Virus record (IMG/VR): IMGVR_UViG_3300044732_000890 | Coordinates: 1 to 50,688 of that record | Strand: one strand, 5' to 3' | DNA: 50,688 bases | DNA from: a virus | Taxonomy: Duplodnaviria; Caudoviricetes | Shown: positions 1 through 50,688 of the stretch, one piece after another | Layout: every line of letters starts with the position of its first letter | How positions within the stretch are numbered: the stretch's first letter is position 1 | Position numbers and translations under genes: made by a program | Notes under the pieces: model-generated | Seen by the model: the letters and a program-made list of their open reading frames with translations, nothing else | Told to the model about the DNA's origin: nothing | The model's database searches: none

Positions 1-1135
1 GCAAGGCAAGTATATCAGCGACTTGCTGCTTCAGTTCTTCGATCTCAACGGTCTGTGCGTCACACAGCACCTGGAGTTCATAAATCTTGCCTGTGTGAGC
101 CTTGGCTGTCTCGGCGAGGGCACCGCGGACACCCTTCAGCTGCTTTTCAACATCGCGCTCGGTGACAGGCTTCGGCACCTGCAGGCGATGATTGGCGCCA
201 TCGAACAGGAAGGTCGAACCGTCCTTGTGATAGATGTCGCCCGGCTCATAGCTGCGGCTCTCATCAAAGCCACCGACATCTCGCTGGCCGGCAGTTCCGA
301 GGCGCTTCCAGTGCGGGCTATCGCCGGGTTCTTCCGTGGTGTCGCAGACGGCCTGATATGAACGGCCGATGTAATGCTGAACGCACTTGCCTTCGCGATA
401 GATACCCGGCTCCCAGGGGGTGACATCTACGGTCTTCGTGACAATGGAGATAAACCACTCATCACGGGCCACATGCTTGGCTACCTCGGCCGCATCAGCA
501 TCCTTGCCGTCAACGCCGTCACGGCCATCGGTGCCCGGCGCACCCGGCTCGCCGGCCGGTCCTGTGATCTCTGAAATGTGGTTGGCAATGATTGCCTCGA
601 CCACCTCGGAGACATCAACAGACTTGCCGTCGACGCCGTCACGGCCGGGGGCGCCGGCATCGCCACTGTCGCCTTTCAGGGCAGCGCGGAATTCATCGTC
701 AGCCTTCAGCTGCGCGGCAATGGCATTATGGTCGGCATCCTTGCCGTCCACGCCATCGCGGCCGTCTTTGCCGTCAACCCCATCCCTGCCCGGCTCACCC
801 TTCAGGCTGGCCCGGAAAGCCTCGTCGCCCTTCAGGGAGCCAGCCACGACCTCGGGATCGACATCCTTGCCGTCAACGCCGTCGCGGCCATCGGCGCCAT
901 CCTTGCCGTCACGGCCCGGCTCGCCCTTCAGGCTGGACCGGAACGCCTCATCACCCTTCAGATGCGCGGCAATGGCGTCATGATCGGCATCCTTGCCGTC
1001 CACGCCATCGCGGCCGTCCTTGCCGTCAGCACCCGAGAGGCCGGGCGTCAGTGCAATGCCGTCAACCCGCTTCTCCAGGTTCACCAGCTGTTCGATCACC
1101 GGATCGAGTATCTCGACGAGTTTCTTCTCGATCAT
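1..1135 (-). CDS. Collagen-like (Gly-X-Y repeat) virion protein, partial (runs off window start)
   Basis: Own translation. ATG at 1135 overlaps portal stop (ATGA) and the frame is open to position 1. Sequence MIEKKLVEILDPVIEQL... has repeated GKDGRDGVDGKDAD blocks separated by short helices, then WEPGIYREG and a C-terminal coiled coil. Not in the ORF track because it lacks a stop. Confidence 0.8.
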   Translation of the reverse strand, partial: MIEKKLVEILDPVIEQLVNLEKRVDGIALTPGLSGADGKDGRDGVDGKDADHDAIAAHLKGDEAFRSSLKGEPGRDGKDGADGRDGVDGKDVDPEVVAGSLKGDEAFRASLKGEPGRDGVDGKDGRDGVDGKDADHNAIAAQLKADDEFRAALKGDSGDAGAPGRDGVDGKSVDVSEVVEAIIANHISEITGPAGEPGAPGTDGRDGVDGKDADAAEVAKHVARDEWFISIVTKTVDVTPWEPGIYREGKCVQHYIGRSYQAVCDTTEEPGDSPHWKRLGTAGQRDVGGFDESRSYEPGDIYHKDGSTFLFDGANHRLQVPKPVTERDVEKQLKGVRGALAETAKAHTGKIYELQVLCDAQTVEIEELKQQVADILAL

Positions 1136-2526
1136 GCCGCGGCTCTCTTCTGCTGCATCCTGGTGAACAGCAGCGCCTTCATCACATCGACATCGATGTC
1201 TCGCTGTTCAGCAGGCGGGGCTTCGGCACTATCAGCACCCTGCGTGTCGGTAGATGCCGGGGGCGCGGCCAAACGCGCAGCCTCGGCGTCAAGGAGGTCA
1301 CCGATCTTGTCGATAGGTACCATCTGGCGCTGAAGGTATGCGGTGTTGCCGCCCTTCACCGGGGCGTAACCCTCACGGTTACGGGCTTCGTCAGGCGTCA
1401 GAAGACCGCCCTGGACAGCCTTTGTCAGGCCGTCGATGCGCCCGGCAAAGTCGGTACGCAGGAGGGCACTAACATCTAGTTCGATGTATTCATTACCACC
1501 CTTCAAACCGAACAGGCGATCAAATGCCCGCTCTGTATGCTCCAGGTATGAACCCAGCGACATCGACAGGAAGTGCTGAACTAGGATTTCAGCGTTGCTC
1601 AGAGTGGCGTGCGACAGATCGCCGACGAGCGGCGGCGGGACGCCGAACACCCGGCAGATGTCCTCGAGGCTCAACCGCTGGGCTTCGACCAGCTGCGCGT
1701 CCTGAGAGTTGATCGACAGCGGCTGGAACTTGAGGCCGCCAGCCAGCACAGGGATCTTGCCGGCAGACATGCCCTGCGCCTGCTCTTCGAAGGCAAGGCG
1801 AAGCGTCGTCATCTGCTCGCGGGTCAGCACCTGATCCGTGGAGATGATGCCGGAAGGCCGGTTCATGTTGCTGAAGAAGGTCGCCTGCGTCCTCGACAGG
1901 GACACGTTGATGCCGATGGCAAGCGCGGCAGCCTTGATGGGTGATTCCCCGACCAGAGGATGGCGCGGCGTGTGGAAGCGGAGGTGGAGGATGTCCCGCG
2001 CCGGCACGATGTAATCCGTCCCGCCGGGCGCCAGCGGGCTTTCGCCAACGGCATAGAACACCTCGCGGGTGTCCTCGTCGATGATGGGCGAGCAGACGCC
2101 ACGCGGCAGCAGATGCAGCGAGTCCACCTCGAAACGGTCGTTCCGGGTCGCAATCGCGAAAGCCTCGCCGTCGAACAGCGCGGTCGCGATCAGGTTCAGG
2201 ATGAAATCAGGCGAAGACTGATATGAATTCGGGTTCAGGAGAACGCGGTAGGCCCCACTGGTCCGAACCTCTTCGAAGCGGCCATTTACCACCCGGATAT
2301 GCTTCGGGTAGCACTGCGACATCGCACGGGCGATTGCCATCACACAGGCGTAGACGGCCGGGACATTTCGGGCGCCGCCACTCAGCGCCAGATCGCGCTG
2401 GAAGCCATCCTCGAGACGGCCAAGCGAATACCAGTTGCCAGAGGGAGCCGCGCCATAGAACGGGCCGCGCCAGGAGCCTTCAGCCCCCAGCCCGAGCCAA
2501 CTCTTGATCTTTGAAACGGCCCCCAT
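1132..2526 (-). CDS. HK97-family portal protein
   Basis: VPAVYACV, NPNSYQS, ILHLR, GESPI, ICRVFGVPPPLVG, LLTPDEAR motifs typical of HK97 portals. Confidence 0.95.
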   Translation of the reverse strand: MGAVSKIKSWLGLGAEGSWRGPFYGAAPSGNWYSLGRLEDGFQRDLALSGGARNVPAVYACVMAIARAMSQCYPKHIRVVNGRFEEVRTSGAYRVLLNPNSYQSSPDFILNLIATALFDGEAFAIATRNDRFEVDSLHLLPRGVCSPIIDEDTREVFYAVGESPLAPGGTDYIVPARDILHLRFHTPRHPLVGESPIKAAALAIGINVSLSRTQATFFSNMNRPSGIISTDQVLTREQMTTLRLAFEEQAQGMSAGKIPVLAGGLKFQPLSINSQDAQLVEAQRLSLEDICRVFGVPPPLVGDLSHATLSNAEILVQHFLSMSLGSYLEHTERAFDRLFGLKGGNEYIELDVSALLRTDFAGRIDGLTKAVQGGLLTPDEARNREGYAPVKGGNTAYLQRQMVPIDKIGDLLDAEAARLAAPPASTDTQGADSAEAPPAEQRDIDVDVMKALLFTRMQQKRAAA

Positions 2527-2532
2527 CAGGGG

Positions 2533-2814
2533 TTAACCCGCAGTATTCGTAGCTGCGGTGCGCTTCCGGGTCGTCATGACCTTGGTGTCATAGGTCCGAC
2601 CAACCAGCGGCTCCGCCGGATTGACGACGCCCGGATCAATCGGGGCCGCCTCGGCCTTCTGAATTTCCTTGAAGTACAAAGCGCCGACAGCCGTATCCTG
2701 CACGGCACCGGACTTGATCAGCTTCTGTGCCAGCACGTCATCACAAGCCACGAACCCAGTCTGGTTCTGCAGTTCGGGAAGCGGCTTGTAGGCCCATACC
2801 AGTGTCTCAGCCAT
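2533..2814 (-). CDS. Small hypothetical head-associated protein
   Basis: 93 aa ORF with AGGAGAG SD, between capsid and portal. Confidence 0.7.
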   Translation of the reverse strand: MAETLVWAYKPLPELQNQTGFVACDDVLAQKLIKSGAVQDTAVGALYFKEIQKAEAAPIDPGVVNPAEPLVGRTYDTKVMTTRKRTAATNTAG

Positions 2815-2834
2815 CGATCACTCTCCTGTAAGGC

Positions 2835-2859
2835 TGGCCGGGGCATAATACCCCGGCCA
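2835..2859 (-). terminator. GC-rich hairpin downstream of major capsid gene
   Basis: TGGCCGGGG / CCCCGGCCA 9-bp inverted repeat just after capsid stop; weak U-tract. Confidence 0.5.
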
Positions 2860-2873
2860 ACACATTTGCATAA

Positions 2874-4211
2874 TTACCAGGCGCAGCCGGTAATGGTCTG
2901 GACAGCACCGGCGCGGAGCAGTGCCCAGTCGAGTTCCCAAACCGTGCGAAGCGCAGCCGAGTTCGTCTGGTAGAGCGAGCGAACCGGAGCTGCAGCCACT
3001 CCAGCGCCATCAACGATAGGCAGCGGGGTGGTATCTTCTTCGTGGATGGACGCCACCTCAGTACCCATGAAGCGCGGAGCGCCGCCAGCGAACGCGAGTT
3101 CGGCAGCGTCGATCAGGAACACGATATCAGAAGGTACGTTGGTCGAGGTGACCACCGGAATACCCATGAGGGTGTTCTGATTGGAGTCAGGGAACGTCGG
3201 CGTACCGGCCGCCGTCACCGAAAGCTGCACACCCCAAGCGCGGGCCGGATTCATAACCCAGACCGGACGGCGACCCATATTCTGGGAAGCCAGCTGCTGC
3301 AGGCGACCACGAACGTCGGCCATGATATTGGCAGACGAGTTGCCGGTCGAGGCGGCAGTGTTAGAGCCAGTCGCAAAAGTCTGCATACCAGCCGGTGAGA
3401 TAGGCGAGCTGGGGATGTTCGACAGGAACATCTGGTCGAGCTTGGTCGCCGTGTCCGCGATCATGGCATCACGGATGATCTGCTCAATCGACGGGGTCGA
3501 ACGCTCGAGCAGTTCCATAGTGTAGGTGCCGATGACACCCATCGACTTCGGCGACAGGGTCGCGGAGGTCATGGAGATCGCACCAACGCGGATCGGCGCA
3601 CCCTCGGCGCGGAAAGCCGCAGCAAGGTTCGGATTGTCCAGAGCTGCACGCTGCGGGATCTTGATCGACGCAGCACCGTTGAACTCGTAGCGAGTCATCG
3701 GAATGCGCGGGATCACGGATTCGCCGCGGAGCAGGTCCATGAAGCCGGCGTAGGATTCACGCACCAGTTCCTGCGCCCAGCCCGGCACGTTCGTCATGGC
3801 GGGGTTCTGGGTAGCCTTGGTGACGATGCCGGCGACGGACTTGACGACTTCGTCGTCGCCGTAGCGGGCTTCGATAGCCATCTCGACCGGGATGCGCTTC
3901 ACATAGGCGTCGAAAGCGACGAGAGCGGACTTCACCAGGAGGTCAGCCTTCGCGCTGTCCTTGACGCGGGAAGCGGGGTTGGCGTTGATCGCGGGAGCCT
4001 TGACGGCGCGGGCGACGGACTTCTCAACGGCGGCTTCAGCGGCCTTGAGGCGGTCCAGTTCGGCAGTCGCCTTCTCGACGGCTTCGGTGGCGGCAACCAC
4101 GGCGTCCTGAGACTCCTGGGTGTCATCCATCTTGGCGGTGAGGTCGACGAGGACATCGCGGGCAGCGACGAGTTCCGCCTGCTTGGCGGTGATCTGCTCA
4201 GAGAGCTTCAT
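2874..4211 (-). CDS. HK97-fold major capsid protein with N-terminal coiled-coil (delta) domain
   Basis: Start reassigned to ATG 4211 (MKLSEQITAKQAEL). EGAPI, LSPKSMG, WVMNP, LMGIPVVTS and SLYQTNSAALR motifs; follows prohead protease. Confidence 0.93.
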   Translation of the reverse strand: MKLSEQITAKQAELVAARDVLVDLTAKMDDTQESQDAVVAATEAVEKATAELDRLKAAEAAVEKSVARAVKAPAINANPASRVKDSAKADLLVKSALVAFDAYVKRIPVEMAIEARYGDDEVVKSVAGIVTKATQNPAMTNVPGWAQELVRESYAGFMDLLRGESVIPRIPMTRYEFNGAASIKIPQRAALDNPNLAAAFRAEGAPIRVGAISMTSATLSPKSMGVIGTYTMELLERSTPSIEQIIRDAMIADTATKLDQMFLSNIPSSPISPAGMQTFATGSNTAASTGNSSANIMADVRGRLQQLASQNMGRRPVWVMNPARAWGVQLSVTAAGTPTFPDSNQNTLMGIPVVTSTNVPSDIVFLIDAAELAFAGGAPRFMGTEVASIHEEDTTPLPIVDGAGVAAAPVRSLYQTNSAALRTVWELDWALLRAGAVQTITGCAW

Positions 4212-4791
4212 TGGAGTATTCCTGCTTAGAATTGATAGAATTGAGGGCATTTTCCCGCGCTGCGACTGCCCGCTTGAGAACCGCATCCCTCTCTTCATCG
4301 CTGGACCCAGCAGTGGAGGAAGCGGAGGTTTCCGGCGTCAGGGAGACACCGAAACTCTTAGCGATCTGCATCGCCCTTGGATGGGCCGGAATACTCACAA
4401 CGGAGCATTCGAGCAGTTCGATAGACTTGAAATGGATACCACCGGTCTTGTTCGGCTCGCCCGAACCGCGAAAACCAATCGAGGCACCCAACGGGACGCC
4501 ATCTGCGATCAGCGTCTTCGCCATCTGGGCCAGCGAGGTGGATGCGAACTTGATGTAGCCCGTCAGGCGGTCGCCTTCGGCCTTGAGGTTCTCCCAAGTG
4601 CCAATCGGGCGATCCGGGTCATGTTGCCAGAGCGCAATAAGCTTCCGGGTATTGTTAACGACGGACTTGTAAGCGGAAGGCTCAATAGTGTCCTTGACGC
4701 GATCAGGTGTCGCGGCAGACATCACGAAGCGGGCATCAAATGCCTCGCTTTCGCTCTTCTCAACGGTTACGGGGAGGTGCTTGATGTGCAT
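4198..4791 (-). CDS. HK97-family prohead protease (S78-like)
   Basis: DRVKDTI, LWQHD..PIG, ASIGF, LLECSVVSIPAHPRA motifs. Confidence 0.93.
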   Translation of the reverse strand: MHIKHLPVTVEKSESEAFDARFVMSAATPDRVKDTIEPSAYKSVVNNTRKLIALWQHDPDRPIGTWENLKAEGDRLTGYIKFASTSLAQMAKTLIADGVPLGASIGFRGSGEPNKTGGIHFKSIELLECSVVSIPAHPRAMQIAKSFGVSLTPETSASSTAGSSDEERDAVLKRAVAARENALNSINSKQEYSNEAL

Positions 4792-4977
4792 CCGGCCGAA
4801 CCTTCATCGGTTGAGCCGGTTTTATGAACTTTACAGTTCCACCGTTGCGTTCAATTTTTCCGGGGCGAATGCGCGTCATACGTAAGCTCCGGCACGAGAA
4901 AACGGCGACGTATTATCAGCATAATACACACTGATAACATTCAAAGAAAATCTATTTAGAGCGTCGCCCATATTTTG

Positions 4978-5017
4978 CCCTTACGCCGGTTTGCCGCAAA
5001 AGTCAAGCGTTATTTTT
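4978..5017 (-). promoter_or_regulatory. Sigma70-type promoter of the phage repeat family, for protease/capsid operon
   Basis: Minus strand AAAAATAACGCTTGACTTTTG (TTGACT at 5006-5001), same as the early promoter family; -10 is weak (TAAGGG). Confidence 0.55.
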
Positions 5018-6635
5018 ACGCAATCCACCAGCTCAGGTCGTTACCTAAAGTTTCAGCCCGGCCATCGCTAACCGCGTAGGTAGCCATTATAGCGGCGATG
5101 AGTGGGTCGATGCGCTGAGTTGCTTTCGCCTTGCTAAGTTTTACGTCGCCGACATCATTTATGACCGCCACCGCATTGGCCGCCGCCATATTAAGTAGGG
5201 GATGGTTACCATGGCAAATGCGACCCTCAAGCATCAACGAAAGAAAGGCTTCAGCTCGCGGACTGAACTCCTTGAATCCCTGACCAATTGAATTCCAAAC
5301 CGCCAAGGAGCCGAAACCTTCTTCCTCGGCGACCCGCTTAAAGTCTTCAATACGCCACCTATCAAATTCCACCGTGGAGAGTGCAATACCTAGATCGTCA
5401 AGCCGAGTCTTTAGAGAATCTATAATCTGCGCGTAGTCCATGCTCTCGCCACCAACCGGAATCAACTGACCCTGCGTAATCCAAGCGGAGTATGGTGCCC
5501 GGTCACGACGACTGCGCTCTTCTACCCCATGTGTCGGGCAGAACACGAACGGAAGCAGATGGACGTTGCGAGTAACAGGATCCATGGCGGCAATCACGGC
5601 CGCCGTGAGGTCGTTGCGAGCCGAAAGGTCCAGCCCAATAGAAACCGGATTATTGCGAAACACCTCTAAGTCTGGCGGCGAACTGTTCTTGCGCCAAACC
5701 TGCGGAGATAAAAACAGATGCTCCTGCGCCACCCGCCGATTCAACAGCAGATTCTCGGCTCCGGCAGCCATGGCAGGTAAACGCTTAGCCTGCTCAAGCT
5801 GGTTGGCAAGATCAGACTTAGAGCGGAACACACCAAGACCGGGGTTAGCCATACGCATACCCTCAGCATCAAGTAGATCAAGTTCTTTAGGAGAGGTGTA
5901 AAGATGACAAACGGTATGAGGGTCTTGAGAACGCACCGCGTCGTCAATAAGTATAGATAGAAAGTCTGCATCAGATGCGGCCTGCGTGGAGATAGTAGCG
6001 AACAGGGCGTCAGAATACGAACCCTGAGAGGTGCGTAGCATCTCCGTATACTCGGTGGACGGACCCTTGATCTGTCCGCTTTCGTCCAACACGATGTATT
6101 TTAGCGAACGACCATGACCCGTCTTGGCTTCGGCACTCATCGCGTAGTAGGTCGTATTTAGGGCCAGACCCTTTATCTCTTTCGTGGAGGGTGTTACATG
6201 TAACACGTTCGCTACATCAGGCGACTGCAAAATCATCTGATGCATCATCTTGAAAACGAGCGAGGCCTGATCGCGGGAGTTAGCGGCCGAGGCGCAAGTG
6301 ATGTTCGGCTCGGCCAGCGGCCCACACAGCACGGCCAGTATAAGCACCGCCAGCAGGAAGGATTTACCGTTTCTGCGAGCGATACTCAGTATGGCTGTGC
6401 GGGTCCCTTTGGGGTTGTCTAGCACCGCCCGGAGCCAAGTCTCCTGAAATACATCCAGCCGGATAGGCTGACCCACGTGCTCACCATCCGGGATACGTAG
6501 GTGACGCTCTGCAAACAGAATTACCTTTTCTGCCCGCGTCAGCTTGTTTGGGTCGGTGATCTGGCGGAAGTTGCGCGGCTTGGGTGTCGGCCCGCAAACT
6601 ATCGCGCGCAGCACGTAATCTGGAAGAGCAGCCAT
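5016..6635 (-). CDS. terL: Terminase large subunit (HK97-like, Terminase_1)
   Basis: Walker A IARRNGKS, Walker B IVLDE, coupling motif ISTQ, nuclease GLDLS...D and RIDPLIA. Confidence 0.95.
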   Translation of the reverse strand: MAALPDYVLRAIVCGPTPKPRNFRQITDPNKLTRAEKVILFAERHLRIPDGEHVGQPIRLDVFQETWLRAVLDNPKGTRTAILSIARRNGKSFLLAVLILAVLCGPLAEPNITCASAANSRDQASLVFKMMHQMILQSPDVANVLHVTPSTKEIKGLALNTTYYAMSAEAKTGHGRSLKYIVLDESGQIKGPSTEYTEMLRTSQGSYSDALFATISTQAASDADFLSILIDDAVRSQDPHTVCHLYTSPKELDLLDAEGMRMANPGLGVFRSKSDLANQLEQAKRLPAMAAGAENLLLNRRVAQEHLFLSPQVWRKNSSPPDLEVFRNNPVSIGLDLSARNDLTAAVIAAMDPVTRNVHLLPFVFCPTHGVEERSRRDRAPYSAWITQGQLIPVGGESMDYAQIIDSLKTRLDDLGIALSTVEFDRWRIEDFKRVAEEEGFGSLAVWNSIGQGFKEFSPRAEAFLSLMLEGRICHGNHPLLNMAAANAVAVINDVGDVKLSKAKATQRIDPLIAAIMATYAVSDGRAETLGNDLSWWIA

Positions 6636-6639
6636 AAGG

Positions 6640-7119
6640 TTAGTTGCGGGATGCGATCAGACTCAGCGGCCCCTTAGCCTTAATGGTTTCGATCGCTTTC
6701 TGGTCTTCCTTGGCGTTGGCCTGAACGGTCGCCTTGGCGCTGGTCGTGGTATTCATACTTAGCGAGCGGATCAGAGAAAGTTGCATGCTGAGTAAAGTAG
6801 CGTAGACTCGGGTGTTGGCGTTCTCGACCATCGTACCCCGCTGGTTTTCTACGACGTAACCCTCTCGCTTCAGGGTGGCCTTCACATCGCGAATGGAAAT
6901 CTCCAGCTCGATAATCTTGACCAGCATAACTAAGTCATGAGGCAGCCAATCTGACCGGGATCGGGCGGCGGTAAACGTGCGCCAAAGCTCCTTCTCCATG
7001 TCGGATTCAAACTTTACTCCCAGAGGAACTGGAATCTCCTGACCTATATCCGCAAAAGCCTGAACCGTACGCTCAAGGGTGCCAGCGCCGGGACGTTGAG
7101 GTTTGCGTTCGGTAGTCAT
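6640..7119 (-). CDS. terS: Terminase small subunit (P27-like)
   Basis: Directly upstream of terL; LKREGYVVENQRGTMVEN motif; start moved to ATG 7119 behind GGAGAA SD. Confidence 0.8.
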   Translation of the reverse strand: MTTERKPQRPGAGTLERTVQAFADIGQEIPVPLGVKFESDMEKELWRTFTAARSRSDWLPHDLVMLVKIIELEISIRDVKATLKREGYVVENQRGTMVENANTRVYATLLSMQLSLIRSLSMNTTTSAKATVQANAKEDQKAIETIKAKGPLSLIASRN

Positions 7120-7150
7120 TATGCGGTTCTCCAAGTTTGGTTATATTATA

Positions 7151-7180
7151 TATTTAGGGTGATTCGTTGAGGAAGTCAAG
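7151..7180 (-). promoter_or_regulatory. Sigma70-type promoter for terminase genes
   Basis: Minus strand CTTGACT-N17-TAAATA (-35 at 7179-7174, -10 at 7156-7151). Confidence 0.65.
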
Positions 7181-7285
7181 GGGGTAAAGTCGAAGTTTAT
7201 TGTTAAGCCACCTAAAATGGGGTCCGAATTCTAGTAAGCACAGTCAAACAAATGGCAACAACGCGGTTGGGATCAAAAGCCGGTA

Positions 7286-7315
7286 ATTTGACACCTCCCC
7301 CCCCACCATATATAG
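7286..7315. other. Candidate cos/packaging site
   Basis: Non-coding gap between HNH and terS with an 8-nt C/G run (7297-7304). This position is typical of cos in HNH-terS-terL phages; exact cut site not determinable. Confidence 0.45.
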
Positions 7316-7398
7316 GCCCTCCAGTCCTGCGATTTAAGGAGTATAAGAATAAGGTCAGGACTTACGCGCACACTCCGCAGCCCAACAACATCAGCCAC

Positions 7399-7692
7399 TT
7401 AGCGCCAACTGTCAGGTAGGCCATCAAGACCCACCGGCTCCTTGACATTGTAGTCTACGTGGGCGGTCTTGCGGTTGTGACAGGGAAGACACAGCACCTC
7501 AAGGTTGTTTAGGGTATCGACCCCACCCTTACGACGCGACACCACATGGTCCACCACCGGCCGCGACTGCCCAGCCTTGGCTCCTCTCACACCTGCACCG
7601 CAGTGCGCACAGCGCCAGCCCGCTGCTCGGAGTGCTACCAGTCTCAGTGCTTCCCATTCTTTGCTCAGGTAGTAGGGATCTGCGACCTTCAT
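7399..7692 (-). CDS. HNH endonuclease (terminase-associated, HK97 gp74-like)
   Basis: YLSKEW..LR, CAHCG, VDHVVSRRKGG, NLEVLCLPCHNRKT; upstream of terS. Confidence 0.9.
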   Translation of the reverse strand: MKVADPYYLSKEWEALRLVALRAAGWRCAHCGAGVRGAKAGQSRPVVDHVVSRRKGGVDTLNNLEVLCLPCHNRKTAHVDYNVKEPVGLDGLPDSWR

Positions 7693-8054
7693 TTCGCCCT
7701 CACCAAACACTCTACCGAAGAGCGTAGAGAATCCCTATCGCACCATACACCCTCTACAACCCCTAGGCCCAACCCGACAAACGCCCTCCAGCCTCCTCCT
7801 CGTTCCTTCTCGCCCACGGCCAACAGCGTCACCAACCCCTCTTTCGCCGCCTGACGGTGCCACACCTTCTGGGAGGGTCTAACCTCAGACATTTGTCCAC
7901 CCACAAATACCTTCAGCTCCACCGGGATCAACCGACCATCCACCGGCACCATCAGGTCCGACACCCCGACATCCCCACCCCGACCCGGTTCTATGCGCAC
8001 CAGCCAGCCGTCCCATGCTTCAACGAACCACCGCTTGAAGGCAAGCTCACTCAT
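7689..8054 (-). CDS. VRR-NUC/Holliday-junction-resolvase-like PD-(D/E)XK nuclease
   Basis: E..F, GVSDL, VELK, RPSQKVWH motifs. Confidence 0.7.
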   Translation of the reverse strand: MSELAFKRWFVEAWDGWLVRIEPGRGGDVGVSDLMVPVDGRLIPVELKVFVGGQMSEVRPSQKVWHRQAAKEGLVTLLAVGEKERGGGWRAFVGLGLGVVEGVWCDRDSLRSSVECLVRAK

Positions 8055-8263
8055 ACGGCGGCCTTTGGGTAAAGCTCAACGACCTTCACACCCCGTTTGA
8101 TGTGCTCTGAGCATCTACGATTTGGGGATCCGAACAACGGCATGCTGAAATCAAACTTCTTACCACACCCTGCGCAGTGTGACCTCAATCTGATCGAGAT
8201 CCCATCTGCGTCCTCAACTCCCAAGAACTCGTAACCCTGACCTTTGAACTGAAGCTCACTCAT
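8051..8263 (-). CDS. Small putative Zn-binding protein
   Basis: CAGCGKKF...RRCSEH; GGAGAT SD; stop overlaps next start. Confidence 0.6.
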   Translation of the reverse strand: MSELQFKGQGYEFLGVEDADGISIRLRSHCAGCGKKFDFSMPLFGSPNRRCSEHIKRGVKVVELYPKAAV

Positions 8264-8270
8264 GACATCT

Positions 8271-8462
8271 CCGGGGTCTCAATAGCTTTCAAGTCAACCT
8301 CCAAAAACCACCAACTTACCATCATCAGAAATCACCGTTTAATTGAGACCCTGTCCTTACAGGAGAGACACCGGGGTCCTGATTGGTATGGGCACTGGTG
8401 TGACCCATACCCAAACCATTCAGGACTTGCGCCGGGGTCCCAAAGGGTCTCAATAGGGGTCC
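8271..8462. repeat. Cluster of GGGGTC(C/T) iteron-like repeats; candidate replication origin
   Basis: GGGTCTCAATAG at 8274-8285 and 8445-8456, inverted ATTGAGACCC at 8342-8351, CCGGGGTC at 8271, 8371 and 8432, GGGGTCC at 8456. Confidence 0.55.
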
Positions 8463-10618
8463 TAATTGCCTCCCATCTCAAAATTCTGCGCCCGAACAGC
8501 CACGATGCAACCCGGCACATCTATGTCTCCATTCACCTCAAACAGGCGACCAATCACACCCTTGAACCACTCCTTAACTTCTGACTTACCGCTGGTAATG
8601 CGAGCCATGGATCTCAGCTGCTCCATATTCACCTTCTTCAGTTTCTCATAACCTTCAATCGGACCTTCAGGCTGACGACCCGACTGAATGCGCACTACCA
8701 AGCCTTCAAAGCCTTCAGCCCGCGTATCGTTTGCAGCCTCTTGCAAGGCATTCAACACCGCAGCCTCTCGAGCCTCTAGCGCACGTTCAGCAACAGCCTC
8801 TCGAGCCGCCTCTACGAACTCTATACCCTCACTCTCAGCCACAAGGCGGATCTTGACGGTATCCACGTAAGAAGTCTCAAGTCCACCAACAGCACCGATT
8901 ACATGATGTTGCGTTTCAAACGTCTGCCGCTCGGCGATGATCCAGTCATAGCGAGCTGAGTAACGCCGCTTCTGAAAGCGCAGGAAGCGATAGTCCCGCA
9001 AACCGTCAGCAACCTCACGACCAATGGCTGCGGTTCCTTCAACGTCACCTTTCCAAGCAGAAGCGCCGCGAGCATCGAGGTCAAACACCGACACATCACG
9101 ACCAGCTTTAGCCGTGTGCGCAATCAGCCACACCGGGTAGCCTCTCAGCACCCGACGTACGTTGGCGATCAGTCTTGATACCTCGGAGTTGTCGTTCTCG
9201 CTTTCGATTTCAAAGTTGGCTGAAGTAGTATCAAACACGATGAGTGGTCGGGCATCATATGCACCGCCCTCTACCTCATTGCTGAACTCCGTATCCTTCA
9301 ACAAAACCGGCAGAGCCTTATCCCAGAACTCAGGTCCTGCACGCCGGGAGTAGTAGACCTTAATCATGTCCCGGACTACAGCCTGATCCGGCTCAAGCAA
9401 GCCGTTTTCCCGCATAACTTTCAGAATATCCGTTATCTGTTCGGGAGCTTCGGCAAACCATAAAACACGCCGCTTGATATGTGTTTTTAGCGTTTCATCC
9501 GGGTTGATCATCAACCCACTCACCACCGTGGCGAGAGACGCTAAAATGGTTGATTTGCCGCCACCGGGTTGACCCGCAAAGGCAAACGTGCCGGTGCGTA
9601 TGAAATCGTTAATTACGTACTCTTTGGGCTGGTTTTCTACTTCATCGCTGACGTTGAATTGGCGCGGCAATTCGACATCTTCATCAGGATCCTTAACGTC
9701 AACAAACCCGTTTTCCTTAGCCCGGAAAATAACCGTTCCCATCTTCTGTGAATGTGGTTTGAGAGCTCGCCATGTGCCCTCTTGATCAACCGGGTCGTAC
9801 TTGTCAGACCGCTTGGAAAACTCATCCCAGAGCTCCCGTCCGGCATCGCCGTACCACCGCAGACCCTGACCGACCATAATCCACTCAGCACGGTCGTTGT
9901 GGTCAATTTTCTTCAGCACCTTGCGGAAATACTCACGCTCTTTGTCTACCAAGATATCTTGATAGTCGTCGTCAAACGAAACGTCTACCTTACGGCTATT
10001 TCTGTCAGGTCCGACGAGACGGTCAAAGGTGTCCGACACCTCGGTAAAGTACTCAGCCGTACCAATACGCTCGCCGGTTATGCAAACGTATCTGTTGGTG
10101 TTGAGAAACAGCTCTATTTCGCCGTCACCTCGCTTGAATTTACCGGAAAAAGTTTCACGCCCCTTTACGAAGCCGAAAATCTTAATTCCGGTACGGCTTG
10201 GCGACACTTCCGCGTATGAGCCGCACTCGTCAACGATTTCTTGCGCCCAGTCAGCGACAACCCCGTTTTCATCGACACACTTGTCGAGGTCAATTACGGC
10301 CAGCCACTGTAGCCCTGAAAGCATCAGCCCGAGACCGCGAGCACCGGGTTGAGCCTGAACCCTGACCCGTACCTGTTCTAACGTGTCCCACGTGCTGGGA
10401 TCATCTGAATGCGCCCATTCCTCGCTGAACGCACGCATGGGTGGTTTGGTCCAATGACCTTTGTTTGAAAGCATCCACGCCCAAGAGCACCACCTCTTTT
10501 CATCCTTGTACCGCTCAAATGCGACAGGGAAGTTGAATGCGGGGACAACCGGGCGGATGTCTTTTGCATCCTTGTCAACACGACGCCGGGCCTCATCAAA
10601 ATGGATAATCTCAGCCAT
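8462..10618 (-). CDS. Primase-polymerase (NrS-1-like AEP) / PriCT-2 / AAA_25 helicase fusion
   Basis: KPP..DPSTW, IDLDKC, YAEVSPSRTGIKIF, RYVCITG; PriCT-2-like DRAEWIMVGQGL...WDEFS; Walker A GQPGGGKS, Walker B IVFDT, IAHTAK, ARGASAW. Confidence 0.9.
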   Translation of the reverse strand: MAEIIHFDEARRRVDKDAKDIRPVVPAFNFPVAFERYKDEKRWCSWAWMLSNKGHWTKPPMRAFSEEWAHSDDPSTWDTLEQVRVRVQAQPGARGLGLMLSGLQWLAVIDLDKCVDENGVVADWAQEIVDECGSYAEVSPSRTGIKIFGFVKGRETFSGKFKRGDGEIELFLNTNRYVCITGERIGTAEYFTEVSDTFDRLVGPDRNSRKVDVSFDDDYQDILVDKEREYFRKVLKKIDHNDRAEWIMVGQGLRWYGDAGRELWDEFSKRSDKYDPVDQEGTWRALKPHSQKMGTVIFRAKENGFVDVKDPDEDVELPRQFNVSDEVENQPKEYVINDFIRTGTFAFAGQPGGGKSTILASLATVVSGLMINPDETLKTHIKRRVLWFAEAPEQITDILKVMRENGLLEPDQAVVRDMIKVYYSRRAGPEFWDKALPVLLKDTEFSNEVEGGAYDARPLIVFDTTSANFEIESENDNSEVSRLIANVRRVLRGYPVWLIAHTAKAGRDVSVFDLDARGASAWKGDVEGTAAIGREVADGLRDYRFLRFQKRRYSARYDWIIAERQTFETQHHVIGAVGGLETSYVDTVKIRLVAESEGIEFVEAAREAVAERALEAREAAVLNALQEAANDTRAEGFEGLVVRIQSGRQPEGPIEGYEKLKKVNMEQLRSMARITSGKSEVKEWFKGVIGRLFEVNGDIDVPGCIVAVRAQNFEMGGN

Positions 10619-10704
10619 CAAACGTACGCTCCGCTCTTACCGAAACGTATCGGTTTTACCGCTTGACTTCCGGCGTTGCTGCCGCTAAAGTTATACCCGG
10701 TCAT
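10618..10704 (-). CDS. 28-aa leader peptide translationally coupled to primase gene
   Basis: AAAGGAG SD, then MTGYNFSGSNAGSQAVKPIRFGKSGAYV*; its TGA overlaps primase ATG (TGATG). Confidence 0.5.
   Translation of the reverse strand: MTGYNFSGSNAGSQAVKPIRFGKSGAYV
10662..10691 (+). promoter_or_regulatory. Sigma70-type promoter lying inside the leader ORF, antisense to primase mRNA
   Basis: CTTGACT (10662-10668)-N17-TAAAGT (10686-10691), same family as other phage promoters. Confidence 0.6.
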
Positions 10705-10802
10705 TAAAGTCTCCTTTGGGTTGGCTTTCAAAGTGTCTTTGGTGTCCTTCGCAGCTAACTATGACCCAGCAATCCCTCCCGGTTCGCTGGGTCTTTTCTT
10801 TT
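10698..10802 (+). ncRNA. Candidate ~105-nt counter-transcribed small RNA ending in an intrinsic terminator
   Basis: Promoter upstream and no plausible ORF. Terminator GACCCAGC/GCTGGGTC (10763-10793) followed by TTTTCTTTT. Contains anti-SD CTCCTT. Confidence 0.5.
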
Positions 10803-10840
10803 GATGTGGCTGTTTTCAAAGTAGATTTTCCTTTATAAGC

Positions 10841-10849
10841 TTATCCACA
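10841..10849 (+). promoter_or_regulatory. Perfect DnaA box (TTATCCACA)
   Basis: Exact consensus in the divergent control region; single copy. Confidence 0.35.
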
Positions 10850-10975
10850 CCTACGGCGCGGAACCCGCTACTTTGCCTCGGTTCAACCAAAAAGGCAACC
10901 CCCAAGGGTAAATTATTTTTCTGCAGAGGGAACCTTTTACCACCTCGGGCGTTGTAAATTGTTTTGTGCCCGCTA

Positions 10976-11035
10976 AAAATAATTTTACGCCACCCAAAAA
11001 TAAAGCTTGACTTCTGTTTCTAGCTGCCCTATATT
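10976..11035 (+). promoter_or_regulatory. Early promoter P1 (A-tract UP element, TTGACT-N17-TATATT)
   Basis: -35 11007-11012, -10 11030-11035; near-identical ~63-bp copy at 13417-13480. Confidence 0.85.
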
Positions 11036-11082
11036 ACAAGTTACGGTGATCACAACGACACCGCTGATAACGGAGAACCACG

Positions 11083-11358
11083 ATGACCAACACCACCTTC
11101 ACCGCCAACGAAATCGCCGCCCTTAAAGTTATCTTCGCCGATTGCCTTGACGGTATGGGCGGCAGTTCCTGGGAGGATCTTGAGAACGACCCCTACACTT
11201 GGTGCGACGCCAAGACTCTCGTTGCCAACGGATGGTCCAAGCCCGAGGCCGCTGGCACTTTTTCCGCTCTCGCTGCTAAGGGTGCTATCGATGAGGTTGA
11301 GAAGAATGAGTGGGCCTTGAATCTCACTCCGGCAGTTCGCGCTGCAGTCAACGTCTAA
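11083..11358 (+). CDS. Early hypothetical protein
   Basis: First ORF behind P1 with TAACGGAGA SD; followed by GGGGAGC/GCTCCCC hairpin. Confidence 0.8.
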   Translation: MTNTTFTANEIAALKVIFADCLDGMGGSSWEDLENDPYTWCDAKTLVANGWSKPEAAGTFSALAAKGAIDEVEKNEWALNLTPAVRAAVNV

Positions 11359-11399
11359 CCGGGGAGCCCAAGCTCCCCATTTTCAAAGAGGATATCCTT

Positions 11400-11678
11400 A
11401 TGACCGTCAAAGACCGCATCAGCCCGGCCAACATGATTATCGCCGAATTTCTTGACGTAGACATCAACGAAGTCACTGAAATGGTATACCAGCCGACCAT
11501 CTACCGCACCCCTCGCGTCTATTCGTGGGACGATGCGCCGTGGTCATACTTCTGCTGCCCACGCCCCGGCCAGAAGCCACCCAAGGGTTTTCAGTGGGAA
11601 ATTGCCGGCTACTCATGGCGCGAGGCTAACAAGAACCGCCCCGTCTACGGGGTTCGTTACGAAAGCATGAAAGGATAA
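11400..11678 (+). CDS. Early hypothetical protein
   Basis: ATG 11400 behind AGAGGA SD (MTVKDRISPAN...). Confidence 0.75.
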   Translation: MTVKDRISPANMIIAEFLDVDINEVTEMVYQPTIYRTPRVYSWDDAPWSYFCCPRPGQKPPKGFQWEIAGYSWREANKNRPVYGVRYESMKG

Positions 11679-11683
11679 CGAAT

Positions 11684-11890
11684 ATGAACCTTTTCGCCTA
11701 TCGCCGCGTAAATATCAAAACTGAGCTTTCCATGGAGCAGTTTGAACAGCTTCACGCCGACGTAGCCAAGGCGCGTGAAACTACCAAGATGGTTTACGTG
11801 GACAAGGTTGCCATGCAAACTTTACTCCGCGATTACTCTCGCCTTATCGACCGGCTTGAAAAGCTGGAAAAAGAAGAAGGTATGAATTAG
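11684..11890 (+). CDS. Early hypothetical coiled-coil protein
   Basis: 68 aa, AAGGA SD, operon-like spacing. Confidence 0.7.
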   Translation: MNLFAYRRVNIKTELSMEQFEQLHADVAKARETTKMVYVDKVAMQTLLRDYSRLIDRLEKLEKEEGMN

Positions 11891-11897
11891 TTTATTA

Positions 11898-12046
11898 CCT
11901 CGGGTATGTCAACCTCGAGGTGGCCCCAGCCAGCAGGTGGGCCTAACAACAGCTGGCCGCAAAGTAGCGTGGGACGCGTCCTCCCCCACGTTATTAGCAG
12001 GGCCGACCGGATGTGTTTCCCTTTTCACATCCGGTCGATCACCCTG
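11898..12046 (+). ncRNA. Candidate structured non-coding RNA (four consecutive hairpins)
   Basis: Stems CCTCGGG/CTCGAGG, CCAGC/GCTGG, TAGCGTGGG/CCCACGTTA and a perfect 12-bp CGACCGGATGTG/CACATCCGGTCG; last two loops pyrimidine-rich; strand inferred from context. Confidence 0.45.
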
Positions 12047-12051
12047 ATAAA

Positions 12052-12108
12052 TTATTTTTAGCTGGCCCAAAAATAACACTTGACTTTTGTTTCTAGGTTC
12101 CCTATATT
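12052..12108 (+). promoter_or_regulatory. Early promoter P2
   Basis: TTATTTTT..AAAAATAA, TTGACT 12080-12085, TATATT 12103-12108. Confidence 0.85.
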
Positions 12109-12155
12109 GAGGTTACTGAGGCGATGAGGCCTCGGCTGATAACGGAGAAACGACC

Positions 12156-12353
12156 ATGATGACCGCCGAACAAATCCGCGCCCGCATCGAGGCTGACCTC
12201 GAGCTGACCAAGCGCAAGGTGGAGTTCCATCTTGCCGAATTCCGTCACGACTTTGATACCGTCAGCAATAAGATTTGGGCCGTCAAGGATGCCGAGCTTT
12301 CCTCCAGGGCTCGCACCCTCGAGATCCTCCTCCGCCAGATCGACCTCGGCTAA
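12156..12353 (+). CDS. Early hypothetical protein
   Basis: Behind P2, TAACGGAGA SD. Confidence 0.75.
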   Translation: MMTAEQIRARIEADLELTKRKVEFHLAEFRHDFDTVSNKIWAVKDAELSSRARTLEILLRQIDLG

Positions 12354-12376
12354 CCCCTCCCAGAAAGGAGACTCTT

Positions 12377-12646
12377 ATGACCCGTAACGTTATCCCCCTC
12401 CGCGTCAACCCCTTCAAGGTCTCGTATGTTAACGAGCCGGCAAAGTCGGGTATGATCGCCGACACCAAGCGTGTTTTCGGTCCGGATGGGGAAGACAGCC
12501 GCTATGCTGTGGCTCCGGTTCACAGCCGTATCGGACAAGATGTTGTCTGGTTTGTCTGGGACGCTGAGCAGCAGGATGAGCTCGGCTTTGCCAAGGTGAT
12601 CCGTCAGGAGGACAGCTTTGAGGCTGCCGTGGCGGGTCTCATCTGA
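12377..12646 (+). CDS. Early hypothetical protein
   Basis: ATG 12377 behind AAAGGAG SD (MTRNVIPLRVNPF...). Confidence 0.75.
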   Translation: MTRNVIPLRVNPFKVSYVNEPAKSGMIADTKRVFGPDGEDSRYAVAPVHSRIGQDVVWFVWDAEQQDELGFAKVIRQEDSFEAAVAGLI

Positions 12647-12656
12647 CACACCGGCT

Positions 12657-12723
12657 GGGTCAGTCAAAATAATTTGGCTGACCCAAAATAAGTGTTGACT
12701 TCTGTTTCTAGCTAGCCTATATT
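12657..12723 (+). promoter_or_regulatory. Early promoter P3 with upstream palindrome
   Basis: GGGTCAGTCAAA-ATAA-TTTGGCTGACCC inverted repeat; TTGACT 12695-12700, TATATT 12718-12723. Confidence 0.85.
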
Positions 12724-12772
12724 TCATCTTACGGTACACGACACCGCGGATAACTGATAACGGAGACACGAT

Positions 12773-13246
12773 ATGGCCCGCATTAATGACATCTACCGCA
12801 CCCGCACCAGCTACTTTGACAAACTGATGGAAGATGCTTGGAGCGTCGGTGAAACCAACGACTGCGCTGTCAAGGCGATTTGTGTGGTCACCGGAGCCGA
12901 GTACGCCGACGCGCACACTCGTTTAGCTGCACGCGGTCGCAAGAAAGGCCACGGCACTTACATGTTCGACACCCACGCCGTGATCCGCGACCTCGGTTTT
13001 AAACTGGAGCGTATGTCCCCCGGCGAGTTTCAGAAGAAGTATCCCCGCTCCAAGACCGGCGGTTACGTTTATAAGCAGCTGACCACCCATCACGTAGACC
13101 TCTACCCGGAGGCTTGGAATGACGGTCACGCCTACCTTATCCACACCTCGGGTCATGTGGCCGGTGCTCTGTGCGGTAAGCTTCACGATTGGACTCGCGG
13201 TCGTGCCAAGCGTATTGAATGTTTCTATCGCGTAACTAAAGTATAA
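12773..13246 (+). CDS. Early hypothetical protein, possible papain-like (C39-like) fold
   Basis: NDCAVKAI...GHVAG...HDW pattern suggests a Cys-His-Asp triad (inference). Confidence 0.7.
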   Translation: MARINDIYRTRTSYFDKLMEDAWSVGETNDCAVKAICVVTGAEYADAHTRLAARGRKKGHGTYMFDTHAVIRDLGFKLERMSPGEFQKKYPRSKTGGYVYKQLTTHHVDLYPEAWNDGHAYLIHTSGHVAGALCGKLHDWTRGRAKRIECFYRVTKV

Positions 13247-13259
13247 AGGAGCCACTATT

Positions 13260-13418
13260 ATGAACTTCTTTGTCGCGTCATTTCACAACCCTAATTTTAT
13301 CATATCGTCAGCGTATCAGACGTTTTCCGAGGCCATGCACGCTGCCGAATGCATCAGGGTGTTTACCGGGGAACCTTGTCGGGTGATCCGCGTTGCATAT
13401 CTTTGGGTGACCCCGTAA
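13260..13418 (+). CDS. 52-aa hypothetical protein
   Basis: Own translation MNFFVASFHNPNFIISSAYQTF...; AAAGGAG SD. Confidence 0.55.
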   Translation: MNFFVASFHNPNFIISSAYQTFSEAMHAAECIRVFTGEPCRVIRVAYLWVTP

Positions 13419-13476
13419 AATAATTTTACGCCACCCAAAAATAAAGCTTGACTTTCGTTTCTAGCTGCCCTATATT
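13417..13476 (+). promoter_or_regulatory. Early promoter P4 (near-duplicate of P1)
   Basis: TTGACT 13448-13453, TATATT 13471-13476. Confidence 0.85.
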
Positions 13477-13524
13477 ACAAAACACGGGCGGCGATGATGC
13501 CCTCGCACATAACGGAGAAATAGA

Positions 13525-13722
13525 ATGAACCGCGAATTTAGCATCACCGCTCCCAAGACCTACGCCAGCAAGGACAACGCTCGCAAGGCTGTGGCTAAGA
13601 TCGGTGCCGAAAATCTCCGTCACTTTTACATGCAGAATGACGAGGGTCGCTGGTTTCCGGTGTTCGTCGGTCAAGAAGCTCTCCAGGCTGGTATCCACTT
13701 CCACTTTAATATTGTAGGCTGA
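13525..13722 (+). CDS. Early hypothetical protein
   Basis: Behind P4, TAACGGAGA SD; followed by GGGGGAGCC/GGCTCCCCC hairpin 13729-13748. Confidence 0.75.
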   Translation: MNREFSITAPKTYASKDNARKAVAKIGAENLRHFYMQNDEGRWFPVFVGQEALQAGIHFHFNIVG

Positions 13723-13777
13723 TCAATCGGGGGAGCCTTGGCTCCCCCTCTCAAACCTCACATAAGGAACAACGCAT

Positions 13778-14611
13778 ATGTCAATCGTTAACATTTACGA
13801 CAGCATCAAGAGTCAGCATGCGCTGCGCAACGTCACTGCCCAGCCGGTTTTCCTCGGCGACGGCCGCCCCGTTCAGGGTAAAAAGGCCATTGTACTCGCC
13901 GACACCGGAGAGGCGATCTCTGTTGTTAGCGACCGCTACAAGGTCGTAAGCAACGAGGAGGTGATGAACGCTACACTGCAGGCTATTGAGACGGCTAAGT
14001 TGGACACCACCGACGCAACAGCCTCGGTTTCGTTTTCTAACAAGGGAGCGCGTACCATGGTTCGCATCATGCTTCCCGCTTACTCGGTGCTTTCCGGCAC
14101 CAACGAGACCAAAATGGAAATCGTCACGCTGAACTCCTACGATGGCGCATGGAAATATAGCAGCCGTGCAGGTGGCATTCGTCTAGCGTGCATGAACGGT
14201 CAGGTCATGGGTAAGATGATTGGTTCGTACTCGCAGTTTCACAATCAATCGCTGAACGTGCAGCGCGGAGCGGAGAATCTTGTTCGCATGATCGGTGATT
14301 TCTCTAAGTCGCAGGATTGGTTCCTTGCCATGATGAACCGTAAGGCCGATATTGACGATGTTCGCACTCTCGGCTCCAAGCTGCTTAATTTACCGACTGT
14401 GCAGTTTGACGAGAGCCGTGCTGGTAAGCGCCTGCTTTCCCTCTACGAGACGTACGCTCGTGAGATGGGCGCCAACGCTTACGCTGTGTACAACACGTTC
14501 ACGGACTTCATTACCCACCGCTCGCGTCACAAATCCGCTGTGGCCTCGAGCCGCCTGATCGATGAAAACACTTTTTCTACCAAGGTGCTTTCCTCGAATC
14601 TGTTCCACTAA
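13778..14611 (+). CDS. DUF932-family protein
   Basis: VVSDRYKVVSNEE, NSYDG, RLACMNG, AYAVYNTFTDFITH motifs. Confidence 0.8.
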   Translation: MSIVNIYDSIKSQHALRNVTAQPVFLGDGRPVQGKKAIVLADTGEAISVVSDRYKVVSNEEVMNATLQAIETAKLDTTDATASVSFSNKGARTMVRIMLPAYSVLSGTNETKMEIVTLNSYDGAWKYSSRAGGIRLACMNGQVMGKMIGSYSQFHNQSLNVQRGAENLVRMIGDFSKSQDWFLAMMNRKADIDDVRTLGSKLLNLPTVQFDESRAGKRLLSLYETYAREMGANAYAVYNTFTDFITHRSRHKSAVASSRLIDENTFSTKVLSSNLFH

Positions 14612-14668
14612 ACCCGGCGGGAGGCTTCGGCCTCCCACCCCCACTTTTAACTTGTAACGGAGAATGAA

Positions 14669-15112
14669 ATGACCAACGTAATCAAAATCACCAAGTCGGA
14701 CAAGCTTATGCCCCAGCAGCTTAAGCAAATTGACCGTATCGCAGAGCTTCTTACCAACCTGAATTGTGAATTCCGCATTCGCACCCCGGAAGGGTATTGC
14801 TTCGACAATATACTTTTGAAAAACCGGGGGAAGGGTCATTTGTCTCTCGATGACTCGGCAACCACAACCCACACTGAACAGAAGCCACGTATAAAGCGCG
14901 GTGAGATGAAGGCTTACCTCGATAATATCTTGGGCGGTATCAAGCTTGGAGAAGTTCGCGTTATCCCGATAGGTAAGTTCAATGGTCTTAACGGTACGTT
15001 TTCCAACTATGTTTCAGGTTATGCGTCAAGAATTTTCGGTAACGGTAGCTACTCAGTTTCTTGGGACAACGCAGATCGCAGCGTCTTGTTTCACCTCCAT
15101 GGAGGTCTTTAA
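14669..15112 (+). CDS. Hypothetical protein
   Basis: TAACGGAGA SD; flanked by GC hairpins. Confidence 0.7.
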   Translation: MTNVIKITKSDKLMPQQLKQIDRIAELLTNLNCEFRIRTPEGYCFDNILLKNRGKGHLSLDDSATTTHTEQKPRIKRGEMKAYLDNILGGIKLGEVRVIPIGKFNGLNGTFSNYVSGYASRIFGNGSYSVSWDNADRSVLFHLHGGL

Positions 15113-15180
15113 CAATCGAAGGGGGAGGCTTGAGCCTCCCCCATTTACCTCACAAAAGATCCACGATGACGTCGAAATAA

Positions 15181-15303
15181 ATGTCTTCAGCCCCCAACCG
15201 ACGCTTTCGGATGTCGTTCGGTAAGTTGCATAGCGAAGAAGCTAGACTAAAGATATCAGAAGCCCAACGCAAAAGATGGGCAATAAAGAAAGGTAAAGTT
15301 TGA
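15181..15303 (+). CDS. 40-aa basic peptide with NUMOD3-like DNA-binding motif (possible homing-endonuclease remnant)
   Basis: Own translation MSSAPNRRFRMSFGKLHSEEARLKISEAQRKRWAIKKGKV*; TGA overlaps PLP gene ATG; no clear SD. Confidence 0.5.
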   Translation: MSSAPNRRFRMSFGKLHSEEARLKISEAQRKRWAIKKGKV

Positions 15304-16241
15304 TGGCTCTCCCTACCCCAGCAGACCTCGACCGCCTCGCCGCCAAGCTCACGCCTTGGGAAAACCCGCAGGGTTTTTGGTTCAAGCGAGAAGACAAGTT
15401 TGCCCCGCTCGGTTACGGTGGCCCGAATGGATCAAAATTACGTCAGCTAATTCACCTCTTTGCCCGGCACAAGGGTAACGCTACGCATGTGGTGACTGGT
15501 GCGAGCATTCAGTCTCCGCAGCATAGCATGACCGCGTTCCTCGCTGCCGTGCACGGTCTCCCCTCCCTGCATGTCGTCGGTGCCACGACGCCAGAAACCA
15601 TTATGCGTCACCCCAACCCGCTCATCGCCGCCGGGTTCGGAGCCGCGTTTGACTATATCAAAGTTGGCTACAACCCGGCTTTGCAGAAGCGTGTGGCAGA
15701 GCTCAAACGGGAGATGGACGCAGCCTTCGAGGTGCCGTATGGTATCACGCTCGCTACCGACCTCTCCAGCCCTGAAGACCTCACAGCCTTTCACAGCGTT
15801 GGAGCGGCGCAAGTGGCGAACATCCCGGAGGAGGTGACCACGCTTATCGTACCGGCGGGAAGCTGCAACTCGCTAACCTCTGTCCTGCTTGGCCTCACAA
15901 CGCACAGCAACAACGTGCAGAAGGTCGTCAGCATCGGCATCGGTCCCTCCAAGATCGGCTGGGTGCGTGACCGGCTGCGCAAAATGAACGTGGACCCCGA
16001 CCGGCTCGCGTTTGAATGGAACCACAACATCTCCCTGCACGACAGCGATTATGCCAAGTACGGGGACCGTATGCCCGAGACGTTCGCCGGTATCAACTTC
16101 CATCCTACGTATGAGGGGAAGATGGTGCGGTGGATGAAGGAGCACGATATCTTCCGCGCCAACGCAGACTGTGGCTACGGCTTCTGGATCGTTGGCTCTG
16201 ATAGCAACCCAGAGGTATGTCGTCCTTTCTTTACGAATTAA
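15303..16241 (+). CDS. PLP-dependent fold-type II enzyme; likely amino-acid-thymidine decarboxylase of DNA hypermodification
   Basis: WFKRED...GGPNGSKLRQ (PLP lysine), VPAGSCNS, HPTYEGK; context with AADT and 5hmU kinase as in phages ViI and M6. Confidence 0.85.
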   Translation: MALPTPADLDRLAAKLTPWENPQGFWFKREDKFAPLGYGGPNGSKLRQLIHLFARHKGNATHVVTGASIQSPQHSMTAFLAAVHGLPSLHVVGATTPETIMRHPNPLIAAGFGAAFDYIKVGYNPALQKRVAELKREMDAAFEVPYGITLATDLSSPEDLTAFHSVGAAQVANIPEEVTTLIVPAGSCNSLTSVLLGLTTHSNNVQKVVSIGIGPSKIGWVRDRLRKMNVDPDRLAFEWNHNISLHDSDYAKYGDRMPETFAGINFHPTYEGKMVRWMKEHDIFRANADCGYGFWIVGSDSNPEVCRPFFTN

Positions 16242-16254
16242 ATTCGCACTGCCT

Positions 16255-16294
16255 AAAAATAACGCTTGACTTCCTCCCCCGGTGCGCCTAAATA
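16255..16294 (+). promoter_or_regulatory. Promoter P5 inside modification cluster
   Basis: AAAAATAACGCTTGACT (-35 16266-16271)-N17-TAAATA. Confidence 0.75.
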
Positions 16295-16337
16295 AGGTTC
16301 ATCGGGGGTTGGCCCCGCGTATAACGGAGATAGAATA

Positions 16338-16703
16338 ATGGCTCGTAACACCACTGGACATTCTGGCGAGAAGTTTGTTGAAGCTATGCTCGGTTTTCAG
16401 GGCTTCACGGCTCTCGTCGCCCCGGCGGGCAACCCTAACTGGGATATCATGGTCGCTGAAAGTGGTAAGAAAATTTCGGTAAAGGCCTCTAACTCGTCCG
16501 GTTTTGTAGCTGAGTTTTCAGCTACAGACACGTTCGATGTTCTGGCCGTAGTGGATGCATTTAATTCACGCTATCCACGTGTATGGTTCATCCCCCGCTA
16601 TATTGCGATCAAGCTCCCCACCGTAGGCGGTAAGGTGCGTATAAAAGCTTCGGATTTGAATTACGATCTTGCTCAGTTTGAAACCAACTTCGATGTCCTC
16701 TAA
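16338..16703 (+). CDS. Small PD-(D/E)XK endonuclease-like protein
   Basis: GHSGEKFV (motif I E), WDIMV (motif II D), ISVKAS (degenerate motif III). Confidence 0.6.
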   Translation: MARNTTGHSGEKFVEAMLGFQGFTALVAPAGNPNWDIMVAESGKKISVKASNSSGFVAEFSATDTFDVLAVVDAFNSRYPRVWFIPRYIAIKLPTVGGKVRIKASDLNYDLAQFETNFDVL

Positions 16704-16713
16704 CGGAGACCCC

Positions 16714-17457
16714 ATGACCACTCACTGGAAAATCCTAAACAAATATCCGTTCGAGCTGATTCCCGGCGAGGCTAAAGAGATGCCCGATGGAGATCTCTCA
16801 TACTATGAGTATCTGAACGGTCGCTGGAAGGAGACTGGCAAGAACGTGATGGCTATCGCGTGGCTGCTGCGCAACTTCCCGCAGGGTCTAAAGATTATCG
16901 AGCCGTTCGGCGGCTGTGGCGTGTTCTCGGTGGCTATTCAAGAGATAATGAAGCCAAGCTATCATCGCATCGGCGAGCTGGATGGCGACTGCTACAAACA
17001 GCTTACGCACGTTATGTCTCGCTATCCCAGCGCCGCTGTCTTCAACGATGATGCCCATCAGACCCTCGGCACCATCGCCGGGGACATCTACGTCTGCGAC
17101 TTCCCGTTCTTCACCCTGATCAAACACGAGACCGGGTATTGGGTTGAGGAGATGAAGCGTATAGTCGCCCAGCGTCCACGTGCTATCCTCATCACGGATG
17201 GAGCAAGCTGCCGTTACCACTTCACGGCTAAGGCTCTTTCCAACAGAGGCTACCCGGTCACCCCGGACCGTGAGAGCTACGCTTATTGCTTTGACCAGAT
17301 GATGTCCCGCACATACGACTATCACGTGACCGGGATGGTCTATCACGGCACATGTTTCTACATCCGAGTTGAGCCCGAGCCTCGTGAGATTGAGTTCCTG
17401 AAGCTGGAGGCTGGCTCGGGCGTCAACGGTCTGCGTCCCGACCCGAAAGGTATTTGA
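16714..17457 (+). CDS. SAM-dependent methyltransferase (amino-MTase-like) within hypermodification cluster
   Basis: IIEPFGGCGVFS (FxGxG motif I), acidic GELD (motif II), DDA, YVCDFPFF (DPPY-like motif IV); start ATG 16714 behind TAACGGAGA. Confidence 0.75.
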   Translation: MTTHWKILNKYPFELIPGEAKEMPDGDLSYYEYLNGRWKETGKNVMAIAWLLRNFPQGLKIIEPFGGCGVFSVAIQEIMKPSYHRIGELDGDCYKQLTHVMSRYPSAAVFNDDAHQTLGTIAGDIYVCDFPFFTLIKHETGYWVEEMKRIVAQRPRAILITDGASCRYHFTAKALSNRGYPVTPDRESYAYCFDQMMSRTYDYHVTGMVYHGTCFYIRVEPEPREIEFLKLEAGSGVNGLRPDPKGI

Positions 17458-17458
17458 C

Positions 17459-18460
17459 ATGACCATAGATTATCGCCCGCACCCAACCCGCGTCATGTAC
17501 TGCGAGGATCTCTACCGGGTCAACCTCGAGCATGGGATCATGCCGGGTCTCGTCTACCTCTACATGCCCGCTCTCAAACAGACCCTCAACTGGTCTGAGG
17601 AGCGTGCGCTGTGGTTCGCCTTCATCAACGGTATGACCCAGAACCCGCTCACCTCTCTGCTGATCCTTGAGCAGCTGCCGGATGTACCCGACCCCGGCGA
17701 CCCCATCACCACGTTTGACGAGTGGTTCAACCGTGAGTGGCCGCGCCTCTTCTTCGACACCGACCGGCTGAAGAACAAGCGCAACACGATATCTGCGATC
17801 AAGTCCTACGCCAAGCTCGTCGGCGAGTATGGCTCGCAGCAGCTTATGCTAGACAACCGTACCTATCCCGAGCTCTGGAACATCGTGTCCAACGGCTACT
17901 ACAGCTTCGGTCGCCTGTCCACGTTCTCGTATCTTGAGTACGTGCGGATCATGGGTCACGGATCCATTTGCGCCGACCTTATGGTCTCGGACAAAGGTGG
18001 CTCTAAATCCCACCGCAACGGTTTGCTGTTCCTGACTGGTCTTGACCATATGGTTAATGATCCCCGCGCTAAGAACGGGTTTGATGGCAACTATCAGGAC
18101 TACGACAAGATGTGCGGCTGGCTGACCGAACAGGCTAACGAGTTCCTGCGCCGGTTCACCGCTAAGCACACGTACCAGCATACCGGCTACTTTACATTTG
18201 AGTCGCAGCTATGTCAATTTAAAAATAATTTCTTTGGTCGACGTTATCCAGGATGCTACGCCGACATGGCGTTTGACCGGCTATTGAAACATGAAGACGC
18301 GTGGGGAAAGGACCGAGCGACGAAATTGATTTGGGATATCCGCACATCTCTTCCAGACTGGCTGCGTAACGAGGCTAAGAACGACAAACTGTCTATACCG
18401 GACCGGGCCAAGATCTTCCCGCGCACCGGCTTCCCGTACAGAGGAGAACATTTCCTGTGA
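17459..18460 (+). CDS. Amino-acid:DNA transferase (aGPT-Pplase2/AADT, HhH-glycosylase-like)
   Basis: ERALWFAFING, FDTDR, YYSFGRLSTFSYLEY, SHRNGL, FESQLCQFK, RRYPGCY. Confidence 0.85.
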   Translation: MTIDYRPHPTRVMYCEDLYRVNLEHGIMPGLVYLYMPALKQTLNWSEERALWFAFINGMTQNPLTSLLILEQLPDVPDPGDPITTFDEWFNREWPRLFFDTDRLKNKRNTISAIKSYAKLVGEYGSQQLMLDNRTYPELWNIVSNGYYSFGRLSTFSYLEYVRIMGHGSICADLMVSDKGGSKSHRNGLLFLTGLDHMVNDPRAKNGFDGNYQDYDKMCGWLTEQANEFLRRFTAKHTYQHTGYFTFESQLCQFKNNFFGRRYPGCYADMAFDRLLKHEDAWGKDRATKLIWDIRTSLPDWLRNEAKNDKLSIPDRAKIFPRTGFPYRGEHFL

Positions 18461-19332
18461 ACTCAACCCTCAAGCACTTCATAACCGAGCGCGAGGCCAT
18501 TCGTGTGCGCAAGGCCTCGGGTCAGCCCGCACCGTGGACAACCGACCCCATTTTACAGCAATATCGTTTCTGTAACGTCCACCGCCGCGACGACCGCGTG
18601 TCTCAGTGGCTGCTGAAGCACTATTATCCACACACCGCCAAGGGTGTGGACGCTTGGTTTCCGGCTTTGGTTGCCCGGTTCATCAACTGGCCTCCCACCC
18701 TGAAGCTCCTATTGGAGTCCGGCGTGGGGCTGGCAGCCGGGGAGGTGTGGAACCCTCATGCGTTCGAGGCGGTGATCGCTAGGCTCAAGTCTGCCGGCGA
18801 GAAGGTTTACACCGGAGCGTACATGATCTATCCGGGTAGTAGGGATGGCGACACCGCCGTGGCAAACAAGGAGCAGTTCCTCGCGCGGCAGGTCTTCGCC
18901 GGTGCGCGGGCTAACACCTCCAAGATTCGTCATGCCATCTGGCAGCTGAGCATAGAAAAGACGGTACACGAGCTCACCCAGAGCTACGGTATCTCTACTT
19001 TCATGGCAGGGCAGGTCGCCGCCGATTTGACTTACCTATACGATGCGCTGGACCTCGCCTTGGATAAGCGAACCTACGCACCTATGGGACCCGGCTCCAT
19101 CCGGGGTCTGAACCGTATACACGGCTTTAAGCTAACGCATACTTGGCAACCTCACGAATTTGTAGAGGCTTTGATGGATATTCATAGAGATATTGAGCGC
19201 GAGCTGGGAATTATGGACCTCACGCTTCACGATGTGCAAAACATTGCAGCTTGTGAATATGACAAATACCTGCGTGTGCTCAATGGTGAGGGTAAACCTC
19301 GCGCAAATTACCGACCAGAAACCGCTTTTTGA
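18457..19332 (+). CDS. 5-hydroxymethyluracil DNA kinase (aGPT-Pplase1/5HMUDK)
   Basis: FITEREAIR...PWTTDPILQQYRFCNVHRRDDRVS, FMAGQVAADL, GPGSIRGL, CEYDKYLR. Confidence 0.9.
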   Translation: MNSTLKHFITEREAIRVRKASGQPAPWTTDPILQQYRFCNVHRRDDRVSQWLLKHYYPHTAKGVDAWFPALVARFINWPPTLKLLLESGVGLAAGEVWNPHAFEAVIARLKSAGEKVYTGAYMIYPGSRDGDTAVANKEQFLARQVFAGARANTSKIRHAIWQLSIEKTVHELTQSYGISTFMAGQVAADLTYLYDALDLALDKRTYAPMGPGSIRGLNRIHGFKLTHTWQPHEFVEALMDIHRDIERELGIMDLTLHDVQNIAACEYDKYLRVLNGEGKPRANYRPETAF

Positions 19333-19333
19333 A

Positions 19334-19363
19334 CTTGACTTAACCCGTAAACCCGGCTAATCT
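19334..19363 (+). promoter_or_regulatory. Promoter P6
   Basis: CTTGACT (-35 19335-19340)-N17-TAATCT, then GATAACGGAGAA SD. Confidence 0.65.
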
Positions 19364-19389
19364 ATCGCAACAAGATAACGGAGAACTAG

Positions 19390-19989
19390 ATGCCAATCAT
19401 CATCAACCTGCGTGGAACGTCCGGCTCCGGCAAGACTACGGCCGCCCGGTTTTTCCTCAACAACTACACCAATATCGAAATGCGGCGCAGCGTGACCTCG
19501 CCCAAGGGCCGCACTTCATCTAAGATTATGGGTTATGCCATAGACGTTCCCACCTTGCAGCAGTCGCTGTATCTTGTCGGGGCGTACGGTGCCGTGTGCG
19601 GGGGCTTGGATACCATGGGCACTCAGGCCGAGCATGCCGATCTGATCCTCAAGGCCTACTCCGCCGGCAACGTGCTGTGCGAGGGTCTACTGCTGAGCTC
19701 AGTAAGCTCCGGGGCCACAGTCCCGGCGGCCATGATCGGGGCGGCCGGTAAGGAGCGTGTGATCTTTGCTTTTATGGACACTCCGCTAGACGTATGTTTG
19801 GACCGCGTGCGCGGCCGCCGAGCGGCCCGAGGCGATGATAAACCTTTCAACGAGACCAACACTCGTAAGAAGTATGAGGACACACAAGCCGCTCGTCAGC
19901 GACTTATTGACGAGGGCTGCCGTGTCGTAGACATCAGCCACCTCAACCCCGGACCCCAGCTCCTTTCTCTTTATCAGGACAACGAATAA
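19390..19989 (+). CDS. P-loop nucleotide kinase (candidate 5hm-dUMP kinase)
   Basis: IINLRGTSGSGKTT, CGGLDT, VLCEG, DTPLDVCLDRVRGRR lid. Confidence 0.8.
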   Translation: MPIIINLRGTSGSGKTTAARFFLNNYTNIEMRRSVTSPKGRTSSKIMGYAIDVPTLQQSLYLVGAYGAVCGGLDTMGTQAEHADLILKAYSAGNVLCEGLLLSSVSSGATVPAAMIGAAGKERVIFAFMDTPLDVCLDRVRGRRAARGDDKPFNETNTRKKYEDTQAARQRLIDEGCRVVDISHLNPGPQLLSLYQDNE

Positions 19990-19990
19990 C

Positions 19991-20947
19991 ATGCACTTCA
20001 TCTTCGAAAACTGCAACGACGCATGGCCGACGACGGTTCAGATGATACAAACATCTGGAGTTATCCGTAACAGTCGCAACGGTCGCGTTTCTGAATATCC
20101 GGATCCGGTTACGATAACATACGAGCGTCCGTATGAGCGGGTCTTGTTCTGCCCCTTGCGCAACATCAACCCCTTTTTGCACTTCTTTGAGCCACTTTGG
20201 ATTCTTGCCGGACGCCGGGATGTTGAGTTCCTTTCTAACATTGTTGGTCGTTTCCGCGACTATTCAGATGACGGTAAGGTATTCAACGCTGCCTATGGTC
20301 ACCGGCTTCGTTACCCTAACGATCAGATCGCCGAAGCTATTAAGCGTCTAAAGCGTAATCCGGACGATAGACAAGTCGTTCTTCAGATACGCAAGCCAGA
20401 CGACATTTACTACACGGGAAAGGACACCGCATGCAATTTGTCAATTGCGCTTAAGGTGCGTAATCGCTATTTGGACATTCACGTATTTAATCGCTCTAAC
20501 GACGTTGTTTGGGGCGGCCCTGCGGGAGGTGCAAATTACCCTCAGTTTACAACCATCCAGGAATATATTGCCGGTCACGTGGGTTGCGGTATTGGCCGGT
20601 ATCACCACACAACAGATAGTATGCACGCTTACATCGACAGCCCAGACTGGGACCGGGTAAAAGACGTTCAGGGTTATCACGACTTATACCTTTGGGACAA
20701 TGTTCCGCCATATCGTCTTTTTGATGGTTTGTTGTTCCCTGAACTGTTTGATCAAGATCTGCAGTTCTTCTTTAGCGAGCGGGCTACAACCGGATACGCC
20801 ACCTCTTACTTTAAGGATGTCGTTGGGCCGATGTGGGCCGCGTTTCAGGCGTATAAGCGTAGGGAGCAGGTAGATTTTTCCGCTATACGAGCCAGGGATT
20901 GGGCTTTTGCGGTTGAATCTTGGCTCGCGCGCAAAAATAAAGCTTGA
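19991..20947 (+). CDS. Thymidylate-synthase-family dUMP hydroxymethylase
   Basis: SRNG, NPFLHFFEPLWILAGR, YSDDG, AYGHR, DTACN (catalytic Cys), RSND, GANY (Asn = dUMP specificity), SMHAY; adjacent to 5hmU kinase. Confidence 0.88.
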   Translation: MHFIFENCNDAWPTTVQMIQTSGVIRNSRNGRVSEYPDPVTITYERPYERVLFCPLRNINPFLHFFEPLWILAGRRDVEFLSNIVGRFRDYSDDGKVFNAAYGHRLRYPNDQIAEAIKRLKRNPDDRQVVLQIRKPDDIYYTGKDTACNLSIALKVRNRYLDIHVFNRSNDVVWGGPAGGANYPQFTTIQEYIAGHVGCGIGRYHHTTDSMHAYIDSPDWDRVKDVQGYHDLYLWDNVPPYRLFDGLLFPELFDQDLQFFFSERATTGYATSYFKDVVGPMWAAFQAYKRREQVDFSAIRARDWAFAVESWLARKNKA

Positions 20948-20972
20948 CTTTCTTTTCTGGGCCGCCTATATT
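20933..20972 (+). promoter_or_regulatory. Promoter P7 overlapping the hydroxymethylase stop codon
   Basis: AAAAATAAAGCTTGACT (TGA within -35 is the stop), TATATT 20967-20972. Confidence 0.85.
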
Positions 20973-21018
20973 GGGGTTACTGAGCCGCTGATGGCTCGGC
21001 TGATAACGGAGAATTAAC

Positions 21019-21252
21019 ATGAAGACCGCCCTTCTTTCCCTCATCCTCTCGGCCCTCGCAGTTTGCGCGGCTGTTCCCCTGTTCCTGTTCAGCGCTGGTC
21101 TTGAGATGAACTCACCCGGTTCTGGCGTCGCCTTCGTTCAGGTTGCCACATGGGTTACCGTCGTACTCATCGCCCAGCCGGTTCTCGTCGTACCCTTTGT
21201 GACGATCCGTGCGCTCGTTGGTGCCGGTGCTCGCCTGATCAAGTCCAACTAA
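21019..21252 (+). CDS. Small membrane protein (2 TM)
   Basis: Two long hydrophobic stretches; TAACGGAGA SD. Confidence 0.75.
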   Translation: MKTALLSLILSALAVCAAVPLFLFSAGLEMNSPGSGVAFVQVATWVTVVLIAQPVLVVPFVTIRALVGAGARLIKSN

Positions 21253-21276
21253 CAACTCAGATAACGGAGAACTACC

Positions 21277-21672
21277 ATGAAGAAACTCACCCTCGCCGCC
21301 CTCGCCCTGCTCACCACCGTTGGCGGGGCTCACGCCGACGACTGCAACAGCCTCACGTGGCAAATCGAGTCAAACGTAGGCTCAATTCAGCGTGAAACGC
21401 GGAACATGGACTCTAACACGGAGATGATGAACGCCAGCATGTCCGCCGGTGATGTAAACTCTGCAAAGCTCTATGCGTCGATGAACAAGAACACCTCGAT
21501 CCGCTTGATCGGTCTCGTTACCGAAGGTCGCGCTCTTCTGAAGGCTGTCGACGCCATGCCCGGAAACTGCGGTGTGCCGGACGCCGTGATTACGGAAGGC
21601 GTCAAGGGTAGCTATAAGGCCGAGAAGTCTCTGAAAACTGCGATCAACGCCTACAAGAACACCTTCAACTAA
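21277..21672 (+). CDS. Putative secreted/periplasmic helical protein
   Basis: Sec signal MKKLTLAALALLTTVGGAHA|DD; two Cys. Confidence 0.75.
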   Translation: MKKLTLAALALLTTVGGAHADDCNSLTWQIESNVGSIQRETRNMDSNTEMMNASMSAGDVNSAKLYASMNKNTSIRLIGLVTEGRALLKAVDAMPGNCGVPDAVITEGVKGSYKAEKSLKTAINAYKNTFN

Positions 21673-21681
21673 AGGATAACT

Positions 21682-22188
21682 ATGCAAAACCTCCTGAACA
21701 TCTACCGCGCCGGGTCGGTGCGCCGTTATCATACGGCGCTCCACCTTCATCCTCAAGACGTAGCCTCCCACTCTTGGGGTGTGCTAGCTATCCTTATGCA
21801 TATTGAGTCGCAGCCCTCTGCGAACCTTATGCGTGCCGCCGTGTATCACGACGTCGGTGAGGTGATCACAGGCGATATCCCGGCTCCGTTTAAGTGGGAC
21901 AACCCGAAGCTTGCCAAAGCTCTGGCGGAAGCGGAAGCCAAAGCCGAAGAGAAGCTTGGTGTGTCCTACACGCTTACTGAAAAAGAGCGTGTAATTTTAA
22001 AGATTGCAGATCTTGCAGAGCTTGTTCTGCGAAATGTTCAGGAGTTTATGCTTGGCAATCGTTATGCCGCTAAGATCATTCAACGTGGCCTCGGTGCTCT
22101 TGACGAGTGCTATGGTCGGGCCGGGGAACGTGCGGATGAGTTCATCCGCGAGCTTGAAAAGTACACCCACGAGATGGAGGACAACTGA
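21682..22188 (+). CDS. HD-domain phosphohydrolase (YfbR-like 5'-deoxynucleotidase)
   Basis: VRRYH, VASHSW, YHDVGEVITGDIPAPFK, KIADLAE. Confidence 0.88.
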   Translation: MQNLLNIYRAGSVRRYHTALHLHPQDVASHSWGVLAILMHIESQPSANLMRAAVYHDVGEVITGDIPAPFKWDNPKLAKALAEAEAKAEEKLGVSYTLTEKERVILKIADLAELVLRNVQEFMLGNRYAAKIIQRGLGALDECYGRAGERADEFIRELEKYTHEMEDN

Positions 22189-22487
22189 TGTCTGAAGCCG
22201 ATAAAGTACAAGTTGGCGGCACGCACTATAAAAACGACGCGATCCCGGACCACTGGACAATCGTTTACGCTCTCGGATGGGACTATTTTGTGGCTACGAG
22301 CACCAAATATTTGTGGAGACTTGGCAAAAAGCATCCTACACTTGAAGGTCAGTTGCAAGACTTAGACAAAGCTATCCATTACTTGACCAAGAAGCGGGAA
22401 TTACTTGCTGCGGAAATCGAGGCCGAGCGTCAGTATGAAATGAGCCTCGGTGGCCCAACATCTGGCTACGTTAATCAGGACCGTTGA
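22188..22487 (+). CDS. DUF3310-family protein
   Basis: QVGGTHY, KYLWRLGKK, DLDKAIHYL. Confidence 0.85.
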   Translation: MSEADKVQVGGTHYKNDAIPDHWTIVYALGWDYFVATSTKYLWRLGKKHPTLEGQLQDLDKAIHYLTKKRELLAAEIEAERQYEMSLGGPTSGYVNQDR

Positions 22488-24325
22488 TGGCCCGCTCAAC
22501 GCTCATCGTTGATACAGAGACCTTCTCCAACGTCTTTTTGCTTGCCGGCAAGAACGTGGAGAATGGTCGACGGTTCCATTTTTGGCTACACGAAGTCGGG
22601 CCAGACCCGATCCGTGCGCTGATAAGGAACCCCGATGTGACGTTGGTGACGTTCAACGGTCGCTATTTTGATATCCCAGTGCTCGCCGCTGCAGCCAAGG
22701 GGATGACCGAGAGGGAGATCAAGGACCTCGCCAACGCCCTAATCGACGACCGCATGCCGCCATGGACCGCCGAACGCAAGTACGATCTACCCCGCGTAAC
22801 GGTTGATCACGTGGACCTTATGCAGGTTGCGCCCAGTTTTGTGGGTCTCAAAGCCTATGGTGCTCGGATGGGGATGCCGTGGCTCAAGGAGCTACCTTTC
22901 CCGCACGACGCCCAAATCCACCCGGAGCAGCTTGATGACGTTCTACACTATTGCTACAACGATCTCGACACTACTCACGAACTATTCAACCGGCTGCGCG
23001 AGCCGCTTGAGCTTCGCATCCAGATGAGCAAGGAGTATGGGGTGGACATGCGCTCCAAATCTGATACGCAGATGGCTGAGGCCGCCTTTATTAAGCGGCT
23101 GAACTTGAAGCGTGGGGAGCCCAATATCCCACCGTATGTTACGTACACCGCGCCCGATTACATTCAGTATCGTGATCCGGTTTTAACTCAGATCAAGGAG
23201 CAGATCGAAGCTCATCGCTTCCGGGTTAACCAGACTACCGGGCACGTGATCATGCCGGACTTTCTCAGTCAGCCAATCACTATCGGGCCGGGGACGTATC
23301 AAATGGGTGTGGGTGGTCTACATAGCACGCACGATAAAAGCGTATGCTATACCGCTGACGCTGAGTGGGGTCTGACTGACATTGATGCTGCGTCCTTTTA
23401 TCCCAGCATCATGGTGCATGCTAACATGATCCCGAAGAACACGGGTAAGGCTTTTCTTGACGAGTACCGGAGGATTTACGAGCGCCGCCTGACCGCTAAA
23501 CGCGTCGGGGATAAAACGACCGCTAACACACTCAAGATCTCTCTCAACGGCACCTTCGGCAAGACGGCAGACCGCTTTTCCCCACTATATAGCCCGGACC
23601 TGATGATCGCTATCACGCTCACGGGGCAGCTTGTGTTGATGTGTCTGATCGAGAGGTTCCACAACGCGGGGTTCTACGTAGCCTCCGCCAACACGGACGG
23701 TATCGCGGTCTGCTATCCCAACGCGGACCGAGGTGTATTGGAGCAGATCGTCAATGAGTTCTCAGCGGTTTCCAAGTTTGAATTTGAGTATACACCTTAC
23801 CGCGTACTGGCACTCAAAGATGTTAATAACTATATAGCTGTGACGCCGGAGCGCAAGATCAAAGCTAAGGGTTTGTACGCACCACCTGACCTGCGTAAGA
23901 ATCCATCGGCTTCGATCGTCGCCAAAGCCGTTGGTGAGTGGTTGAGCCGGGGAACCGCGTTCGAGGATACTATCCGCTCGGGCACCTTGACGGAGTTTTT
24001 GTCGGCTCGAAACGTAACCGGAGGAGCCGTTCAGGGTGAAACCTACCTTGGGAAGGTGGTTCGTTGGTATCAAAGCACCGATGCGTCACTTTCTCCCTTG
24101 ACTTATCAGAAGAATGGAAATAAGGTTCCCAAGACCGACGGGGCAAGAGCCCTTATGCTGATAACCCAAAACGAAATACCTGAGGATATAGATATTTCAT
24201 GGTACATCCGGGAGTGTGTTAGGGTAGCCAAGTTGCTAGGCTGTGCTCACTTTCTAACAACGGAACAGTTAGCCTGCGATCCCCCAAAACAAAGGAAGAT
24301 TAGGAGTAAAAAGAATGGAAATTGA
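22487..24325 (+). CDS. DNA polymerase, family B
   Basis: Exo I DTET, Exo II FNGRYFD, Exo III YCYND; polymerase DIDAASFYPSI, KISLNGTFGK, ANTDGI, DVNNY. Confidence 0.93.
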   Translation: MARSTLIVDTETFSNVFLLAGKNVENGRRFHFWLHEVGPDPIRALIRNPDVTLVTFNGRYFDIPVLAAAAKGMTEREIKDLANALIDDRMPPWTAERKYDLPRVTVDHVDLMQVAPSFVGLKAYGARMGMPWLKELPFPHDAQIHPEQLDDVLHYCYNDLDTTHELFNRLREPLELRIQMSKEYGVDMRSKSDTQMAEAAFIKRLNLKRGEPNIPPYVTYTAPDYIQYRDPVLTQIKEQIEAHRFRVNQTTGHVIMPDFLSQPITIGPGTYQMGVGGLHSTHDKSVCYTADAEWGLTDIDAASFYPSIMVHANMIPKNTGKAFLDEYRRIYERRLTAKRVGDKTTANTLKISLNGTFGKTADRFSPLYSPDLMIAITLTGQLVLMCLIERFHNAGFYVASANTDGIAVCYPNADRGVLEQIVNEFSAVSKFEFEYTPYRVLALKDVNNYIAVTPERKIKAKGLYAPPDLRKNPSASIVAKAVGEWLSRGTAFEDTIRSGTLTEFLSARNVTGGAVQGETYLGKVVRWYQSTDASLSPLTYQKNGNKVPKTDGARALMLITQNEIPEDIDISWYIRECVRVAKLLGCAHFLTTEQLACDPPKQRKIRSKKNGN

Positions 24326-24644
24326 TAACGAAATCCCTCACAAGGTTTACGTGGTTATGTACGACGCAGCGAAGGATCTCAGCGACGCTAAACGCTTTGG
24401 CGAGCTGGAAGCAGTTTTTCTTCGACCCATATATGACGACGATAAAATTGATCCCGTTGAACGTGCGCGATCCGCTCTGAAACATTATGAGGATGGTGAT
24501 TATATCCTGATGATTGGCGATCCCATGCTTTGCGGAGTTGTTACGTCTGTTGCGTTGGAGTATTCTAATACGGAGCGTCTTAACGTGCTGCGCTGGGATA
24601 GGCGCAGTATGTCTTACAAACCGATGTCCTTGAATTTCACCTAA
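24315..24644 (+). CDS. Hypothetical protein next to PolB
   Basis: 109 aa alpha/beta pattern, DYILMIGDP and LRWDR motifs; AGGAG SD. Confidence 0.75.
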   Translation: MEIDNEIPHKVYVVMYDAAKDLSDAKRFGELEAVFLRPIYDDDKIDPVERARSALKHYEDGDYILMIGDPMLCGVVTSVALEYSNTERLNVLRWDRRSMSYKPMSLNFT

Positions 24645-24657
24645 GAAAGAGAACGCT

Positions 24658-25410
24658 ATGACCGATAAAGAAACTGACTGGAAGAACGCCCTGATCAAGG
24701 GTCCGCAAGCTCGCCCGCCCCGTATCGTCATCTATGGCGGTCACGGTATTGGCAAGTCTACGCTCGCTTCCAAGTTCCCAAACCCGATATTCATAAGCAC
24801 GGAAGACGGCTTGACGAGCATCGACACCACATCCTTCCCCAAGGCCGACAACCTCTCCGAGGTTGTAGACGCTATCAAGAAGCTGATGAAAGAGCCGCAC
24901 GACTTCAAGACCGTGGTGCTTGACTCGGTTGACTGGCTGGTGGAACCGCTGATCACGGAGCATATCGAGAGCTCGTTTGAGGCCAAGGACCTCGCCTATG
25001 GTAAGGGTAACATGCTCATCGCTGAGGAGTTCCGCAAGATCTTGCAGGGCTTTGATGTGCTGATCAAAAAGCGCAACATGAACGTGGTGCTTATCGCCCA
25101 CGCCGCTGTGGTGCGCTACGAGAACCCGATGACGGAGCCGTACGACCAGTTCCGCCCCAAGCTGCCTAACCGCTGCAACGCTTTGCTGCAGGAGTGGGCT
25201 GACGTTATGGCTTACGCTGCGTTTAAGGTCATCGTCAAGAAGACCGACGCCGGGTTCAACAACACCGTCAACCGTGGGGTGACCACCGGGGACCGTCTGC
25301 TGCACCTGATTGAGGCTCCGGCCTATATCGCCAAGAACCGTTACGGCACGCCGGACACCGTGCCGATGACGTTTGAAGACCTGTCCAAACACATCCCCGT
25401 AATCGTCTAA
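24658..25410 (+). CDS. Sak4-like AAA_24 ATPase (ssDNA annealing protein)
   Basis: IYGGHGIGKST, TEDG, TVVLDSVDW, LIAH, AKNRY. Confidence 0.9.
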   Translation: MTDKETDWKNALIKGPQARPPRIVIYGGHGIGKSTLASKFPNPIFISTEDGLTSIDTTSFPKADNLSEVVDAIKKLMKEPHDFKTVVLDSVDWLVEPLITEHIESSFEAKDLAYGKGNMLIAEEFRKILQGFDVLIKKRNMNVVLIAHAAVVRYENPMTEPYDQFRPKLPNRCNALLQEWADVMAYAAFKVIVKKTDAGFNNTVNRGVTTGDRLLHLIEAPAYIAKNRYGTPDTVPMTFEDLSKHIPVIV

Positions 25411-25422
25411 AGGAGAATCAAC

Positions 25423-25929
25423 ATGGTTACTTTCAATTGGGACAACGACGACTATCAAGACAAGCGTCCTAACTACGATCCAGTACCTCCGGGCATCTAC
25501 CGGCTGAAGGCTCTCGAGGCCGAGGAGAAGACGACCTCCACCGGCGGTGAGATGATCTCCGTGAAGTACCGGATCTGTGAAGGTGAGTACGAGGGCCGCC
25601 TGATCTGGAACAACTTCAACGTGGTCAACAAGTCGGCTCAGGCCGAGCGCATCGGACGCTCACAGGTCGCGGCTTGGGCTCGCGCTTGTGGTAAGCCGAA
25701 TGCCAGTTCCACCGATCAGCTTCTGGACGCTCCGTTCTCGGCCCGCGTCAAGATCGAGGAGCAGGCGGGTTACAAGCCTCGTAACCAGATCAACGGCTTC
25801 TTGGCGGAAGCTCCCCGTCCCGCCGAGTCGGCAAAGCCCGCTGCCGCTCCCAAGGCTGCGACCGCTAAGCCCGCTGCTGCGCCCAAGCCTCCGATGGGTA
25901 ACCAAAAGAACCCATGGGAAAATGACTAA
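25423..25929 (+). CDS. DUF669-type single-stranded DNA-binding protein
   Basis: YDPVPPGIY, GEYEGRLIWNNFN, Pro/Ala-rich linker, C-terminal NPW; follows Sak4. Confidence 0.85.
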   Translation: MVTFNWDNDDYQDKRPNYDPVPPGIYRLKALEAEEKTTSTGGEMISVKYRICEGEYEGRLIWNNFNVVNKSAQAERIGRSQVAAWARACGKPNASSTDQLLDAPFSARVKIEEQAGYKPRNQINGFLAEAPRPAESAKPAAAPKAATAKPAAAPKPPMGNQKNPWEND

Positions 25930-25937
25930 GGGTATCT

Positions 25938-25957
25938 GTGGGGGCTTCGGCCCCCAC
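25938..25957 (+). terminator. Hairpin/terminator after SSB
   Basis: GTGGGGGC-TTCG-GCCCCCAC. Confidence 0.7.
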
Positions 25958-25961
25958 CAAA

Positions 25962-26018
25962 TTATTTTTGGGCGACCTAAAAATAACGCTTGACTTTTGC
26001 GCCGGCAGGCCTCATATT
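25962..26018 (+). promoter_or_regulatory. Promoter P8
   Basis: TTATTTTTGGG-CGA-CCTAAAAATAA inverted repeat, TTGACT 25990-25995, CATATT 26013-26018. Confidence 0.8.
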
Positions 26019-26047
26019 GGACTCAAGACTGATAACGGAGAACCAAG

Positions 26048-26911
26048 ATGACCGACTTCTTTGACCACCTCCCCGAGTTTGAAATCATCGAAGGCCCGGC
26101 TCGTCCGGCCCAGACCCGTCAGACGTTCCCCTGCGAAAGCTGCGGCGGCAAGGGTAAGGTCGCCAAGGTGTACGGCTATACGCCGATGACCCAGCGCACC
26201 TACATGAACACCTGTCCGATTTGCAAAGGTAAGGGCCACTTCTTCACCTCCTACGCCGATCGTCAGAAGTCTCAGGCTCAAGCCGCTGCTGCTAAGGTTC
26301 GCAAGGCTGAGGCCGCCCGTGAGGACTTTGATACCGCCAACCCCGGCGTCCGCGAGTTCCTTATGGGTGCTATGAATTGGTCGAGCTTCGCCGCTTCCTT
26401 GTTTGAGAGCCTCGCCAAGCACCATAGCCTCTCGGAGAAACAACTTGCGGCGGCTCAGAGCATGATGGAGAAGGCCAAGTCTCGCGACGCCGAGCGCAAC
26501 GCTAAGCGCGCAGCCAATACCGTGACGCTGGATGCCTCCAACATCCTCGGCATGTTCTCTACGGCCAAGGCCAACGGCTTGAACCGTCGCGCCCTGCTGG
26601 CCGGTGGCACCGAGGGTAAGCTCAAGGTCACCCCGTCCTCGGACACGAGCCGCAACGCTGGTGGTCTGTGGGTCACGGTCGACGACGAGTTCGTCGGCGG
26701 CATCAGCAAGACCGGCGAGTTCCAGCCGCGCAGCAACACCCCGGCATGGGCTAAGGACGCCCTGCTCCGCATGGCTGCCGACCCGGCTGGCGAGGCTCGC
26801 CTCTACGGTCAGCGTACCGGCGTGTGCTGTTGCTGTGGTCGCGAGCTTACCGACCCGGTCAGCATCGAGGCTGGAATAGGCCCGATATGTGCAGAGAAGT
26901 GGGGGCTCTAA
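26048..26911 (+). CDS. Zn-finger protein with DnaJ-like CxxCxGxG repeats and C-terminal DUF6011-like domain
   Basis: CESCGGKG, CPICKGKG; CCCCGRELTDPVSIEAGIGPICAEK. Confidence 0.8.
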   Translation: MTDFFDHLPEFEIIEGPARPAQTRQTFPCESCGGKGKVAKVYGYTPMTQRTYMNTCPICKGKGHFFTSYADRQKSQAQAAAAKVRKAEAAREDFDTANPGVREFLMGAMNWSSFAASLFESLAKHHSLSEKQLAAAQSMMEKAKSRDAERNAKRAANTVTLDASNILGMFSTAKANGLNRRALLAGGTEGKLKVTPSSDTSRNAGGLWVTVDDEFVGGISKTGEFQPRSNTPAWAKDALLRMAADPAGEARLYGQRTGVCCCCGRELTDPVSIEAGIGPICAEKWGL

Positions 26912-26923
26912 GCCCCCATCAAA

Positions 26924-26981
26924 TTATTTTTTGGGCAGCCTAAAAATAACACTTGACTTTTGAGAGCATCGGTGGCATATT
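26924..26981 (+). promoter_or_regulatory. Promoter P9
   Basis: Preceded by TGGGGGC/GCCCCCA hairpin; TTATTTTTTGGG..CCTAAAAATAA, TTGACT 26953-26958, CATATT 26976-26981. Confidence 0.8.
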
Positions 26982-27011
26982 GGGTTCACAACTGAATAAC
27001 GGAGAAACAAG

Positions 27012-27575
27012 ATGACTATCCGCACCGTCAAAGATGCTGACTCAATACATAAGCTCGTAGGTCTGTATGCCGCGCTTCAGTCAGCGCGAGTTTCGTCTGG
27101 ATACTTTGTAGAGGACCGGGTAGCTGATGTTTTATCTACGTTATACACCGGGACGTTAGTCAAGCGGTTCAAGATTAAATCTCCTAATTCAGATAGAAAA
27201 ACGAAACAGTTCGATGTAGCAATTCGTAACGGTAACTCTCTAGATGTGTTTGAAATTAAAACATACGCGGGAGATTCATTTACCTATTCTGAAGATACTG
27301 TGTTCAAGTCCATTTACACCGACTTGGAAGTTCTAAAATCCGCAAATCCCGGTGTTGATGTAAAGCTATACTATGTGTTTTCAGATATTGATAGTGAGTT
27401 TGCGATACGTATGAAGAAAGAAAAAGTTGTCGGTGTGATATCGTTTGCCGATATAGGTCTGAATGCAAACGAACTTATCATCGAAGGTATGATGCTAAAA
27501 TTCAATAAGAACCTCGCTGACCTGTCCATTTCTGATAATCTCAAGAAAGCTATAACTGATGAATTCTCAGCGTAA
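27012..27575 (+). CDS. PD-(D/E)XK restriction-endonuclease-like protein (AT-rich)
   Basis: GYFVE, FDVAI, VFEIKT spacing fits E...(P)D...ExK; overlaps MTase gene. Confidence 0.6.
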   Translation: MTIRTVKDADSIHKLVGLYAALQSARVSSGYFVEDRVADVLSTLYTGTLVKRFKIKSPNSDRKTKQFDVAIRNGNSLDVFEIKTYAGDSFTYSEDTVFKSIYTDLEVLKSANPGVDVKLYYVFSDIDSEFAIRMKKEKVVGVISFADIGLNANELIIEGMMLKFNKNLADLSISDNLKKAITDEFSA

Positions 27576-28104
27576 ATATAAGGTGATATACGCCGACCCG
27601 CCGTGGAACTTTGAAACGTACTCTGAAAAGGGACAAGTCAAAACCCCTCACAGACATTACGGTTGCATGACCGAAGCCGATATCGGAAAACTACCGATAT
27701 CAGATATTGCTGACAAGGACTGCGCACTATTTATGTGGATAATAGACAGTCATCTACACCACGCGATGAAAATTATTGAGCAGTGGGGTTTTACTTATAA
27801 AACTGTCGCGTTTGTCTGGGCTAAAACCACCAAGCATAACAAATGGCATTTTGGGCAAGGCTACTGGACCCGTAAAAACCCAGAAATATGTTTGATGGCC
27901 ACTAGAGGTTCTCCTAAAAAAGCTTCTTGGGCTGTACGTCAGCTTGTAGTTGCTCCGGTTAGGGAGCATTCTCGTAAGCCTGACGAAGTCCGGGAGGGTA
28001 TTGTTCAGCTGATGGGCGATGTACCTAGGATTGAACTGTTTGCAAGGACTACAACTCCCGGTTGGGACGTATACGGCAACGAAACAGATAAATTTAAACC
28101 ATGA
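27559..28104 (+). CDS. MT-A70-family adenine methyltransferase
   Basis: YKVIYADPPW, LFMW, WGFTYKT, HSRKP, RIELFAR, GWDVYGNE. Confidence 0.93.
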   Translation: MNSQRKYKVIYADPPWNFETYSEKGQVKTPHRHYGCMTEADIGKLPISDIADKDCALFMWIIDSHLHHAMKIIEQWGFTYKTVAFVWAKTTKHNKWHFGQGYWTRKNPEICLMATRGSPKKASWAVRQLVVAPVREHSRKPDEVREGIVQLMGDVPRIELFARTTTPGWDVYGNETDKFKP

Positions 28105-28916
28105 CCGACATCATTACACGTATCTATGACGCGATCAAGCGGGAGAGGCAAGGTTCAAAGTACCTTTCCCGGCTTGGAGCTAGCAGCTTTGGGCAGGAAT
28201 GCCTTCGTCGCACGTATCTCAGCTGGAGGGGGTTCGCTTTTAGCGATTTCGACGGTCGCATGCTACGGCTATTTGAGACCGGTCACCTTCAAGAGGCTCG
28301 CATCGTCGACGATCTCCGTCGGGCCGGGTTTGCTGTTTGGGATAAGGATGAAGATGGTAACCAGTTTGGTTTTACCGATACAACAGGTCATCTTATTGCC
28401 AAACTTGACGGTGTGATCAAAGGCATACCCGGAGATGAAGACACACCGCACACTCTTGAAATCAAAACTCACTCGCGCAAGTCGTTTGACACGCTGATCA
28501 AGAAAGGTATGAAAGAGGTCAAGTTTGAACACTATGTTCAGATGCAAATCGGCATGTGGCTTTCCGGTATCTCTAAAGGTTTGTACGTCGCTTTGTGTAA
28601 GGACGATGAAGCTTACCATGTAGAATTTGTTGAACCCGACGAGGAGGTGCTTACGGCGCTTAAAGAACGGTTAGACACCTTGTTAACTGCCTCTCTTGTC
28701 CCGGCTGGTATTTCAGAAAACCCGGATAAATTTCCCTGTGCGTGGTGCGATATGAAAGCCGTATGCTATGGGTTGGATAAACCGGACCGGAACTGTCGCA
28801 CGTGTGTTAACTGTGAGCCAATAGAAGATGGCGGATGGATGTGTTCGCTTACCTCTACCGGGCTTACCAAGCAAGAACAGGAGAAGGCTTGTGACCTCTA
28901 CTCGTCCCGCCTTTAA
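28101..28916 (+). CDS. Cas4/RecB-like PD-(D/E)XK exonuclease
   Basis: LGASSFGQECLR, FETGH..E, LDG, LEIKT, HYVQMQ, CAWCDMKAVC. Confidence 0.88.
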   Translation: MTDIITRIYDAIKRERQGSKYLSRLGASSFGQECLRRTYLSWRGFAFSDFDGRMLRLFETGHLQEARIVDDLRRAGFAVWDKDEDGNQFGFTDTTGHLIAKLDGVIKGIPGDEDTPHTLEIKTHSRKSFDTLIKKGMKEVKFEHYVQMQIGMWLSGISKGLYVALCKDDEAYHVEFVEPDEEVLTALKERLDTLLTASLVPAGISENPDKFPCAWCDMKAVCYGLDKPDRNCRTCVNCEPIEDGGWMCSLTSTGLTKQEQEKACDLYSSRL

Positions 28917-30312
28917 GTATCTCACCGAGCCACGTAAACATCAGGTTGCCGCTCTTGAGAAAATGGGCGACAAGCACGCTTTCGGTCTATTCATGGACGT
29001 GGGTACCGGCAAGAGCTGGACCACGATCGCTGTGATGGGTCGCCGGTTCTGTGCCGGGGAGAGCGATCACGCCCTGATCATCTCCAAGAACGGAGTTCAG
29101 ACTCAGTGGGTGAATTCTGAGATACCTAAACACCTCCACCCAGACATTCCCCGGCAAACGATGGTCTACCGTAATAGCGCCGCGCTTAATAAGCGCCTTG
29201 ATGAGCTGCTGAGGTTTGACGGTCTGAAGGTTCTGGCTATGAACGTGGAGTCTATTGCCACACCCGCCGGGTTTGAGGCGGCGTCTCGTTTCCTCCGGGC
29301 GGGTAACGGTCGGGGAGCTATCTACCTTGACGAAAGCCAGACTATCAAGAGTGCGGGAGCCAAGCGCACTCGCGCTGCTCTACGCCTCGGCAAGCTCGCC
29401 AAGTACCGCATGATTCTGACAGGTACGCCCATTTCCAAGGATGTAGTTGACCTGTACTCCCAGCTTTCGTTTCTTGATCAGGACATTCTTAGGCTAACCC
29501 GCAAGGCGGACTTTATCCGCAACTATTGTGTGACGGTCATGACGCCTTACGGTGAAGAGATCGTCGGTCAGAAAAATGTTGAACAGCTTCAGGCTCAAAT
29601 AGACCCTCACATTTTTCGCATCACTTCGGCGGAAGCGTTGGACCTCCCTCCTCGCGTCTATGACCAGATCCCGTTCGAACTTTCAGAAGAGCAACTTCAT
29701 CTTATTCGGCAGATCAAGAATGACTATTATACCGCTGACGCCGCAGGTGAAGCCACAGTTAGCAATGCCGCAGCCGCTTTAACACGCATACAGCAGGTTT
29801 CCTGCGGTTTTCTCCCGCTTGATGACGGAACGATTAGGGAGCTGTCGAATCCTCGTCTAGACGCCTTGCTATCCCTTCTAGAGCAACGCAAAGGGAAGGC
29901 GATCATCTGGTGTCGGTTTAATGAAGATATCAAGCGTGTGTGGCAGTCTCTCAGCCCGCTGGGTGTTCACTACTTCGGCAAAACTTCTCCGGCAGACCGG
30001 GAGACGGCTCTCTCCGCGTTCATGGACCCCGACTCTGGTATCCGCTACCTGATCGCCAACCCAGAGGCGGCCGGGACCGGGCTCAACCTTCAGGGTATCT
30101 GCCAGACCAATGTCTACTACTCGAACTCGTTTAATGCTCTGTCTCGGTGGCAGTCAGAGGGTCGAACGTGGCGAGATGGCACACTCGGCTCCGTCACCTA
30201 CTTTGACCTTGTCGCTAACCGCTCACCCGACAAGCGTGTACTAAAAAACCTCAACGACAAGAAATCTATATCCGACCTAAACCTTGATGAGTACCGGGAG
30301 TTAATGAAGTGA
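28891..30312 (+). CDS. SNF2-family helicase
   Basis: PRKHQ, FMDVGTGKS, LDESQTIK, LTGTP, GTGLNLQ, QSEGR; start uncertain (GTG 28891 preferred). Confidence 0.9.
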   Translation: MTSTRPAFKYLTEPRKHQVAALEKMGDKHAFGLFMDVGTGKSWTTIAVMGRRFCAGESDHALIISKNGVQTQWVNSEIPKHLHPDIPRQTMVYRNSAALNKRLDELLRFDGLKVLAMNVESIATPAGFEAASRFLRAGNGRGAIYLDESQTIKSAGAKRTRAALRLGKLAKYRMILTGTPISKDVVDLYSQLSFLDQDILRLTRKADFIRNYCVTVMTPYGEEIVGQKNVEQLQAQIDPHIFRITSAEALDLPPRVYDQIPFELSEEQLHLIRQIKNDYYTADAAGEATVSNAAAALTRIQQVSCGFLPLDDGTIRELSNPRLDALLSLLEQRKGKAIIWCRFNEDIKRVWQSLSPLGVHYFGKTSPADRETALSAFMDPDSGIRYLIANPEAAGTGLNLQGICQTNVYYSNSFNALSRWQSEGRTWRDGTLGSVTYFDLVANRSPDKRVLKNLNDKKSISDLNLDEYRELMK

Positions 30313-30746
30313 CATTGGTTGAACTAACAGAAGCCTACATCCGAGCTAGACTTGATAACATGATAGCAAAGCCTGTTAAAAAGCCGAAGCCGGTTGCTCC
30401 CCCAAAGCCTAAGATAGTCGTTATGCCTCCCGTAAAAAGCAGCTTGTATGACGTAGATAGAATCATCGCCGCCGTCGCGATCGCATACAACGTCACACCC
30501 GAAGAAATTAGAGGGCGGAGCCGTAAGAAAAATATTGCATGGGTTAGACATCATGTCACCTGGGAACTGTATACCAAGCGTAGCGATCTATCTCTCGTAA
30601 CCATAGCCGTAGTAACTAACCGCGTATGTCACACGAGCGTGATCAATTCGGTTGATGCGTTTAAAAAGAACATGCATCGATTTGAAAAAGAGATAGCTCG
30701 GGTTGAATCCGAACTCGCACCACCTCCCGTCGTCAACGGTGCGTAA
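30309..30746 (+). CDS. Stand-alone DnaA C-terminal (domain IV)-like HTH protein
   Basis: IIAAVAIAYNVTPEEIRGRSRKKNIAWVRH...SLVTIA...RVCHTSVI mirrors Bac_DnaA_C (RDHTTV). Confidence 0.8.
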   Translation: MTLVELTEAYIRARLDNMIAKPVKKPKPVAPPKPKIVVMPPVKSSLYDVDRIIAAVAIAYNVTPEEIRGRSRKKNIAWVRHHVTWELYTKRSDLSLVTIAVVTNRVCHTSVINSVDAFKKNMHRFEKEIARVESELAPPPVVNGA

Positions 30747-30788
30747 ACTTAGCCGAGGCTTCGGCCTCGGCAACTTCTTAGGTGAAAC

Positions 30789-31055
30789 ATGAACGTAAAA
30801 GATATAATCGAAGAACTAGGTGGGCCGGGACAAGTTTCTTACCTTACCGGAGTTAGCCGGACAACCATTTGGGTATGGAACAAGAAACTTTCCATCCCAG
30901 TACACTATTGGCCGGTGTTAATTGGGCAGCGCTTAAGAAAACAAAATCGAGAACTTACGCTAAATGATTTGTACCGGGCCGTAATAGGATACGGAGCAAT
31001 GCGTAAAAGGTATCCAAGCAAACGTAATAAAGAGGACAGTCATGAGTTTGCTTAA
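30789..31055 (+). CDS. Cro-like HTH protein
   Basis: IIEELGGPGQVS..TGVSRTTIWVW...IPVHYW. Confidence 0.75.
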   Translation: MNVKDIIEELGGPGQVSYLTGVSRTTIWVWNKKLSIPVHYWPVLIGQRLRKQNRELTLNDLYRAVIGYGAMRKRYPSKRNKEDSHEFA

Positions 31056-31087
31056 CCCAAACCAGCAATACTAGAAGGGGATAACTT

Positions 31088-31288
31088 ATGTTAGAGTTTA
31101 TCATCGGGGTCATGGTTGGCGCTAGCGTTGGAACCGCATCCATCTATTTCCTGATCCTGCGCGATCGTCTGAAAGAAGCGAACGAGTGGATCAATATCCT
31201 CAACGAGCAAGAGCGTCAGATTCGCGATCTCAACAAACCCAAAGCCGTAACCAGACTTACCAACCGTGAAAGGACTGTCACACTATGA
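31088..31288 (+). CDS. Small membrane-anchored coiled-coil protein
   Basis: N-terminal TM then heptad pattern. Confidence 0.65.
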   Translation: MLEFIIGVMVGASVGTASIYFLILRDRLKEANEWINILNEQERQIRDLNKPKAVTRLTNRERTVTL

Positions 31289-31581
31289 GCCTGCACCAGT
31301 TTATCTCCGACGTAGAGTTCAATCGCAACTGCGCGTCCGTCATTGAAAAGAACCTCGCCAACCAGTGCGACCAGCGTATTGAACTGGCGAAGAAGCAGCG
31401 CGATGAAAGGATTGCCGAGGCTAAAAAGAAGTGCGCCGACGAGGAGGCTCTTGCCAACCGGCAGTACGATGAAACTCTCTCGCAAGAGACGATGTTGAAA
31501 CAGGCGATTTCGGAAGAGTTTACTGAGATCGACAAGTCTTTCGAGCGCATGATCATCGGAGACGTTGACAATGTCTTATGA
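31285..31581 (+). CDS. Hypothetical coiled-coil protein
   Basis: ATGA overlap, AAGGA SD. Confidence 0.7.
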   Translation: MSLHQFISDVEFNRNCASVIEKNLANQCDQRIELAKKQRDERIAEAKKKCADEEALANRQYDETLSQETMLKQAISEEFTEIDKSFERMIIGDVDNVL

Positions 31582-31717
31582 TGTGTGGAACTGGATTTTC
31601 TTCGCCTTCTTTGTTGGCGGCAGCATCGGCGGGTGGTCGATGCTGGCCCTGTTCGTGATGGAACTGGTCGCGTTCCGGCGTGAGATGAAGCGGGTTGATG
31701 AGATGGACACCCCTTGA
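31571..31717 (+). CDS. 48-aa membrane peptide
   Basis: Own translation MSYDVWNWIFFAFFVGGSIGGWSMLALFVMELVAFRREMKR...; GGAG SD; TGATG coupling to next gene. Confidence 0.55.
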   Translation: MSYDVWNWIFFAFFVGGSIGGWSMLALFVMELVAFRREMKRVDEMDTP

Positions 31718-32010
31718 TGCCGCGCACGGCTGCCAAGATTACGCAAGCTGACATTCTACCGCTTTCACCGCCACATGGATCACCGCTGATGAAGACTCCG
31801 AAAAAGAAGGCCGCTGCTAAAAAGAAGGCTCCAACCTTTGAGGCCGGGATGCTGGCACTGAACGTGTCGATTATCGCCAATACCGAGCAGGAGAAAGGCA
31901 ACGCGATGCACCTGCTGGAACAGATCACCTCTGTCGCGCAGACATTCGGCCTCCACGTGAGCCCGACGCTCTGGTTGCCCAAGTCCTATCTCTTGGGGAA
32001 GCCCAAGTGA
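31717..32010 (+). CDS. Hypothetical protein
   Basis: Lys-rich segment; coupled start. Confidence 0.55.
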   Translation: MPRTAAKITQADILPLSPPHGSPLMKTPKKKAAAKKKAPTFEAGMLALNVSIIANTEQEKGNAMHLLEQITSVAQTFGLHVSPTLWLPKSYLLGKPK

Positions 32011-32064
32011 ACTGGTCCGAATACTACATGGCTCCCCGCCTATGGGTTGCCCTTGGAGGTGAGA

Positions 32065-32298
32065 ATGGCTGAGATCTCGGAAAAACTACGCCGCGCTGCA
32101 AGGCAAGAAGACGCTGGGCCGGGCGTGTGCCGCGTGCTGGTCACGGAGGCCAGAGAGGCCGCCAACGAAATCAGGAAACTGCGGGCCGCACTGAAATCCA
32201 TTAGCTGCATGAAAGTGACGCCTGACGCGGAGATGGATCGTTTCACGCTGGCGGTGGCTATTGGCCTCGCCCGAGATGCCCTTGGAGGTGACAAGTGA
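32065..32298 (+). CDS. Hypothetical protein (EAANEIRKLRAAL...ALGGDK)
   Basis: ATG 32065 behind repeat SD. Confidence 0.65.
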   Translation: MAEISEKLRRAARQEDAGPGVCRVLVTEAREAANEIRKLRAALKSISCMKVTPDAEMDRFTLAVAIGLARDALGGDK

Positions 32299-32555
32299 AC
32301 CTATCTAAACCAGTTAGCATGGACCTAATCGACAGGATTGAACGCACCATTCAATTCACTGAATGCAACAACACGGTGGACTTACTCAGGGAATGTGAGG
32401 AGGAAATCTCCAAGCTGCGGGCGGCGCTGGAACTTTGGCATCTCGCCACAAAAATCAACGTGACAATGGAAGGACCGCAATACATGGGCGTCAGCTTCAT
32501 ACTTGGCCGTCAGGCGTGGGAACGTACCCGCGCTGCCCTTGGAGGTGACAAGTGA
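32295..32555 (+). CDS. Hypothetical protein (EEEISKLRAAL...ALGGDK), paralog-like to previous
   Basis: GTGA overlap; shared motifs and C-terminus. Confidence 0.65.
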   Translation: MNLSKPVSMDLIDRIERTIQFTECNNTVDLLRECEEEISKLRAALELWHLATKINVTMEGPQYMGVSFILGRQAWERTRAALGGDK

Positions 32556-32671
32556 GTACTGATTTCTGGGTCGGCCTATGGCTGGGCGTTGGCGCGGGCG
32601 GGCTATTGATGTTCGGCCTTGCTTTTCTTCTTTTGCGCTGGGTTGTCAGCGCGATTAACCCTTGGAGGTGA
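32552..32671 (+). CDS. 39-aa membrane peptide
   Basis: Own translation MSTDFWVGLWLGVGAGGLLMFGLAFLLLRWVVSAINPWR*. Confidence 0.55.
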   Translation: MSTDFWVGLWLGVGAGGLLMFGLAFLLLRWVVSAINPWR

Positions 32672-32674
32672 ACA

Positions 32675-32791
32675 ATGATTGAACTGTGGAATTCGCTTCC
32701 AGACTTGGCGAAAGCGTTAATCACGCTGCCAGTTGGTGTGATTTTGTTTGCCCTACTGACGGCTGATGGAGACTTGGGAGGTACAGGATGA
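32675..32791 (+). CDS. 38-aa hydrophobic peptide
   Basis: Own translation MIELWNSLPDLAKALITLPVGVILFALLTADGDLGGTG*. Confidence 0.5.
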   Translation: MIELWNSLPDLAKALITLPVGVILFALLTADGDLGGTG

Positions 32792-33000
32792 TCCGCGCTG
32801 ACCAGATACCGGATGAGGTGGTGAAGTTGGCTCTATCGGCCTACAAGCACGCCTCCAGTGATGTTTACACTACCGAAGAGCATGACATGGCCGAAGCCAT
32901 CGCTGCTGGCCTGAATGCGTGGACGGAAGCGTGGACTTCAAAAGAAATGATTGGAGGTCAACCCTATCTTCTCCTCCCCCTTCCGCAGGAGAAAGAATGA
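32788..33000 (+). CDS. Hypothetical protein, last plus-strand gene
   Basis: GGAGG SD, ATGA overlap. Confidence 0.65.
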   Translation: MIRADQIPDEVVKLALSAYKHASSDVYTTEEHDMAEAIAAGLNAWTEAWTSKEMIGGQPYLLLPLPQEKE

Positions 33001-33025
33001 CAAGGCTTGAACCGCCGCGTTAGCT

Positions 33026-34510
33026 TCAGCCAAACACCGACATAACACCCGCGATGGGGTCGCCGCGCTCCTTGATTGTGACAGCAAACGGACCTGTGTT
33101 CACATTGGTCGCGACGACCCCGGATAGCATTACTGAGTAGCCAGACTGCGTCGTGGTTGATGCCACTGAGCCGGCATAGAACACGCCCGCCGCGTAGTCG
33201 TCGTTTACATATGTCGTCCCTCTACCTTCGGCAGCCGCAGAAATGACGATGAACTGCCAAGGTTCACTTTGCACATCAAAGGCACCCCCGGAAGATCTTG
33301 ATTGGCCGAATACCTCACTGAGGCTCGAGTTGCTGTATATCGAATAGACCTGGATGGCCGTCTCGCCGCCATCGGTGTCAAAGCTGCACGTCACGTTACC
33401 CGATGCCCCGGTTGGGACTTCCGCCCACCCGATCCAACAGCCTCGCTCACGCCACAACGAATCATTACCCGACATCACACGAAGTTTCGCGTTTATCCCG
33501 GCGATGGTTAACTTCGTCATCTGAGCCGCTTTGTTGATCGTCTGCCCAGCAACCACAACAAGGCGCTTGCCCTTCGGTGCCGGGCCAAAATCCACGGCAC
33601 TAAAACTCTTGGTAAGCCCTGTCTTTGATGGGTTGTAGCCCCAGTGCCCAGTGTAAAGCTCCGGGTATCCAGTGGTTAACCCAATCACCTCGCACATACA
33701 CATCTGCTGGAATTGAGCGGCGCCGCTATTCGCGAGTTTGAAGCCAACTGTGCCGAGGCCATTGGCCGAACCAAGATTGCCATTTGTCGCGACGGCTGCC
33801 GTCAATGTGCTTTCAGAGAAGAAAGAGCCGACAACATTGAGGTTCTGTGTCTGCCACGAACCCTTAGTTGCCTTGGACTGTACTGAAGTGACCGCGCAAA
33901 TGTATGGCCTCACACTCGTCGGGACAAAGAACCGAATCGCGTACTCGGATGTCGAGAGCGCCGAAATGCCGCCACTGAAGCAGGTCGATGGCGCCCAGTC
34001 GCTTAACCCTGTCGGATCTCTGCGGCCGCCAACAACCGGGTTGATCGTGGACACATCCTTGAACCACCAGCAGTATACTGCACTCCCCACCATCTGGACC
34101 GACGAACCCCAGCCGATAGTGTAGTTCAACCCGCCCTTCACGTTGCCCCACGCGATTTGCGACCGCTCGCTCTCGGCCACAATACGCATGGACGTGCCGT
34201 TCAGTGTTGTGGGTGGCTCATCTGTAATGTCGGGCAAGACTGTGTAGTTACGCATTACGGCAACGACGACAATCTCAGCCCCCGCCGGGGCCGTCACAGA
34301 AATGCTCTTCGCCGTCCCGCCCTTCAATATCGCGCTTTCCGTCGTACTGACAAGCGTTGGCCGGCTATAGGACGGCTTAACCGCGTCAGCTACAGGCTGC
34401 ATCAAGCCGATTGACAGCGGCGGCATAGCTGCGGCTCGCCTTAAATCAACCGAAAGCCCAATAGCTGCGCCAACCGCGAAGGCACAGACGGATGTCAAAA
34501 GCTTCTTCAT
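33026..34510 (-). CDS. Beta-rich putative receptor-binding/accessory protein with signal-peptide-like N-terminus
   Basis: TGATG coupling to fibre gene; Ser/Gly/Thr-rich; last gene of tail operon. Confidence 0.65.
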   Translation of the reverse strand: MKKLLTSVCAFAVGAAIGLSVDLRRAAAMPPLSIGLMQPVADAVKPSYSRPTLVSTTESAILKGGTAKSISVTAPAGAEIVVVAVMRNYTVLPDITDEPPTTLNGTSMRIVAESERSQIAWGNVKGGLNYTIGWGSSVQMVGSAVYCWWFKDVSTINPVVGGRRDPTGLSDWAPSTCFSGGISALSTSEYAIRFFVPTSVRPYICAVTSVQSKATKGSWQTQNLNVVGSFFSESTLTAAVATNGNLGSANGLGTVGFKLANSGAAQFQQMCMCEVIGLTTGYPELYTGHWGYNPSKTGLTKSFSAVDFGPAPKGKRLVVVAGQTINKAAQMTKLTIAGINAKLRVMSGNDSLWRERGCWIGWAEVPTGASGNVTCSFDTDGGETAIQVYSIYSNSSLSEVFGQSRSSGGAFDVQSEPWQFIVISAAAEGRGTTYVNDDYAAGVFYAGSVASTTTQSGYSVMLSGVVATNVNTGPFAVTIKERGDPIAGVMSVFG

Positions 34511-36306
34511 CACGCACCCAATGAACCAAAAACGCGCCAGACGTTGGCTGCAGTCTTGATAAGCGTCACGCCGGCGTAACGCTCCGAGATCTTCACCAAG
34601 CCACCTGCTGACAGTATTGTGACACCTGTCTGACCAGCAATCTTTGTGACACCTACACCACCCTGCGTCACCTCCACGCGCGTACCGTTCGGGAAGGCCA
34701 CGTTCGTGCTGTTTGGAATGACAAGCGTCAGGGCGGTGTCCGAGTTCATAATGATGAAGGCACCACGGTCAGCCGCTGTCAAAGTGTAGTTCGCGGTCAT
34801 TGTCTTGACGATAGTGACTGTGCCGGCTTGATCGACATCCAGGTTATCGCGGGCCGTTTGAACGCTCGTCAGATCGGCAAGGTTGGATGCCTTTTTCAGC
34901 GATGAGGCATCCATCTGATCGACGTAATCTTTCGTGGCCGCGTGCAGCCAAAAAGTCGGGTTCGCAGACAGGGTCAACGGACCCGTCATGGTGTCGCCAG
35001 CCTTGTTCACCCTGTTTGTGTCGGCTGCTTGAAATGCAGCGATTATGTTATTGTCGGCAGCTTTGTAGGCATTCGTTACCTGTGTGTCGCCCCAATCCAC
35101 ATATCCTTTAGGGGTGGCGTGAACAGTCTGGACAGGATCAGCAGATAGCGACAGGTGCCCCGTCATGGTGTCGCCAGTCTTCGCTACGTTGGCATTGTCA
35201 ACCTGCAGGGCAACCGCATCAACATACGCCTTGGTTGCCGCGTGCAATGACGCCGTGGGGGAACCAGACAGCGTCAACAGGCCCGTCAGTGTGCCGCCAG
35301 CCAGAGGAAGCTTCGTATCGGCGTATGCCTTGGTAGCAGCGTGCATGGCAGCCGTGGGGGCGCCCGAGAGCGTCAGCAAGCCCGTCATCGTATCGCCGGA
35401 CTTATTAACCTTGCCAGCAATAGCAGCCTCAGACGCCGTATCGCCGACCAAGTCAAACCTACCGTTCAGGCTGTATATCAGCAGCTGCCCGGCTGCTGCT
35501 GTGGTGGGCGAGCCATTGATCTTCGTCGTCCAGCTTGCGTCGACTGCACCAGTGTTGGAAACAGCAAAATAATCACCAACCGAATAAGTGCCGGTCAATG
35601 CATACGGCTTCGTGACATCTACAGTACCGATGTAGCCACCGTTCAGCGGCAGCAGGGAGTTGTCGATCTTGCCCTGAGTATTGAGCTTCACAACCTTGCC
35701 TGAATATTCTGGCGAACCGCCGACAGTTGTCTGGTAAGGCCCGGCATCCACATACTGCTTTGTAACAGCGTGAAGCTCGCTTGTGGGATCTCCCGACAAT
35801 ATCAGCGGACCCGTCATCGTATCGCCGGAAGTGGTCACACTCCTCGCGTCGACAGCATCAACGTAAGCCTTGCTTGCCGCATGAAGGCTGGATGTGGGTG
35901 AGCCAGACAGCGTAAGCGGACCTGTCATGGTCCCACCAGACAGCGGCACCATGCCAGAAATATTTGATGAGAGAGAACTCACGGCAGCATCCATCTGCTG
36001 CTTGGGCACAGCCTGCAGGGCGGAACTCGCGTTACCGGAAAGGAGCAGCGCACCCGTCATGCTGCTGCCAGAGATCGACACTTTTGCATTAAGCGCAGTT
36101 TGAGTTGCGGCATTGATCGTTTCTGTATTCCCGCCGGCATATGGAAGGGATGACCACCGGGTCGACCCGTTGCCAACTTTCATCCTCACGTCGCTTGCTG
36201 AAATCTGCTCAATACCAATCTCGCCATCACCCAGAACGATATTGTTTGCTGACCACTCGGCGGGTGTACCCACCAACTGGCGCATACGAGCGTATGATGT
36301 AGCCAT
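34510..36306 (-). CDS. Tail fibre protein (Mtd_N-like N-terminus, repeated shaft motif)
   Basis: GTPAEWSANNIVLGDGEIGIE..MKVGNG..WSSLPY; about 7 repeats of G(D/G)TMTGxLxLSGxPTxxLHAATKxYVD. Confidence 0.85.
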   Translation of the reverse strand: MATSYARMRQLVGTPAEWSANNIVLGDGEIGIEQISASDVRMKVGNGSTRWSSLPYAGGNTETINAATQTALNAKVSISGSSMTGALLLSGNASSALQAVPKQQMDAAVSSLSSNISGMVPLSGGTMTGPLTLSGSPTSSLHAASKAYVDAVDARSVTTSGDTMTGPLILSGDPTSELHAVTKQYVDAGPYQTTVGGSPEYSGKVVKLNTQGKIDNSLLPLNGGYIGTVDVTKPYALTGTYSVGDYFAVSNTGAVDASWTTKINGSPTTAAAGQLLIYSLNGRFDLVGDTASEAAIAGKVNKSGDTMTGLLTLSGAPTAAMHAATKAYADTKLPLAGGTLTGLLTLSGSPTASLHAATKAYVDAVALQVDNANVAKTGDTMTGHLSLSADPVQTVHATPKGYVDWGDTQVTNAYKAADNNIIAAFQAADTNRVNKAGDTMTGPLTLSANPTFWLHAATKDYVDQMDASSLKKASNLADLTSVQTARDNLDVDQAGTVTIVKTMTANYTLTAADRGAFIIMNSDTALTLVIPNSTNVAFPNGTRVEVTQGGVGVTKIAGQTGVTILSAGGLVKISERYAGVTLIKTAANVWRVFGSLGA

Positions 36307-36318
36307 TTGTTTCTCCTA

Positions 36319-36831
36319 TCAGGCAGCTGGTTGACCGGGTGACCCGGCGGCAATGACTTCATAAGACGGGGATGACGGTGAACCAGCAACTATCAGGTCC
36401 GCCGAAGGAGAAGCCACGCTTCCACCCAAAAGCCAGTCGCCAGTTCGCTCGACAATGCCCTTCGGCAAGGTGTTGGAATCCATCTCGGCTTGGAAAGTGG
36501 CCCGCATGTAACCAATGTCTACAGGCTCAAACGATATGTCGCTGATGTATCGGATGAAGTGTGCGATCATTGTCTGCTCTCTCAAGCCAGCCTGATCGCT
36601 CATAAGGTTCATGTAATGCCAGTCATAGCCATAAAGGTTGGCCCATGACTGCCACTCCCACACCTGCCTCATGCTTAAAACAAGAGACAAATTGAAAATA
36701 TACTTCGGGGTCGCGGCCATCTTCCTCTGCCGCGCACGCCCGTTTTCAAACGCCACCTGAGTGACACCATAGTCAATGTCGTAAGAGTATCCATCTATCT
36801 GTGGACACGGGAGGTTATTGGGATAGTCCAT
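36319..36831 (-). CDS. Distal-tail (Dit)-like minor tail protein
   Basis: YPNNLPCP..GYS...GRARQR...WQSW...GYDW. Confidence 0.65.
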   Translation of the reverse strand: MDYPNNLPCPQIDGYSYDIDYGVTQVAFENGRARQRKMAATPKYIFNLSLVLSMRQVWEWQSWANLYGYDWHYMNLMSDQAGLREQTMIAHFIRYISDISFEPVDIGYMRATFQAEMDSNTLPKGIVERTGDWLLGGSVASPSADLIVAGSPSSPSYEVIAAGSPGQPAA

Positions 36832-37223
36832 TACACAGCCCCCAGGTAGCCAACAACCATAGACGGAGAATACTCAACCGCTATCGAAGCCTCAACGTGT
36901 GTAGATGAAAGCGCAGAAACTGAAACAGAAGACACCACCCTGACAAGAACTGGCGACTTGTCCTTGCCCTGGAGGCCGGCCAAATACCCCGGCAGAGACA
37001 TCCAGAACCAGTCGAACCCATTCTGCCGCATCCAGCTTTGCCAATCACCAAGCTGTGACAATGTCATCACGAATGACATGTTCACGACCGTTGGCATCGT
37101 GTCGTACACCCTGCGCTGCGCCTGATGATAGGATATCTCTGAACGGATCACGCCCATAGAAACTGTATTGGTGAAGCTACTCACCTGTGGGCATGGATAT
37201 TTGTCTGGGTAAGTTTCAGCCAT
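36831..37223 (-). CDS. Second Dit-like minor tail protein
   Basis: YPDKYPCP...AQRR...WQSW...GFDWF; paralogous to neighbour. Confidence 0.65.
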   Translation of the reverse strand: MAETYPDKYPCPQVSSFTNTVSMGVIRSEISYHQAQRRVYDTMPTVVNMSFVMTLSQLGDWQSWMRQNGFDWFWMSLPGYLAGLQGKDKSPVLVRVVSSVSVSALSSTHVEASIAVEYSPSMVVGYLGAV

Positions 37224-39502
37224 CACTGCACCAAGAACGGCATCGCGCCAGAAAACACACTGTCATCATAATTGATCGCCTCAACCGTAACGGTGTTCTC
37301 ACCAGACGGCCGCACTGCCGTAACCACGAAATCACGAACTATGTTTGCCGCCGTACCAAAGGCAAACGATGTGTATTCGTATTGGTTGTCCGTATTGATC
37401 GTGGTTGGCGGGTTGCCCGGTAGCACGACAATGTTGGGCTGGCTTCCCTGAGACACCATAACGGGGTCCGTGGCGCCACCTGTCGGCGTCCGCAGCATGA
37501 TGTACTTGGCACCGCCAGACCAATCCAAGTCATGATCCAGCAACAGCCTGTTGCCGCTAACAGCGATCACCAGACCGCTGTCACCCCATTTCGGGACATT
37601 ATGGGAAATGCCAATGCGATCCCCCATCTGGAGGATCAGCCCCTCCAACTCCGTATCAAACGTAATTGTCTTCCTCTGCTTTCTGGTCCGCTGCCAAGTG
37701 AGCCGGGCGTACTGGCTCGCATGATCGCCATCAGTAACGCCGTCCAGAATGAATTTCTCAGGCCGCAGGGCGGCAGCCGGGTATGTAGCGTAGGCTTGCC
37801 TGAAATCCCTCGGGTCAAGATACTCCATCTCAACGCCGTCAGGGGCGCCCTCCTCATCGAAGGAGTAACCCACATTCATGCTGCCACTGACGATGTTCGC
37901 GTCGGTAAACAGCATCGACCGCATCGGCTTGACCCCGTCTTGGGCCAGAGACATCATGTTCCCGATTGGCAGCGGCTCCGCGGCGAACGGTATTGTGATC
38001 GTGCGAAGAGCATCCCACACAGTTGTTCGCTCACGGAATACATGATTGAACTGGTAGCTTGCCCAATCGGAACGCGCCTTTGACAGCGTGTCAATGTCAA
38101 TCTCAGAACGCGGCCTGTCCGCACCATATTCCGAATTCAGGTAAACATCAGTAAACGCATCCGCGCCGTTGCGGCTCGCGACTTCCGTGCCACCCCACGG
38201 CGGCATGAGGAGACGTGTAGCCTTTACCCTCACCCGGATTGATGCGTCCTGGCCCAGCCCCTGCGATGCCTTGACCCGGCAAGCCAGAAGCGTCAAGTCT
38301 CCGTAAACCGGCGCAGTGGTGTAATTGGCGAATAGCTTCAAGCCGACCCATACAAAACGGTCGGTTCCATCCTTTGCATTCGGGGCTTCGGTGATGCGTG
38401 TCACTTTAACCGCCCAACGCGCTGATCTTGGCGCCGTAACCATATACGACCGCCGGATTGGCGCGGTTATGGCCGTCTTGTTCTTCTCATAGACACTTGA
38501 GACAATGATGTTATTCATGTCGGGTCCAGTTACGACAGTGCTATTGACTGTCGATGCCGTCACCGTCTCACTCAGGACAGCGCCAACCTCATTGTCGTTA
38601 TCGTCAAGTTCAACATACTGTATTCTGAATTTGACTGTACGGCCCTTGAGATCTGCGTCACCCTTGTCCGGGTCCGTGCAGCCACTCGGGAACATAAAGT
38701 CCAACTGGAATTTGCGCCCCTTCAAGCCGGGCTTGCACGTTGCGAAGTACCCGGCGGTGTCATTTTTCTCGACGAACTCCTGGTTGGACACTTCTGGCGA
38801 CGAGACGACATTCTCATGGAAATCGCCACCCATTGCGTCCGCTATGACGCCCATCTTGGAGCGGTGCTGAGATGGGCGGAAGGCATTCCACTGCACGACA
38901 CCGCCGTCGATTGTCTTTGTCTTCGTGTCGCCCACATAGACATCGGTGACATTGATGTCACCCTGCCCGACACACATCAGAAGGTCGAGGTACTGTATGC
39001 CATTGTATGGCTGACCGAACGAGGACTGATCCCACATATACCATGTGTATGGCTGCGAAATGTAATCTGGCGTGGTCAAGACAGTGCCGTATACCACCGG
39101 AATTGGCATGCCCACTTTGGCTGCATTCTGCTCTGATGCGATGTCGAAGGTCGACACCTTTCCGGTCATCTTCGAACTGGTGTCCTTCGGCATGAAGGCA
39201 CGCATCGCGAAGTAACTGGCGGCCGCCAGGGCGGCACTTATCAGGAGGCTCACGCCGATGGTCGTCAGGGAGACAGGTTCCGCCGGCATGAGCGCAATGA
39301 TAGCGACATCAGTGTCGGCAACCTCATAGTCCAAATCATCCAAAGGCTTTTCAGCGCCGTTCACATAGAAACGGATCGGCATCCCAAATCCATGCGGATA
39401 CTCCGATTGAAGCCAATCAATCACGGGGGTTCCAGCAGATAGGGGGTACACCTCTCGAGTATGAGGCGCGAGCGGATTTCTGAGGAGTACTAAGGATGCC
39501 AT
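37223..39502 (-). CDS. Central tail-tip/hub protein (TipJ-like)
   Basis: N-terminal ubiquitin-like segment, NAAKVGMPIPVVYG, LFTDANIV, DGVEMEY, GDRIGISH; start ATG 39502. Confidence 0.8.
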   Translation of the reverse strand: MASLVLLRNPLAPHTREVYPLSAGTPVIDWLQSEYPHGFGMPIRFYVNGAEKPLDDLDYEVADTDVAIIALMPAEPVSLTTIGVSLLISAALAAASYFAMRAFMPKDTSSKMTGKVSTFDIASEQNAAKVGMPIPVVYGTVLTTPDYISQPYTWYMWDQSSFGQPYNGIQYLDLLMCVGQGDINVTDVYVGDTKTKTIDGGVVQWNAFRPSQHRSKMGVIADAMGGDFHENVVSSPEVSNQEFVEKNDTAGYFATCKPGLKGRKFQLDFMFPSGCTDPDKGDADLKGRTVKFRIQYVELDDNDNEVGAVLSETVTASTVNSTVVTGPDMNNIIVSSVYEKNKTAITAPIRRSYMVTAPRSARWAVKVTRITEAPNAKDGTDRFVWVGLKLFANYTTAPVYGDLTLLACRVKASQGLGQDASIRVRVKATRLLMPPWGGTEVASRNGADAFTDVYLNSEYGADRPRSEIDIDTLSKARSDWASYQFNHVFRERTTVWDALRTITIPFAAEPLPIGNMMSLAQDGVKPMRSMLFTDANIVSGSMNVGYSFDEEGAPDGVEMEYLDPRDFRQAYATYPAAALRPEKFILDGVTDGDHASQYARLTWQRTRKQRKTITFDTELEGLILQMGDRIGISHNVPKWGDSGLVIAVSGNRLLLDHDLDWSGGAKYIMLRTPTGGATDPVMVSQGSQPNIVVLPGNPPTTINTDNQYEYTSFAFGTAANIVRDFVVTAVRPSGENTVTVEAINYDDSVFSGAMPFLVQ

Positions 39503-39885
39503 CGATAGAACTCCGTCCGGGGGTAAATGCCTACAAATCTGGATAACGGCTGCCAAGCAGACCCGAAGCCACGCGAGGCATGAAGAACGCCACGCGCAAA
39601 ATACACACCGACATGGTGCGGCCTCATGTTGCTCCCCACCACCGCTATATCCAAGTCGCCCGGCTGCTCGACCAGAGTTGACCGGCCCACCTCAAGTTCC
39701 CCCCGCAGCGCGGCGGCGATGGCTCTGGACGCCGATTGCGGACCCGGCTCCGACTGATACCAGTCTGGCAAAACGATACCCCTGACATCCCTGTAGACAG
39801 CCGCGACGAGGCCATAACAGTCGAACGCATCCGGGCCTCGGGCACCCTCGCAATATGGAAGGCCAATGTACTGGTTCAAGTTCAT
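39490..39885 (-). CDS. NlpC/P60 tail assembly protein
   Basis: YIGLPY..GARGPDAFDCYGL, HHVGVY, VLHA. Confidence 0.9.
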   Translation of the reverse strand: MNLNQYIGLPYCEGARGPDAFDCYGLVAAVYRDVRGIVLPDWYQSEPGPQSASRAIAAALRGELEVGRSTLVEQPGDLDIAVVGSNMRPHHVGVYFARGVLHASRGFGSAWQPLSRFVGIYPRTEFYRWHP

Positions 39886-40382
39886 CGGCGAAGACCTGGG
39901 AAGATGTCATAGCGATACATGTTGTAGGGGAAGGCCCGGTTTAACACATCCATGCGCGTTGCCGTCGCAGAAACCGAGTCTCGCGTCATCTGGGCGCCCG
40001 TAACAACCAAGGACATAGCCGGGTTGTTTTGCTGCTCAGTCCCTTCACGATCCAAATAAACTCTGTAAGTACAGCGGATAGGCTCACTCGGATCAGTGAT
40101 GGCAAGCTCAAGGGGGTCGACGAGTTCCCGCCCGATGTTTGCGAGGGTCAACGCCATGTCCTGCTGGCCCGACTTGTCGACCGCAGGGAGAACAATCTTG
40201 AAGGGAACCGGGGCAAACGTGACTTGGGCGCCACTCTCAAGCAAGAACCTCCAGGGACGGGTATCATTGGTCAAGTAGTACGCCCTGCCGAACTTGCTGT
40301 GCGAGAATGTCAACGTCTCAATATACCGGGTCGTCGTCGGCGCGGAGGCGTAGATAAGCTTCAATGAGGAGGAGATAGCCAT
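39882..40382 (-). CDS. DUF1833-like minor tail protein
   Basis: YASAP...IETLTFSH, FAPVPF.I.LP, DVLNRAFP...FPGL; start ATG 40382. Confidence 0.8.
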   Translation of the reverse strand: MAISSSLKLIYASAPTTTRYIETLTFSHSKFGRAYYLTNDTRPWRFLLESGAQVTFAPVPFKIVLPAVDKSGQQDMALTLANIGRELVDPLELAITDPSEPIRCTYRVYLDREGTEQQNNPAMSLVVTGAQMTRDSVSATATRMDVLNRAFPYNMYRYDIFPGLRR

Positions 40383-40515
40383 GTAAATCACCACCCTGCC
40401 GCCGCCGTTGAGGCCCACCACGCGAGGCAGGCCACAAGGATGAATGTCAACGGAATCTTTATGAATCCGAAGCCCCGGCCGAGGCAATACGCAAATCGAG
40501 TAACGGAAGTTTTCC

Positions 40516-42507
40516 TCACCTTCCGGCCCTCTTCAGACCGTAGCCCGTCTCAAAACCCTTGGAGAGAGGAGATCCACCCCGCGCTACGCGGGCCGCAAGT
40601 TCCTTCTCGACCACGTCAATGTCGATGCCGCCATCTCCATTCCGCCGGGCCGACACATGCGACCCGGTATAGTTGTTGATCTTCACGTTCACCGGGCTGC
40701 CCTCGACGCCCAGCCGGCCATTGCGGCGGGTCAGGGGCATGATCGCTTCCGGCCCGGCTTCACCCATCAGGCCAGTTCGGCCGCCGGCCATCGGGAAAGC
40801 CACGGGGCTGGAGACAACGCCGCCGGAAGCAAAAGCCTTGATCTGCTTGCCGCCGGCGAACGCGCCGCCATTGCCGTAGACGCCGCCAAAACGCTGCAGC
40901 AAGGAACCAAAGCCGCCGCCGCCAACCCCGCCAAGCGCCGTCTGAATCGCGTAGAGGATGGTTGCCTTCACGATCATGGCGGTGATCTCCTTCAGGAAGG
41001 TAACCGCGAACTCCTTGAAGGCGTCTTCGGCCGACTTCGTACCCTCGACGAAGGCCATGAAGGCATCCGTCAGGCCGCTCGCCAATTCCTCCTGAATCGA
41101 CTTGTTGATGTCGCGCACCTGTTCGTAGAATGAGTTCAGCGGCTCACTCGTCGACTCGATGGCCTTGGACATCTCATCCCACTTCTCCTTGAAGTTCAGT
41201 TCGTCGATCTTCGACTGGATGCCGTCGATATAGGCGACCGCCTGCTCCCGCTGTTCTGGCGTCATCTGCGAGTTGAAGCGTTCGAAGTTCTCCGTCGCCT
41301 CCTTAAGCTGGGCATTGGCCCTCTCAAGCGGGGTGACACCACGCTCAATAGTCTCCACCCAGCTTCTGTATTCCGAAGCCGCCTTCGACGCGGCAGCCTC
41401 AGATTGGCGCATCAACTTTGCGTTTGCTCGCTCCGCGTCCCTCTGGGCATCTGCCGCCTTCTTGGCAGCCTCCTCAATGGCGGCAAGCTGCCGGGTCACG
41501 ACACCCTCCCCGCCATTGTTCTCAAATGTGTCTGCCGCACTCGGTGGCGTGAAGCTGAAGCCCATTGACGCGCTTGTCGGCGGCCTGATCTTCGCCAGGG
41601 CGTCATACCTGGATTTCAAGGTGTCGAGGAGCGGGATCGCCTGTTCAGCAGAGGCATTGTTCAGCTGCAGCCACTTGTTGAACTCTGCCAAAGCCGCCGC
41701 CGCGGCATCCGTGTCGAGCGACCCCAATGCCCGGCCGAAGTCGTTGACCGGACCCTCCAGGGCCTTCGCCGCTTCAGCCGTCAGGCCGAACTTGGTCTGG
41801 AGGTATTCAGCCCGCTTGGCGGCCTCATCCATCGGCTCGATCAACTGACCGAACACGGAATTGCCGATGTCAAAGTTCTTGAGGCTGTTGGCGACGATGC
41901 TGAAGGTATCAGCCGCGCCCAGCGCATTCGCATTCAGTTCTGCAAGGGCGGCCGCGTCATCACGGAGAGTTGCGGCAATGTCAGCCGCCGCCAGCTGCTC
42001 CTTGGTTGCGGCGATATCCCTGATGATCTCAGCGTGCTTCCCATATTCTTCAGTGAGGTCGGCAATGCTCTTCTTCGTCGTCTCCTGCGCTTCCGCGAGA
42101 GCCTTCGTTGCCTCCTCGAGTTCCTTGCTCCTATCGGCGCCGACGCTCATGCTGGTGATCATGGGACCGAAAATAGCAACGCCAGCACCCACGGCAGCGC
42201 CCAGCGCACCGAAGCCGGCAAGCAACTGAGGAAGCTGCTGGCCGAGGGCGCGGCTGACATCCACGCCGCCCTGAAGCTGAACTGCAAAGTCGGCAACCTG
42301 GTAGCTCGCGTTCTGGATCGCCTGCCCAGCGGAGCCAAACGCCTTGCCGGTCCGGGTGACACCCGTAGCCGCACCAGCCGTCTGCTTTTGCATCTTGGTG
42401 ATCTGATCGTTCGCCGTCTTCAGCTGGACGGTAAGCGAGGCAACGTCTTTCGTCGCCGCATCCGTATTGAAAATCAGGTCATACTGAATTGCTGTTTTAT
42501 CGACCAT
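40516..42507 (-). CDS. Tape measure protein
   Basis: QNASYQVADFAVQLQGG..LGQQLPQL N-terminus, Ala-rich coiled coil, C-terminal FASGGVV..MGEAGPEAIMPL. Confidence 0.93.
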   Translation of the reverse strand: MVDKTAIQYDLIFNTDAATKDVASLTVQLKTANDQITKMQKQTAGAATGVTRTGKAFGSAGQAIQNASYQVADFAVQLQGGVDVSRALGQQLPQLLAGFGALGAAVGAGVAIFGPMITSMSVGADRSKELEEATKALAEAQETTKKSIADLTEEYGKHAEIIRDIAATKEQLAAADIAATLRDDAAALAELNANALGAADTFSIVANSLKNFDIGNSVFGQLIEPMDEAAKRAEYLQTKFGLTAEAAKALEGPVNDFGRALGSLDTDAAAAALAEFNKWLQLNNASAEQAIPLLDTLKSRYDALAKIRPPTSASMGFSFTPPSAADTFENNGGEGVVTRQLAAIEEAAKKAADAQRDAERANAKLMRQSEAAASKAASEYRSWVETIERGVTPLERANAQLKEATENFERFNSQMTPEQREQAVAYIDGIQSKIDELNFKEKWDEMSKAIESTSEPLNSFYEQVRDINKSIQEELASGLTDAFMAFVEGTKSAEDAFKEFAVTFLKEITAMIVKATILYAIQTALGGVGGGGFGSLLQRFGGVYGNGGAFAGGKQIKAFASGGVVSSPVAFPMAGGRTGLMGEAGPEAIMPLTRRNGRLGVEGSPVNVKINNYTGSHVSARRNGDGGIDIDVVEKELAARVARGGSPLSKGFETGYGLKRAGR

Positions 42508-43244
42508 CAGCGGCCCCCGTTCTTTTGTCTTTCGCGGCGCTCACGTTCCGCCTTGCGTGCATTCCTTTGCCGCTTCCGCATCTGGTAGCCGCGGCGGGTC
42601 TTCAGGTTTGAGGCGAACTCACCTCGCGCCGAAATCATGATGACGGGTGTCATGTACTTGAAGCCAAGGCCCAGCTTTTTGCCAGACCTGTAAGTGAACC
42701 TGATCGCGGCCCTGGCTCCCCACTTCGCCAGCAGCGAATTGGCTACCTCGAGGAAAATACCGTTCACATTGTAGTTTGGAGCCTCAAGCGTCGAGGCATA
42801 CTCAGCCGCCGACCAGATCTCGACAATCTCACCAGACTTCAGCGGGTTCATCGCCTGGATCTTCTGAAGCGATGAAAGCGCCCGCATCTTGCCGTTCAGG
42901 GTGATGCGGAGACTGTTGTGATAGCTGCCCGTCTTAACAGGGGCGCGGCGCCAGAAAGCCGCCACGAACTCGGTCGCGATCTCTACGGCGTAGTTCGTGC
43001 CGCCGGCCGTTGTGATGCCTATGCTGGCCGGAAGATAAAGCTGCTGGTTCGGGATGGCATCAATTGTCGGATATTTTCGCGGCTGCTGGTACTTCCTGAA
43101 CGCGAAGACGGAGTAGTTCGATTTGAACCCCTCCCGCGAGGTGTACTCCATCGCCGTCTCGCGATGGACTTCGGCGATCTTCATCGGCAGATCACGCAGC
43201 AACACCGCTGTCATGTCCACGTTCCTGTAGACCGCCGTAGCCAT
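42507..43244 (-). CDS. HK97 gp10-like tail-completion protein
   Basis: RAPVKTGSYHNS and AEYASTLE motifs; basic C-terminus. Confidence 0.6.
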   Translation of the reverse strand: MATAVYRNVDMTAVLLRDLPMKIAEVHRETAMEYTSREGFKSNYSVFAFRKYQQPRKYPTIDAIPNQQLYLPASIGITTAGGTNYAVEIATEFVAAFWRRAPVKTGSYHNSLRITLNGKMRALSSLQKIQAMNPLKSGEIVEIWSAAEYASTLEAPNYNVNGIFLEVANSLLAKWGARAAIRFTYRSGKKLGLGFKYMTPVIMISARGEFASNLKTRRGYQMRKRQRNARKAERERRERQKNGGR

Positions 43245-43456
43245 CAGATATTGAACCCGCGGAGAACAAGTTCATCGCCTTGCCTCGGCCGCAGTTTTGG
43301 AGCCTTGCCAGCAGCCAAAGACTCCCGTTCAGCCTTTTCAGAATAGAACGCCACCCAGCCGAAATACTCGGCGACCGTCATCTCGCGGAGCATCCGCGTC
43401 ACGGTCATCCCGAGGTTTTCGGCAAGCTGGTAGACGTTCATCTGCTGCGGCGTCAT
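43244..43456 (-). CDS. Tail assembly chaperone, T-like segment (frameshift extension)
   Basis: LAENLGMTV..M...MTVAEYFGWVAFY; in -1 frame of upstream ORF. Confidence 0.8.
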   Translation of the reverse strand: MTPQQMNVYQLAENLGMTVTRMLREMTVAEYFGWVAFYSEKAERESLAAGKAPKLRPRQGDELVLRGFNI

Positions 43457-43701
43457 CCGTTTCCCTTCTCTCCACCCGAGAAAGCGTTGAGTTCCATGAC
43501 AATAGGCATCAGCTTCATCGCCACACCGAAGCTGATGTCGCCCTCCTTGGCCGGCACGCCATTGATCGTGGTGGCCGTGCGGATCAAGCCGCCAGTATCA
43601 AGGATGCCCGTTTCCCTGCTGATCAAAGGAAGCCCGGCCTCCATCGACAACTCGGAAACCTCATAGACGTTGCCGTCGATATCTATCTTCTTGGTTTTCA
43701 T
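43453..43701 (-). CDS. Tail assembly chaperone, G-like
   Basis: Between major tail and T-like ORF; ends with slippery site. Confidence 0.75.
   Translation of the reverse strand: MKTKKIDIDGNVYEVSELSMEAGLPLISRETGILDTGGLIRTATTINGVPAKEGDISFGVAMKLMPIVMELNAFSGGEKGNG
43459..43465 (-). other. Programmed -1 frameshift slippery site G GGA AAC
   Basis: X XXY YYZ in the correct phase (AAG GGA AAC GGA TGA); -1 frame continues AAA CGG ATG ACG into next ORF. Confidence 0.8.
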
Positions 43702-43704
43702 TCT

Positions 43705-43770
43705 CTCACCTTTTCACGCTCACCTGTGTTGGGTGGCTGCCGGCGGAAGGTGAGCAACCCGCCGGCAGCC
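43705..43770 (-). promoter_or_regulatory. Hairpin with loop complementary to downstream SD (pseudoknot candidate)
   Basis: 12-bp perfect stem 43735-43746/43759-43770; mRNA loop GUUGCUCACCUU matches AGGUGAGC (43725-43718) and AAGGUGAG (43712-43705). Confidence 0.55.
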
Positions 43771-43785
43771 TTCACCGCCTCTCCC

Positions 43786-44460
43786 TTAAAAGAGGTGGCG
43801 ATACCGGGAAGAGAGGCTGATTGTGCCAGTGTAGCCAGTCGCACCATCAATCGGGATGTCAACATTCAGGGCAGACAGAATGCCGTTGAGCATGATGTAG
43901 CCCTGATCGTTGCCCAGCTTGATGCGGAAGTCCCGCGCCTTGCCATCCTCATAGGCTTCCATGAGTTCCTTGTAGCCGGCATCCGAGATGTCGACGAAGC
44001 CGGCAATGTCTACAGTGCCTGAGCCAACCACCTGGGACGGGATCGTGGCAGTCGGATCACAGAAAGTTGCAACGCTGACGTTGCTTGTGCTTTCCGGGTT
44101 GAATGTGATCGACGAGAGGCAGAGGCACTCAAAGTCAGCGTCATTGTAGCCCCGGATTGAGGCACCAGCCGCCAGCGTCTGCGTTGCACCAACCGTATCC
44201 GATCCCAGCAACGTAAAGGACGTTCCAGTAACGCTGTCCACAATCCAGCTCTTGCCGTCCAGCTGCGGGAATCCGGTGCAGCCTGTGGCGCCAGAGGCAG
44301 GGATCTTCACCATATCCCCCGCCAAAAGCCCGGCTGTCGAGGCCACGGTAACAACCGCGGGGGCAGCTTTGCTGATTGCGGTCGGGGTGGCGTTGGTCGC
44401 AGTCGCCGCCCCCTTGAGGACACACACTTTCGTGCCCTTGGTCGAATATGCACTAGCCAT
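43786..44460 (-). CDS. Major tail tube protein
   Basis: TAISKAAPAVVT inserted domain, VSVATFCD, RDFRIKL..GYIML; position before chaperones. Confidence 0.8.
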   Translation of the reverse strand: MASAYSTKGTKVCVLKGAATATNATPTAISKAAPAVVTVASTAGLLAGDMVKIPASGATGCTGFPQLDGKSWIVDSVTGTSFTLLGSDTVGATQTLAAGASIRGYNDADFECLCLSSITFNPESTSNVSVATFCDPTATIPSQVVGSGTVDIAGFVDISDAGYKELMEAYEDGKARDFRIKLGNDQGYIMLNGILSALNVDIPIDGATGYTGTISLSSRYRHLF

Positions 44461-44505
44461 GTTTCACTCCTGAAGGCTCGTTGCGGTTTTGCTCACCATT
44501 TTTCG

Positions 44506-44901
44506 TCACAGAGAGAGCCGATAGTTCATAGCGACACTCATCCGATAATCTTTGTCGGCCAGACCGCCGCTATCCTCTTCAACCGGCTCATAGTTGATCA
44601 GCGTCAGGTTCTTGTCGCCGTGCTCAAAGAGAAGCGGAACGATACCCTCGACAGCATCAAGGCAGGCCTTGTCGCCCACACCCGGCCGGGCGATGAAAAT
44701 GAGGTTGATGAAGCCATGCTCAATGAACTGAGGTTTGCAGAAGTTGCCCTCATGCATTTCGCTGACGAATATGGCCGTGAACCAGACAGGGTCAGATGGC
44801 GTCACGCTTACGTTGACCGTGTCGTAAAACGGAATGCCGGTAACCGCCGACACTTCGGCGCACCACTTTCTGACTTTTTGCCTTACATAGCTGGAGGACA
44901 T
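44506..44901 (-). CDS. Tail terminator-like protein
   Basis: Size and position upstream of major tail; HGFINLIFIARPGVGD. Confidence 0.6.
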   Translation of the reverse strand: MSSSYVRQKVRKWCAEVSAVTGIPFYDTVNVSVTPSDPVWFTAIFVSEMHEGNFCKPQFIEHGFINLIFIARPGVGDKACLDAVEGIVPLLFEHGDKNLTLINYEPVEEDSGGLADKDYRMSVAMNYRLSL

Positions 44902-45242
44902 CAGTTCGCACCCCGAACGTATACTTTCCAGCCGATGACCTCACCATTCAGGTTCACCGGATGAACCGCATCAGCAGTGTGCCGAACACCTTGGACAATG
45001 AAGCTGTCGAACTTCTCCGGTGGAACGAGCGCCTCTGAGGCCAGCACCGTCATGATGACGGCATTGATGCCGTAGGCGTTGACGATAGCCTCGTCCTTGA
45101 CACCGGCCGTCCTGAAGCCAACGGTCAGCCGCGCAGCCGAACCTTCAACTTTCGCCCGCTCCCAAGAGGCAGGAACGCCCAGATCCGCGACAGCCCGCTC
45201 AAAGGAAGACTTAATCGAAGCGAATTGGGACGCGCCTAGCAT
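44901..45242 (-). CDS. Head-tail joining (stopper-like) protein
   Basis: 113 aa beta-rich, PEKFDSFIVQG; follows adaptor. Confidence 0.55.
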   Translation of the reverse strand: MLGASQFASIKSSFERAVADLGVPASWERAKVEGSAARLTVGFRTAGVKDEAIVNAYGINAVIMTVLASEALVPPEKFDSFIVQGVRHTADAVHPVNLNGEVIGWKVYVRGAN

Positions 45243-45790
45243 GTCGTCCTCCGATAGGTATCGAGGATGCCGCTATATGGACCCAACACATTTGCATTAT
45301 TCGCGCTCGAGGAAGTACCGCCAGAGTTATTGTAACGTATCGTCCCGACATCGGGGATCGTCACACTGTCGATCACGCCGGCGGCGACAGTCGTGCCGCC
45401 AGACATAGACGGCCACACGCTGTCGAATACACCCCAGAGGGCAAGCTCCAGGTCAGGCGGCAGCACCTTGTAGCCGCCGCTGTAGGCCACCTCAATCTCC
45501 TCGGAGACAAAGAAATTGGCAAACTGGATCAGGCCAGTACGGGCATGAACCTTCAAGTAGGGCAGCGGAGTGCCGCGCAGCTTGATGATCGCCTCAATCG
45601 GATAGCGAGGCAGGAACAGGGTGTCGCCCTCATGGTAATAAAAGAAGATGACATCGGCACCATAAGTAAACAGGCGATCACAGTAACGCTGCGCGATCAT
45701 GAGCGCGGCGTCCAGTGCAGACTGCAGCTGGACATCTTGCTCGTTCCCAACGATCCCGAGCCTCTTTTTTGCCGTCTCCAGGTCAAACAT
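45236..45790 (-). CDS. Head-tail adaptor (HK97 gp6-like)
   Basis: LETAKKRLGI..QD..L...AQRYCDRLF, LPRYPI, YSGGY..LPPDLELA. Confidence 0.85.
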   Translation of the reverse strand: MFDLETAKKRLGIVGNEQDVQLQSALDAALMIAQRYCDRLFTYGADVIFFYYHEGDTLFLPRYPIEAIIKLRGTPLPYLKVHARTGLIQFANFFVSEEIEVAYSGGYKVLPPDLELALWGVFDSVWPSMSGGTTVAAGVIDSVTIPDVGTIRYNNSGGTSSSANNANVLGPYSGILDTYRRTTC

Positions 45791-45862
45791 TTATCGCTCC
45801 GCTCCGAGTGGATAGGCGCACGAAATTGCCGATTTGAGAAGCGCATAAGTCGCTTTTCTTCA

Positions 45863-46093
45863 TCACTTTTCCATCCGCCCGCGCCCAGCAAAGGCCAAAG
45901 CAGCCGCCAAGGCTGCCGACATGATCTCGGCCATCTTTCCATCAGCCTTGCACTGCCCACCGCCGTTGATGATGTCGTTCGCGTAGAAGACGCACGCGCC
46001 CGTAATCGAAAGGCCAACGATAAGCTGTGAGGCGATCACGACCGCGACGAGGAAGAAGGCCGCCTTCTCCATGTTGAAGGGGCTATTGTCCAT
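45863..46093 (-). CDS. Putative holin
   Basis: 76 aa, two hydrophobic segments, basic C-terminus, coupled to lysin. Confidence 0.55.
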   Translation of the reverse strand: MDNSPFNMEKAAFFLVAVVIASQLIVGLSITGACVFYANDIINGGGQCKADGKMAEIMSAALAAALAFAGRGRMEK

Positions 46094-46794
46094 TACACGG
46101 TGCCTTTACTGATCAGTTCCGCGGCCATTCGATTGACCTCGGCCATGTAAGCCTCAAATTCCTCAACCGTAATGGTGCGGATCGTGACCTGCGGTGGCTG
46201 CTCTGGTTCAGGGCTGGTTTCCGGCGGCAGAGCCGGGGCCGCTTCGTATGCCGCCTCAAAGGCTTCCAAGAACTTGCGGTGGTAACCGGCAACAGTTTCC
46301 GCCCGGTCGGTGCCATTGATGATACGGCGGGCGTTCACCGGGTCGTCGACGCTGTCTGTGAAGTAGGTCGATAGGCGCTTTGACGTGAAGTCGCCATCCC
46401 GCATGCCTGAGTACATAACCTCCGCTGCAATGGCTGGTTCCAGCGCACGCTCCTTATTCGCACCCATCAGGTCGATGCCGAGTTTCCCGCCCATCTTGCG
46501 GTAATTGTCTTCCCAGGTAAGCTGAACGTAGCCACGTCCATAGTACGGGTAGTACGGCTTGCTCTGGAGATAGCTCTGGCCGCCGTACTCGGGAATCGGC
46601 TGCATCGTGTAGGCCGTCTCATGGTACGCGGTGGCGAAGCAATAGCTGATCCATCGGCGGTCGGGCCAGTTCTTCTCGTATTTCGCCTCGTAGGCATCCA
46701 GCATGTAGTTCATGCCGTCCACCTGAGACTGTTTCAATGAGCCGCTGAAAAGGCTAGCCCGCACCTTGGCGAAAAATGTGTCGCGGTTAATCAT
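46093..46794 (-). CDS. Endolysin, GH19/lysozyme-like
   Basis: FATAYHET..TMQPI.E, YYGRGYVQLTWEDNY, ARRIINGTDRA. Confidence 0.88.
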   Translation of the reverse strand: MINRDTFFAKVRASLFSGSLKQSQVDGMNYMLDAYEAKYEKNWPDRRWISYCFATAYHETAYTMQPIPEYGGQSYLQSKPYYPYYGRGYVQLTWEDNYRKMGGKLGIDLMGANKERALEPAIAAEVMYSGMRDGDFTSKRLSTYFTDSVDDPVNARRIINGTDRAETVAGYHRKFLEAFEAAYEAAPALPPETSPEPEQPPQVTIRTITVEEFEAYMAEVNRMAAELISKGTV

Positions 46795-48620
46795 CACGCA
46801 CCCCCAGTTGTGCCTAGACCCGTCTCAACTGCAGTCAGGCGAGTTTCGAGATCGGCAATCTTGTTGTTTGCCTTGGTGACAAGACCCTTGAGGCTGCTGA
46901 TCTTGGTTTCCGCAGCCTCCAGCGTAGTCGCGAGATTATTGAATGCCTCGGCTAGTGCCTTCTCAAGATCCAAAGCTTTCTGCTTCAGCGCGGCAACATC
47001 TTCCTCCATGACGTAGAGGTTCGTTCCCCACACCGGAGACGCTGCGTTGCCGCTGGAGAGGAGAGCCTGACCAGCCGCGCCGTACTTCGCCCCGTTGAAG
47101 GCAAGAGCGCCCTTAGAGTTGATACGCATGGCGTCAGTGTAGACAGCCTGAACGCCGTCCCAGACGCGGAACTCGATACGCGCCGGAATACCGGAGGCGG
47201 TCGGCGTGCCTTCAGCGACCGCCGTGATGGCTGCGGCCCGCATGAAGGCCGTTCCGTTTGAGGCGTTGAACTGAACCGTGCCAAGCTGCTCGCCCTGCGC
47301 CACCAAGCGATGCGTGCCGATAACGTCAGAGTTTGCCTTGCTAAAAACGATAGCCGGGGGCTGGTCGTTCGTGCTCCACCCGGTGATGGATGTCGTCATG
47401 CCGCCAATATTGTCGCCGTTGACCTGAAGGTTCGCAGAACTTTCGGCACCGTTCGGGCGGATCGTCGGGATGGAACCGCGCGAGCCAATGAGGACGTTGC
47501 CCACCTGACTGACGGCGAAGGGAGTTGCGTCGGGGCTTGCCTCGTCTTCAACAAGCAGCGCCCAGCCAGTTCCCTGCTGAGTGATGCGGAGGCCAGCAGA
47601 ACTGTCATTCGCGTCGATGGAACGAACTACCGGGTGAGTGTGACCCGCCAGAGCGTAGCGGGCATCCTGCTCTGCCTGAGAAAGCTGGAGCTTGTACCAA
47701 GCAGACCACACGTTATTTGTGCGCGAGCGCCGATAGGTATAGGTGTTGCCGCTGCCGTCGATTGCGTAGGCGTGTACCGTCTGCGTCACGTTTGCGCTGT
47801 TGATCGCTTCCACACGGCCAACGCACCAGTCACCGACAGGTGCATTCGTGCCTGTGGAGCAAAAATACCAACCGTTCTCAAGCGCGTTGTTCCAGTCCGT
47901 GACCGTCACGGCGTTCGCGCCCAACCGCGCCGGAAGAGCGTAACGCGCGTCCTGCTCGGCTTGAGAAGTCTGGAGCTTGTACCAAGCGCCCCACGCACCG
48001 CCCTGCCTGTCACGCTGGTAGGTCAGCGTGTCTCCAGCCGTGGCGCTCATGTAGCCAAAAGCAGTCTGCCGCAGGAAGTTGGTGTCGATATTGTTGGTGT
48101 ATACAAACCACCCCTGCAATGCAGTTGGCCTGTTGGCCCCGTCCCAAGTGCTGAACCAGCCCGTCTCTGTCGCAAGGTTGAGGTCCAATACACCGTTCCA
48201 AGCGGGACCAAGACGCGCCGGAAGAGCGCCGCCCTGCGAGGCAATCGTCAGCGTGTTCGCCGCATCGTCGTAGGTGACAGTGGTGTTCGCGCCAGCCTTA
48301 ATGAGGGCGGCGGCGCGGTCGTCAACGGCCTCCGCGAAGTCCGTGATCTGCGCGGCGGTGTGGGTGTGAGCCGTGGGTGCCGCGCCGACATCGGCTGCGG
48401 TCAGGACAACATCGCCAACCTTAGTGTTGACACTCGTCACCGGGGCTGTACCGCCGGAACCGCCAGCCGGAATAAGATCGACAGGCGCACCATTGGGGTC
48501 AATGACGCCAAGCTGCTTGTCAGCAAAATTCACATAAAGAGAACCCGTTGGCTGTGAGCCAGCGGCGGGCCTTGCGCCAGCTACGCTGGAGCGGGAAACC
48601 TGAACATGAGTCTTGGACAT
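46794..48620 (-). CDS. Fibre protein with two tandem knob-like repeats and C-terminal coiled coil
   Basis: VTSVNTKVGDVVLTAADVGA, HTHTAAQITDF, duplicated ALPARLG...GW...QT...AWYKLQxSQAEQDARYAL unit. Confidence 0.8.
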   Translation of the reverse strand: MSKTHVQVSRSSVAGARPAAGSQPTGSLYVNFADKQLGVIDPNGAPVDLIPAGGSGGTAPVTSVNTKVGDVVLTAADVGAAPTAHTHTAAQITDFAEAVDDRAAALIKAGANTTVTYDDAANTLTIASQGGALPARLGPAWNGVLDLNLATETGWFSTWDGANRPTALQGWFVYTNNIDTNFLRQTAFGYMSATAGDTLTYQRDRQGGAWGAWYKLQTSQAEQDARYALPARLGANAVTVTDWNNALENGWYFCSTGTNAPVGDWCVGRVEAINSANVTQTVHAYAIDGSGNTYTYRRSRTNNVWSAWYKLQLSQAEQDARYALAGHTHPVVRSIDANDSSAGLRITQQGTGWALLVEDEASPDATPFAVSQVGNVLIGSRGSIPTIRPNGAESSANLQVNGDNIGGMTTSITGWSTNDQPPAIVFSKANSDVIGTHRLVAQGEQLGTVQFNASNGTAFMRAAAITAVAEGTPTASGIPARIEFRVWDGVQAVYTDAMRINSKGALAFNGAKYGAAGQALLSSGNAASPVWGTNLYVMEEDVAALKQKALDLEKALAEAFNNLATTLEAAETKISSLKGLVTKANNKIADLETRLTAVETGLGTTGGA

Positions 48621-48684
48621 GTGCCTCTCCTAATTCGTTATCTAACGGGAGATGGGGAGGAGCCGCGGCCCCTCCCCTTGGTGC

Positions 48685-49692
48685 TTAGAACGTGCCGCCA
48701 TCGATGGGAGCGAGAAGCGCCACTTCGACCTGATCGAGTGCATCCTGCACGGTCGGGCCGGTCACGATGGTGTTGCCCGTGCCGTCATACGACACGTTGG
48801 CCGCAGCCACGTTCGCCATGCCGTAGTTGAGCGTCACAACCTTCGTACCATCAGAGGCAACCCAGTCCTGCTTGTTTGCGGCGACAGTGTTACCGGGACC
48901 AACTTCCGAGCCGGGCGTGGTGACGATCCAGAAGTAGTTCTTGGTCAGAGCCGGATCGACATCTGCGATGTTGGCCGGGACGTTGGCTACACCAGATGCA
49001 GGCGAGATAACGCCCGTCGAAGCGTCGAGCGTACCAGCGAAGATGATGCCGCCAGAAGCCATCGTGATGGCAGTCTGAAGTTCATTGATCGCCGGGACGA
49101 TAAGCTTCGCGTTGGTGGTCAGCGTGGAAAGACCGCCACCAAGGATATCGGCCTTCATCAGGGCGGTATCGATGAACTTGTCAGCCGTGCCAGCCTCAAC
49201 ATCAGCCGTGACGGCCTTGTTGACCTGGAGGTTGCCATTGGCATCAACAATGATCGTGGTGCCGTCAGCAAGCTCAGAGGCATAGCCAGGAGCGACAGAC
49301 AGGGTGCCATCGCCATTGTCGATGATGGTCGTGCCGTCACCCGTGACACCAGCAGCAGCAGCGCCCCAAGTCAGGTTGCCCGCGCCGTCGGTGACGATGG
49401 TGTCGCCAGCCGCGCCGCCCGAGACGAGAAGGTCAGCAACGGCGACAGCAAGCTTGGCGCCAGCCGCGAAGTTCTTCGTGCCGGAAGCAATTGTCTGGTT
49501 GCCCGTCAGTTCGACCTGACGCTGGTTGCTGATCAGAACCTTGCCAGAGCCGGTATTGCCGATGACAAGTTCGTCCTTGCCGCCGTTCGGCAGGAAGCCA
49601 CTGGCAGCATAAGCCAGTTCGCCGTCGAGAAGCGTCGGAACCGCAACAGCGGTGCTTCCTAGGTTACGTTTGATTTGAATCACTGTAGACAT
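48685..49692 (-). CDS. Fibre/spike-like virion protein
   Basis: IQIKR...LLDGELAY N-terminus, DGTTII repeats, IVPAINEL, TVQDALDQV, ends IDGGTF. Confidence 0.7.
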   Translation of the reverse strand: MSTVIQIKRNLGSTAVAVPTLLDGELAYAASGFLPNGGKDELVIGNTGSGKVLISNQRQVELTGNQTIASGTKNFAAGAKLAVAVADLLVSGGAAGDTIVTDGAGNLTWGAAAAGVTGDGTTIIDNGDGTLSVAPGYASELADGTTIIVDANGNLQVNKAVTADVEAGTADKFIDTALMKADILGGGLSTLTTNAKLIVPAINELQTAITMASGGIIFAGTLDASTGVISPASGVANVPANIADVDPALTKNYFWIVTTPGSEVGPGNTVAANKQDWVASDGTKVVTLNYGMANVAAANVSYDGTGNTIVTGPTVQDALDQVEVALLAPIDGGTF

Positions 49693-49760
49693 TGGTATTC
49701 TCCTAGGATTTCAAGTTGCAACTACCCGGTGACTCCGAGTTCCTGATTAATGCTTCCGCA

Positions 49761-50042
49761 TTAAAATTCCCCAGCACTGATCTGACCGCCCCACTTAACA
49801 ACGCCGGCGGGGTCAACAGTCAGTGCATCGTTTTCCCCGAGAGGCGGCTCTGGCAGCGTCAGGCCATTGCTCCCGAATTCTGATGTCGGCACCAGCTTCA
49901 GGGTGCCGTCGATGGTGGTGACGAGCGCATTGTCAGCGCCAGCATTCACCACTCTCATCTGGGAAATATCCTCGACGGAGAACTTCTCTCCGAGCTTGAG
50001 GATGGTGTCGTAAGCGCGATCCTGTGTGCGGCTCATGGTCAT
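49761..50042 (-). CDS. Small virion-associated hypothetical protein
   Basis: ATGA overlap with upstream gene; ends ISAGEF like neighbour's IDGGTF. Confidence 0.65.
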   Translation of the reverse strand: MTMSRTQDRAYDTILKLGEKFSVEDISQMRVVNAGADNALVTTIDGTLKLVPTSEFGSNGLTLPEPPLGENDALTVDPAGVVKWGGQISAGEF

Positions 50043-50688
50043 GCCCTCGGATAGATTTTGAAGCTGATGGTCTTGCGTTCTTTGCCCGCGACGTTGCTCA
50101 CGTCCTCAAGTGTGCAGTCGAAGGCGTTGTAGGCGGTCGAGCGGAACGTGCGTTGGAAGCTGCGGCCCACATACCCGTCGAAGCCCGTGAGCGTCTGGCA
50201 ACGGAACATATAAGCCTCGTTGATGTCGCCCGGCGGCCACCCGTCGAGGACGCTGAAGTCCACGACCCAGCCAGCACTGCTGACGGCATCGCATCCGTAG
50301 AGGTAGGGCGGGTGCGGGTTGGCAGGGAGAACCTCGAATGTCGTCCCGCGCCAATTCACGGAGCCGCCGCCCACCAACGTCTCAAAGGACGCGCCGACGC
50401 TCCGCGTGTCGATCTTCTCGTTGTTCAAGACACGCGCGTTGCGGTTTCTCATCCGCCAGCCGACAGGCTGCGATGTCGCACCCAAGCTGCCAGAGGTGCC
50501 GTTATTGATGAAGCTCGCAACCACCGCCGCCTCACCCTTGTTATTCACAAGAGTAAGCCCCGGCGCTTGGCCCTTAGCGTTGGAGGCGGTGTTTATGCTG
50601 GAAATCGCGCCGAAGGGCGTCGTCGTGTCAGCGTTGCGGAAGGCGTAGGTGCTGATCCAGCTTGCGCCGCTCCAGTTTCCATTAGTCG
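50039..50688 (-). CDS. Beta-rich virion protein, partial (enters from window end)
   Basis: Frame of ORF 50039..50548 is open to the end of the window (TNGNWSGASWISTYAF...). Confidence 0.7.
   Translation of the reverse strand, partial: TNGNWSGASWISTYAFRNADTTTPFGAISSINTASNAKGQAPGLTLVNNKGEAAVVASFINNGTSGSLGATSQPVGWRMRNRNARVLNNEKIDTRSVGASFETLVGGGSVNWRGTTFEVLPANPHPPYLYGCDAVSSAGWVVDFSVLDGWPPGDINEAYMFRCQTLTGFDGYVGRSFQRTFRSTAYNAFDCTLEDVSNVAGKERKTISFKIYPRA

Follow-up and report, generated by a model that had tools for sequence, protein, structure and literature searches.

A predicted antisense RNA gene opposite the head of the primase-helicase operon in an apparently lytic lake phage

For plasmids it is textbook knowledge that replication initiators can be controlled by antisense RNA through a coupled leader peptide. 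In plasmid R1 a leader ORF, a loop and occlusion of the initiator start belong to this arrangement, and antisense control is also known for repA of N15. For R1 CopA/CopT, antisense control with translational coupling is well established (PMC5415839; Blomberg 1992, cited in PMC5304414). As regards N15, the parts of the literature that bear on it confirm only the existence of the study by Mardanov and Ravin 2006 and that RepA acts in cis. REx-C of Pseudomonas plasmids (RepJ / RepA-PFP) is a portable upstream control region with stem-loops. A putative antisense RNA would end at the first of these stem-loops, next to which the sense strand has an A-stretch, and the antisense promoter is located in a later stem-loop region. 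It also includes repI, a leader-peptide gene of 123 nt that is translationally coupled to the rep gene and whose product itself was found irrelevant; the module has been found before non-homologous rep genes (PMC5304414). The ctRNA of repABC plasmids causes transcription attenuation: the leader mRNA forms an intrinsic terminator, and no leader peptide is involved (PMC3155836). Our literature search found no description of antisense control via a coupled leader peptide for the primase-helicase of a lytic phage.

The window, i.e. the whole stretch of 50,688 nt (50.7 kb) that was analysed, is a whole tailed-phage genome with two divergent arms. The phage is an uncultured lake phage and apparently lytic. 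According to protein searches it encodes its own DNA polymerase, thymidylate synthase, Sak4 and helicase, and no integrase or partition gene was found among the phage proteins searched. Judging by its sequence, the phage very probably has a gene for a small RNA of ~100 bases opposite the head of its primase-helicase operon. By analogy with the plasmid systems, this RNA could block a tiny upstream ORF and thereby primase synthesis. The primase-helicase gene itself (8462 to 10621, minus strand) encodes PriCT_2 (1.2e-09) and AAA_25 (3.7e-13) domains and matches the PHROG primase/helicase families. In the leftward arm it is the first gene after a 28-codon ORF, followed by packaging and virion genes. 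Two start codons have to be considered, ATG at 10618 to 10616 and an in-frame TTG at 10621 to 10619. The TTG aligns with the first residue of two full-length primase relatives in the protein alignment, and therefore either of the two may be the true start. As the first-pass annotation of this DNA had already remarked, the primase has its own GGAG. This SD lies at 10632 to 10629 on the minus strand, with a distance of 7 nt to the TTG and of 10 nt to the ATG. Some leader-independent initiation is therefore possible.

The same annotation had described, on the minus strand, a strong AAAGGAG SD and a 28-codon ORF whose TGA overlaps the primase ATG, and all of these elements were found. More specifically, the SD occupies positions 10717 to 10711 (10711..10717) and is separated by a 6-nt spacer from the ATG at 10704 to 10702, one base from the start at 10705 that the description implied. 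The ORF (10618 to 10704) would encode the peptide MTGYNFSGSNAGSQAVKPIRFGKSGAYV in its 28 sense codons and ends with the TGA at 10620 to 10618. This TGA has its A in common with the primase ATG and overlaps the alternative TTG as well. The motif AAAGGAG is present four times on the plus strand and twice on the minus strand of the window. A role of the ORF as a translated, coupled leader is suggested by this arrangement.

Transcription of the leftward arm is likely to start from the promoter P_L (10870 to 10898, minus strand), which consists of TTGCCT at 10898 to 10893, a 17-nt spacer and CAAAGT at 10875 to 10870. It is weak as compared to the sigma-70 consensus and was missed by the consensus scan. 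The block is kept in three phages and heads the leftward arm in each of them: the window phage, its relative L002 (TTGCCT-17-CAAGGT) and a further phage, L012 (TTGCCT-17-CATACT). The sense transcript would begin at ~10863, which together with the position of the leader ATG gives a predicted 5' UTR of ~158 nt (10705 to 10863, minus strand) for the mRNA of the primase arm. P_L lies upstream of the whole element, and the sense 5' UTR would therefore include the full complement of the predicted small RNA. Further downstream, a hairpin at 10603 to 10671 on the minus strand is predicted to pair the primase SD and both candidate starts with codons inside the leader ORF. The sense strand folds here with −24.6 kcal/mol (z −3.45; 2/500 shuffles), and the plus strand with −9.3 kcal/mol (z +0.39); an equally large strand difference occurs in 18 of 4218 genome windows. 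In the folding model, such a sense hairpin burying the primase SD and start codons is a prerequisite for leader-peptide coupling.

On the plus strand a promoter-like sequence, CTTGACT-N17-TAAAGT, had been noted inside the leader ORF, and it is indeed present. This predicted antisense promoter, Pas (10663 to 10691), has TTGACT at 10663 to 10668, a 17-nt spacer and TAAAGT at 10686 to 10691, scoring 9/12 consensus matches in the promoter scan. A stable 5' stem-loop begins right at the start expected for it, 10698–10699. The RNA assembled from promoter, folds and terminator would be ~102–105 nt long (10698 to 10802, plus strand), which agrees with the element proposed in the first-pass annotation. 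Start codon and SD of the leader would be covered by it, together with ~85 nt of the sense 5' UTR. It had also been called ORF-less. Two TTG-started frames do cross it (10676 to 10804, 42 aa; 10716 to 10838, 40 aa), and by inspection both are without an SD. The 105-nt RNA folds with −34.7 kcal/mol as compared to −21.7 +/- 2.9 for shuffled sequences (z −4.5; 0/200). Its 5' stem-loop (10699 to 10747, plus strand) is predicted to have a 6-nt loop, UUGGCU, and to contain the anti-SD CUCCUUU in the stem. This stem-loop folds with −16.9 kcal/mol (z −4.8; 0/500) on the plus strand and with −6.8 kcal/mol (z −2.0; 15/500) on the minus strand, and it is plus-strand specific because of four G–U pairs. 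In a raw-energy scan of folding windows across the genome, a strand difference of this size is seen in 90 of 4220 windows. The strand-bias values of the two hairpins are thus extreme and not unique, since 18–90 other windows match them.

The RNA would end at an intrinsic terminator (10763 to 10802, plus strand) with a stem of 12 pairs and one bulge at 10763 to 10793, followed by the U-tract UUUUCUUUU at 10794–10802. The plus strand folds with −17.8 kcal/mol here (z −5.5). A G+C-rich stem, a U-tract directly after it and a single orientation are what is expected of a Rho-independent terminator. The claim of a clean intrinsic terminator has thus stood up well: among 14 loose candidates in 50.7 kb this is the cleanest compact hairpin with a T-run. 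On the sense strand an A-run precedes the hairpin and no U-run follows it, and therefore the terminator is one-directional. At threshold no Rfam family matched the predicted RNA, either in the 3 kb region or in the 351-nt region alone. Seven sequencing runs are listed as containing this sequence, none of them an RNA run. Four metagenome DNA runs of near-identical strains had no variant letters in 10000–11500, and these strains therefore allow no test by substitution pattern.

Conservation was judged from L002, the sole relative with DNA upstream of the primase (42% identical, syntenic). Its best terminator is found at the same place and in the same orientation (3642 to 3612); the two stems are unrelated in sequence. 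A T-run after the hairpin is seen on the antisense strand only, in L002 as in the window. An antisense promoter-like sequence of L002, TTGACA-17-GATGAT, adjoins the primase start, has a poor −10 and is ~330 nt from the terminator; it is not positionally homologous to Pas. The ORF upstream of the primase is 88 aa long, contains a CxxC motif and overlaps the primase start by 11 nt. A sliding fold scan of L002 revealed neither a primase-start hairpin nor a marked strand bias. Conservation in related phages, proposed earlier as a check, is therefore seen, in this one relative, for the place and orientation of the terminator and not for promoter, ORF or folds.

Other searches for relatives gave little. 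The GenBank phage collection held no DNA match, and at the protein level 35 records were found, none covering at least 80% of the query and all with <60% identity. IMG/VR yielded no relative with a single primase protein and two loci with a primase alignment, L002 and L003, the latter having only ~160 nt upstream of the primase. No relative was found in GTDB genome contigs (two scans) or in JGI metagenome contigs (two scans). One full-length primase relative, P0003, is 44% identical. A 17-mer of the promoter region was found in four stretches, three of them unrelated by inspection. A 21-mer promoter pattern was found in five, of which the four new ones have no primase homologue and no blastn similarity at all. 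The P_L pattern matched in the L002 contig only. A TerL query returned one fragment, on the wrong side of the locus. L012, obtained by the query with a neighbour gene, was useful for P_L alone: it has the promoter and no such antisense element, and its arm begins with a different gene. Among plasmids, region 10560–10910 had no match at E <=0.01 in 72,556 PLSDB records (blastn, word 11), and the primase search gave distant primase-domain matches only.

From the sequence elements and the folding we infer that the RNA is produced, that the short ORF is translated and that primase is controlled by either of them, and the following mechanism can be proposed. The leftward arm would be transcribed from the conserved weak P_L (about 10898–10870). 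In the transcript, the ribosome site and start of the primase would be locked in the sense-strand hairpin, whose partner arm lies inside the short ORF. If so, primase would be made mainly upon translation of the short ORF, with ribosomes stopping atop the primase start and thus causing translational coupling. The promoter inside the short ORF would produce the untranslated ~100-nt RNA from the opposite strand, consisting of a 5' stem-loop, a spacer and the terminator, which would end it ~60 nt before P_L. This RNA would be perfectly complementary to the start codon, SD and UTR of the short ORF. Pairing, probably begun by loop–loop contact, would block translation of the short ORF and hence of primase, and the duplex may become exposed to RNase III. 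Such control would probably serve to set the dose or the timing of the primase and the leftward arm. We give a probability of about 0.5 to this reading, i.e. an antisense RNA that gates the coupled short ORF and primase and thereby doses or times the leftward arm. The earlier proposal of antisense regulation of primase thus finds support in the architecture, the likeness of Pas to the phage's other promoters, the strand-specific folds and the L002 terminator, and is weakened by the differing promoter, ORF and folds of L002. The plasmid copy-control frame in which it had been put is wrong for a lytic-looking phage. With replication genes of its own, DNA polymerase included, and no integrase or partition gene among the proteins searched, the phage would rather use such an RNA to dose or time its leftward arm.

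A first alternative is that the small RNA is real and that primase is not gated via the leader ORF. The element would then be an insulator or transcriptional-interference unit, in which a convergent promoter and terminator keep antisense transcription out of the divergent promoter region, or else a trans-acting sRNA with targets such as the gene with ATG 12377, or in the host. It is important to note that the evidence from terminator and promoter concerns transcription only and says nothing of a target. The 89-codon gene at 12377 has a ribosome site and start (12364 to 12382, plus strand) that are 17/19 identical to the leader's site. The exact 10-nt complementarity to the SD region at 12364–12373, pointed out in the first-pass annotation, is present and extends to this longer match. 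Exactly two copies of the 10-mer AAAGGAGACT are present in the window, one at 10708–10717 (minus) and one at 12364–12373 (plus), with an expected count of 0.07 and two or more copies in 1 of 100 shuffles. The seed duplex with the predicted RNA has −24.1 kcal/mol and the best 40-nt window up to −36.7 kcal/mol, at about the 1st percentile of 12,662 windows. Rfam models of trans-acting sRNAs also gave sub-threshold hits at the terminators of the antisense strand, namely RybB for the window and mmgR and SorX for L002, all below gathering scores. However, the 12364 window is outside the 25 best duplexes of the duplex scan, neither the extended match nor the spacer is kept in the L002 homologue, and the predicted fold of the RNA encloses the complementary segment in the 5' stem. 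The match probably reflects a shared ribosome-site consensus rather than a trans target. Moreover, ~100 nt of perfect complementarity in cis to the leader SD and AUG would be unavoidable if both RNAs are made, and an insulator or a trans-acting RNA gives the sense-only hairpin at the primase start no role. We regard this alternative as unlikely.

A second possibility, in which we place similarly little belief, is that no antisense RNA is made. Pas would be a chance or decayed copy of a promoter, and the hairpins would serve the sense 5' UTR in stability, processing or occlusion of the ribosome site. Promoter-like sites of Pas quality are common, with 21 in the window (101 kb counting both strands) and seven versus 3.0 expected in the consensus scan of 5 kb; for the ~150 nt ahead of the terminator the expectation is ~0.03. 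Pas has a suboptimal −10, TAAAGT, and is without the A-rich upstream element of the true modules, and L002 has no convincing promoter at the equivalent place. The sense UTR is strongly structured (z −4.48 for a 271-nt stretch), and the terminator stem is stabler on the sense strand (−21.8 versus −17.8 kcal/mol). Against this, Pas has the exact 10-mer GCTTGACTTC in common with promoter modules at 11005 and 16264, the three being its only occurrences in the window. The core of these modules, 29 nt, is present in four copies at <=3 mismatches versus 0 expected. Sites with TTGACT, a 17-nt spacer and an acceptable −10 number eight in the window, 8/8 on the plus strand; seven are in the rightward arm, and Pas is the only one outside it. 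A Pas-grade site is thus not rare alone; what is rare is that it matches the signature of the phage's own promoters. By sequence, Pas resembles the stereotyped promoters of this phage, and its activity is a prediction. Likewise hard to reconcile with a purely sense-strand role are the T-run found on the antisense strand only in both phages and the 10 kcal/mol by which G–U pairs make the 5' stem-loop stabler on the plus strand. The ORF listing also contains no plus-strand gene to the left whose transcript would need this terminator.

In a third view, which we consider very unlikely, the 28-codon ORF would be a small phage gene of the ordinary kind, or the remnant of one such as the 88-aa gene of L002, and the stop–start overlap would be due to gene packing. 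Such overlaps are common in phages, an 88-aa CxxC ORF fills the same slot in L002, and the real gene at 12377 has a ribosome site of this type too. Against this, no similarity links the peptide to the 88-aa protein (the best tblastn match, E = 3.7, is elsewhere in the window), and Pas and the 5' arm of the primase-start hairpin occupy much of the ORF. This view is also compatible with coupling and antisense control, weakening only the word "leader".

Returning to antisense gating of the coupled ORF, a wider and more tentative suggestion, on the whole a doubtful one, can be made. A lytic, polymerase-encoding tailed phage may have adopted a self-contained plasmid-type cassette of antisense RNA and coupled leader ORF, analogous to CopA/tap and REx-C and unrelated to them in sequence. 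Placed before the arm with the primase and all virion genes, it would be a brake or timer on priming and perhaps on the late genes, and the RNA may touch the near-identical ribosome site of the early gene at 12377 as well. The slot in L002, which holds the 88-aa gene and an antisense terminator of the same orientation, suggests that cassettes could be exchangeable in phages as they are in plasmids. If this is true, phages use a portable plasmid-like RNA module to dose or time replication priming, and an uncultured lake phage offers a compact, sequence-programmable repression cassette. If the element is not real, what remains is a divergent control region of clear definition, in which the weak P_L is conserved and the rightward promoters form a stereotyped family.

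As to known systems, the C4 RNA of P1 and the CI RNA of P4 are similar in being ~100-nt, terminator-ended RNAs before a primase operon that mask a ribosome site. They differ in that they share the strand of their operon, from whose leader they are processed, and have repeated target boxes, whereas here the opposite strand carries both promoter and terminator. A sense leader RNA of the C4/CI type was rejected on account of this strand and of the lack of an Rfam C4 match at E <=10. Lambda OOP (anti-cII) and P22 sar/sas are short terminator-ended phage antisense RNAs modulating a neighbour gene (PMC5415839). OOP, however, leads to RNase III-dependent decay by pairing with cII at its 3' end, and for none of the three is control of a replication gene via a coupled leader peptide described there. 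The repABC ctRNA is likewise an antisense RNA just upstream of an initiator gene with negative control (PMC3155836), but here no sense-strand hairpin between P_L and the primase is followed by a U-tract. The first-pass annotation had placed the locus beside both R1 CopA/tap/repA and repABC. Since attenuation in repABC needs no leader peptide, R1 is the only good analogue of the two.

The stem-loops, antisense terminator, A-stretch and coupled short ORF of REx-C and ColE2 RNAI also have predicted counterparts here. The setting is different, a phage instead of plasmids, and the antisense RNA of REx-C is itself only putative in PMC5304414. The conserved REx-C core of 175–194 nt over three stem-loops has no counterpart here, as region 10560–10910 matched none of the 72,556 plasmid records (blastn, E <=0.01). 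In the case of R1, the controlled protein here is a PriCT_2/AAA_25 primase-helicase and not IncFII RepA, the predicted RNA covers the leader SD and AUG directly, and a CopB-like repressor was not identified. The replicon is apparently a lytic phage with its own DNA polymerase, and therefore the purpose cannot be steady-state copy number. No CopA-like Rfam match was found at E <=10 (3 kb; 351-nt region alone). The likeness to R1 lies in the predicted architecture. As with CopA, a cis-antisense RNA of ~90–100 nt is predicted from a promoter inside the leader of the replication mRNA, and by sequence this promoter, Pas, is convergent with P_L as the antisense promoter of R1 is with the rep promoter. 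Its predicted fold has the 5' stem-loop with a 6-nt loop and the terminator stem-loop of CopA. As with tap, a short leader ORF stops at the start of the replication gene. Occlusion of the rep start unless the leader is translated may have a counterpart in the predicted hairpin over the primase start, absent in L002, and the block of leader translation by the antisense RNA, as in R1, is proposed here as well. It is plausible, on these sequence features, that the element is a CopA/tap-like analogue and not a member of that family.

The region ahead of the primase-helicase gene is organised as the first-pass annotation had claimed: the leader ORF with its Shine-Dalgarno (SD) sequence, the overlapping stop codon, TTGACT-17-TAAAGT and the terminator are all confirmed in the sequence. 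On the plus strand, the predicted antisense promoter Pas (TTGACT-17-TAAAGT, 10663-10691) is followed ~70 nt downstream by a terminator, a 12-pair stem (10763-10793) and then UUUUCUUUU. The predicted 105-nt RNA folds at −34.7 kcal/mol as compared to −21.7 ± 2.9 kcal/mol for shuffled sequences (0/200). It is predicted to start at 10698-10699, where a plus-strand 5' stem-loop begins (10699-10747; −16.9 kcal/mol, z −4.8, 0/500 shuffles). The minus strand folds at −6.8 kcal/mol (z −2.0) here, and the strand difference is due to four G–U pairs. We put the probability that this predicted plus-strand small RNA gene is real at roughly 0.65–0.7.

On the minus strand, the leader ORF runs for 28 codons from ATG 10704→10702 to TGA 10620→10618, and its SD AAAGGAG (10717→10711) is separated from the ATG by a 6-nt spacer. 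The leader TGA and the primase ATG have one A in common. An in-frame TTG (10621→10619) also overlaps the TGA and, in the protein alignment, matches the first residue of both full-length relatives; the search had returned 31 proteins at E ≤1e-10, four of them close, two of which lack N-termini. A sense hairpin at 10603-10671 (minus strand; −24.6 kcal/mol, z −3.45, 2/500 shuffles) has only −9.3 kcal/mol on the plus strand. More specifically, in the predicted fold leader codons are paired with the primase GGAG (10632→10629) and with both candidate start codons, which is the arrangement needed for coupling. Strand-biased folding at both hairpins is unusual, not unique: genome-wide, equally large differences occur in 90 of 4220 windows for the 5' stem-loop and in 18 of 4218 for the primase-start hairpin. 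The full mechanism would be that the RNA blocks the leader ORF, whose translation opens the primase start, and we consider the chances of this to be evenly balanced.

It is important to note that the 9/12 consensus match at Pas alone is not significant. Seven matches of this grade were found in 5 kb versus 3.0 ± 1.7 expected, and 21 sites of a grade similar to Pas occur on both strands of the whole window. The comparison with the phage's own promoter modules is more specific. Each module combines an A/T-rich upstream element with TTGACTTCTGTTTCTAGCTGCCCTATATT and with a fixed 5' UTR whose last part, CTGATAACGGAGA, precedes the start codon; with at most 3 mismatches the module is present in 4 copies versus 0 expected. 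Near-identical members are spread along the rightward arm (plus strand) at 10975-11081, 12048-12153, 12663-12771, 13416-13476, ~16236-16273, ~20929-21023 and ~25954-26000. The sister phage keeps the module, with five copies in contig L006. Pas and the modules have in common the identical 10-mer GCTTGACTTC, which the window contains three times (10661, 11005 and 16264), as well as a spacing of 17 nt and the spacer element GCTGCC. Among the eight TTGACT-17 sites with an acceptable −10, seven are in the rightward arm and Pas is the exception; it is without the A/T upstream element and its −10 is weaker than in the modules. Contig breaks or cross-links in the metagenome assemblies fall exactly on the ~50–65-nt module.

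A consensus scan gave no minus-strand promoter for the sense transcript. The leftward arm is headed by a block TTGCCT-17-CA(A/T)(A/G/A)(G/C)T in three phages: the window (10898→10870, minus), the relative L002 (3565-3593) and a third phage, L012 (~8070-8100, minus). We take the invariant TTGCCT-17 block to be a candidate leftward promoter, P_L. Its position would give a sense 5' UTR of ~158 nt including the full complement of the plus-strand RNA, which the terminator would end ~60 nt before P_L. The ends of the block form an inverted repeat (TTGCC...GGCAA), so that it could also be the site of a dimeric regulator overlapping the promoter. The motif CAAAGTAGC(G/T/C)(G/T)G is seen at 10864-10877 (−), 11958-11971 (+), 12807-12820 (−) and 18183-18196 (−). 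At 3 mismatches there are 8 copies versus 4.98 expected, and 17 of 100 shuffles give at least 8; as this is not above chance, the motif is probably meaningless beyond P_L. At 18183-18240 (−), within the plus-strand gene 17459..18460, an antisense promoter-like TTGACA-17-TAAAGT followed by AGCCGG is preceded by an A/T-rich run. It is similar to Pas as well as to the P_L −10 region, with no obvious terminator downstream; since its A/T run codes for a conserved peptide, it may be due to chance. The leftward arm may also have internal promoters on the minus strand at 7130-7200, directly before the small-terminase gene, and at 4960-5030, directly after the large-terminase gene, where −35 elements of the TTGACTT type are preceded by module-like sequence.

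The upstream comparison relies on a single contig, L002/L006, from a relative whose primase is 42% identical; it is syntenic with the window on both arms, with 67–73% nucleotide identity in conserved genes. The agreement with the window is partial. The best terminator of L002 (3642→3612, antisense; GGCCCGGCC...GGCCGGGCC then TTTTTT, −17.5 kcal/mol) lies ~20 nt downstream of P_L in the same antisense orientation as that of the window, with an unrelated stem sequence. The slot before the primase holds an 88-aa ORF (3742-4008, plus; CPVC motif) overlapping the primase ATG by 11 nt, which has no relation to the 28-aa peptide, no counterpart in the window and no Pfam family. Within this ORF, a further antisense hairpin (3840→3803) is followed by a T-run, and the sense strand there folds strongly (z −5.2). 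The antisense promoter-like TTGACA-17-GATGAT of L002 adjoins the primase start, is not positionally homologous to Pas and has a poor −10; the resulting RNA would span ~330 nt (z −2.45). Neither a primase-start hairpin nor strong strand bias was seen in L002. L012, which was found via a neighbour gene, has P_L and lacks the antisense element, and a ResIII-type helicase begins its arm. No variant letters occurred in 10000-11500 across four metagenome runs. Sub-threshold sRNA covariance matches at L002 3605-3690 (−), mmgR/suhB with 24.6 bits (E 0.0064) and SorX with 21.7 bits, end at the terminator of the antisense strand; these trans-acting sRNA models probably recognise only a generic sRNA 3' end. 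The antisense interpretation is plausible and has gained support since it was put forward, although it still draws on one genome and a single, partly concordant relative.

A possible target in trans had also been suggested, and AAAGGAGACT has exactly two occurrences in the window, at the leader SD region and at 12364-12373. At 12364-12382 (plus) an 89-codon gene (ATG 12377) has its ribosome site and start, which match the leader site at 17 of 19 positions. The seed duplex with the RNA has −24.1 kcal/mol and the best 40-nt window −36.7 kcal/mol, about the 1st percentile among 12,662 windows but outside the top 25. In the L002 homologue AAAGGAG is retained while the spacer differs, and the complementary segment is buried in the RNA's own 5' stem. 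We regard the match as a shared optimal ribosome site or, at most, a weak secondary target.

The window is an entire linear virus record of 50,688 bp, estimated to be 94% complete. Lake-water metagenome runs contain near-identical DNA, and none of the seven runs listed as containing it is an RNA run. By gene content there are two divergent arms meeting at ~10,730-11,080. The primase-helicase (8462..10618/10621, minus; PriCT_2 1.2e-09, AAA_25 3.7e-13, PHROG primase/helicase families) is the first gene of the leftward arm, followed by HNH, small and large terminase, protease, major head and portal genes, and the arm reaches the tail genes across the record ends. The rightward (plus) arm encodes DNA polymerase, thymidylate synthase, a Sak4-like protein and a helicase. 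The phage looks lytic because no integrase, repressor or partition gene is among the proteins searched, which covered only part of the small ORFs. G+C is ~62% in 1-4000 (head and portal genes, left end) versus 49–56% across most of the genome (5000-33000 compared), with a dip to 42% at 27001-28000. The earlier frame of plasmid copy control should give way to one in which the arm with the primase and virion genes is dosed or timed.

Regarding known systems, Rfam gave no family at threshold and no CopA-like or C4 match at E up to 10, and plasmid DNA had no similarity to the element; on these grounds membership in the R1 CopA or REx-C family is rejected. A literature search, mostly without subscription journals, found no description of leader-peptide-coupled antisense control of a lytic-phage primase-helicase. 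N15 repA is possibly a comparable case. Of the two plasmid systems named for the architecture, R1 CopA/CopT/tap/repA is the best functional analogue; according to PMC5415839 it is cis-encoded, inhibits translation and involves translational coupling. The repABC ctRNA differs, since its antisense RNA induces a sense-leader terminator (PMC3155836), which is absent here. C4/CI-type RNAs are on the operon's own strand, whereas the RNA here is on the opposite one, and the phage antisense RNAs lambda OOP and P22 sar act on different targets (PMC5415839). The REx-C modules of Pseudomonas plasmids are likewise close: in these portable units, which stand ahead of unrelated rep genes, a terminator stem-loop is combined with a putative antisense RNA and with a coupled leader gene of 123 nt (PMC5304414). 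If the proposed mechanism is true, the phage element would be a new variant on antisense/leader-coupled control that is already known.

Follow-up and report, generated by a model that had tools for sequence, protein, structure and literature searches.

Gene content of the cluster and its surroundings

The window analysed here is a whole virus sequence of 50,688 bp, with an estimated completeness of 94%, from a phage known solely as a metagenomic contig. ORF calls delimited seven co-oriented and tightly packed genes on the + strand between positions 15303 and 20947, in the order PLP enzyme, 121-aa ORF, MT247, AADT, HMUDK_hel/aGPT-Pplase1 protein, P-loop kinase and thymidylate synthase (TS) homologue. 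The six genes of the initial annotation were all found on this strand within these limits; the 121-aa ORF, located between the PLP and methyltransferase genes, was absent from its gene list. Downstream of the cluster lie an HD-domain YfbR-like deoxynucleotide hydrolase (21682-22188, +), a family B DNA polymerase (PolB; 22484-24325, +; phrog_1252, E 3.3e-159, with a weak Pfam match) and, separate from the cluster, an ordinary DNA adenine methylase of the MT-A70 type (27559-28104). An HK97-type capsid, an HNH gene adjoining TerS/TerL and a primase-helicase, initially called NrS-1-like and recognised here by its PriCT_2 and AAA_25 domains, were also found in the record. The HD hydrolase is the only downstream gene of nucleotide metabolism, and searches of the 50,688-bp record (94% complete) for the families of dNMP/thymidylate kinases, dCMP deaminases and dUTPases came back empty, so that the earlier description of the cluster as complete was overstated.

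The core enzymes are related to those of phages PaMx11 and ViI

The TS homologue (19991-20947, +) matched PF00303 (59.2 bits, E 4.5e-16) and phrog_5131 (E 1e-84), and its best full-length tblastn matches were in PaMx11-like, Bordetella CN1, SPO1-like and SP10 phages. Residues C148, R168, S169 and D171 were invariant in the alignment, and the Asn proposed earlier to specify dUMP indeed aligned with N177 of E. coli ThyA, a position occupied by Asp in dCMP hydroxymethylases (T4 gp42). The protein shares 18% identity with E. coli ThyA versus 39% with PaMx11 gp51. In the tree, it sat with PaMx11 gp51 in a group with 13 phage hydroxymethylases (support 80/80), apart from dCMP hydroxymethylases and from ThyA, of which the tree held one sequence. 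Placement among phage dUMP hydroxymethylases and not with ThyA is thus in line with the hydroxymethylase initially annotated. Its best PDB match was the CMP hydroxymethylase MilA (4e-23 versus 1e-8 for any ThyA), and the NCBIfam ThyA equivalogs all scored far under their cut-offs. Moreover, the C-terminal, folate-closing segment of ThyA is missing, and an extension of about 100 aa common to the PaMx11, SPO1-like and SP10 enzymes is present at this end. The sequence data therefore point to a dUMP hydroxymethylase rather than to ThyA proper. The HD gene matched PF12917 (E 2.5e-16) as well as HD_3 and HD. It is the positional counterpart of PaMx11 gp52, since in PaMx11 too an HD gene comes after the TS gene, as it does at 49 of the 80 related loci, and we infer that its product removes dTMP/dTTP.

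Profile searches for the two types of aGPT-Pplase matched two adjacent genes. The first, AADT (17459-18460, +), matched the clade 2 profile PF18724 with 46.3 bits (cut-off 26.2). Its nearest characterised relative was the serine:DNA transferase gp247 of ViI (27% identity, E 2e-20), and BLASTP detected no similarity to PaMx11 gp46, which is specific for glycine. When its AlphaFold2 model (pLDDT 84.2) was compared with the PDB by Foldseek, the only confident matches were PaMx11 gp46/PUGT (8z2n and 8z2m; prob 1.00, TM 0.53-0.63). The motif E248-S249-x-x-C252, invariant in 14 relatives, corresponds by its spacing to E243/T244/C247 of gp46 (PMC11472151), so that the protein would have both the metal-binding Glu-Thr/Ser and the nucleophilic Cys of clade 2 aGPT-Pplases/AADTs. 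The second gene (18457-19332, +) matched PF18723 over profile positions 5-277 of 281 (152.7 bits, cut-off 25, E 1.7e-44) and shares 29% identity with PaMx11 gp50 (E 4e-26). Table 3 of Lee 2018 places ViI gp160 and the C-terminus of SP10 gp186 in this HMUDK_hel class. Although it had been named a 5hmU DNA kinase, this helical aGPT-Pplase1-type protein is a paralogue class of AADT without a kinase domain. The catalytic 5-hmdU DNA kinase (5-HMUDK) is likely the P-loop protein encoded at 19390-19989 (+), judging from its 34% identity (E 1e-21) with PaMx11 gp49, which Lee 2021 (PMC8989533, Table 1) gives as a 5-hmdU DNA kinase. Similarity to ViI gp243 was lower (24% identity, E 9e-4), and the match to PF18748 was weak (E 1e-3, 19.1 bits, cut-off 27).

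The ORF of the PLP enzyme opens at TTG 15300, ATG 15303 being the likely start, and extends to 16241 (+). It matched phrog_3650 (E 9e-78); the match to PF00291 (E 3.3e-6, 27.1 bits) was below the cut-off of 35, and NCBIfam returned only the ACC deaminase/D-cysteine desulfhydrase family, far under the cut-offs. The protein shares 34% identity with ViI gp226 (E 8e-56). Its K46, invariant in an alignment of six sequences including a ViI-like phage, aligned with K92 of gp226, the residue proposed as the PLP lysine (Lee 2021, PMC8989533). It is therefore predicted to be a fold-type II homologue of the gp226 decarboxylase, which acts on amino-acid:base conjugates.

Altogether, the placement of the TS homologue and the homology of the kinase, AADT and PLP enzyme to proven enzymes agree with the initial assignment of the set to 5-hmdU-based thymidine hypermodification, a general reading that the sequences support well. 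The cluster is of the SP10, PhiW-14, ViI, M6 and PaMx11 kind. The virion DNA would then be T-substituted and restriction-resistant.

Comparison with known and related clusters

Two characterised systems were compared with the cluster. The PaMx11 cluster gp46-gp52, responsible for 5-AcNmdU in this Pseudomonas phage, encodes a glycine:DNA transferase, FAD lyase, acetyltransferase, 5-HMUDK, gp50, dUMP hydroxymethylase and HD protein. Its architecture (gp46-gp55) is near-identical to that of our phage, with AADT, tailoring genes, kinase, HMUDK_hel, hydroxymethylase, HD and DNA polymerase. Kinase, HMUDK_hel and hydroxymethylase are all nearer to PaMx11 than to ViI, and the AADT, despite having no BLASTP-level similarity to gp46, shares its fold. 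The tailoring enzymes differ, being a PLP enzyme and MT247 here versus an FAD lyase and an acetyltransferase in PaMx11, and the kinase/HMUDK_hel order is inverted relative to PaMx11, as it is in one related locus (L003). The 5-NeOmdU pathway of Salmonella phage ViI (Vi01) comprises the 5-HMUDKs gp67 and gp243, the serine:DNA transferase gp247, the PLP decarboxylase gp226 and the aGPT-Pplase1 gp160 (Lee 2018; Lee 2021, PMC8989533). The same enzyme classes were thus found in both phages, and neither has a radical SAM enzyme. In contrast, ViI is a 157-kb myovirus with scattered genes, two kinases and no MT247, whereas our phage has a compact operon with one kinase, and its 50-kb genome is of siphovirus type and encodes PolB.

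At least 570 relatives of the AADT were detected in viral contigs, and this type of cluster is therefore not rare. The same core was found in 67 of the 80 best AADT relatives examined, with PolB downstream in 61 of them. Association of the cluster with PolB, initially taken as the sign of a mosaic lineage, is instead typical of a large set of uncultured phages (61/80 related loci). The cluster belongs to the metagenomic population described in the survey of IMG/VR v2 and GOV2.0, where contigs were reported in which 5-HMUDK, clade 2 aGPT-Pplase and PLP enzymes occur together, with a dUMP hydroxymethylase close by (Lee 2021, PMC8989533).

MT247 is predicted to have a methyltransferase fold and is found next to AADT

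The third gene (16714-17457, +) encodes MT247, a protein of 247 aa without match in Pfam, PHROGs or NCBIfam, nor by tblastn among 50,697 phage records, cultured phages included. A methyltransferase had been named at this position in the initial annotation, where it was not recognised as the unusual part of the cluster. Homologues numbered 28, none bearing a Pfam domain, and the conserved motifs were EPFGGCGVFS, ELD and (D/E)FPFF. The glycine-rich motif I (FGGCG) and the acidic motif II (ELD) were conserved in 23 sequences of the family, and a profile search extended it to 432 representatives at E <= 1e-3. The AlphaFold2 model (pLDDT 93.5) gave at least 500 Foldseek matches in the PDB at E <= 0.001, those listed being methylases. 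The top matches were Trm1, PH1948, RlmCD, TYW2, RsmD and M.BseCI, all with prob 1.00 and TMq 0.44-0.57. From this model, MT247 is predicted to be a class I SAM-methyltransferase fold of an unannotated phage-borne family. It shares this Rossmann fold with the exocyclic-amine methylases Trm1, KsgA/Erm (RrnaAD), RsmD and METTL5/PH1948, together with a motif I of the FGGxG form and the acidic residue ending strand 2 (ELD). By contrast, no significant sequence match to these enzymes was obtained, and their context is unlike that of MT247, which lies in a DNA base-modification operon. When the profile was run against PDB sequences, nothing was significant. The best hit was KsgA (E 0.26), and in this non-significant alignment the D-x-P-x-F of MT247 aligned with the N-L-P-Y of KsgA. 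The canonical methylase motif IV is (D/N/S)PP(Y/F), whereas that of MT247, (D/E)FPFF, deviates from it and is not constant across the wider family, more distant members having lost the proline. By sequence, MT247 appears to fall outside the curated methylase families. A Pfam-based survey would thus leave it unlabelled.

We then looked at the genomic association of the family. In our phage, the MT247 stop lies one base ahead of the AADT start, and in 20 of the 23 loci found with the MT247 profile it was followed within 2.3 kb by a co-oriented AADT gene. Among the remaining three, two contigs end right after MT247, and in the third record a PLP-AADT fusion lies at a distance of about 8.5 kb. AADT was found in every MT247-bearing record long enough to check, and the position of MT247 just upstream of AADT recurred in at least six AADT clades. 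One family member of 609 aa (P0158), with a degenerate motif IV, has an MT247-like domain fused to an ADDT (AADT) domain. In another (P0046), the MT247-like domain is joined to a piece of P-loop nucleotide kinase 3, which, without the kinase N-terminus, could be a gene-call artefact. The adjacency to AADT, these fusions and the separate MT-A70 already in the record suggest that MT247 may belong to the hypermodification pathway. Lee 2021 (PMC8989533) and a 2026 paper list tailoring enzymes of the radical SAM, PLP, flavin lyase and acetyltransferase classes, together with amidoligase and glutaminotransferase matches, and name no methyltransferase. MT247 is a candidate new tailoring enzyme, whose product may be a DNA base that nobody has described. 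Taken as a whole, we lean towards reading the locus as an operon of a working type, in which PaMx11-like and ViI-like parts are combined with one additional enzyme.

Proposed pathway and alternative roles of MT247

In the pathway that we propose, the TS homologue would hydroxymethylate dUMP before replication, and host kinases, none being encoded in the record, would convert its product into 5-hmdUTP. Trimming of the dT nucleotide pool would probably fall to the HD hydrolase. The phage PolB would then put 5-hmdU in place of T and, on DNA, the P-loop kinase would turn 5-hmdU into 5-PmdU. Cys252 of AADT would attack C6, the phosphate would be expelled and an amino compound attached. Judged from the sequences, these core steps are highly probable. 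The substrates of known AADTs are glycine, serine, putrescine and diaminopropane (Lee 2021, PMC8989533; 2026 paper). Since a PLP enzyme requires the alpha-amine to be free and the record lacks a radical SAM isomerase, the attached compound would most likely be side-chain-linked, like serine in ViI. No match to radical SAM (PF04055) was found in the 50,688-bp record (94% complete), while the control was positive in 14/14 genomes. As far as the 94% of the genome covered here goes, the M6-type route, through N-glycinyl-T, a radical SAM isomerase and decarboxylation, is disfavoured, since it requires a gene of the M6 gp53 type. The gp226-like PLP enzyme would next strip the carboxylate to give a 5-NeOmdU-like primary amine. 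As the AADT is only 27% identical to ViI gp247, serine as the substrate is a guess, and the serine/decarboxylation route is, to us, evenly poised between right and wrong. Finally, MT247 may methylate the amine to yield an N-methylated base not yet described. This last step is proposed tentatively, with somewhat less confidence than the route leading to the amine, and is consistent with exocyclic-amine methylases being the best structural neighbours of MT247 and the class of the RrnaAD match (E <= 0.01) seen in 8 of the 82 distant members scanned. The most likely chemistry, inferred from the homologies described above, would thus be a ViI-like serine/decarboxylation route followed by N-methylation.

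Alternatively, the core pathway would hold and MT247 would be an independent nucleic-acid base methylase, for example a KsgA/Erm-type enzyme methylating adenine N6 in DNA or RNA. As a passenger of the DNA-modification module, it would add a second layer of protection, and the final thymine derivative would be one already known, for instance 5-NeOmdU. The same RrnaAD matches fit this role, as does the presence of the DNA adenine methylase M.BseCI and of many RNA base methylases among the structural neighbours. MT247 is also an accessory gene. Of the 80 best AADT relatives, 7 carry it, and on the AADT tree it switches between present and absent at least six times. Such a patchy spread would equally be expected of a free-standing phage DNA methylase. 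Furthermore, a complete 54.8-kb genome (G002) carries MT247 without any PLP gene, meaning that MT247 does not require the decarboxylated amine, and in locus L008 MT247 lies beside a 2OG-Fe(II) oxygenase, away from AADT. Against this stand the recurrent position upstream of AADT, the constant presence of AADT in records long enough to check, the fusions to the ADDT domain and the nucleotide-kinase piece, the MT-A70 that the phage already encodes, and the lack of match of this 247-aa protein to any DNA methylase Pfam family. We consider such an independent role rather unlikely, N-methylation of the amine being preferred.

It is less probable still, to the point of being doubtful, that MT247 uses SAM otherwise, either for a TYW2-like 3-amino-3-carboxypropyl (acp) transfer or for O-methylation of a carboxylate or of 5-hmdU. 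An acp transfer would supply the PLP decarboxylase with another substrate that resembles an amino acid. TYW2 appeared at Foldseek ranks 10 and 47, a weak TRM5-TYW2 match was found in 2 of the 82 scanned members, and 2OG-Fe(II) oxygenases adjoin MT247 or AADT in loci L008 and L022. However, the TYW2 matches were no better than those of ordinary methylases, the sequence of MT247 does not distinguish methyl from acp transfer, and the logic of acp transfer followed by decarboxylation fails in G002, which has no PLP gene. Lastly, a role of the TS homologue as ordinary thymidylate synthase, with thymine not replaced, is very improbable, since the Pfam Thymidylat_synt match and an Asn also found in ThyA are outweighed by its identities, tree position, C-terminus and MilA match given above, and by its gene adjoining that of the 5-hmdU kinase homologue.

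The 121-aa ORF occupies a variable slot

The ORF at 16338-16703 (+) had no match in Pfam, PHROG or NCBIfam. In the ESM Atlas, the leads were PD-(D/E)XK proteins (feature score 0.91). The TM to a cluster containing PDDEXK_5 was 0.84, which is under the threshold for assigning a name, and the product is possibly a small PD-(D/E)xK nuclease. By tblastn, it was found neither in loci L001-L025 nor in 80 further loci. At similar positions, relatives have a MazG-like ORF or homing endonucleases, showing that this slot carries differing cargo among related phages.

Gene content of the hypermodification cluster

We looked at the genes between positions 15303 and 20947 of the 50,688-bp record, whose completeness is estimated at 94% (whole IMG/VR virus record). 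Seven genes were found there, all on the + strand, with intergenic gaps of -4 to 96 bases. A PLP enzyme is encoded first (15303-16241; PF00291 E 3.3e-6, below the cut-off, and phrog_3650 E 9e-78), followed by a 121-aa ORF (16338-16703) and by MT247, a 247-aa protein with a methyltransferase fold (16714-17457) whose start codon was chosen from its homologues; neither of these last two matched any family in Pfam, PHROGs, or NCBIfam. Then come the amino acid:DNA transferase AADT (17459-18460; PF18724, 46.3 bits for a cut-off of 26.2), the helical protein HMUDK_hel (18457-19332), a P-loop kinase (19390-19989; weak PF18748 match, E 1e-3), and a thymidylate synthase (TS) homologue (19991-20947; PF00303, 59.2 bits, and phrog_5131 E 1e-84). 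Downstream of the cluster lie the gene of an HD-domain YfbR-like hydrolase (21682-22188) and, after it, that of a family B polymerase (PolB, 22484-24325). Promoter and terminator scans of 13500-22600 performed no better than on shuffled sequences.

The initial annotation had read this stretch as a complete 5hmU-based hypermodification cluster. The finding is real and the reading is correct in outline: all the genes listed were found, at the right coordinates; the 121-aa ORF had been overlooked. The gene labelled as a 5hmU DNA kinase, however, encodes HMUDK_hel, an aGPT-Pplase1-type protein (PF18723, 152.7 bits) and not a kinase domain. Moreover, "complete" is too strong, since thymidylate/dNMP kinase, dCMP deaminase, and dUTPase families were not found in the record; the host, or genes not recognised as such, must therefore take care of these nucleotide steps.

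The HK97-type capsid, the HNH packaging gene, and PolB, all reported initially, are present, the HNH gene adjoining TerS/TerL; the remaining genome also encodes a portal, a tape measure, a Sak4-like protein, and a primase that combines PriCT_2 and AAA_25 domains. No tRNA gene was found in the 50,688-bp record. The G+C content is 58-62% at the record ends (1-4000 and 40000-50688), which hold structural genes, versus 51-55% in the middle, where the replication and modification genes lie. A DUF932 gene (13778-14611, +; PF06067 E 8.2e-21) precedes the cluster, as it does in two related viral loci (L003 and L020). The phage also has a second DNA modification of a conventional kind, with an MT-A70 family DNA adenine methylase gene (27559-28104, +; PF05063 E 8.9e-33) flanked by a NERD-like ORF and a YqaJ/PD-(D/E)xK exonuclease-like gene. 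No cultured relative is at hand, since neither the cluster DNA nor MT247 (by tblastn) matched any of 50,697 cultured-phage records.

The TS homologue groups with phage dUMP hydroxymethylases

The best full-length tblastn matches to the TS homologue came from PaMx11/M6-like Pseudomonas phages and Bordetella phage CN1 (98% coverage, 36-40% identity), followed by SPO1-like, SP10, ViI-like, and PhiW-14 phages. All these groups are known for 5-hmdU-derived DNA (Lee 2018; Lee 2021). An alignment of 11 sequences set the window enzyme beside its counterparts from two related contigs and five phage enzymes of these groups, together with two dCMP hydroxymethylases and E. coli ThyA. The catalytic Cys148, Arg168, Ser169, and Asp171 were invariant. 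The window Asn falls in the column of ThyA Asn177, where every dUMP enzyme also has Asn and where Asp is found in T4 gp42 and in the dCMP enzyme of the Bacteroides phage. At the C-terminus, the window, PaMx11, SPO1-like, and SP10 enzymes have in common an extension of about 100 residues that is absent from ThyA. In a 16-row tree, a modest test with a single ThyA and long branches, the window enzyme paired with PaMx11 gp51 (support 83/91) within a 13-row phage hydroxymethylase group (80/80) standing apart from ThyA and the dCMP enzymes, in line with the subfamily expected initially. A sequence search of the PDB returned the CMP hydroxymethylase MilA first (4e-23), the best ThyA reaching 1e-8. 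By alignment, tree, and PDB matches, a canonical ThyA, which would have undone the initial reading, is very unlikely.

Predicted DNA-acting enzymes

Table 1 of Lee 2021 (PMC8989533) lists PaMx11 gp49 as a 5-hmdU DNA kinase; the P-loop protein shares 34% identity with it (E 1e-21). HMUDK_hel is 29% identical to gp50, the neighbour of gp49. Lee 2018 names the HMUDK_hel class aG/PT-PPlase1 (ViI gp160 and the C-terminal half of SP10 gp186), and the M6 clade 1 counterpart is labelled differently there and in Lee 2021. In the M6 lysate reconstitution, kinase gp54 and transferase gp51 were sufficient and gp55 was dispensable (Lee 2021).

AADT resembles gp247, the serine:DNA transferase of ViI, at 27% identity (E 2e-20); BLASTP detected no similarity to the PaMx11 glycine transferase gp46, and phmmer against PDB sequences returned nothing meaningful. 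At the level of fold, the AlphaFold2 model of AADT (pLDDT 84.2) had gp46/PUGT as its sole confident PDB match (probability 1.00, TM 0.53-0.63), further matches having a probability of at most 0.13. All 14 relatives aligned keep Glu248, Ser249, and Cys252, which are spaced as are gp46 Glu243, Thr244, and Cys247, the first two of which are metal residues and the third the nucleophile (PMC11472151). Among cultured phages, AADT is best matched (about 32% identity) by gene 3, mostly annotated as hypothetical, in 27 phages of Mycobacterium smegmatis with genomes of about 70 kb (e.g., MN234171.1 1765-2730).

For the PLP enzyme, the relative of note is ViI gp226, a proven O-serinyl-thymidine decarboxylase (34% identity, E 8e-56). 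Lys46 of the window enzyme falls opposite Lys92 of gp226, which Lee 2021 proposed as the Schiff-base lysine. No radical SAM gene was found in the 50,688-bp record, which disfavours the M6 route, where N-linked glycine needs prior isomerisation.

From these homologies, the core pathway very probably runs from dUMP to 5-hmdUMP, which would be incorporated and then phosphorylated on DNA, the phosphate being finally displaced by an amino compound. Our best guess for what follows, held in even balance, is that serine would be attached and then decarboxylated to a 5-NeOmdU-like amine, given the affinities to gp226 and gp247 and the missing isomerase.

The cluster is common in uncultured phages

An IMG/VR search with the AADT-clade alignment gave at least 570 relatives, of which 80 loci were kept for a survey. 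AADT, kinase, HMUDK_hel, and hydroxymethylase occurred together in 67 of these 80, with the same PolB downstream in 61 of the 67. PLP (47/80) and HD (49/80) genes were often within reach, and MT247 was present in 7/80. The kinase precedes HMUDK_hel in 66 of the 67 core loci, the order being reversed in the window and its closest relative, L003. The operon layout of PaMx11 gp46-gp55 is like that of the window. Thus, a large group of uncultured tailed phages with PolB carries the cluster as a matter of course, and it is not the sign of a mosaic lineage proposed earlier. It adds a further example to the known and common class of thymidine hypermodification clusters; the unannotated conserved methylase-fold gene before the transferase makes it a new variant.

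MT247 family and fold

Among 28 close metagenomic homologues of MT247, none carried a Pfam domain; they have in common the motifs EPFGGCGVFS, ELD, DAH, and (D/E)FPFF. A structure model built with 23 sequences (pLDDT 93.5, pTM 0.90) had class I SAM methyltransferases as its best PDB neighbours (TMq 0.44-0.57), mostly acting on exocyclic amines of nucleic acids: Trm1, PH1948/METTL5, RsmD, TrmN6, and M.BseCI, together with RlmCD and the aminocarboxypropyl transferase TYW2. At the sequence level, no match to solved methylases was significant (best KsgA, E 0.26). The MT247 profile, run against 1.84 billion representatives, recovered 432 members (E <= 1e-3), of which 29 reach E <= 1e-30; among 82 members scanned, 8 matched RrnaAD (rRNA adenine dimethylase) and 2 matched TRM5-TYW2. 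A rival reading that we find improbable is that MT247 uses SAM for something other than methylation, for instance to transfer an aminocarboxypropyl group as TYW2 does.

MT247 and the pathway

Several results count for a pathway role of MT247. Among 23 viral loci from the profile search, AADT lies at most 2.3 kb downstream on the same strand in 20, two of which (L024 and L025) have the PLP gene in between; two further contigs end right after MT247. In the last record (L008), the neighbour of MT247 is a 2OG-Fe(II) oxygenase gene, and PLP and AADT are fused in a 720-aa frame about 8.5 kb away. Viral loci sought with the single distant members P0042 and P0049 were not found, and a word-based search for longer, fused relatives gave none. 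The exhaustive profile search gave two fusions, which also count for the role: P0158 (609 aa) joins an MT247 relative to an ADDT domain (E 6.5e-12), and P0046 (348 aa) joins one to part of a P-loop nucleotide kinase 3 domain. The ordinary MT-A70 methylase at 27559-28104, being separate, was counted likewise.

Other results count against it. MT247 is accessory (the 7 of 80 loci kept from at least 570 AADT relatives), and on the AADT tree it switches between presence and absence at least six times (19 rows with it, 42 without, 21 not callable), the MT247-bearing rows having been partly picked for carrying it. It also occurs in a complete 54.8-kb genome without any PLP gene. Finally, P0158 has a degenerate motif IV, P0046, in which the N-terminus of the kinase is missing, may be an artefact of gene calling, and distant members have lost the motif IV proline. 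The patchy distribution and the presence without PLP would suit an independent base methylase; set against the gene order and the fusions, we consider this unlikely.

Amine methylation is only tentatively our preferred reading of the extra gene: MT247 would methylate the amine resulting from decarboxylation. That it forms a new tailoring class, a SAM-dependent N-methyltransferase whose substrate would be the amino arm that hypermodified thymidine carries in duplex DNA and whose product would be mono-, di-, or trimethylated 5-(2-aminoethoxy)methyl-dU, is a doubtful proposal. If true, the trimethylated product would be a choline-like ether, the route from serine through ethanolamine to choline would parallel phospholipid head-group synthesis, and, with 432 representative clusters in the family, thymine hypermodifications bearing methyl groups would be widespread among uncultured phages.

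Thymidine hypermodifications shield phage DNA from restriction enzymes and other nucleases, and they yield enzymes useful in DNA labelling. The core pathway is textbook and common in viromes; the MT247 gene points to an undescribed base. Gene order across many phages, as well as a natural fusion, ties its family, unrecognised by domain databases, to AADT. Methylation of the appended amine would change the charge and bulk of the base, bearing on which host defences the phage escapes, and would mean a new natural DNA base and an enzyme acting on a tethered amine in duplex DNA. A 2026 diaminopropane paper names radical SAM isomerases, PLP decarboxylases, flavin lyases, and acetyltransferases as tailoring enzymes, and MT247 is a concrete candidate for a fifth chemistry. 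A full-text literature search gave no paper tying a methyltransferase to thymidine hypermodification, and figures or supplements of Lee 2021 may show such a contig without a label; in Lee 2021, "methyltransferase" occurs four times, never of a cluster gene. The Carin-5 paper was set aside as unrelated, its topic being sugar-modified thymidine.

Variants and cargo in related loci

In L004 (775-2321), AADT is directly preceded by a tandem pair of MT247 paralogues (45% and 61% identity to the window protein), and upstream of the pair lies a 111-aa ORF with a weak N6_Mtase match. The L008 oxygenase (6441-6995; PF13640 E 1.7e-14) and one seen by eye between AADT and kinase in L022 (about 2444-3050, HxD...H motif) are possible further tailoring enzymes. 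The L008 fusion (G001:C1:21439-23226) is a single frame with a gp226-like PLP domain and an AADT domain; fusions between hypermodification genes are known, including PLP-containing ones with 5-HMUDK (Lee 2021).

The 121-aa ORF is unique to the record, with no tblastn match in L001-L025 or 80 further loci. ESM Atlas gave PD-(D/E)XK nuclease leads only, and the ORF may be a small selfish nuclease, like homing endonucleases at similar slots in relatives. The cargo of such gaps differs among related clusters. A 215-aa ORF of L002 (8993-9640), considered as an MT247 counterpart, turned out to be a homing endonuclease (phrog_655 E 1.3e-49). By eye, L003 has a GIY-YIG endonuclease-like 254-aa ORF (about 8731-9500), and L009 and L010 have a MazG-like ORF of about 100 aa between the PLP and MT247 genes.

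What the first reader, a model, noticed from the sequence alone, without database searches (positions are those of the whole stretch)
16714..17457. Extra SAM methyltransferase wired into a thymidine hypermodification pathway: candidate new DNA base (N-methylated aminoethoxy-T, possibly choline-like)
Seen: a Rossmann MTase (EPFGGCG, GELD, CDFPF) sits 1 nt upstream of the amino-acid:DNA transferase, between it and the PLP enzyme. No radical-SAM CxxxCxxC, flavin lyase or acetyltransferase gene was seen in the window. Established: phage ViI makes 5-(2-aminoethoxy)methyl-dU via O-seryl transfer plus PLP decarboxylation, whereas M6 needs a radical-SAM isomerase before its PLP step. DPPY/NPPY-type motifs mark amine-methylating MTases. 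Inference: this phage makes the ViI-type primary amine and then mono-, di- or trimethylates it, giving a base I do not recognise from characterised pathways.
Basis: partly seen in the sequence, partly recalled or inferred. Interest (0 to 1): 0.9.

Follow-up and report, generated by a model that had tools for sequence, protein, structure and literature searches.

The report
Add-on methyltransferase in thymine hypermodification cluster
An uncultured phage carries, inside its gene set for chemically rebuilding the thymines of its DNA, an extra unnamed methyltransferase that travels with this pathway in many related phages and probably methylates the added amino group, which would give a DNA base nobody has described.

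Summary
ORF 16714-17457 (247 aa) has no Pfam, PHROG or NCBIfam match. It folds confidently (pLDDT 94) as a class I SAM methyltransferase, nearest to nucleic-acid amino-methyltransferases (Trm1, RsmD, METTL5, KsgA-like). It ends 1 nt before the amino acid:DNA transferase (AADT) gene.

The family is tied to thymidine hypermodification. Of 50 distinct loci holding a homologue, 41 also hold an AADT, in five gene arrangements, with either a dUMP-hydroxymethylase or a Tet/JBP route to 5hmU. The other 9 are too short to judge. One metagenomic protein fuses this methyltransferase domain to an AADT, and another to a P-loop kinase.

The gene is optional: 10 of 50 related AADT loci carry it, and in most others PLP abuts AADT. 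It also occurs without the PLP enzyme, including in a complete 54.8-kb phage genome.

The window's AADT and PLP enzymes match ViI gp247 (serine transferase) and gp226 (decarboxylase), not the M6, PaMx11 or PhiW-14 enzymes.

Best reading: N-methylation of the side-chain amine on DNA. The target atom and methyl count remain inference. No paper I could search describes this step. The scan has noted other methyltransferase types in such clusters on other DNA.

The parts
15300..16241 (+). PLP-dependent enzyme, homologue of the ViI gp226 O-seryl-thymidine decarboxylase
   Evidence: PALP 27.1 bits, below cut-off. phrog_3650 at 9e-78. BLASTP to ViI YP_004327553 gives 34% identity and E 8e-56, with window K46 aligned to ViI K92.
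16338..16703 (+). 121-aa ORF of unknown function between the PLP gene and the methyltransferase; probably an insertion, not a pathway part
   Evidence: No Pfam, PHROG or NCBIfam hit. tblastn found it only in the window among the window and the 29 loci held at that point (L001-L029).
16705..16708 (+). GGAG ribosome-binding site, 5 nt before the ATG of the methyltransferase
   Evidence: Read from the sequence.
16714..17457 (+). 247-aa class I SAM-methyltransferase-fold protein of an unnamed family; candidate tailoring N-methyltransferase
   Evidence: AF2 pLDDT 94.2. Foldseek top hits are Trm1, RlmCD, PH1948, TYW2, METTL5, M.BseCI and RsmD. No Pfam, PHROG or NCBIfam hit. Synteny and fusions.
16900..16920 (+). 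Motif I, EPFGGCG (SAM-binding glycine loop after beta1)
   Evidence: G67 and G69 are invariant and E63 nearly invariant in 133 relatives. Position.
16972..16983 (+). Motif II, GELD (acidic residue at the end of beta2)
   Evidence: D90 is invariant in the 28-row family. Position.
17095..17109 (+). Motif IV region, CDFPF, directly after beta4
   Evidence: D129 is nearly invariant in 133 relatives. P131 and F133 are invariant in the close family, while F132 varies.
17459..18460 (+). Amino acid:DNA transferase (aGPT-Pplase clade 2)
   Evidence: PF18724 at 46.3 bits. Matches ViI gp247 at E 8e-20. No match in M6, PaMx11 or PhiW-14.
18457..19332 (+). HMUDK_hel protein (aGPT-Pplase clade 1 type helical protein)
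   Evidence: PF18723 at 152.7 bits.
19390..19989 (+). P-loop kinase, candidate 5-hmdU DNA kinase
   Evidence: Weak PF18748 hit (E 1e-3, below cut-off) and AAA_33. Syntenic in nearly all related loci.
19991..20947 (+). Thymidylate-synthase-family enzyme, candidate dUMP hydroxymethylase
   Evidence: PF00303 at 59.2 bits, phrog_5131 at 1e-84.

Best explanation
ORF 16714-17457 encodes a SAM-dependent methyltransferase of an unnamed family, seen so far only in uncultured-virus and metagenome sequence. It is a dedicated but optional tailoring enzyme of the 5hmU-based thymidine hypermodification pathway.

Proposed route in this phage:
1. The TS-like enzyme makes 5hm-dUMP, which is incorporated into DNA.
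2. The P-loop kinase, with the HMUDK_hel protein, phosphorylates 5hmU on DNA.
3. The ViI-type AADT attaches an amino acid through its side chain, most likely serine through its hydroxyl.
4. The gp226-type PLP enzyme removes the carboxylate, leaving a primary amine (5-(2-aminoethoxy)methyl-dU or a close analogue).
5. The methyltransferase transfers one or more methyl groups from SAM to that amine on the DNA polymer.

In relatives that lack the PLP enzyme, the same family would methylate the free alpha-amine of the undecarboxylated conjugate.

Shown: the fold, the motifs, the linkage to AADT, the optional distribution and the ViI-type partners. Inferred: catalytic activity, DNA-level action, the nitrogen target and the methyl count.
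For: Fold:
- AF2 pLDDT 94.2 with canonical strand order.
- Foldseek PDB top hits are nucleic-acid methyltransferases, many acting on exocyclic amines: Trm1 at E 1.1e-8 and TMq 0.55, then METTL5, M.BseCI, RsmD/YhhF, TrmN and METTL16.
- 11 of 133 relatives weakly match RrnaAD (KsgA/Erm), 7 match TRM5-TYW2, 3 match MTS and 1 matches TRM.
- An ESM Atlas neighbour cluster is auto-named rRNA adenine N6-methyltransferase family.

Linkage, centred on the methyltransferase:
- 67 loci give 50 distinct ones, and 41 of 50 hold an AADT on the same locus or contig.
- 20 are PLP-MT-AADT, as in the window.
- 1 has two tandem MT genes followed by AADT.
- 12 are MT-AADT without PLP.
- 6 have a ParB-Tet_JBP-PLP::AADT fusion 4.4-8.5 kb away.
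- 1 is a tight Tet_JBP-MT-PLP-AADT-kinase operon with overlapping stops and starts.
- 1 is AADT-MT.

Other linkage evidence:
- Homologues only 19-24% identical still abut an AADT (L125, L130) or lie 1.7 kb from one (L095).
- P0171 (609 aa) carries the MT domain (hhalign probability 99.9%, E 3.8e-36) fused to an AADT domain (PF18724, 6.5e-12). P0041 carries it fused to Ploopntkinase3.

Add-on character: among 50 distinct AADT loci with at least 2 kb upstream, the counts are MT+PLP+ 4, MT+PLP- 6, MT-PLP+ 31 and MT-PLP- 9. On the AADT tree the MT label needs at least 7 changes, 4 of them forced by starred branches.

Why nitrogen:
- A PLP enzyme needs a free primary amine. Lee 2021 (passages read) reports that gp52 does not act on N-alpha-linked glycine.
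- With no radical-SAM isomerase present, the amino acid must therefore be side-chain-linked.
- The one nucleophile common to the conjugate before and after decarboxylation is that amine, and the MT occurs both with and without PLP.

Other support: the phage already has a canonical DNA adenine methyltransferase (MT-A70, 114 bits, 27559-28104).
Against: - There is no biochemical evidence of any kind.
- Motif IV is not a canonical (D/N/S)PP(Y/F/W). The aromatic fourth position is not conserved, and distant members read DLPS or LNNIM.
- The Foldseek neighbours also include C5-uridine (RlmCD), O- (ChlM, fibrillarin, TrmR) and acp-transferring (TYW2) enzymes at similar scores, and TM-scores are only 0.4-0.55.
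- The amino acid used by the AADT is inferred from 29% identity to ViI gp247.
- Occurrence without PLP means the substrate differs between phages.
- In the Tet_JBP arrangement the MT lies several kb from the PLP::AADT gene.
- Both fusion proteins are single observations. P0171 is on one 111,642-bp contig and P0041 on one 1,897-bp contig.
- Absence of a gene from a fragmentary locus does not prove its absence from the genome.
Confidence: 0.5

Rival explanations
1. It is a pathway-dedicated methyltransferase, but it acts on another atom. Candidates are O-methylation of the carboxylate of the amino-acid conjugate, O-methylation of residual 5hmU (giving 5-methoxymethyl-U), or methylation of the uracil ring.
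For: Linkage to AADT is equally compatible with this. The Foldseek list includes the O-methyltransferases ChlM, fibrillarin and TrmR and the C5-uridine enzyme RlmCD. Motif IV is non-canonical, and four relatives read DFPR, recalling (from memory) the DPPR of m5U enzymes. The 2026 T-dioxygenase paper lists O-methyltransferase domains near phage 5mYOX genes (passages read).
Against: A carboxyl methyl ester makes no sense in the 20 loci where a decarboxylase sits next to the MT. A 5hmU O-methylase would not need an AADT, yet every locus with enough flank has one, and an MT::AADT fusion exists. C214, the only candidate catalytic cysteine, is Ser in two relatives (P0020, P0029) and Ala in the diverged L125, L130 and L095 homologues.
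Confidence: 0.17
2. It is an ordinary DNA or RNA base methyltransferase (m6A, m4C or rRNA/tRNA type) that merely sits in the phage's DNA-modification region and does not touch the hypermodified thymidine.
For: Nearest folds are RNA and DNA amino-methyltransferases. There are weak KsgA/RrnaAD matches in relatives. Phages often cluster unrelated modification genes.
Against: Linkage to AADT persists across five arrangements, two routes to 5hmU and identities from 77% down to 19%. Fusions to AADT and to the pathway kinase exist. tblastn found no homologue in 50,697 cultured phage records, with the window protein or with the distant relative P0043, and a peptide-pattern scan of 185,579 species genomes found none. 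No separate target-recognition domain shows up in 247 aa, and no DNA-methyltransferase family matches. The phage has its own MT-A70 enzyme.
Confidence: 0.1
3. It methylates the free small-molecule donor (an amino acid or amine) before the AADT transfers it, so the methyl group arrives with the donor.
For: Genomic linkage cannot tell donor tailoring from on-DNA tailoring. AADTs accept varied amines, as with 15599 Pplase2 and diamines (passages read). The protein is mildly acidic to neutral: pI 6.2, family median 6.6.
Against: An N-methylated alpha-amine could not form the aldimine that the adjacent PLP enzyme needs. The nearest folds act on nucleic-acid polymers. All characterised tailoring steps in this pathway act on DNA (Lee 2021 passages).
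Confidence: 0.08
4. It uses SAM or decarboxylated SAM to transfer a 3-amino-3-carboxypropyl or aminopropyl group rather than a methyl group, extending the side chain into a polyamine-like arm.
For: TYW2, an acp transferase, is among the top Foldseek hits (ranks 7 and 23), and the nicotianamine synthase MtNAS is at rank 46. 7 of 133 relatives match TRM5-TYW2 and 1 matches Spermine_synth. A neighbouring PLP decarboxylase could process an acp group.
Against: These hits score no better than true methyltransferases. The MT occurs without PLP in 6 of 10 MT-positive AADT loci. From memory, motif I lacks the GGGDG-type signature of aminopropyl transferases.
Confidence: 0.07
5. It is a catalytically inactive SAM-binding or scaffolding partner of the AADT.
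For: An MT::AADT fusion exists. There is translational coupling to the AADT in the window, with a 1-nt gap.
Against: Motif I glycines, the beta2 acidic residue and D129 are conserved over 133 diverged relatives, which fits retained catalysis. In one arrangement the gene is several kb from the AADT.
Confidence: 0.05

Closest known systems
Salmonella phage ViI / Ackermannviridae 5-NeOmdU pathway (gp67/gp243 kinases, gp160, gp247 serine:DNA transferase, gp226 PLP decarboxylase; Lee et al. 2018 and 2021)
   Same: The window has the same enzyme set: a TS-like hydroxymethylase, a P-loop kinase, HMUDK_hel, an AADT matching gp247 (E 8e-20) and a PLP enzyme matching gp226 (E 8e-56, lysine aligned). No radical-SAM enzyme is present.
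   Different: The window carries an extra SAM-methyltransferase gene between PLP and AADT. Searching the ViI record with the family profile gave no match, though that tool states an empty answer shows nothing. tblastn of the window protein found nothing in any of the 50,697 cultured phage records. Here the genes form one compact operon in a ~51-kb phage, and identities to ViI are only 29-34%.
Other characterised thymidine tailoring enzymes: M6 gp53 radical-SAM isomerase and gp52 decarboxylase, PaMx11 gp47 flavin lyase and gp48 acetyltransferase
   Same: The logic is the same. An optional enzyme reshapes the AADT-installed group on DNA, and modules recombine across metavirome contigs (Lee 2021 passages).
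   Different: The chemistry differs (methyl transfer). The window's AADT and PLP do not match the M6, PaMx11 or PhiW-14 proteins. As late as Aug 2026 the listed tailoring repertoire does not include methyltransferases (PMC13458397 introduction passage).
tRNA mnm5U synthesis: SAM-dependent N-methylation of 5-aminomethyl-uridine by the MnmC methyltransferase domain or MnmM (recalled; Lee 2021 only notes that PaMx11 gp47 resembles the MnmC FAD domain)
   Same: This is the closest analogue of the proposed reaction: methylation of a primary amine carried on C5 of a uracil in a nucleic-acid polymer.
   Different: The substrate there is RNA, not DNA. No sequence-family relationship was detected, since the window protein matches no Pfam or NCBIfam model at E <= 0.01, and MnmC and MnmM are not among the 38 PDB rows printed.
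KsgA/Erm (RrnaAD) and Trm1 amino-dimethyltransferases
   Same: Class I fold. The N-terminal ETGKN helix plus the motif I-IV order resembles the KsgA layout. Trm1 is the top structural hit. Both enzyme types put two methyl groups on one nitrogen (the dimethylation is recalled and named in the hit titles).
   Different: The protein is not a member. The query has no Pfam hit, the best relative scores 20.1 bits against a cut-off of 24, the TIGR00755 hit is 19 bits against a cut-off of 171, and the TM-score is about 0.55.

Membership tests
Class I (Rossmann-like) SAM-dependent methyltransferase superfamily | Seven-stranded sheet with a glycine-rich motif I after beta1, an acidic residue at the end of beta2 and motif IV after beta4 | tested here: met
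   The AF2 model (pLDDT 94.2) has strands at 60-63, 83-87, 107-110, 125-128, 157-162, 204-210 and 215-220. EPFGGCG, GELD, DAH and DFPF sit at the expected places. Foldseek finds 961 PDB chains at E <= 1e-3. G67 and G69 are invariant in 133 relatives.
Amino (N-) methyltransferases with motif IV (D/N/S)-P-P-(Y/F/W) | Asp/Asn, then Pro, then an aromatic residue directly after beta4 | tested here: inconclusive
   D129 is nearly invariant and P131 is invariant in the close family. Position 130 is Phe, not Pro. The fourth position varies (F, V, L, R, H, Y, S). Distant members read DLPS or NNIM.
RrnaAD / KsgA-Erm adenine dimethyltransferases (PF00398, TIGR00755) | Score above the curated cut-off of the family model | tested here: not met
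   The query has no hit at E <= 0.01. 11 of 133 relatives give weak hits, best E 2.1e-7. The L023 homologue scores 20.1 bits against a cut-off of 24, and 19.3 against 171. The PDB profile search gives E 0.31.
DNA N6-adenine / N4-cytosine methyltransferases (MT-A70, N6_Mtase, D12 class) | Match to a DNA methyltransferase family model and presence of a target-recognition domain | tested here: not met
   No Pfam hit. The protein is 247 aa with no recognisable extra domain. M.BseCI appears only at TMq 0.49. The window's true MT-A70 gene is elsewhere, at 27559-28104.
ViI-type thymidine hypermodification cluster | dUMP hydroxymethylase, 5-hmdU DNA kinase, clade 1 and clade 2 aGPT-Pplase proteins and a gp226-type PLP decarboxylase, with no radical-SAM isomerase | tested here: met
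   PF00303 59.2 bits, PF18723 152.7 bits and PF18724 46.3 bits. The P-loop kinase matches only weakly (PF18748, E 1e-3). No PF04055 hit.
ViI-type thymidine hypermodification cluster | The product is 5-(2-aminoethoxy)methyl-dU made from serine | not testable with these tools
   Donor specificity rests on 29% identity to gp247. It needs LC-MS of reconstituted or virion DNA.
tRNA nm5U N-methyltransferases (MnmC methyltransferase domain, MnmM) | Match to the family models | tested here: not met
   No Pfam or NCBIfam family at all at E <= 0.01. This is a functional analogy only.

The most novel reading that the evidence does not exclude
The family is a plug-in N-methylation module for amino-acid-derived DNA bases, and it can methylate exhaustively. 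In PLP-containing phages such as this one it would make a permanently charged, choline-like 5-(2-trimethylammonioethoxy)methyl-dU. In PLP-less phages it would make a betaine-type N-methylated O-seryl-thymidine. Tandem paralogues (L002) would divide the successive methylations between them. This would be the first SAM-dependent methylation of a hypermodified side chain in DNA and the first quaternary-ammonium DNA base.
Probability: 0.13. Interest if true: 0.9.

Novelty: new variant of a known kind. Interest (0 to 1): 0.72.

Why it matters
Thymidine hypermodifications protect phage DNA from restriction and other nucleases, and they are a source of enzymes for writing new chemistry onto DNA. The tailoring enzymes described so far are radical-SAM isomerases, PLP decarboxylases, flavin lyases and acetyltransferases.

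A methyltransferase module that moves between AADT pathways would add a new reaction class and predicts at least two undescribed DNA bases, one with and one without decarboxylation. Methylating the amine would change its charge behaviour, bulk and reactivity. That may let the phage escape defences that recognise the primary-amine forms.

The family is common in marine and freshwater viromes (50 distinct loci here). It is invisible to Pfam-based surveys because it has no family model.

The prediction is directly testable, because natural 5-NeOmdU DNA from Ackermannviridae phages is available as a substrate.

Tried and rejected
- **TTG start at 16669.** Rejected, because the homologues begin at the ATG at 16714.
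- **Cultured-phage relatives.** tblastn of the methyltransferase and blastn of 15000-21000 against 50,697 phage records found nothing. Neither did the distant relative P0043.
- **Prokaryote genomes.** The pattern scan of genome contigs found 37 pattern matches, none of them a relative.
- **Fused forms.** The search for homologous proteins with lengths 'longer' found none among 452 candidates, which the tool itself calls weak evidence. The fusions came instead from the representative search.
- **Contexts of distant family members.** Two alignments (A3, A4) were too diverse for the search for related loci. The single proteins P0043, P0171 and P0041 gave no viral locus.
- **PF00291 search of five records.** It found nothing even in two records that do hold the PLP gene, so I replaced it with a custom profile.
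- **Idea that the 180-aa ORF upstream of the MT in PLP-less phages replaces the PLP enzyme.** Rejected. It has no family hit, and it also occurs about 3 kb upstream in PLP-containing loci.
- **Idea that the 2OG-FeII_Oxy_3 gene beside the MT in L006 is a conserved partner.** Rejected. It was found only on that one contig.
- **Complex prediction of AADT + SAM + MT.** No verdict; score 0.00 in two runs, controls not run. It counts neither for nor against binding.
- **Papers I could not see.** Iyer et al. 2013 is not held. Supplements are closed. The metavirome cluster figures and datasets of Lee 2021 and the Pfam tables of the 2026 T-dioxygenase paper might already show this ORF as an unlabelled gene.
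- **Literature searches for a methyltransferase step in thymidine hypermodification.** (listings). I read passages in PMC8989533, PMC5889632, PMC13229309, PMC13458397, PMC11472151 and bioRxiv 10.64898/2026.05.19.726188. None describes such a step.

**Rows dropped before counts**
- 17 of 67 loci were dropped as duplicates, judged by the first 300 nt of the MT gene.
- 12 of 81 loci were dropped as duplicates, and 19 with under 2 kb upstream were set aside.
- AADT segments under 280 aa and identical rows were left out, giving 97 rows. The set mixes an MT-centred and an AADT-centred sample, so MT frequency cannot be read from the tree.
Full report
**Observation.** The ORF is as described. It runs from ATG 16714 to TGA 17455-17457. 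GGAG lies 5 nt before the start, and the AADT start codon follows the stop after one base. The 27 homologues all begin at the same methionine, so the longer TTG frame from 16669 is not the gene. EPFGGCG, GELD and CDFPF are at residues 63-69, 87-90 and 128-132. One detail to add: a 121-aa ORF (16338-16703) also lies between the PLP gene and this gene. It has no family match, and tblastn found no copy of it in the 29 loci held at that point.

**What the protein is.** It matches no Pfam, PHROG or NCBIfam model at E <= 0.01.
- An AlphaFold2 model built on 28 homologues is confident (mean pLDDT 94.2, pTM 0.91). It shows the seven-strand class I methyltransferase order, with motifs I, II, III (DAH) and IV directly after strands 1 to 4.
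- Foldseek against the PDB gives 961 chains at E <= 1e-3. The best are Trm1 (E 1.1e-8, TMq 0.55), RlmCD, PH1948, TYW2, the carbamoyl N-methyltransferase Asc-Orf2, METTL5, M.BseCI, ChlM, RsmD/YhhF and TrmN.
- A full HMMER search finds 145 cluster representatives at E <= 1e-3 and 56 at E <= 1e-10.
- Of 133 of these scanned against Pfam, 11 weakly match RrnaAD (KsgA/Erm), 7 match TRM5-TYW2, 3 match MTS and 1 matches TRM.
- Across the 133, E63, G67, G69, L97, D129, D162 and Y189 are invariant or nearly so.
- Motif IV is only loosely of the amino-methyltransferase type. D129 is kept, P131 is kept in the close family, and the fourth residue varies.

The protein is therefore a bona fide SAM-methyltransferase-fold protein. 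It is a remote cousin of nucleic-acid amino-methyltransferases and a member of no named family.

**Context in the window.** All co-oriented are:
- the PLP enzyme (15300-16241)
- the 121-aa ORF
- the methyltransferase
- the AADT (PF18724)
- HMUDK_hel (PF18723)
- a P-loop kinase
- a TS-family enzyme
- an HD phosphohydrolase, a MazG-like protein and the DNA polymerase

The record is a 50,688-bp virus contig that CheckV rates 94% complete. It holds no detectable radical-SAM, DAO-type or GNAT gene (these are weak negatives). A separate, canonical MT-A70 DNA adenine methyltransferase sits at 27559-28104 (114 bits).

**Linkage, seen from the methyltransferase.** Scans of viral and metagenome contigs gave 23 + 44 loci, which reduce to 50 distinct ones. 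Of these, 41 also carry an AADT:
- 20 have the window's order, PLP-MT-AADT. The MT-AADT gap is 9-33 nt or the genes overlap.
- 1 has two tandem MT paralogues before the AADT (L002).
- 12 have MT-AADT-kinase-HMUDK_hel-TS with no PLP gene.
- 6 have a ParB_N gene, a Tet_JBP dioxygenase and a 712-aa PLP::AADT fusion on the other strand, 4.4-8.5 kb from the MT.
- 1 is a compact MazG-Tet_JBP-MT-PLP-AADT-P-loop-kinase operon, with overlapping stops and starts from Tet_JBP through AADT (L023).
- 1 has AADT upstream of a 35%-identical MT (L072).

The other 9 loci are too short on the relevant side to judge. The PLP-less arrangement is real. The complete 54,769-bp genome G001, which has direct terminal repeats, has no homologue of the PLP enzyme by protein search or by an unfiltered custom profile. 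The MT thus follows the AADT whether 5hmU comes from a dUMP hydroxymethylase or from a DNA T-dioxygenase.

**Linkage, seen from the AADT.** An AADT profile finds 581 viral relatives, of which the best 80 plus one earlier locus were examined. After dropping 12 duplicates and 19 loci with under 2 kb upstream, 50 remain. By tblastn they split into MT-PLP- 12, MT-PLP+ 31, MT+PLP- 3 and MT+PLP+ 4. A family profile then found three more, strongly diverged MTs (19-24% identity). Two sit directly before the AADT in Tet_JBP loci, and one is 1.7 kb from it. That makes MT+ 10 of 50, with MT+PLP- 6 and MT-PLP- 9. In many MT-negative relatives the PLP gene directly abuts the AADT, for example with gaps of 9-27 nt in L085, L089, L090, L093, L155, L158 and L159.

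On a FastTree AADT tree of 97 rows the MT label needs at least 7 changes (4 forced by starred branches; shuffled mean 27), and the PLP label needs 11. Identity to the window also decouples:
- In the Tet_JBP/fusion phages the MT is 59-62% identical, but PLP is only 36-41% and AADT only 32-36%.
- In L125 and L130 the AADT is 50-52% identical, but the MT only 19-23%.

The MT is therefore a mobile, optional add-on to a pathway that is complete without it.

**Fusions.** Two representatives of the wider family are fused to pathway enzymes:
- P0171 (609 aa): residues 9-237 match the family profile at hhalign probability 99.9% (E 3.8e-36), and residues 375-530 match PF18724 (AADT) at E 6.5e-12.
- P0041 (348 aa): joins the MT domain (E 2.7e-28 to the query) to Ploopntkinase3 (E 3.8e-14).

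Each fusion is a single observation, on contigs of 111,642 and 1,897 bp.

**Which pathway type.** The window's AADT matches ViI YP_004327568, which is gp247, the serine:DNA transferase of Lee 2021 Table 1 (E 8e-20, 29% identity). It also matches Mycobacterium phage Magpie gp3 (E 2.9e-42), and it finds nothing in M6, PaMx11 or PhiW-14. The PLP enzyme matches ViI YP_004327553, which is gp226, the O-seryl-thymidine decarboxylase (E 8e-56, 34%). Window K46 aligns to the proposed Schiff-base K92. It finds nothing in M6.

**Mechanism.** These steps are inference. According to the passages of Lee 2021 that I read, PLP enzymes need a free primary amine, and M6 gp52 does not act on N-alpha-linked glycine without the radical-SAM isomerase. 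A PLP enzyme without that isomerase therefore implies a side-chain-linked amino acid, as with serine in ViI. The MT occurs both with and without the decarboxylase, in AADT clades of similar divergence. Its target should therefore be a group present both before and after decarboxylation, and that group is the amine. A carboxyl ester target would conflict with the 20 PLP-MT-AADT loci. The fold neighbours that methylate exocyclic nitrogens of nucleic acids fit this, but they do not prove it. I put N-methylation of the side-chain amine on DNA at 0.5. The broader statement, that this is a dedicated tailoring enzyme of the pathway acting on whatever atom, I put at about 0.75.

**Rivals.** They are methylation of another atom (0.17), an unrelated base methyltransferase (0.10), donor methylation before transfer (0.08), acp or aminopropyl transfer (0.07) and an inactive partner (0.05). 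Evidence for and against each is in the rival entries.

**Known or new.** Searches for a methyltransferase step in thymidine hypermodification found none.
- The main texts of Lee 2018 and Lee 2021 mention methyltransferases only as mechanistic comparisons.
- An Aug 2026 paper still lists the tailoring repertoire as radical-SAM isomerases, PLP decarboxylases, flavin lyases and acetyltransferases.
- The 2026 T-dioxygenase paper tallies O-methyltransferase and N6/N4-methyltransferase Pfam domains near phage 5mYOX genes without assigning them a role. This family, having no Pfam model, would not appear in such tallies.
- Supplements were closed and Iyer et al. 2013 is not held, so an unlabelled depiction of this gene in print cannot be excluded.
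- Earlier notes of this scan report other methyltransferase types (SET, FkbM, Hen1-like, one beside an M6-type set) in hypermodification clusters on other DNA. A sequence look-up found this family only in this window.

**Limits.** There is no biochemistry. The donor amino acid, the target atom, the methyl count and action on DNA are all inferred. Most loci are fragments.

Noticed in passing
window 16338-16703: A 121-aa ORF with its own upstream spacer sits between the PLP gene and the methyltransferase. It has no family match. tblastn found no copy of it in the 29 loci held at that point (L001-L029). Related loci have only a 12-403 nt gap at this place. It looks like an inserted gene rather than a pathway part.
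   Followed up: partly
window 27012-28104: A canonical MT-A70 DNA adenine methyltransferase (27559-28104, 114 bits) overlaps the end of a 187-aa ORF with a weak NERD nuclease-domain hit (E 0.006). It is followed by a YqaJ/PD-(D/E)XK-like gene.
   Followed up: partly
L024 1414-3552 (also L031, L036, L046): A 712-aa PLP::AADT fusion protein is preceded by a Tet_JBP dioxygenase and a ParB_N gene. This is a thymine-oxidising route to hypermodification, in phages that also carry a 59-62% identical copy of the methyltransferase a few kb away.
   Followed up: partly
L023 182-5582: A compact MazG-Tet_JBP(454 aa)-MT-PLP-AADT-P-loop kinase operon, with overlapping stops and starts from Tet_JBP through AADT. 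It is the tightest packaging of the methyltransferase with the pathway.
   Followed up: yes
L002 518-2321: Two tandem paralogues of the methyltransferase (45% and 61% identical to the window's; the first has E in place of D in motif IV) lie directly before the AADT. They are preceded by a 111-aa ORF that looks like the N-terminal fragment of an N6 DNA methylase (PF02384, E 1.4e-4).
   Followed up: partly
L006 7441-7995: A 2OG-FeII_Oxy_3 oxygenase gene overlaps the start of the methyltransferase on one contig. It was not found beside the methyltransferase anywhere else.
   Followed up: partly
L015 7487-8029, L018 7060-7575: A conserved 170-180 aa ORF (MNIFFLH...) with no family match sits directly upstream of the methyltransferase in the PLP-less phages. 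It lies about 3 kb upstream in some PLP-containing ones.
   Followed up: partly
proteins P0171 and P0041 (metagenomic, no locus obtained): Single-copy natural fusions of the methyltransferase domain to an AADT domain (609 aa) and to a P-loop nucleotide kinase 3 domain (348 aa).
   Followed up: partly
L080 (Mycobacterium phage Magpie) 1-3462: The closest cultured relative of the window's AADT (35%, E 2.9e-42) is gp3 of cluster-B-type mycobacteriophages. It sits at the genome left end between a ParB-like nuclease gene, a hypothetical gp2 and an 'adenylate kinase'. These phages may carry an unstudied thymidine hypermodification.
   Followed up: no
window 13778-14611 and related loci: A DUF932 gene is conserved a few genes upstream of the modification cluster in both PLP-containing and PLP-less relatives.
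   Followed up: no
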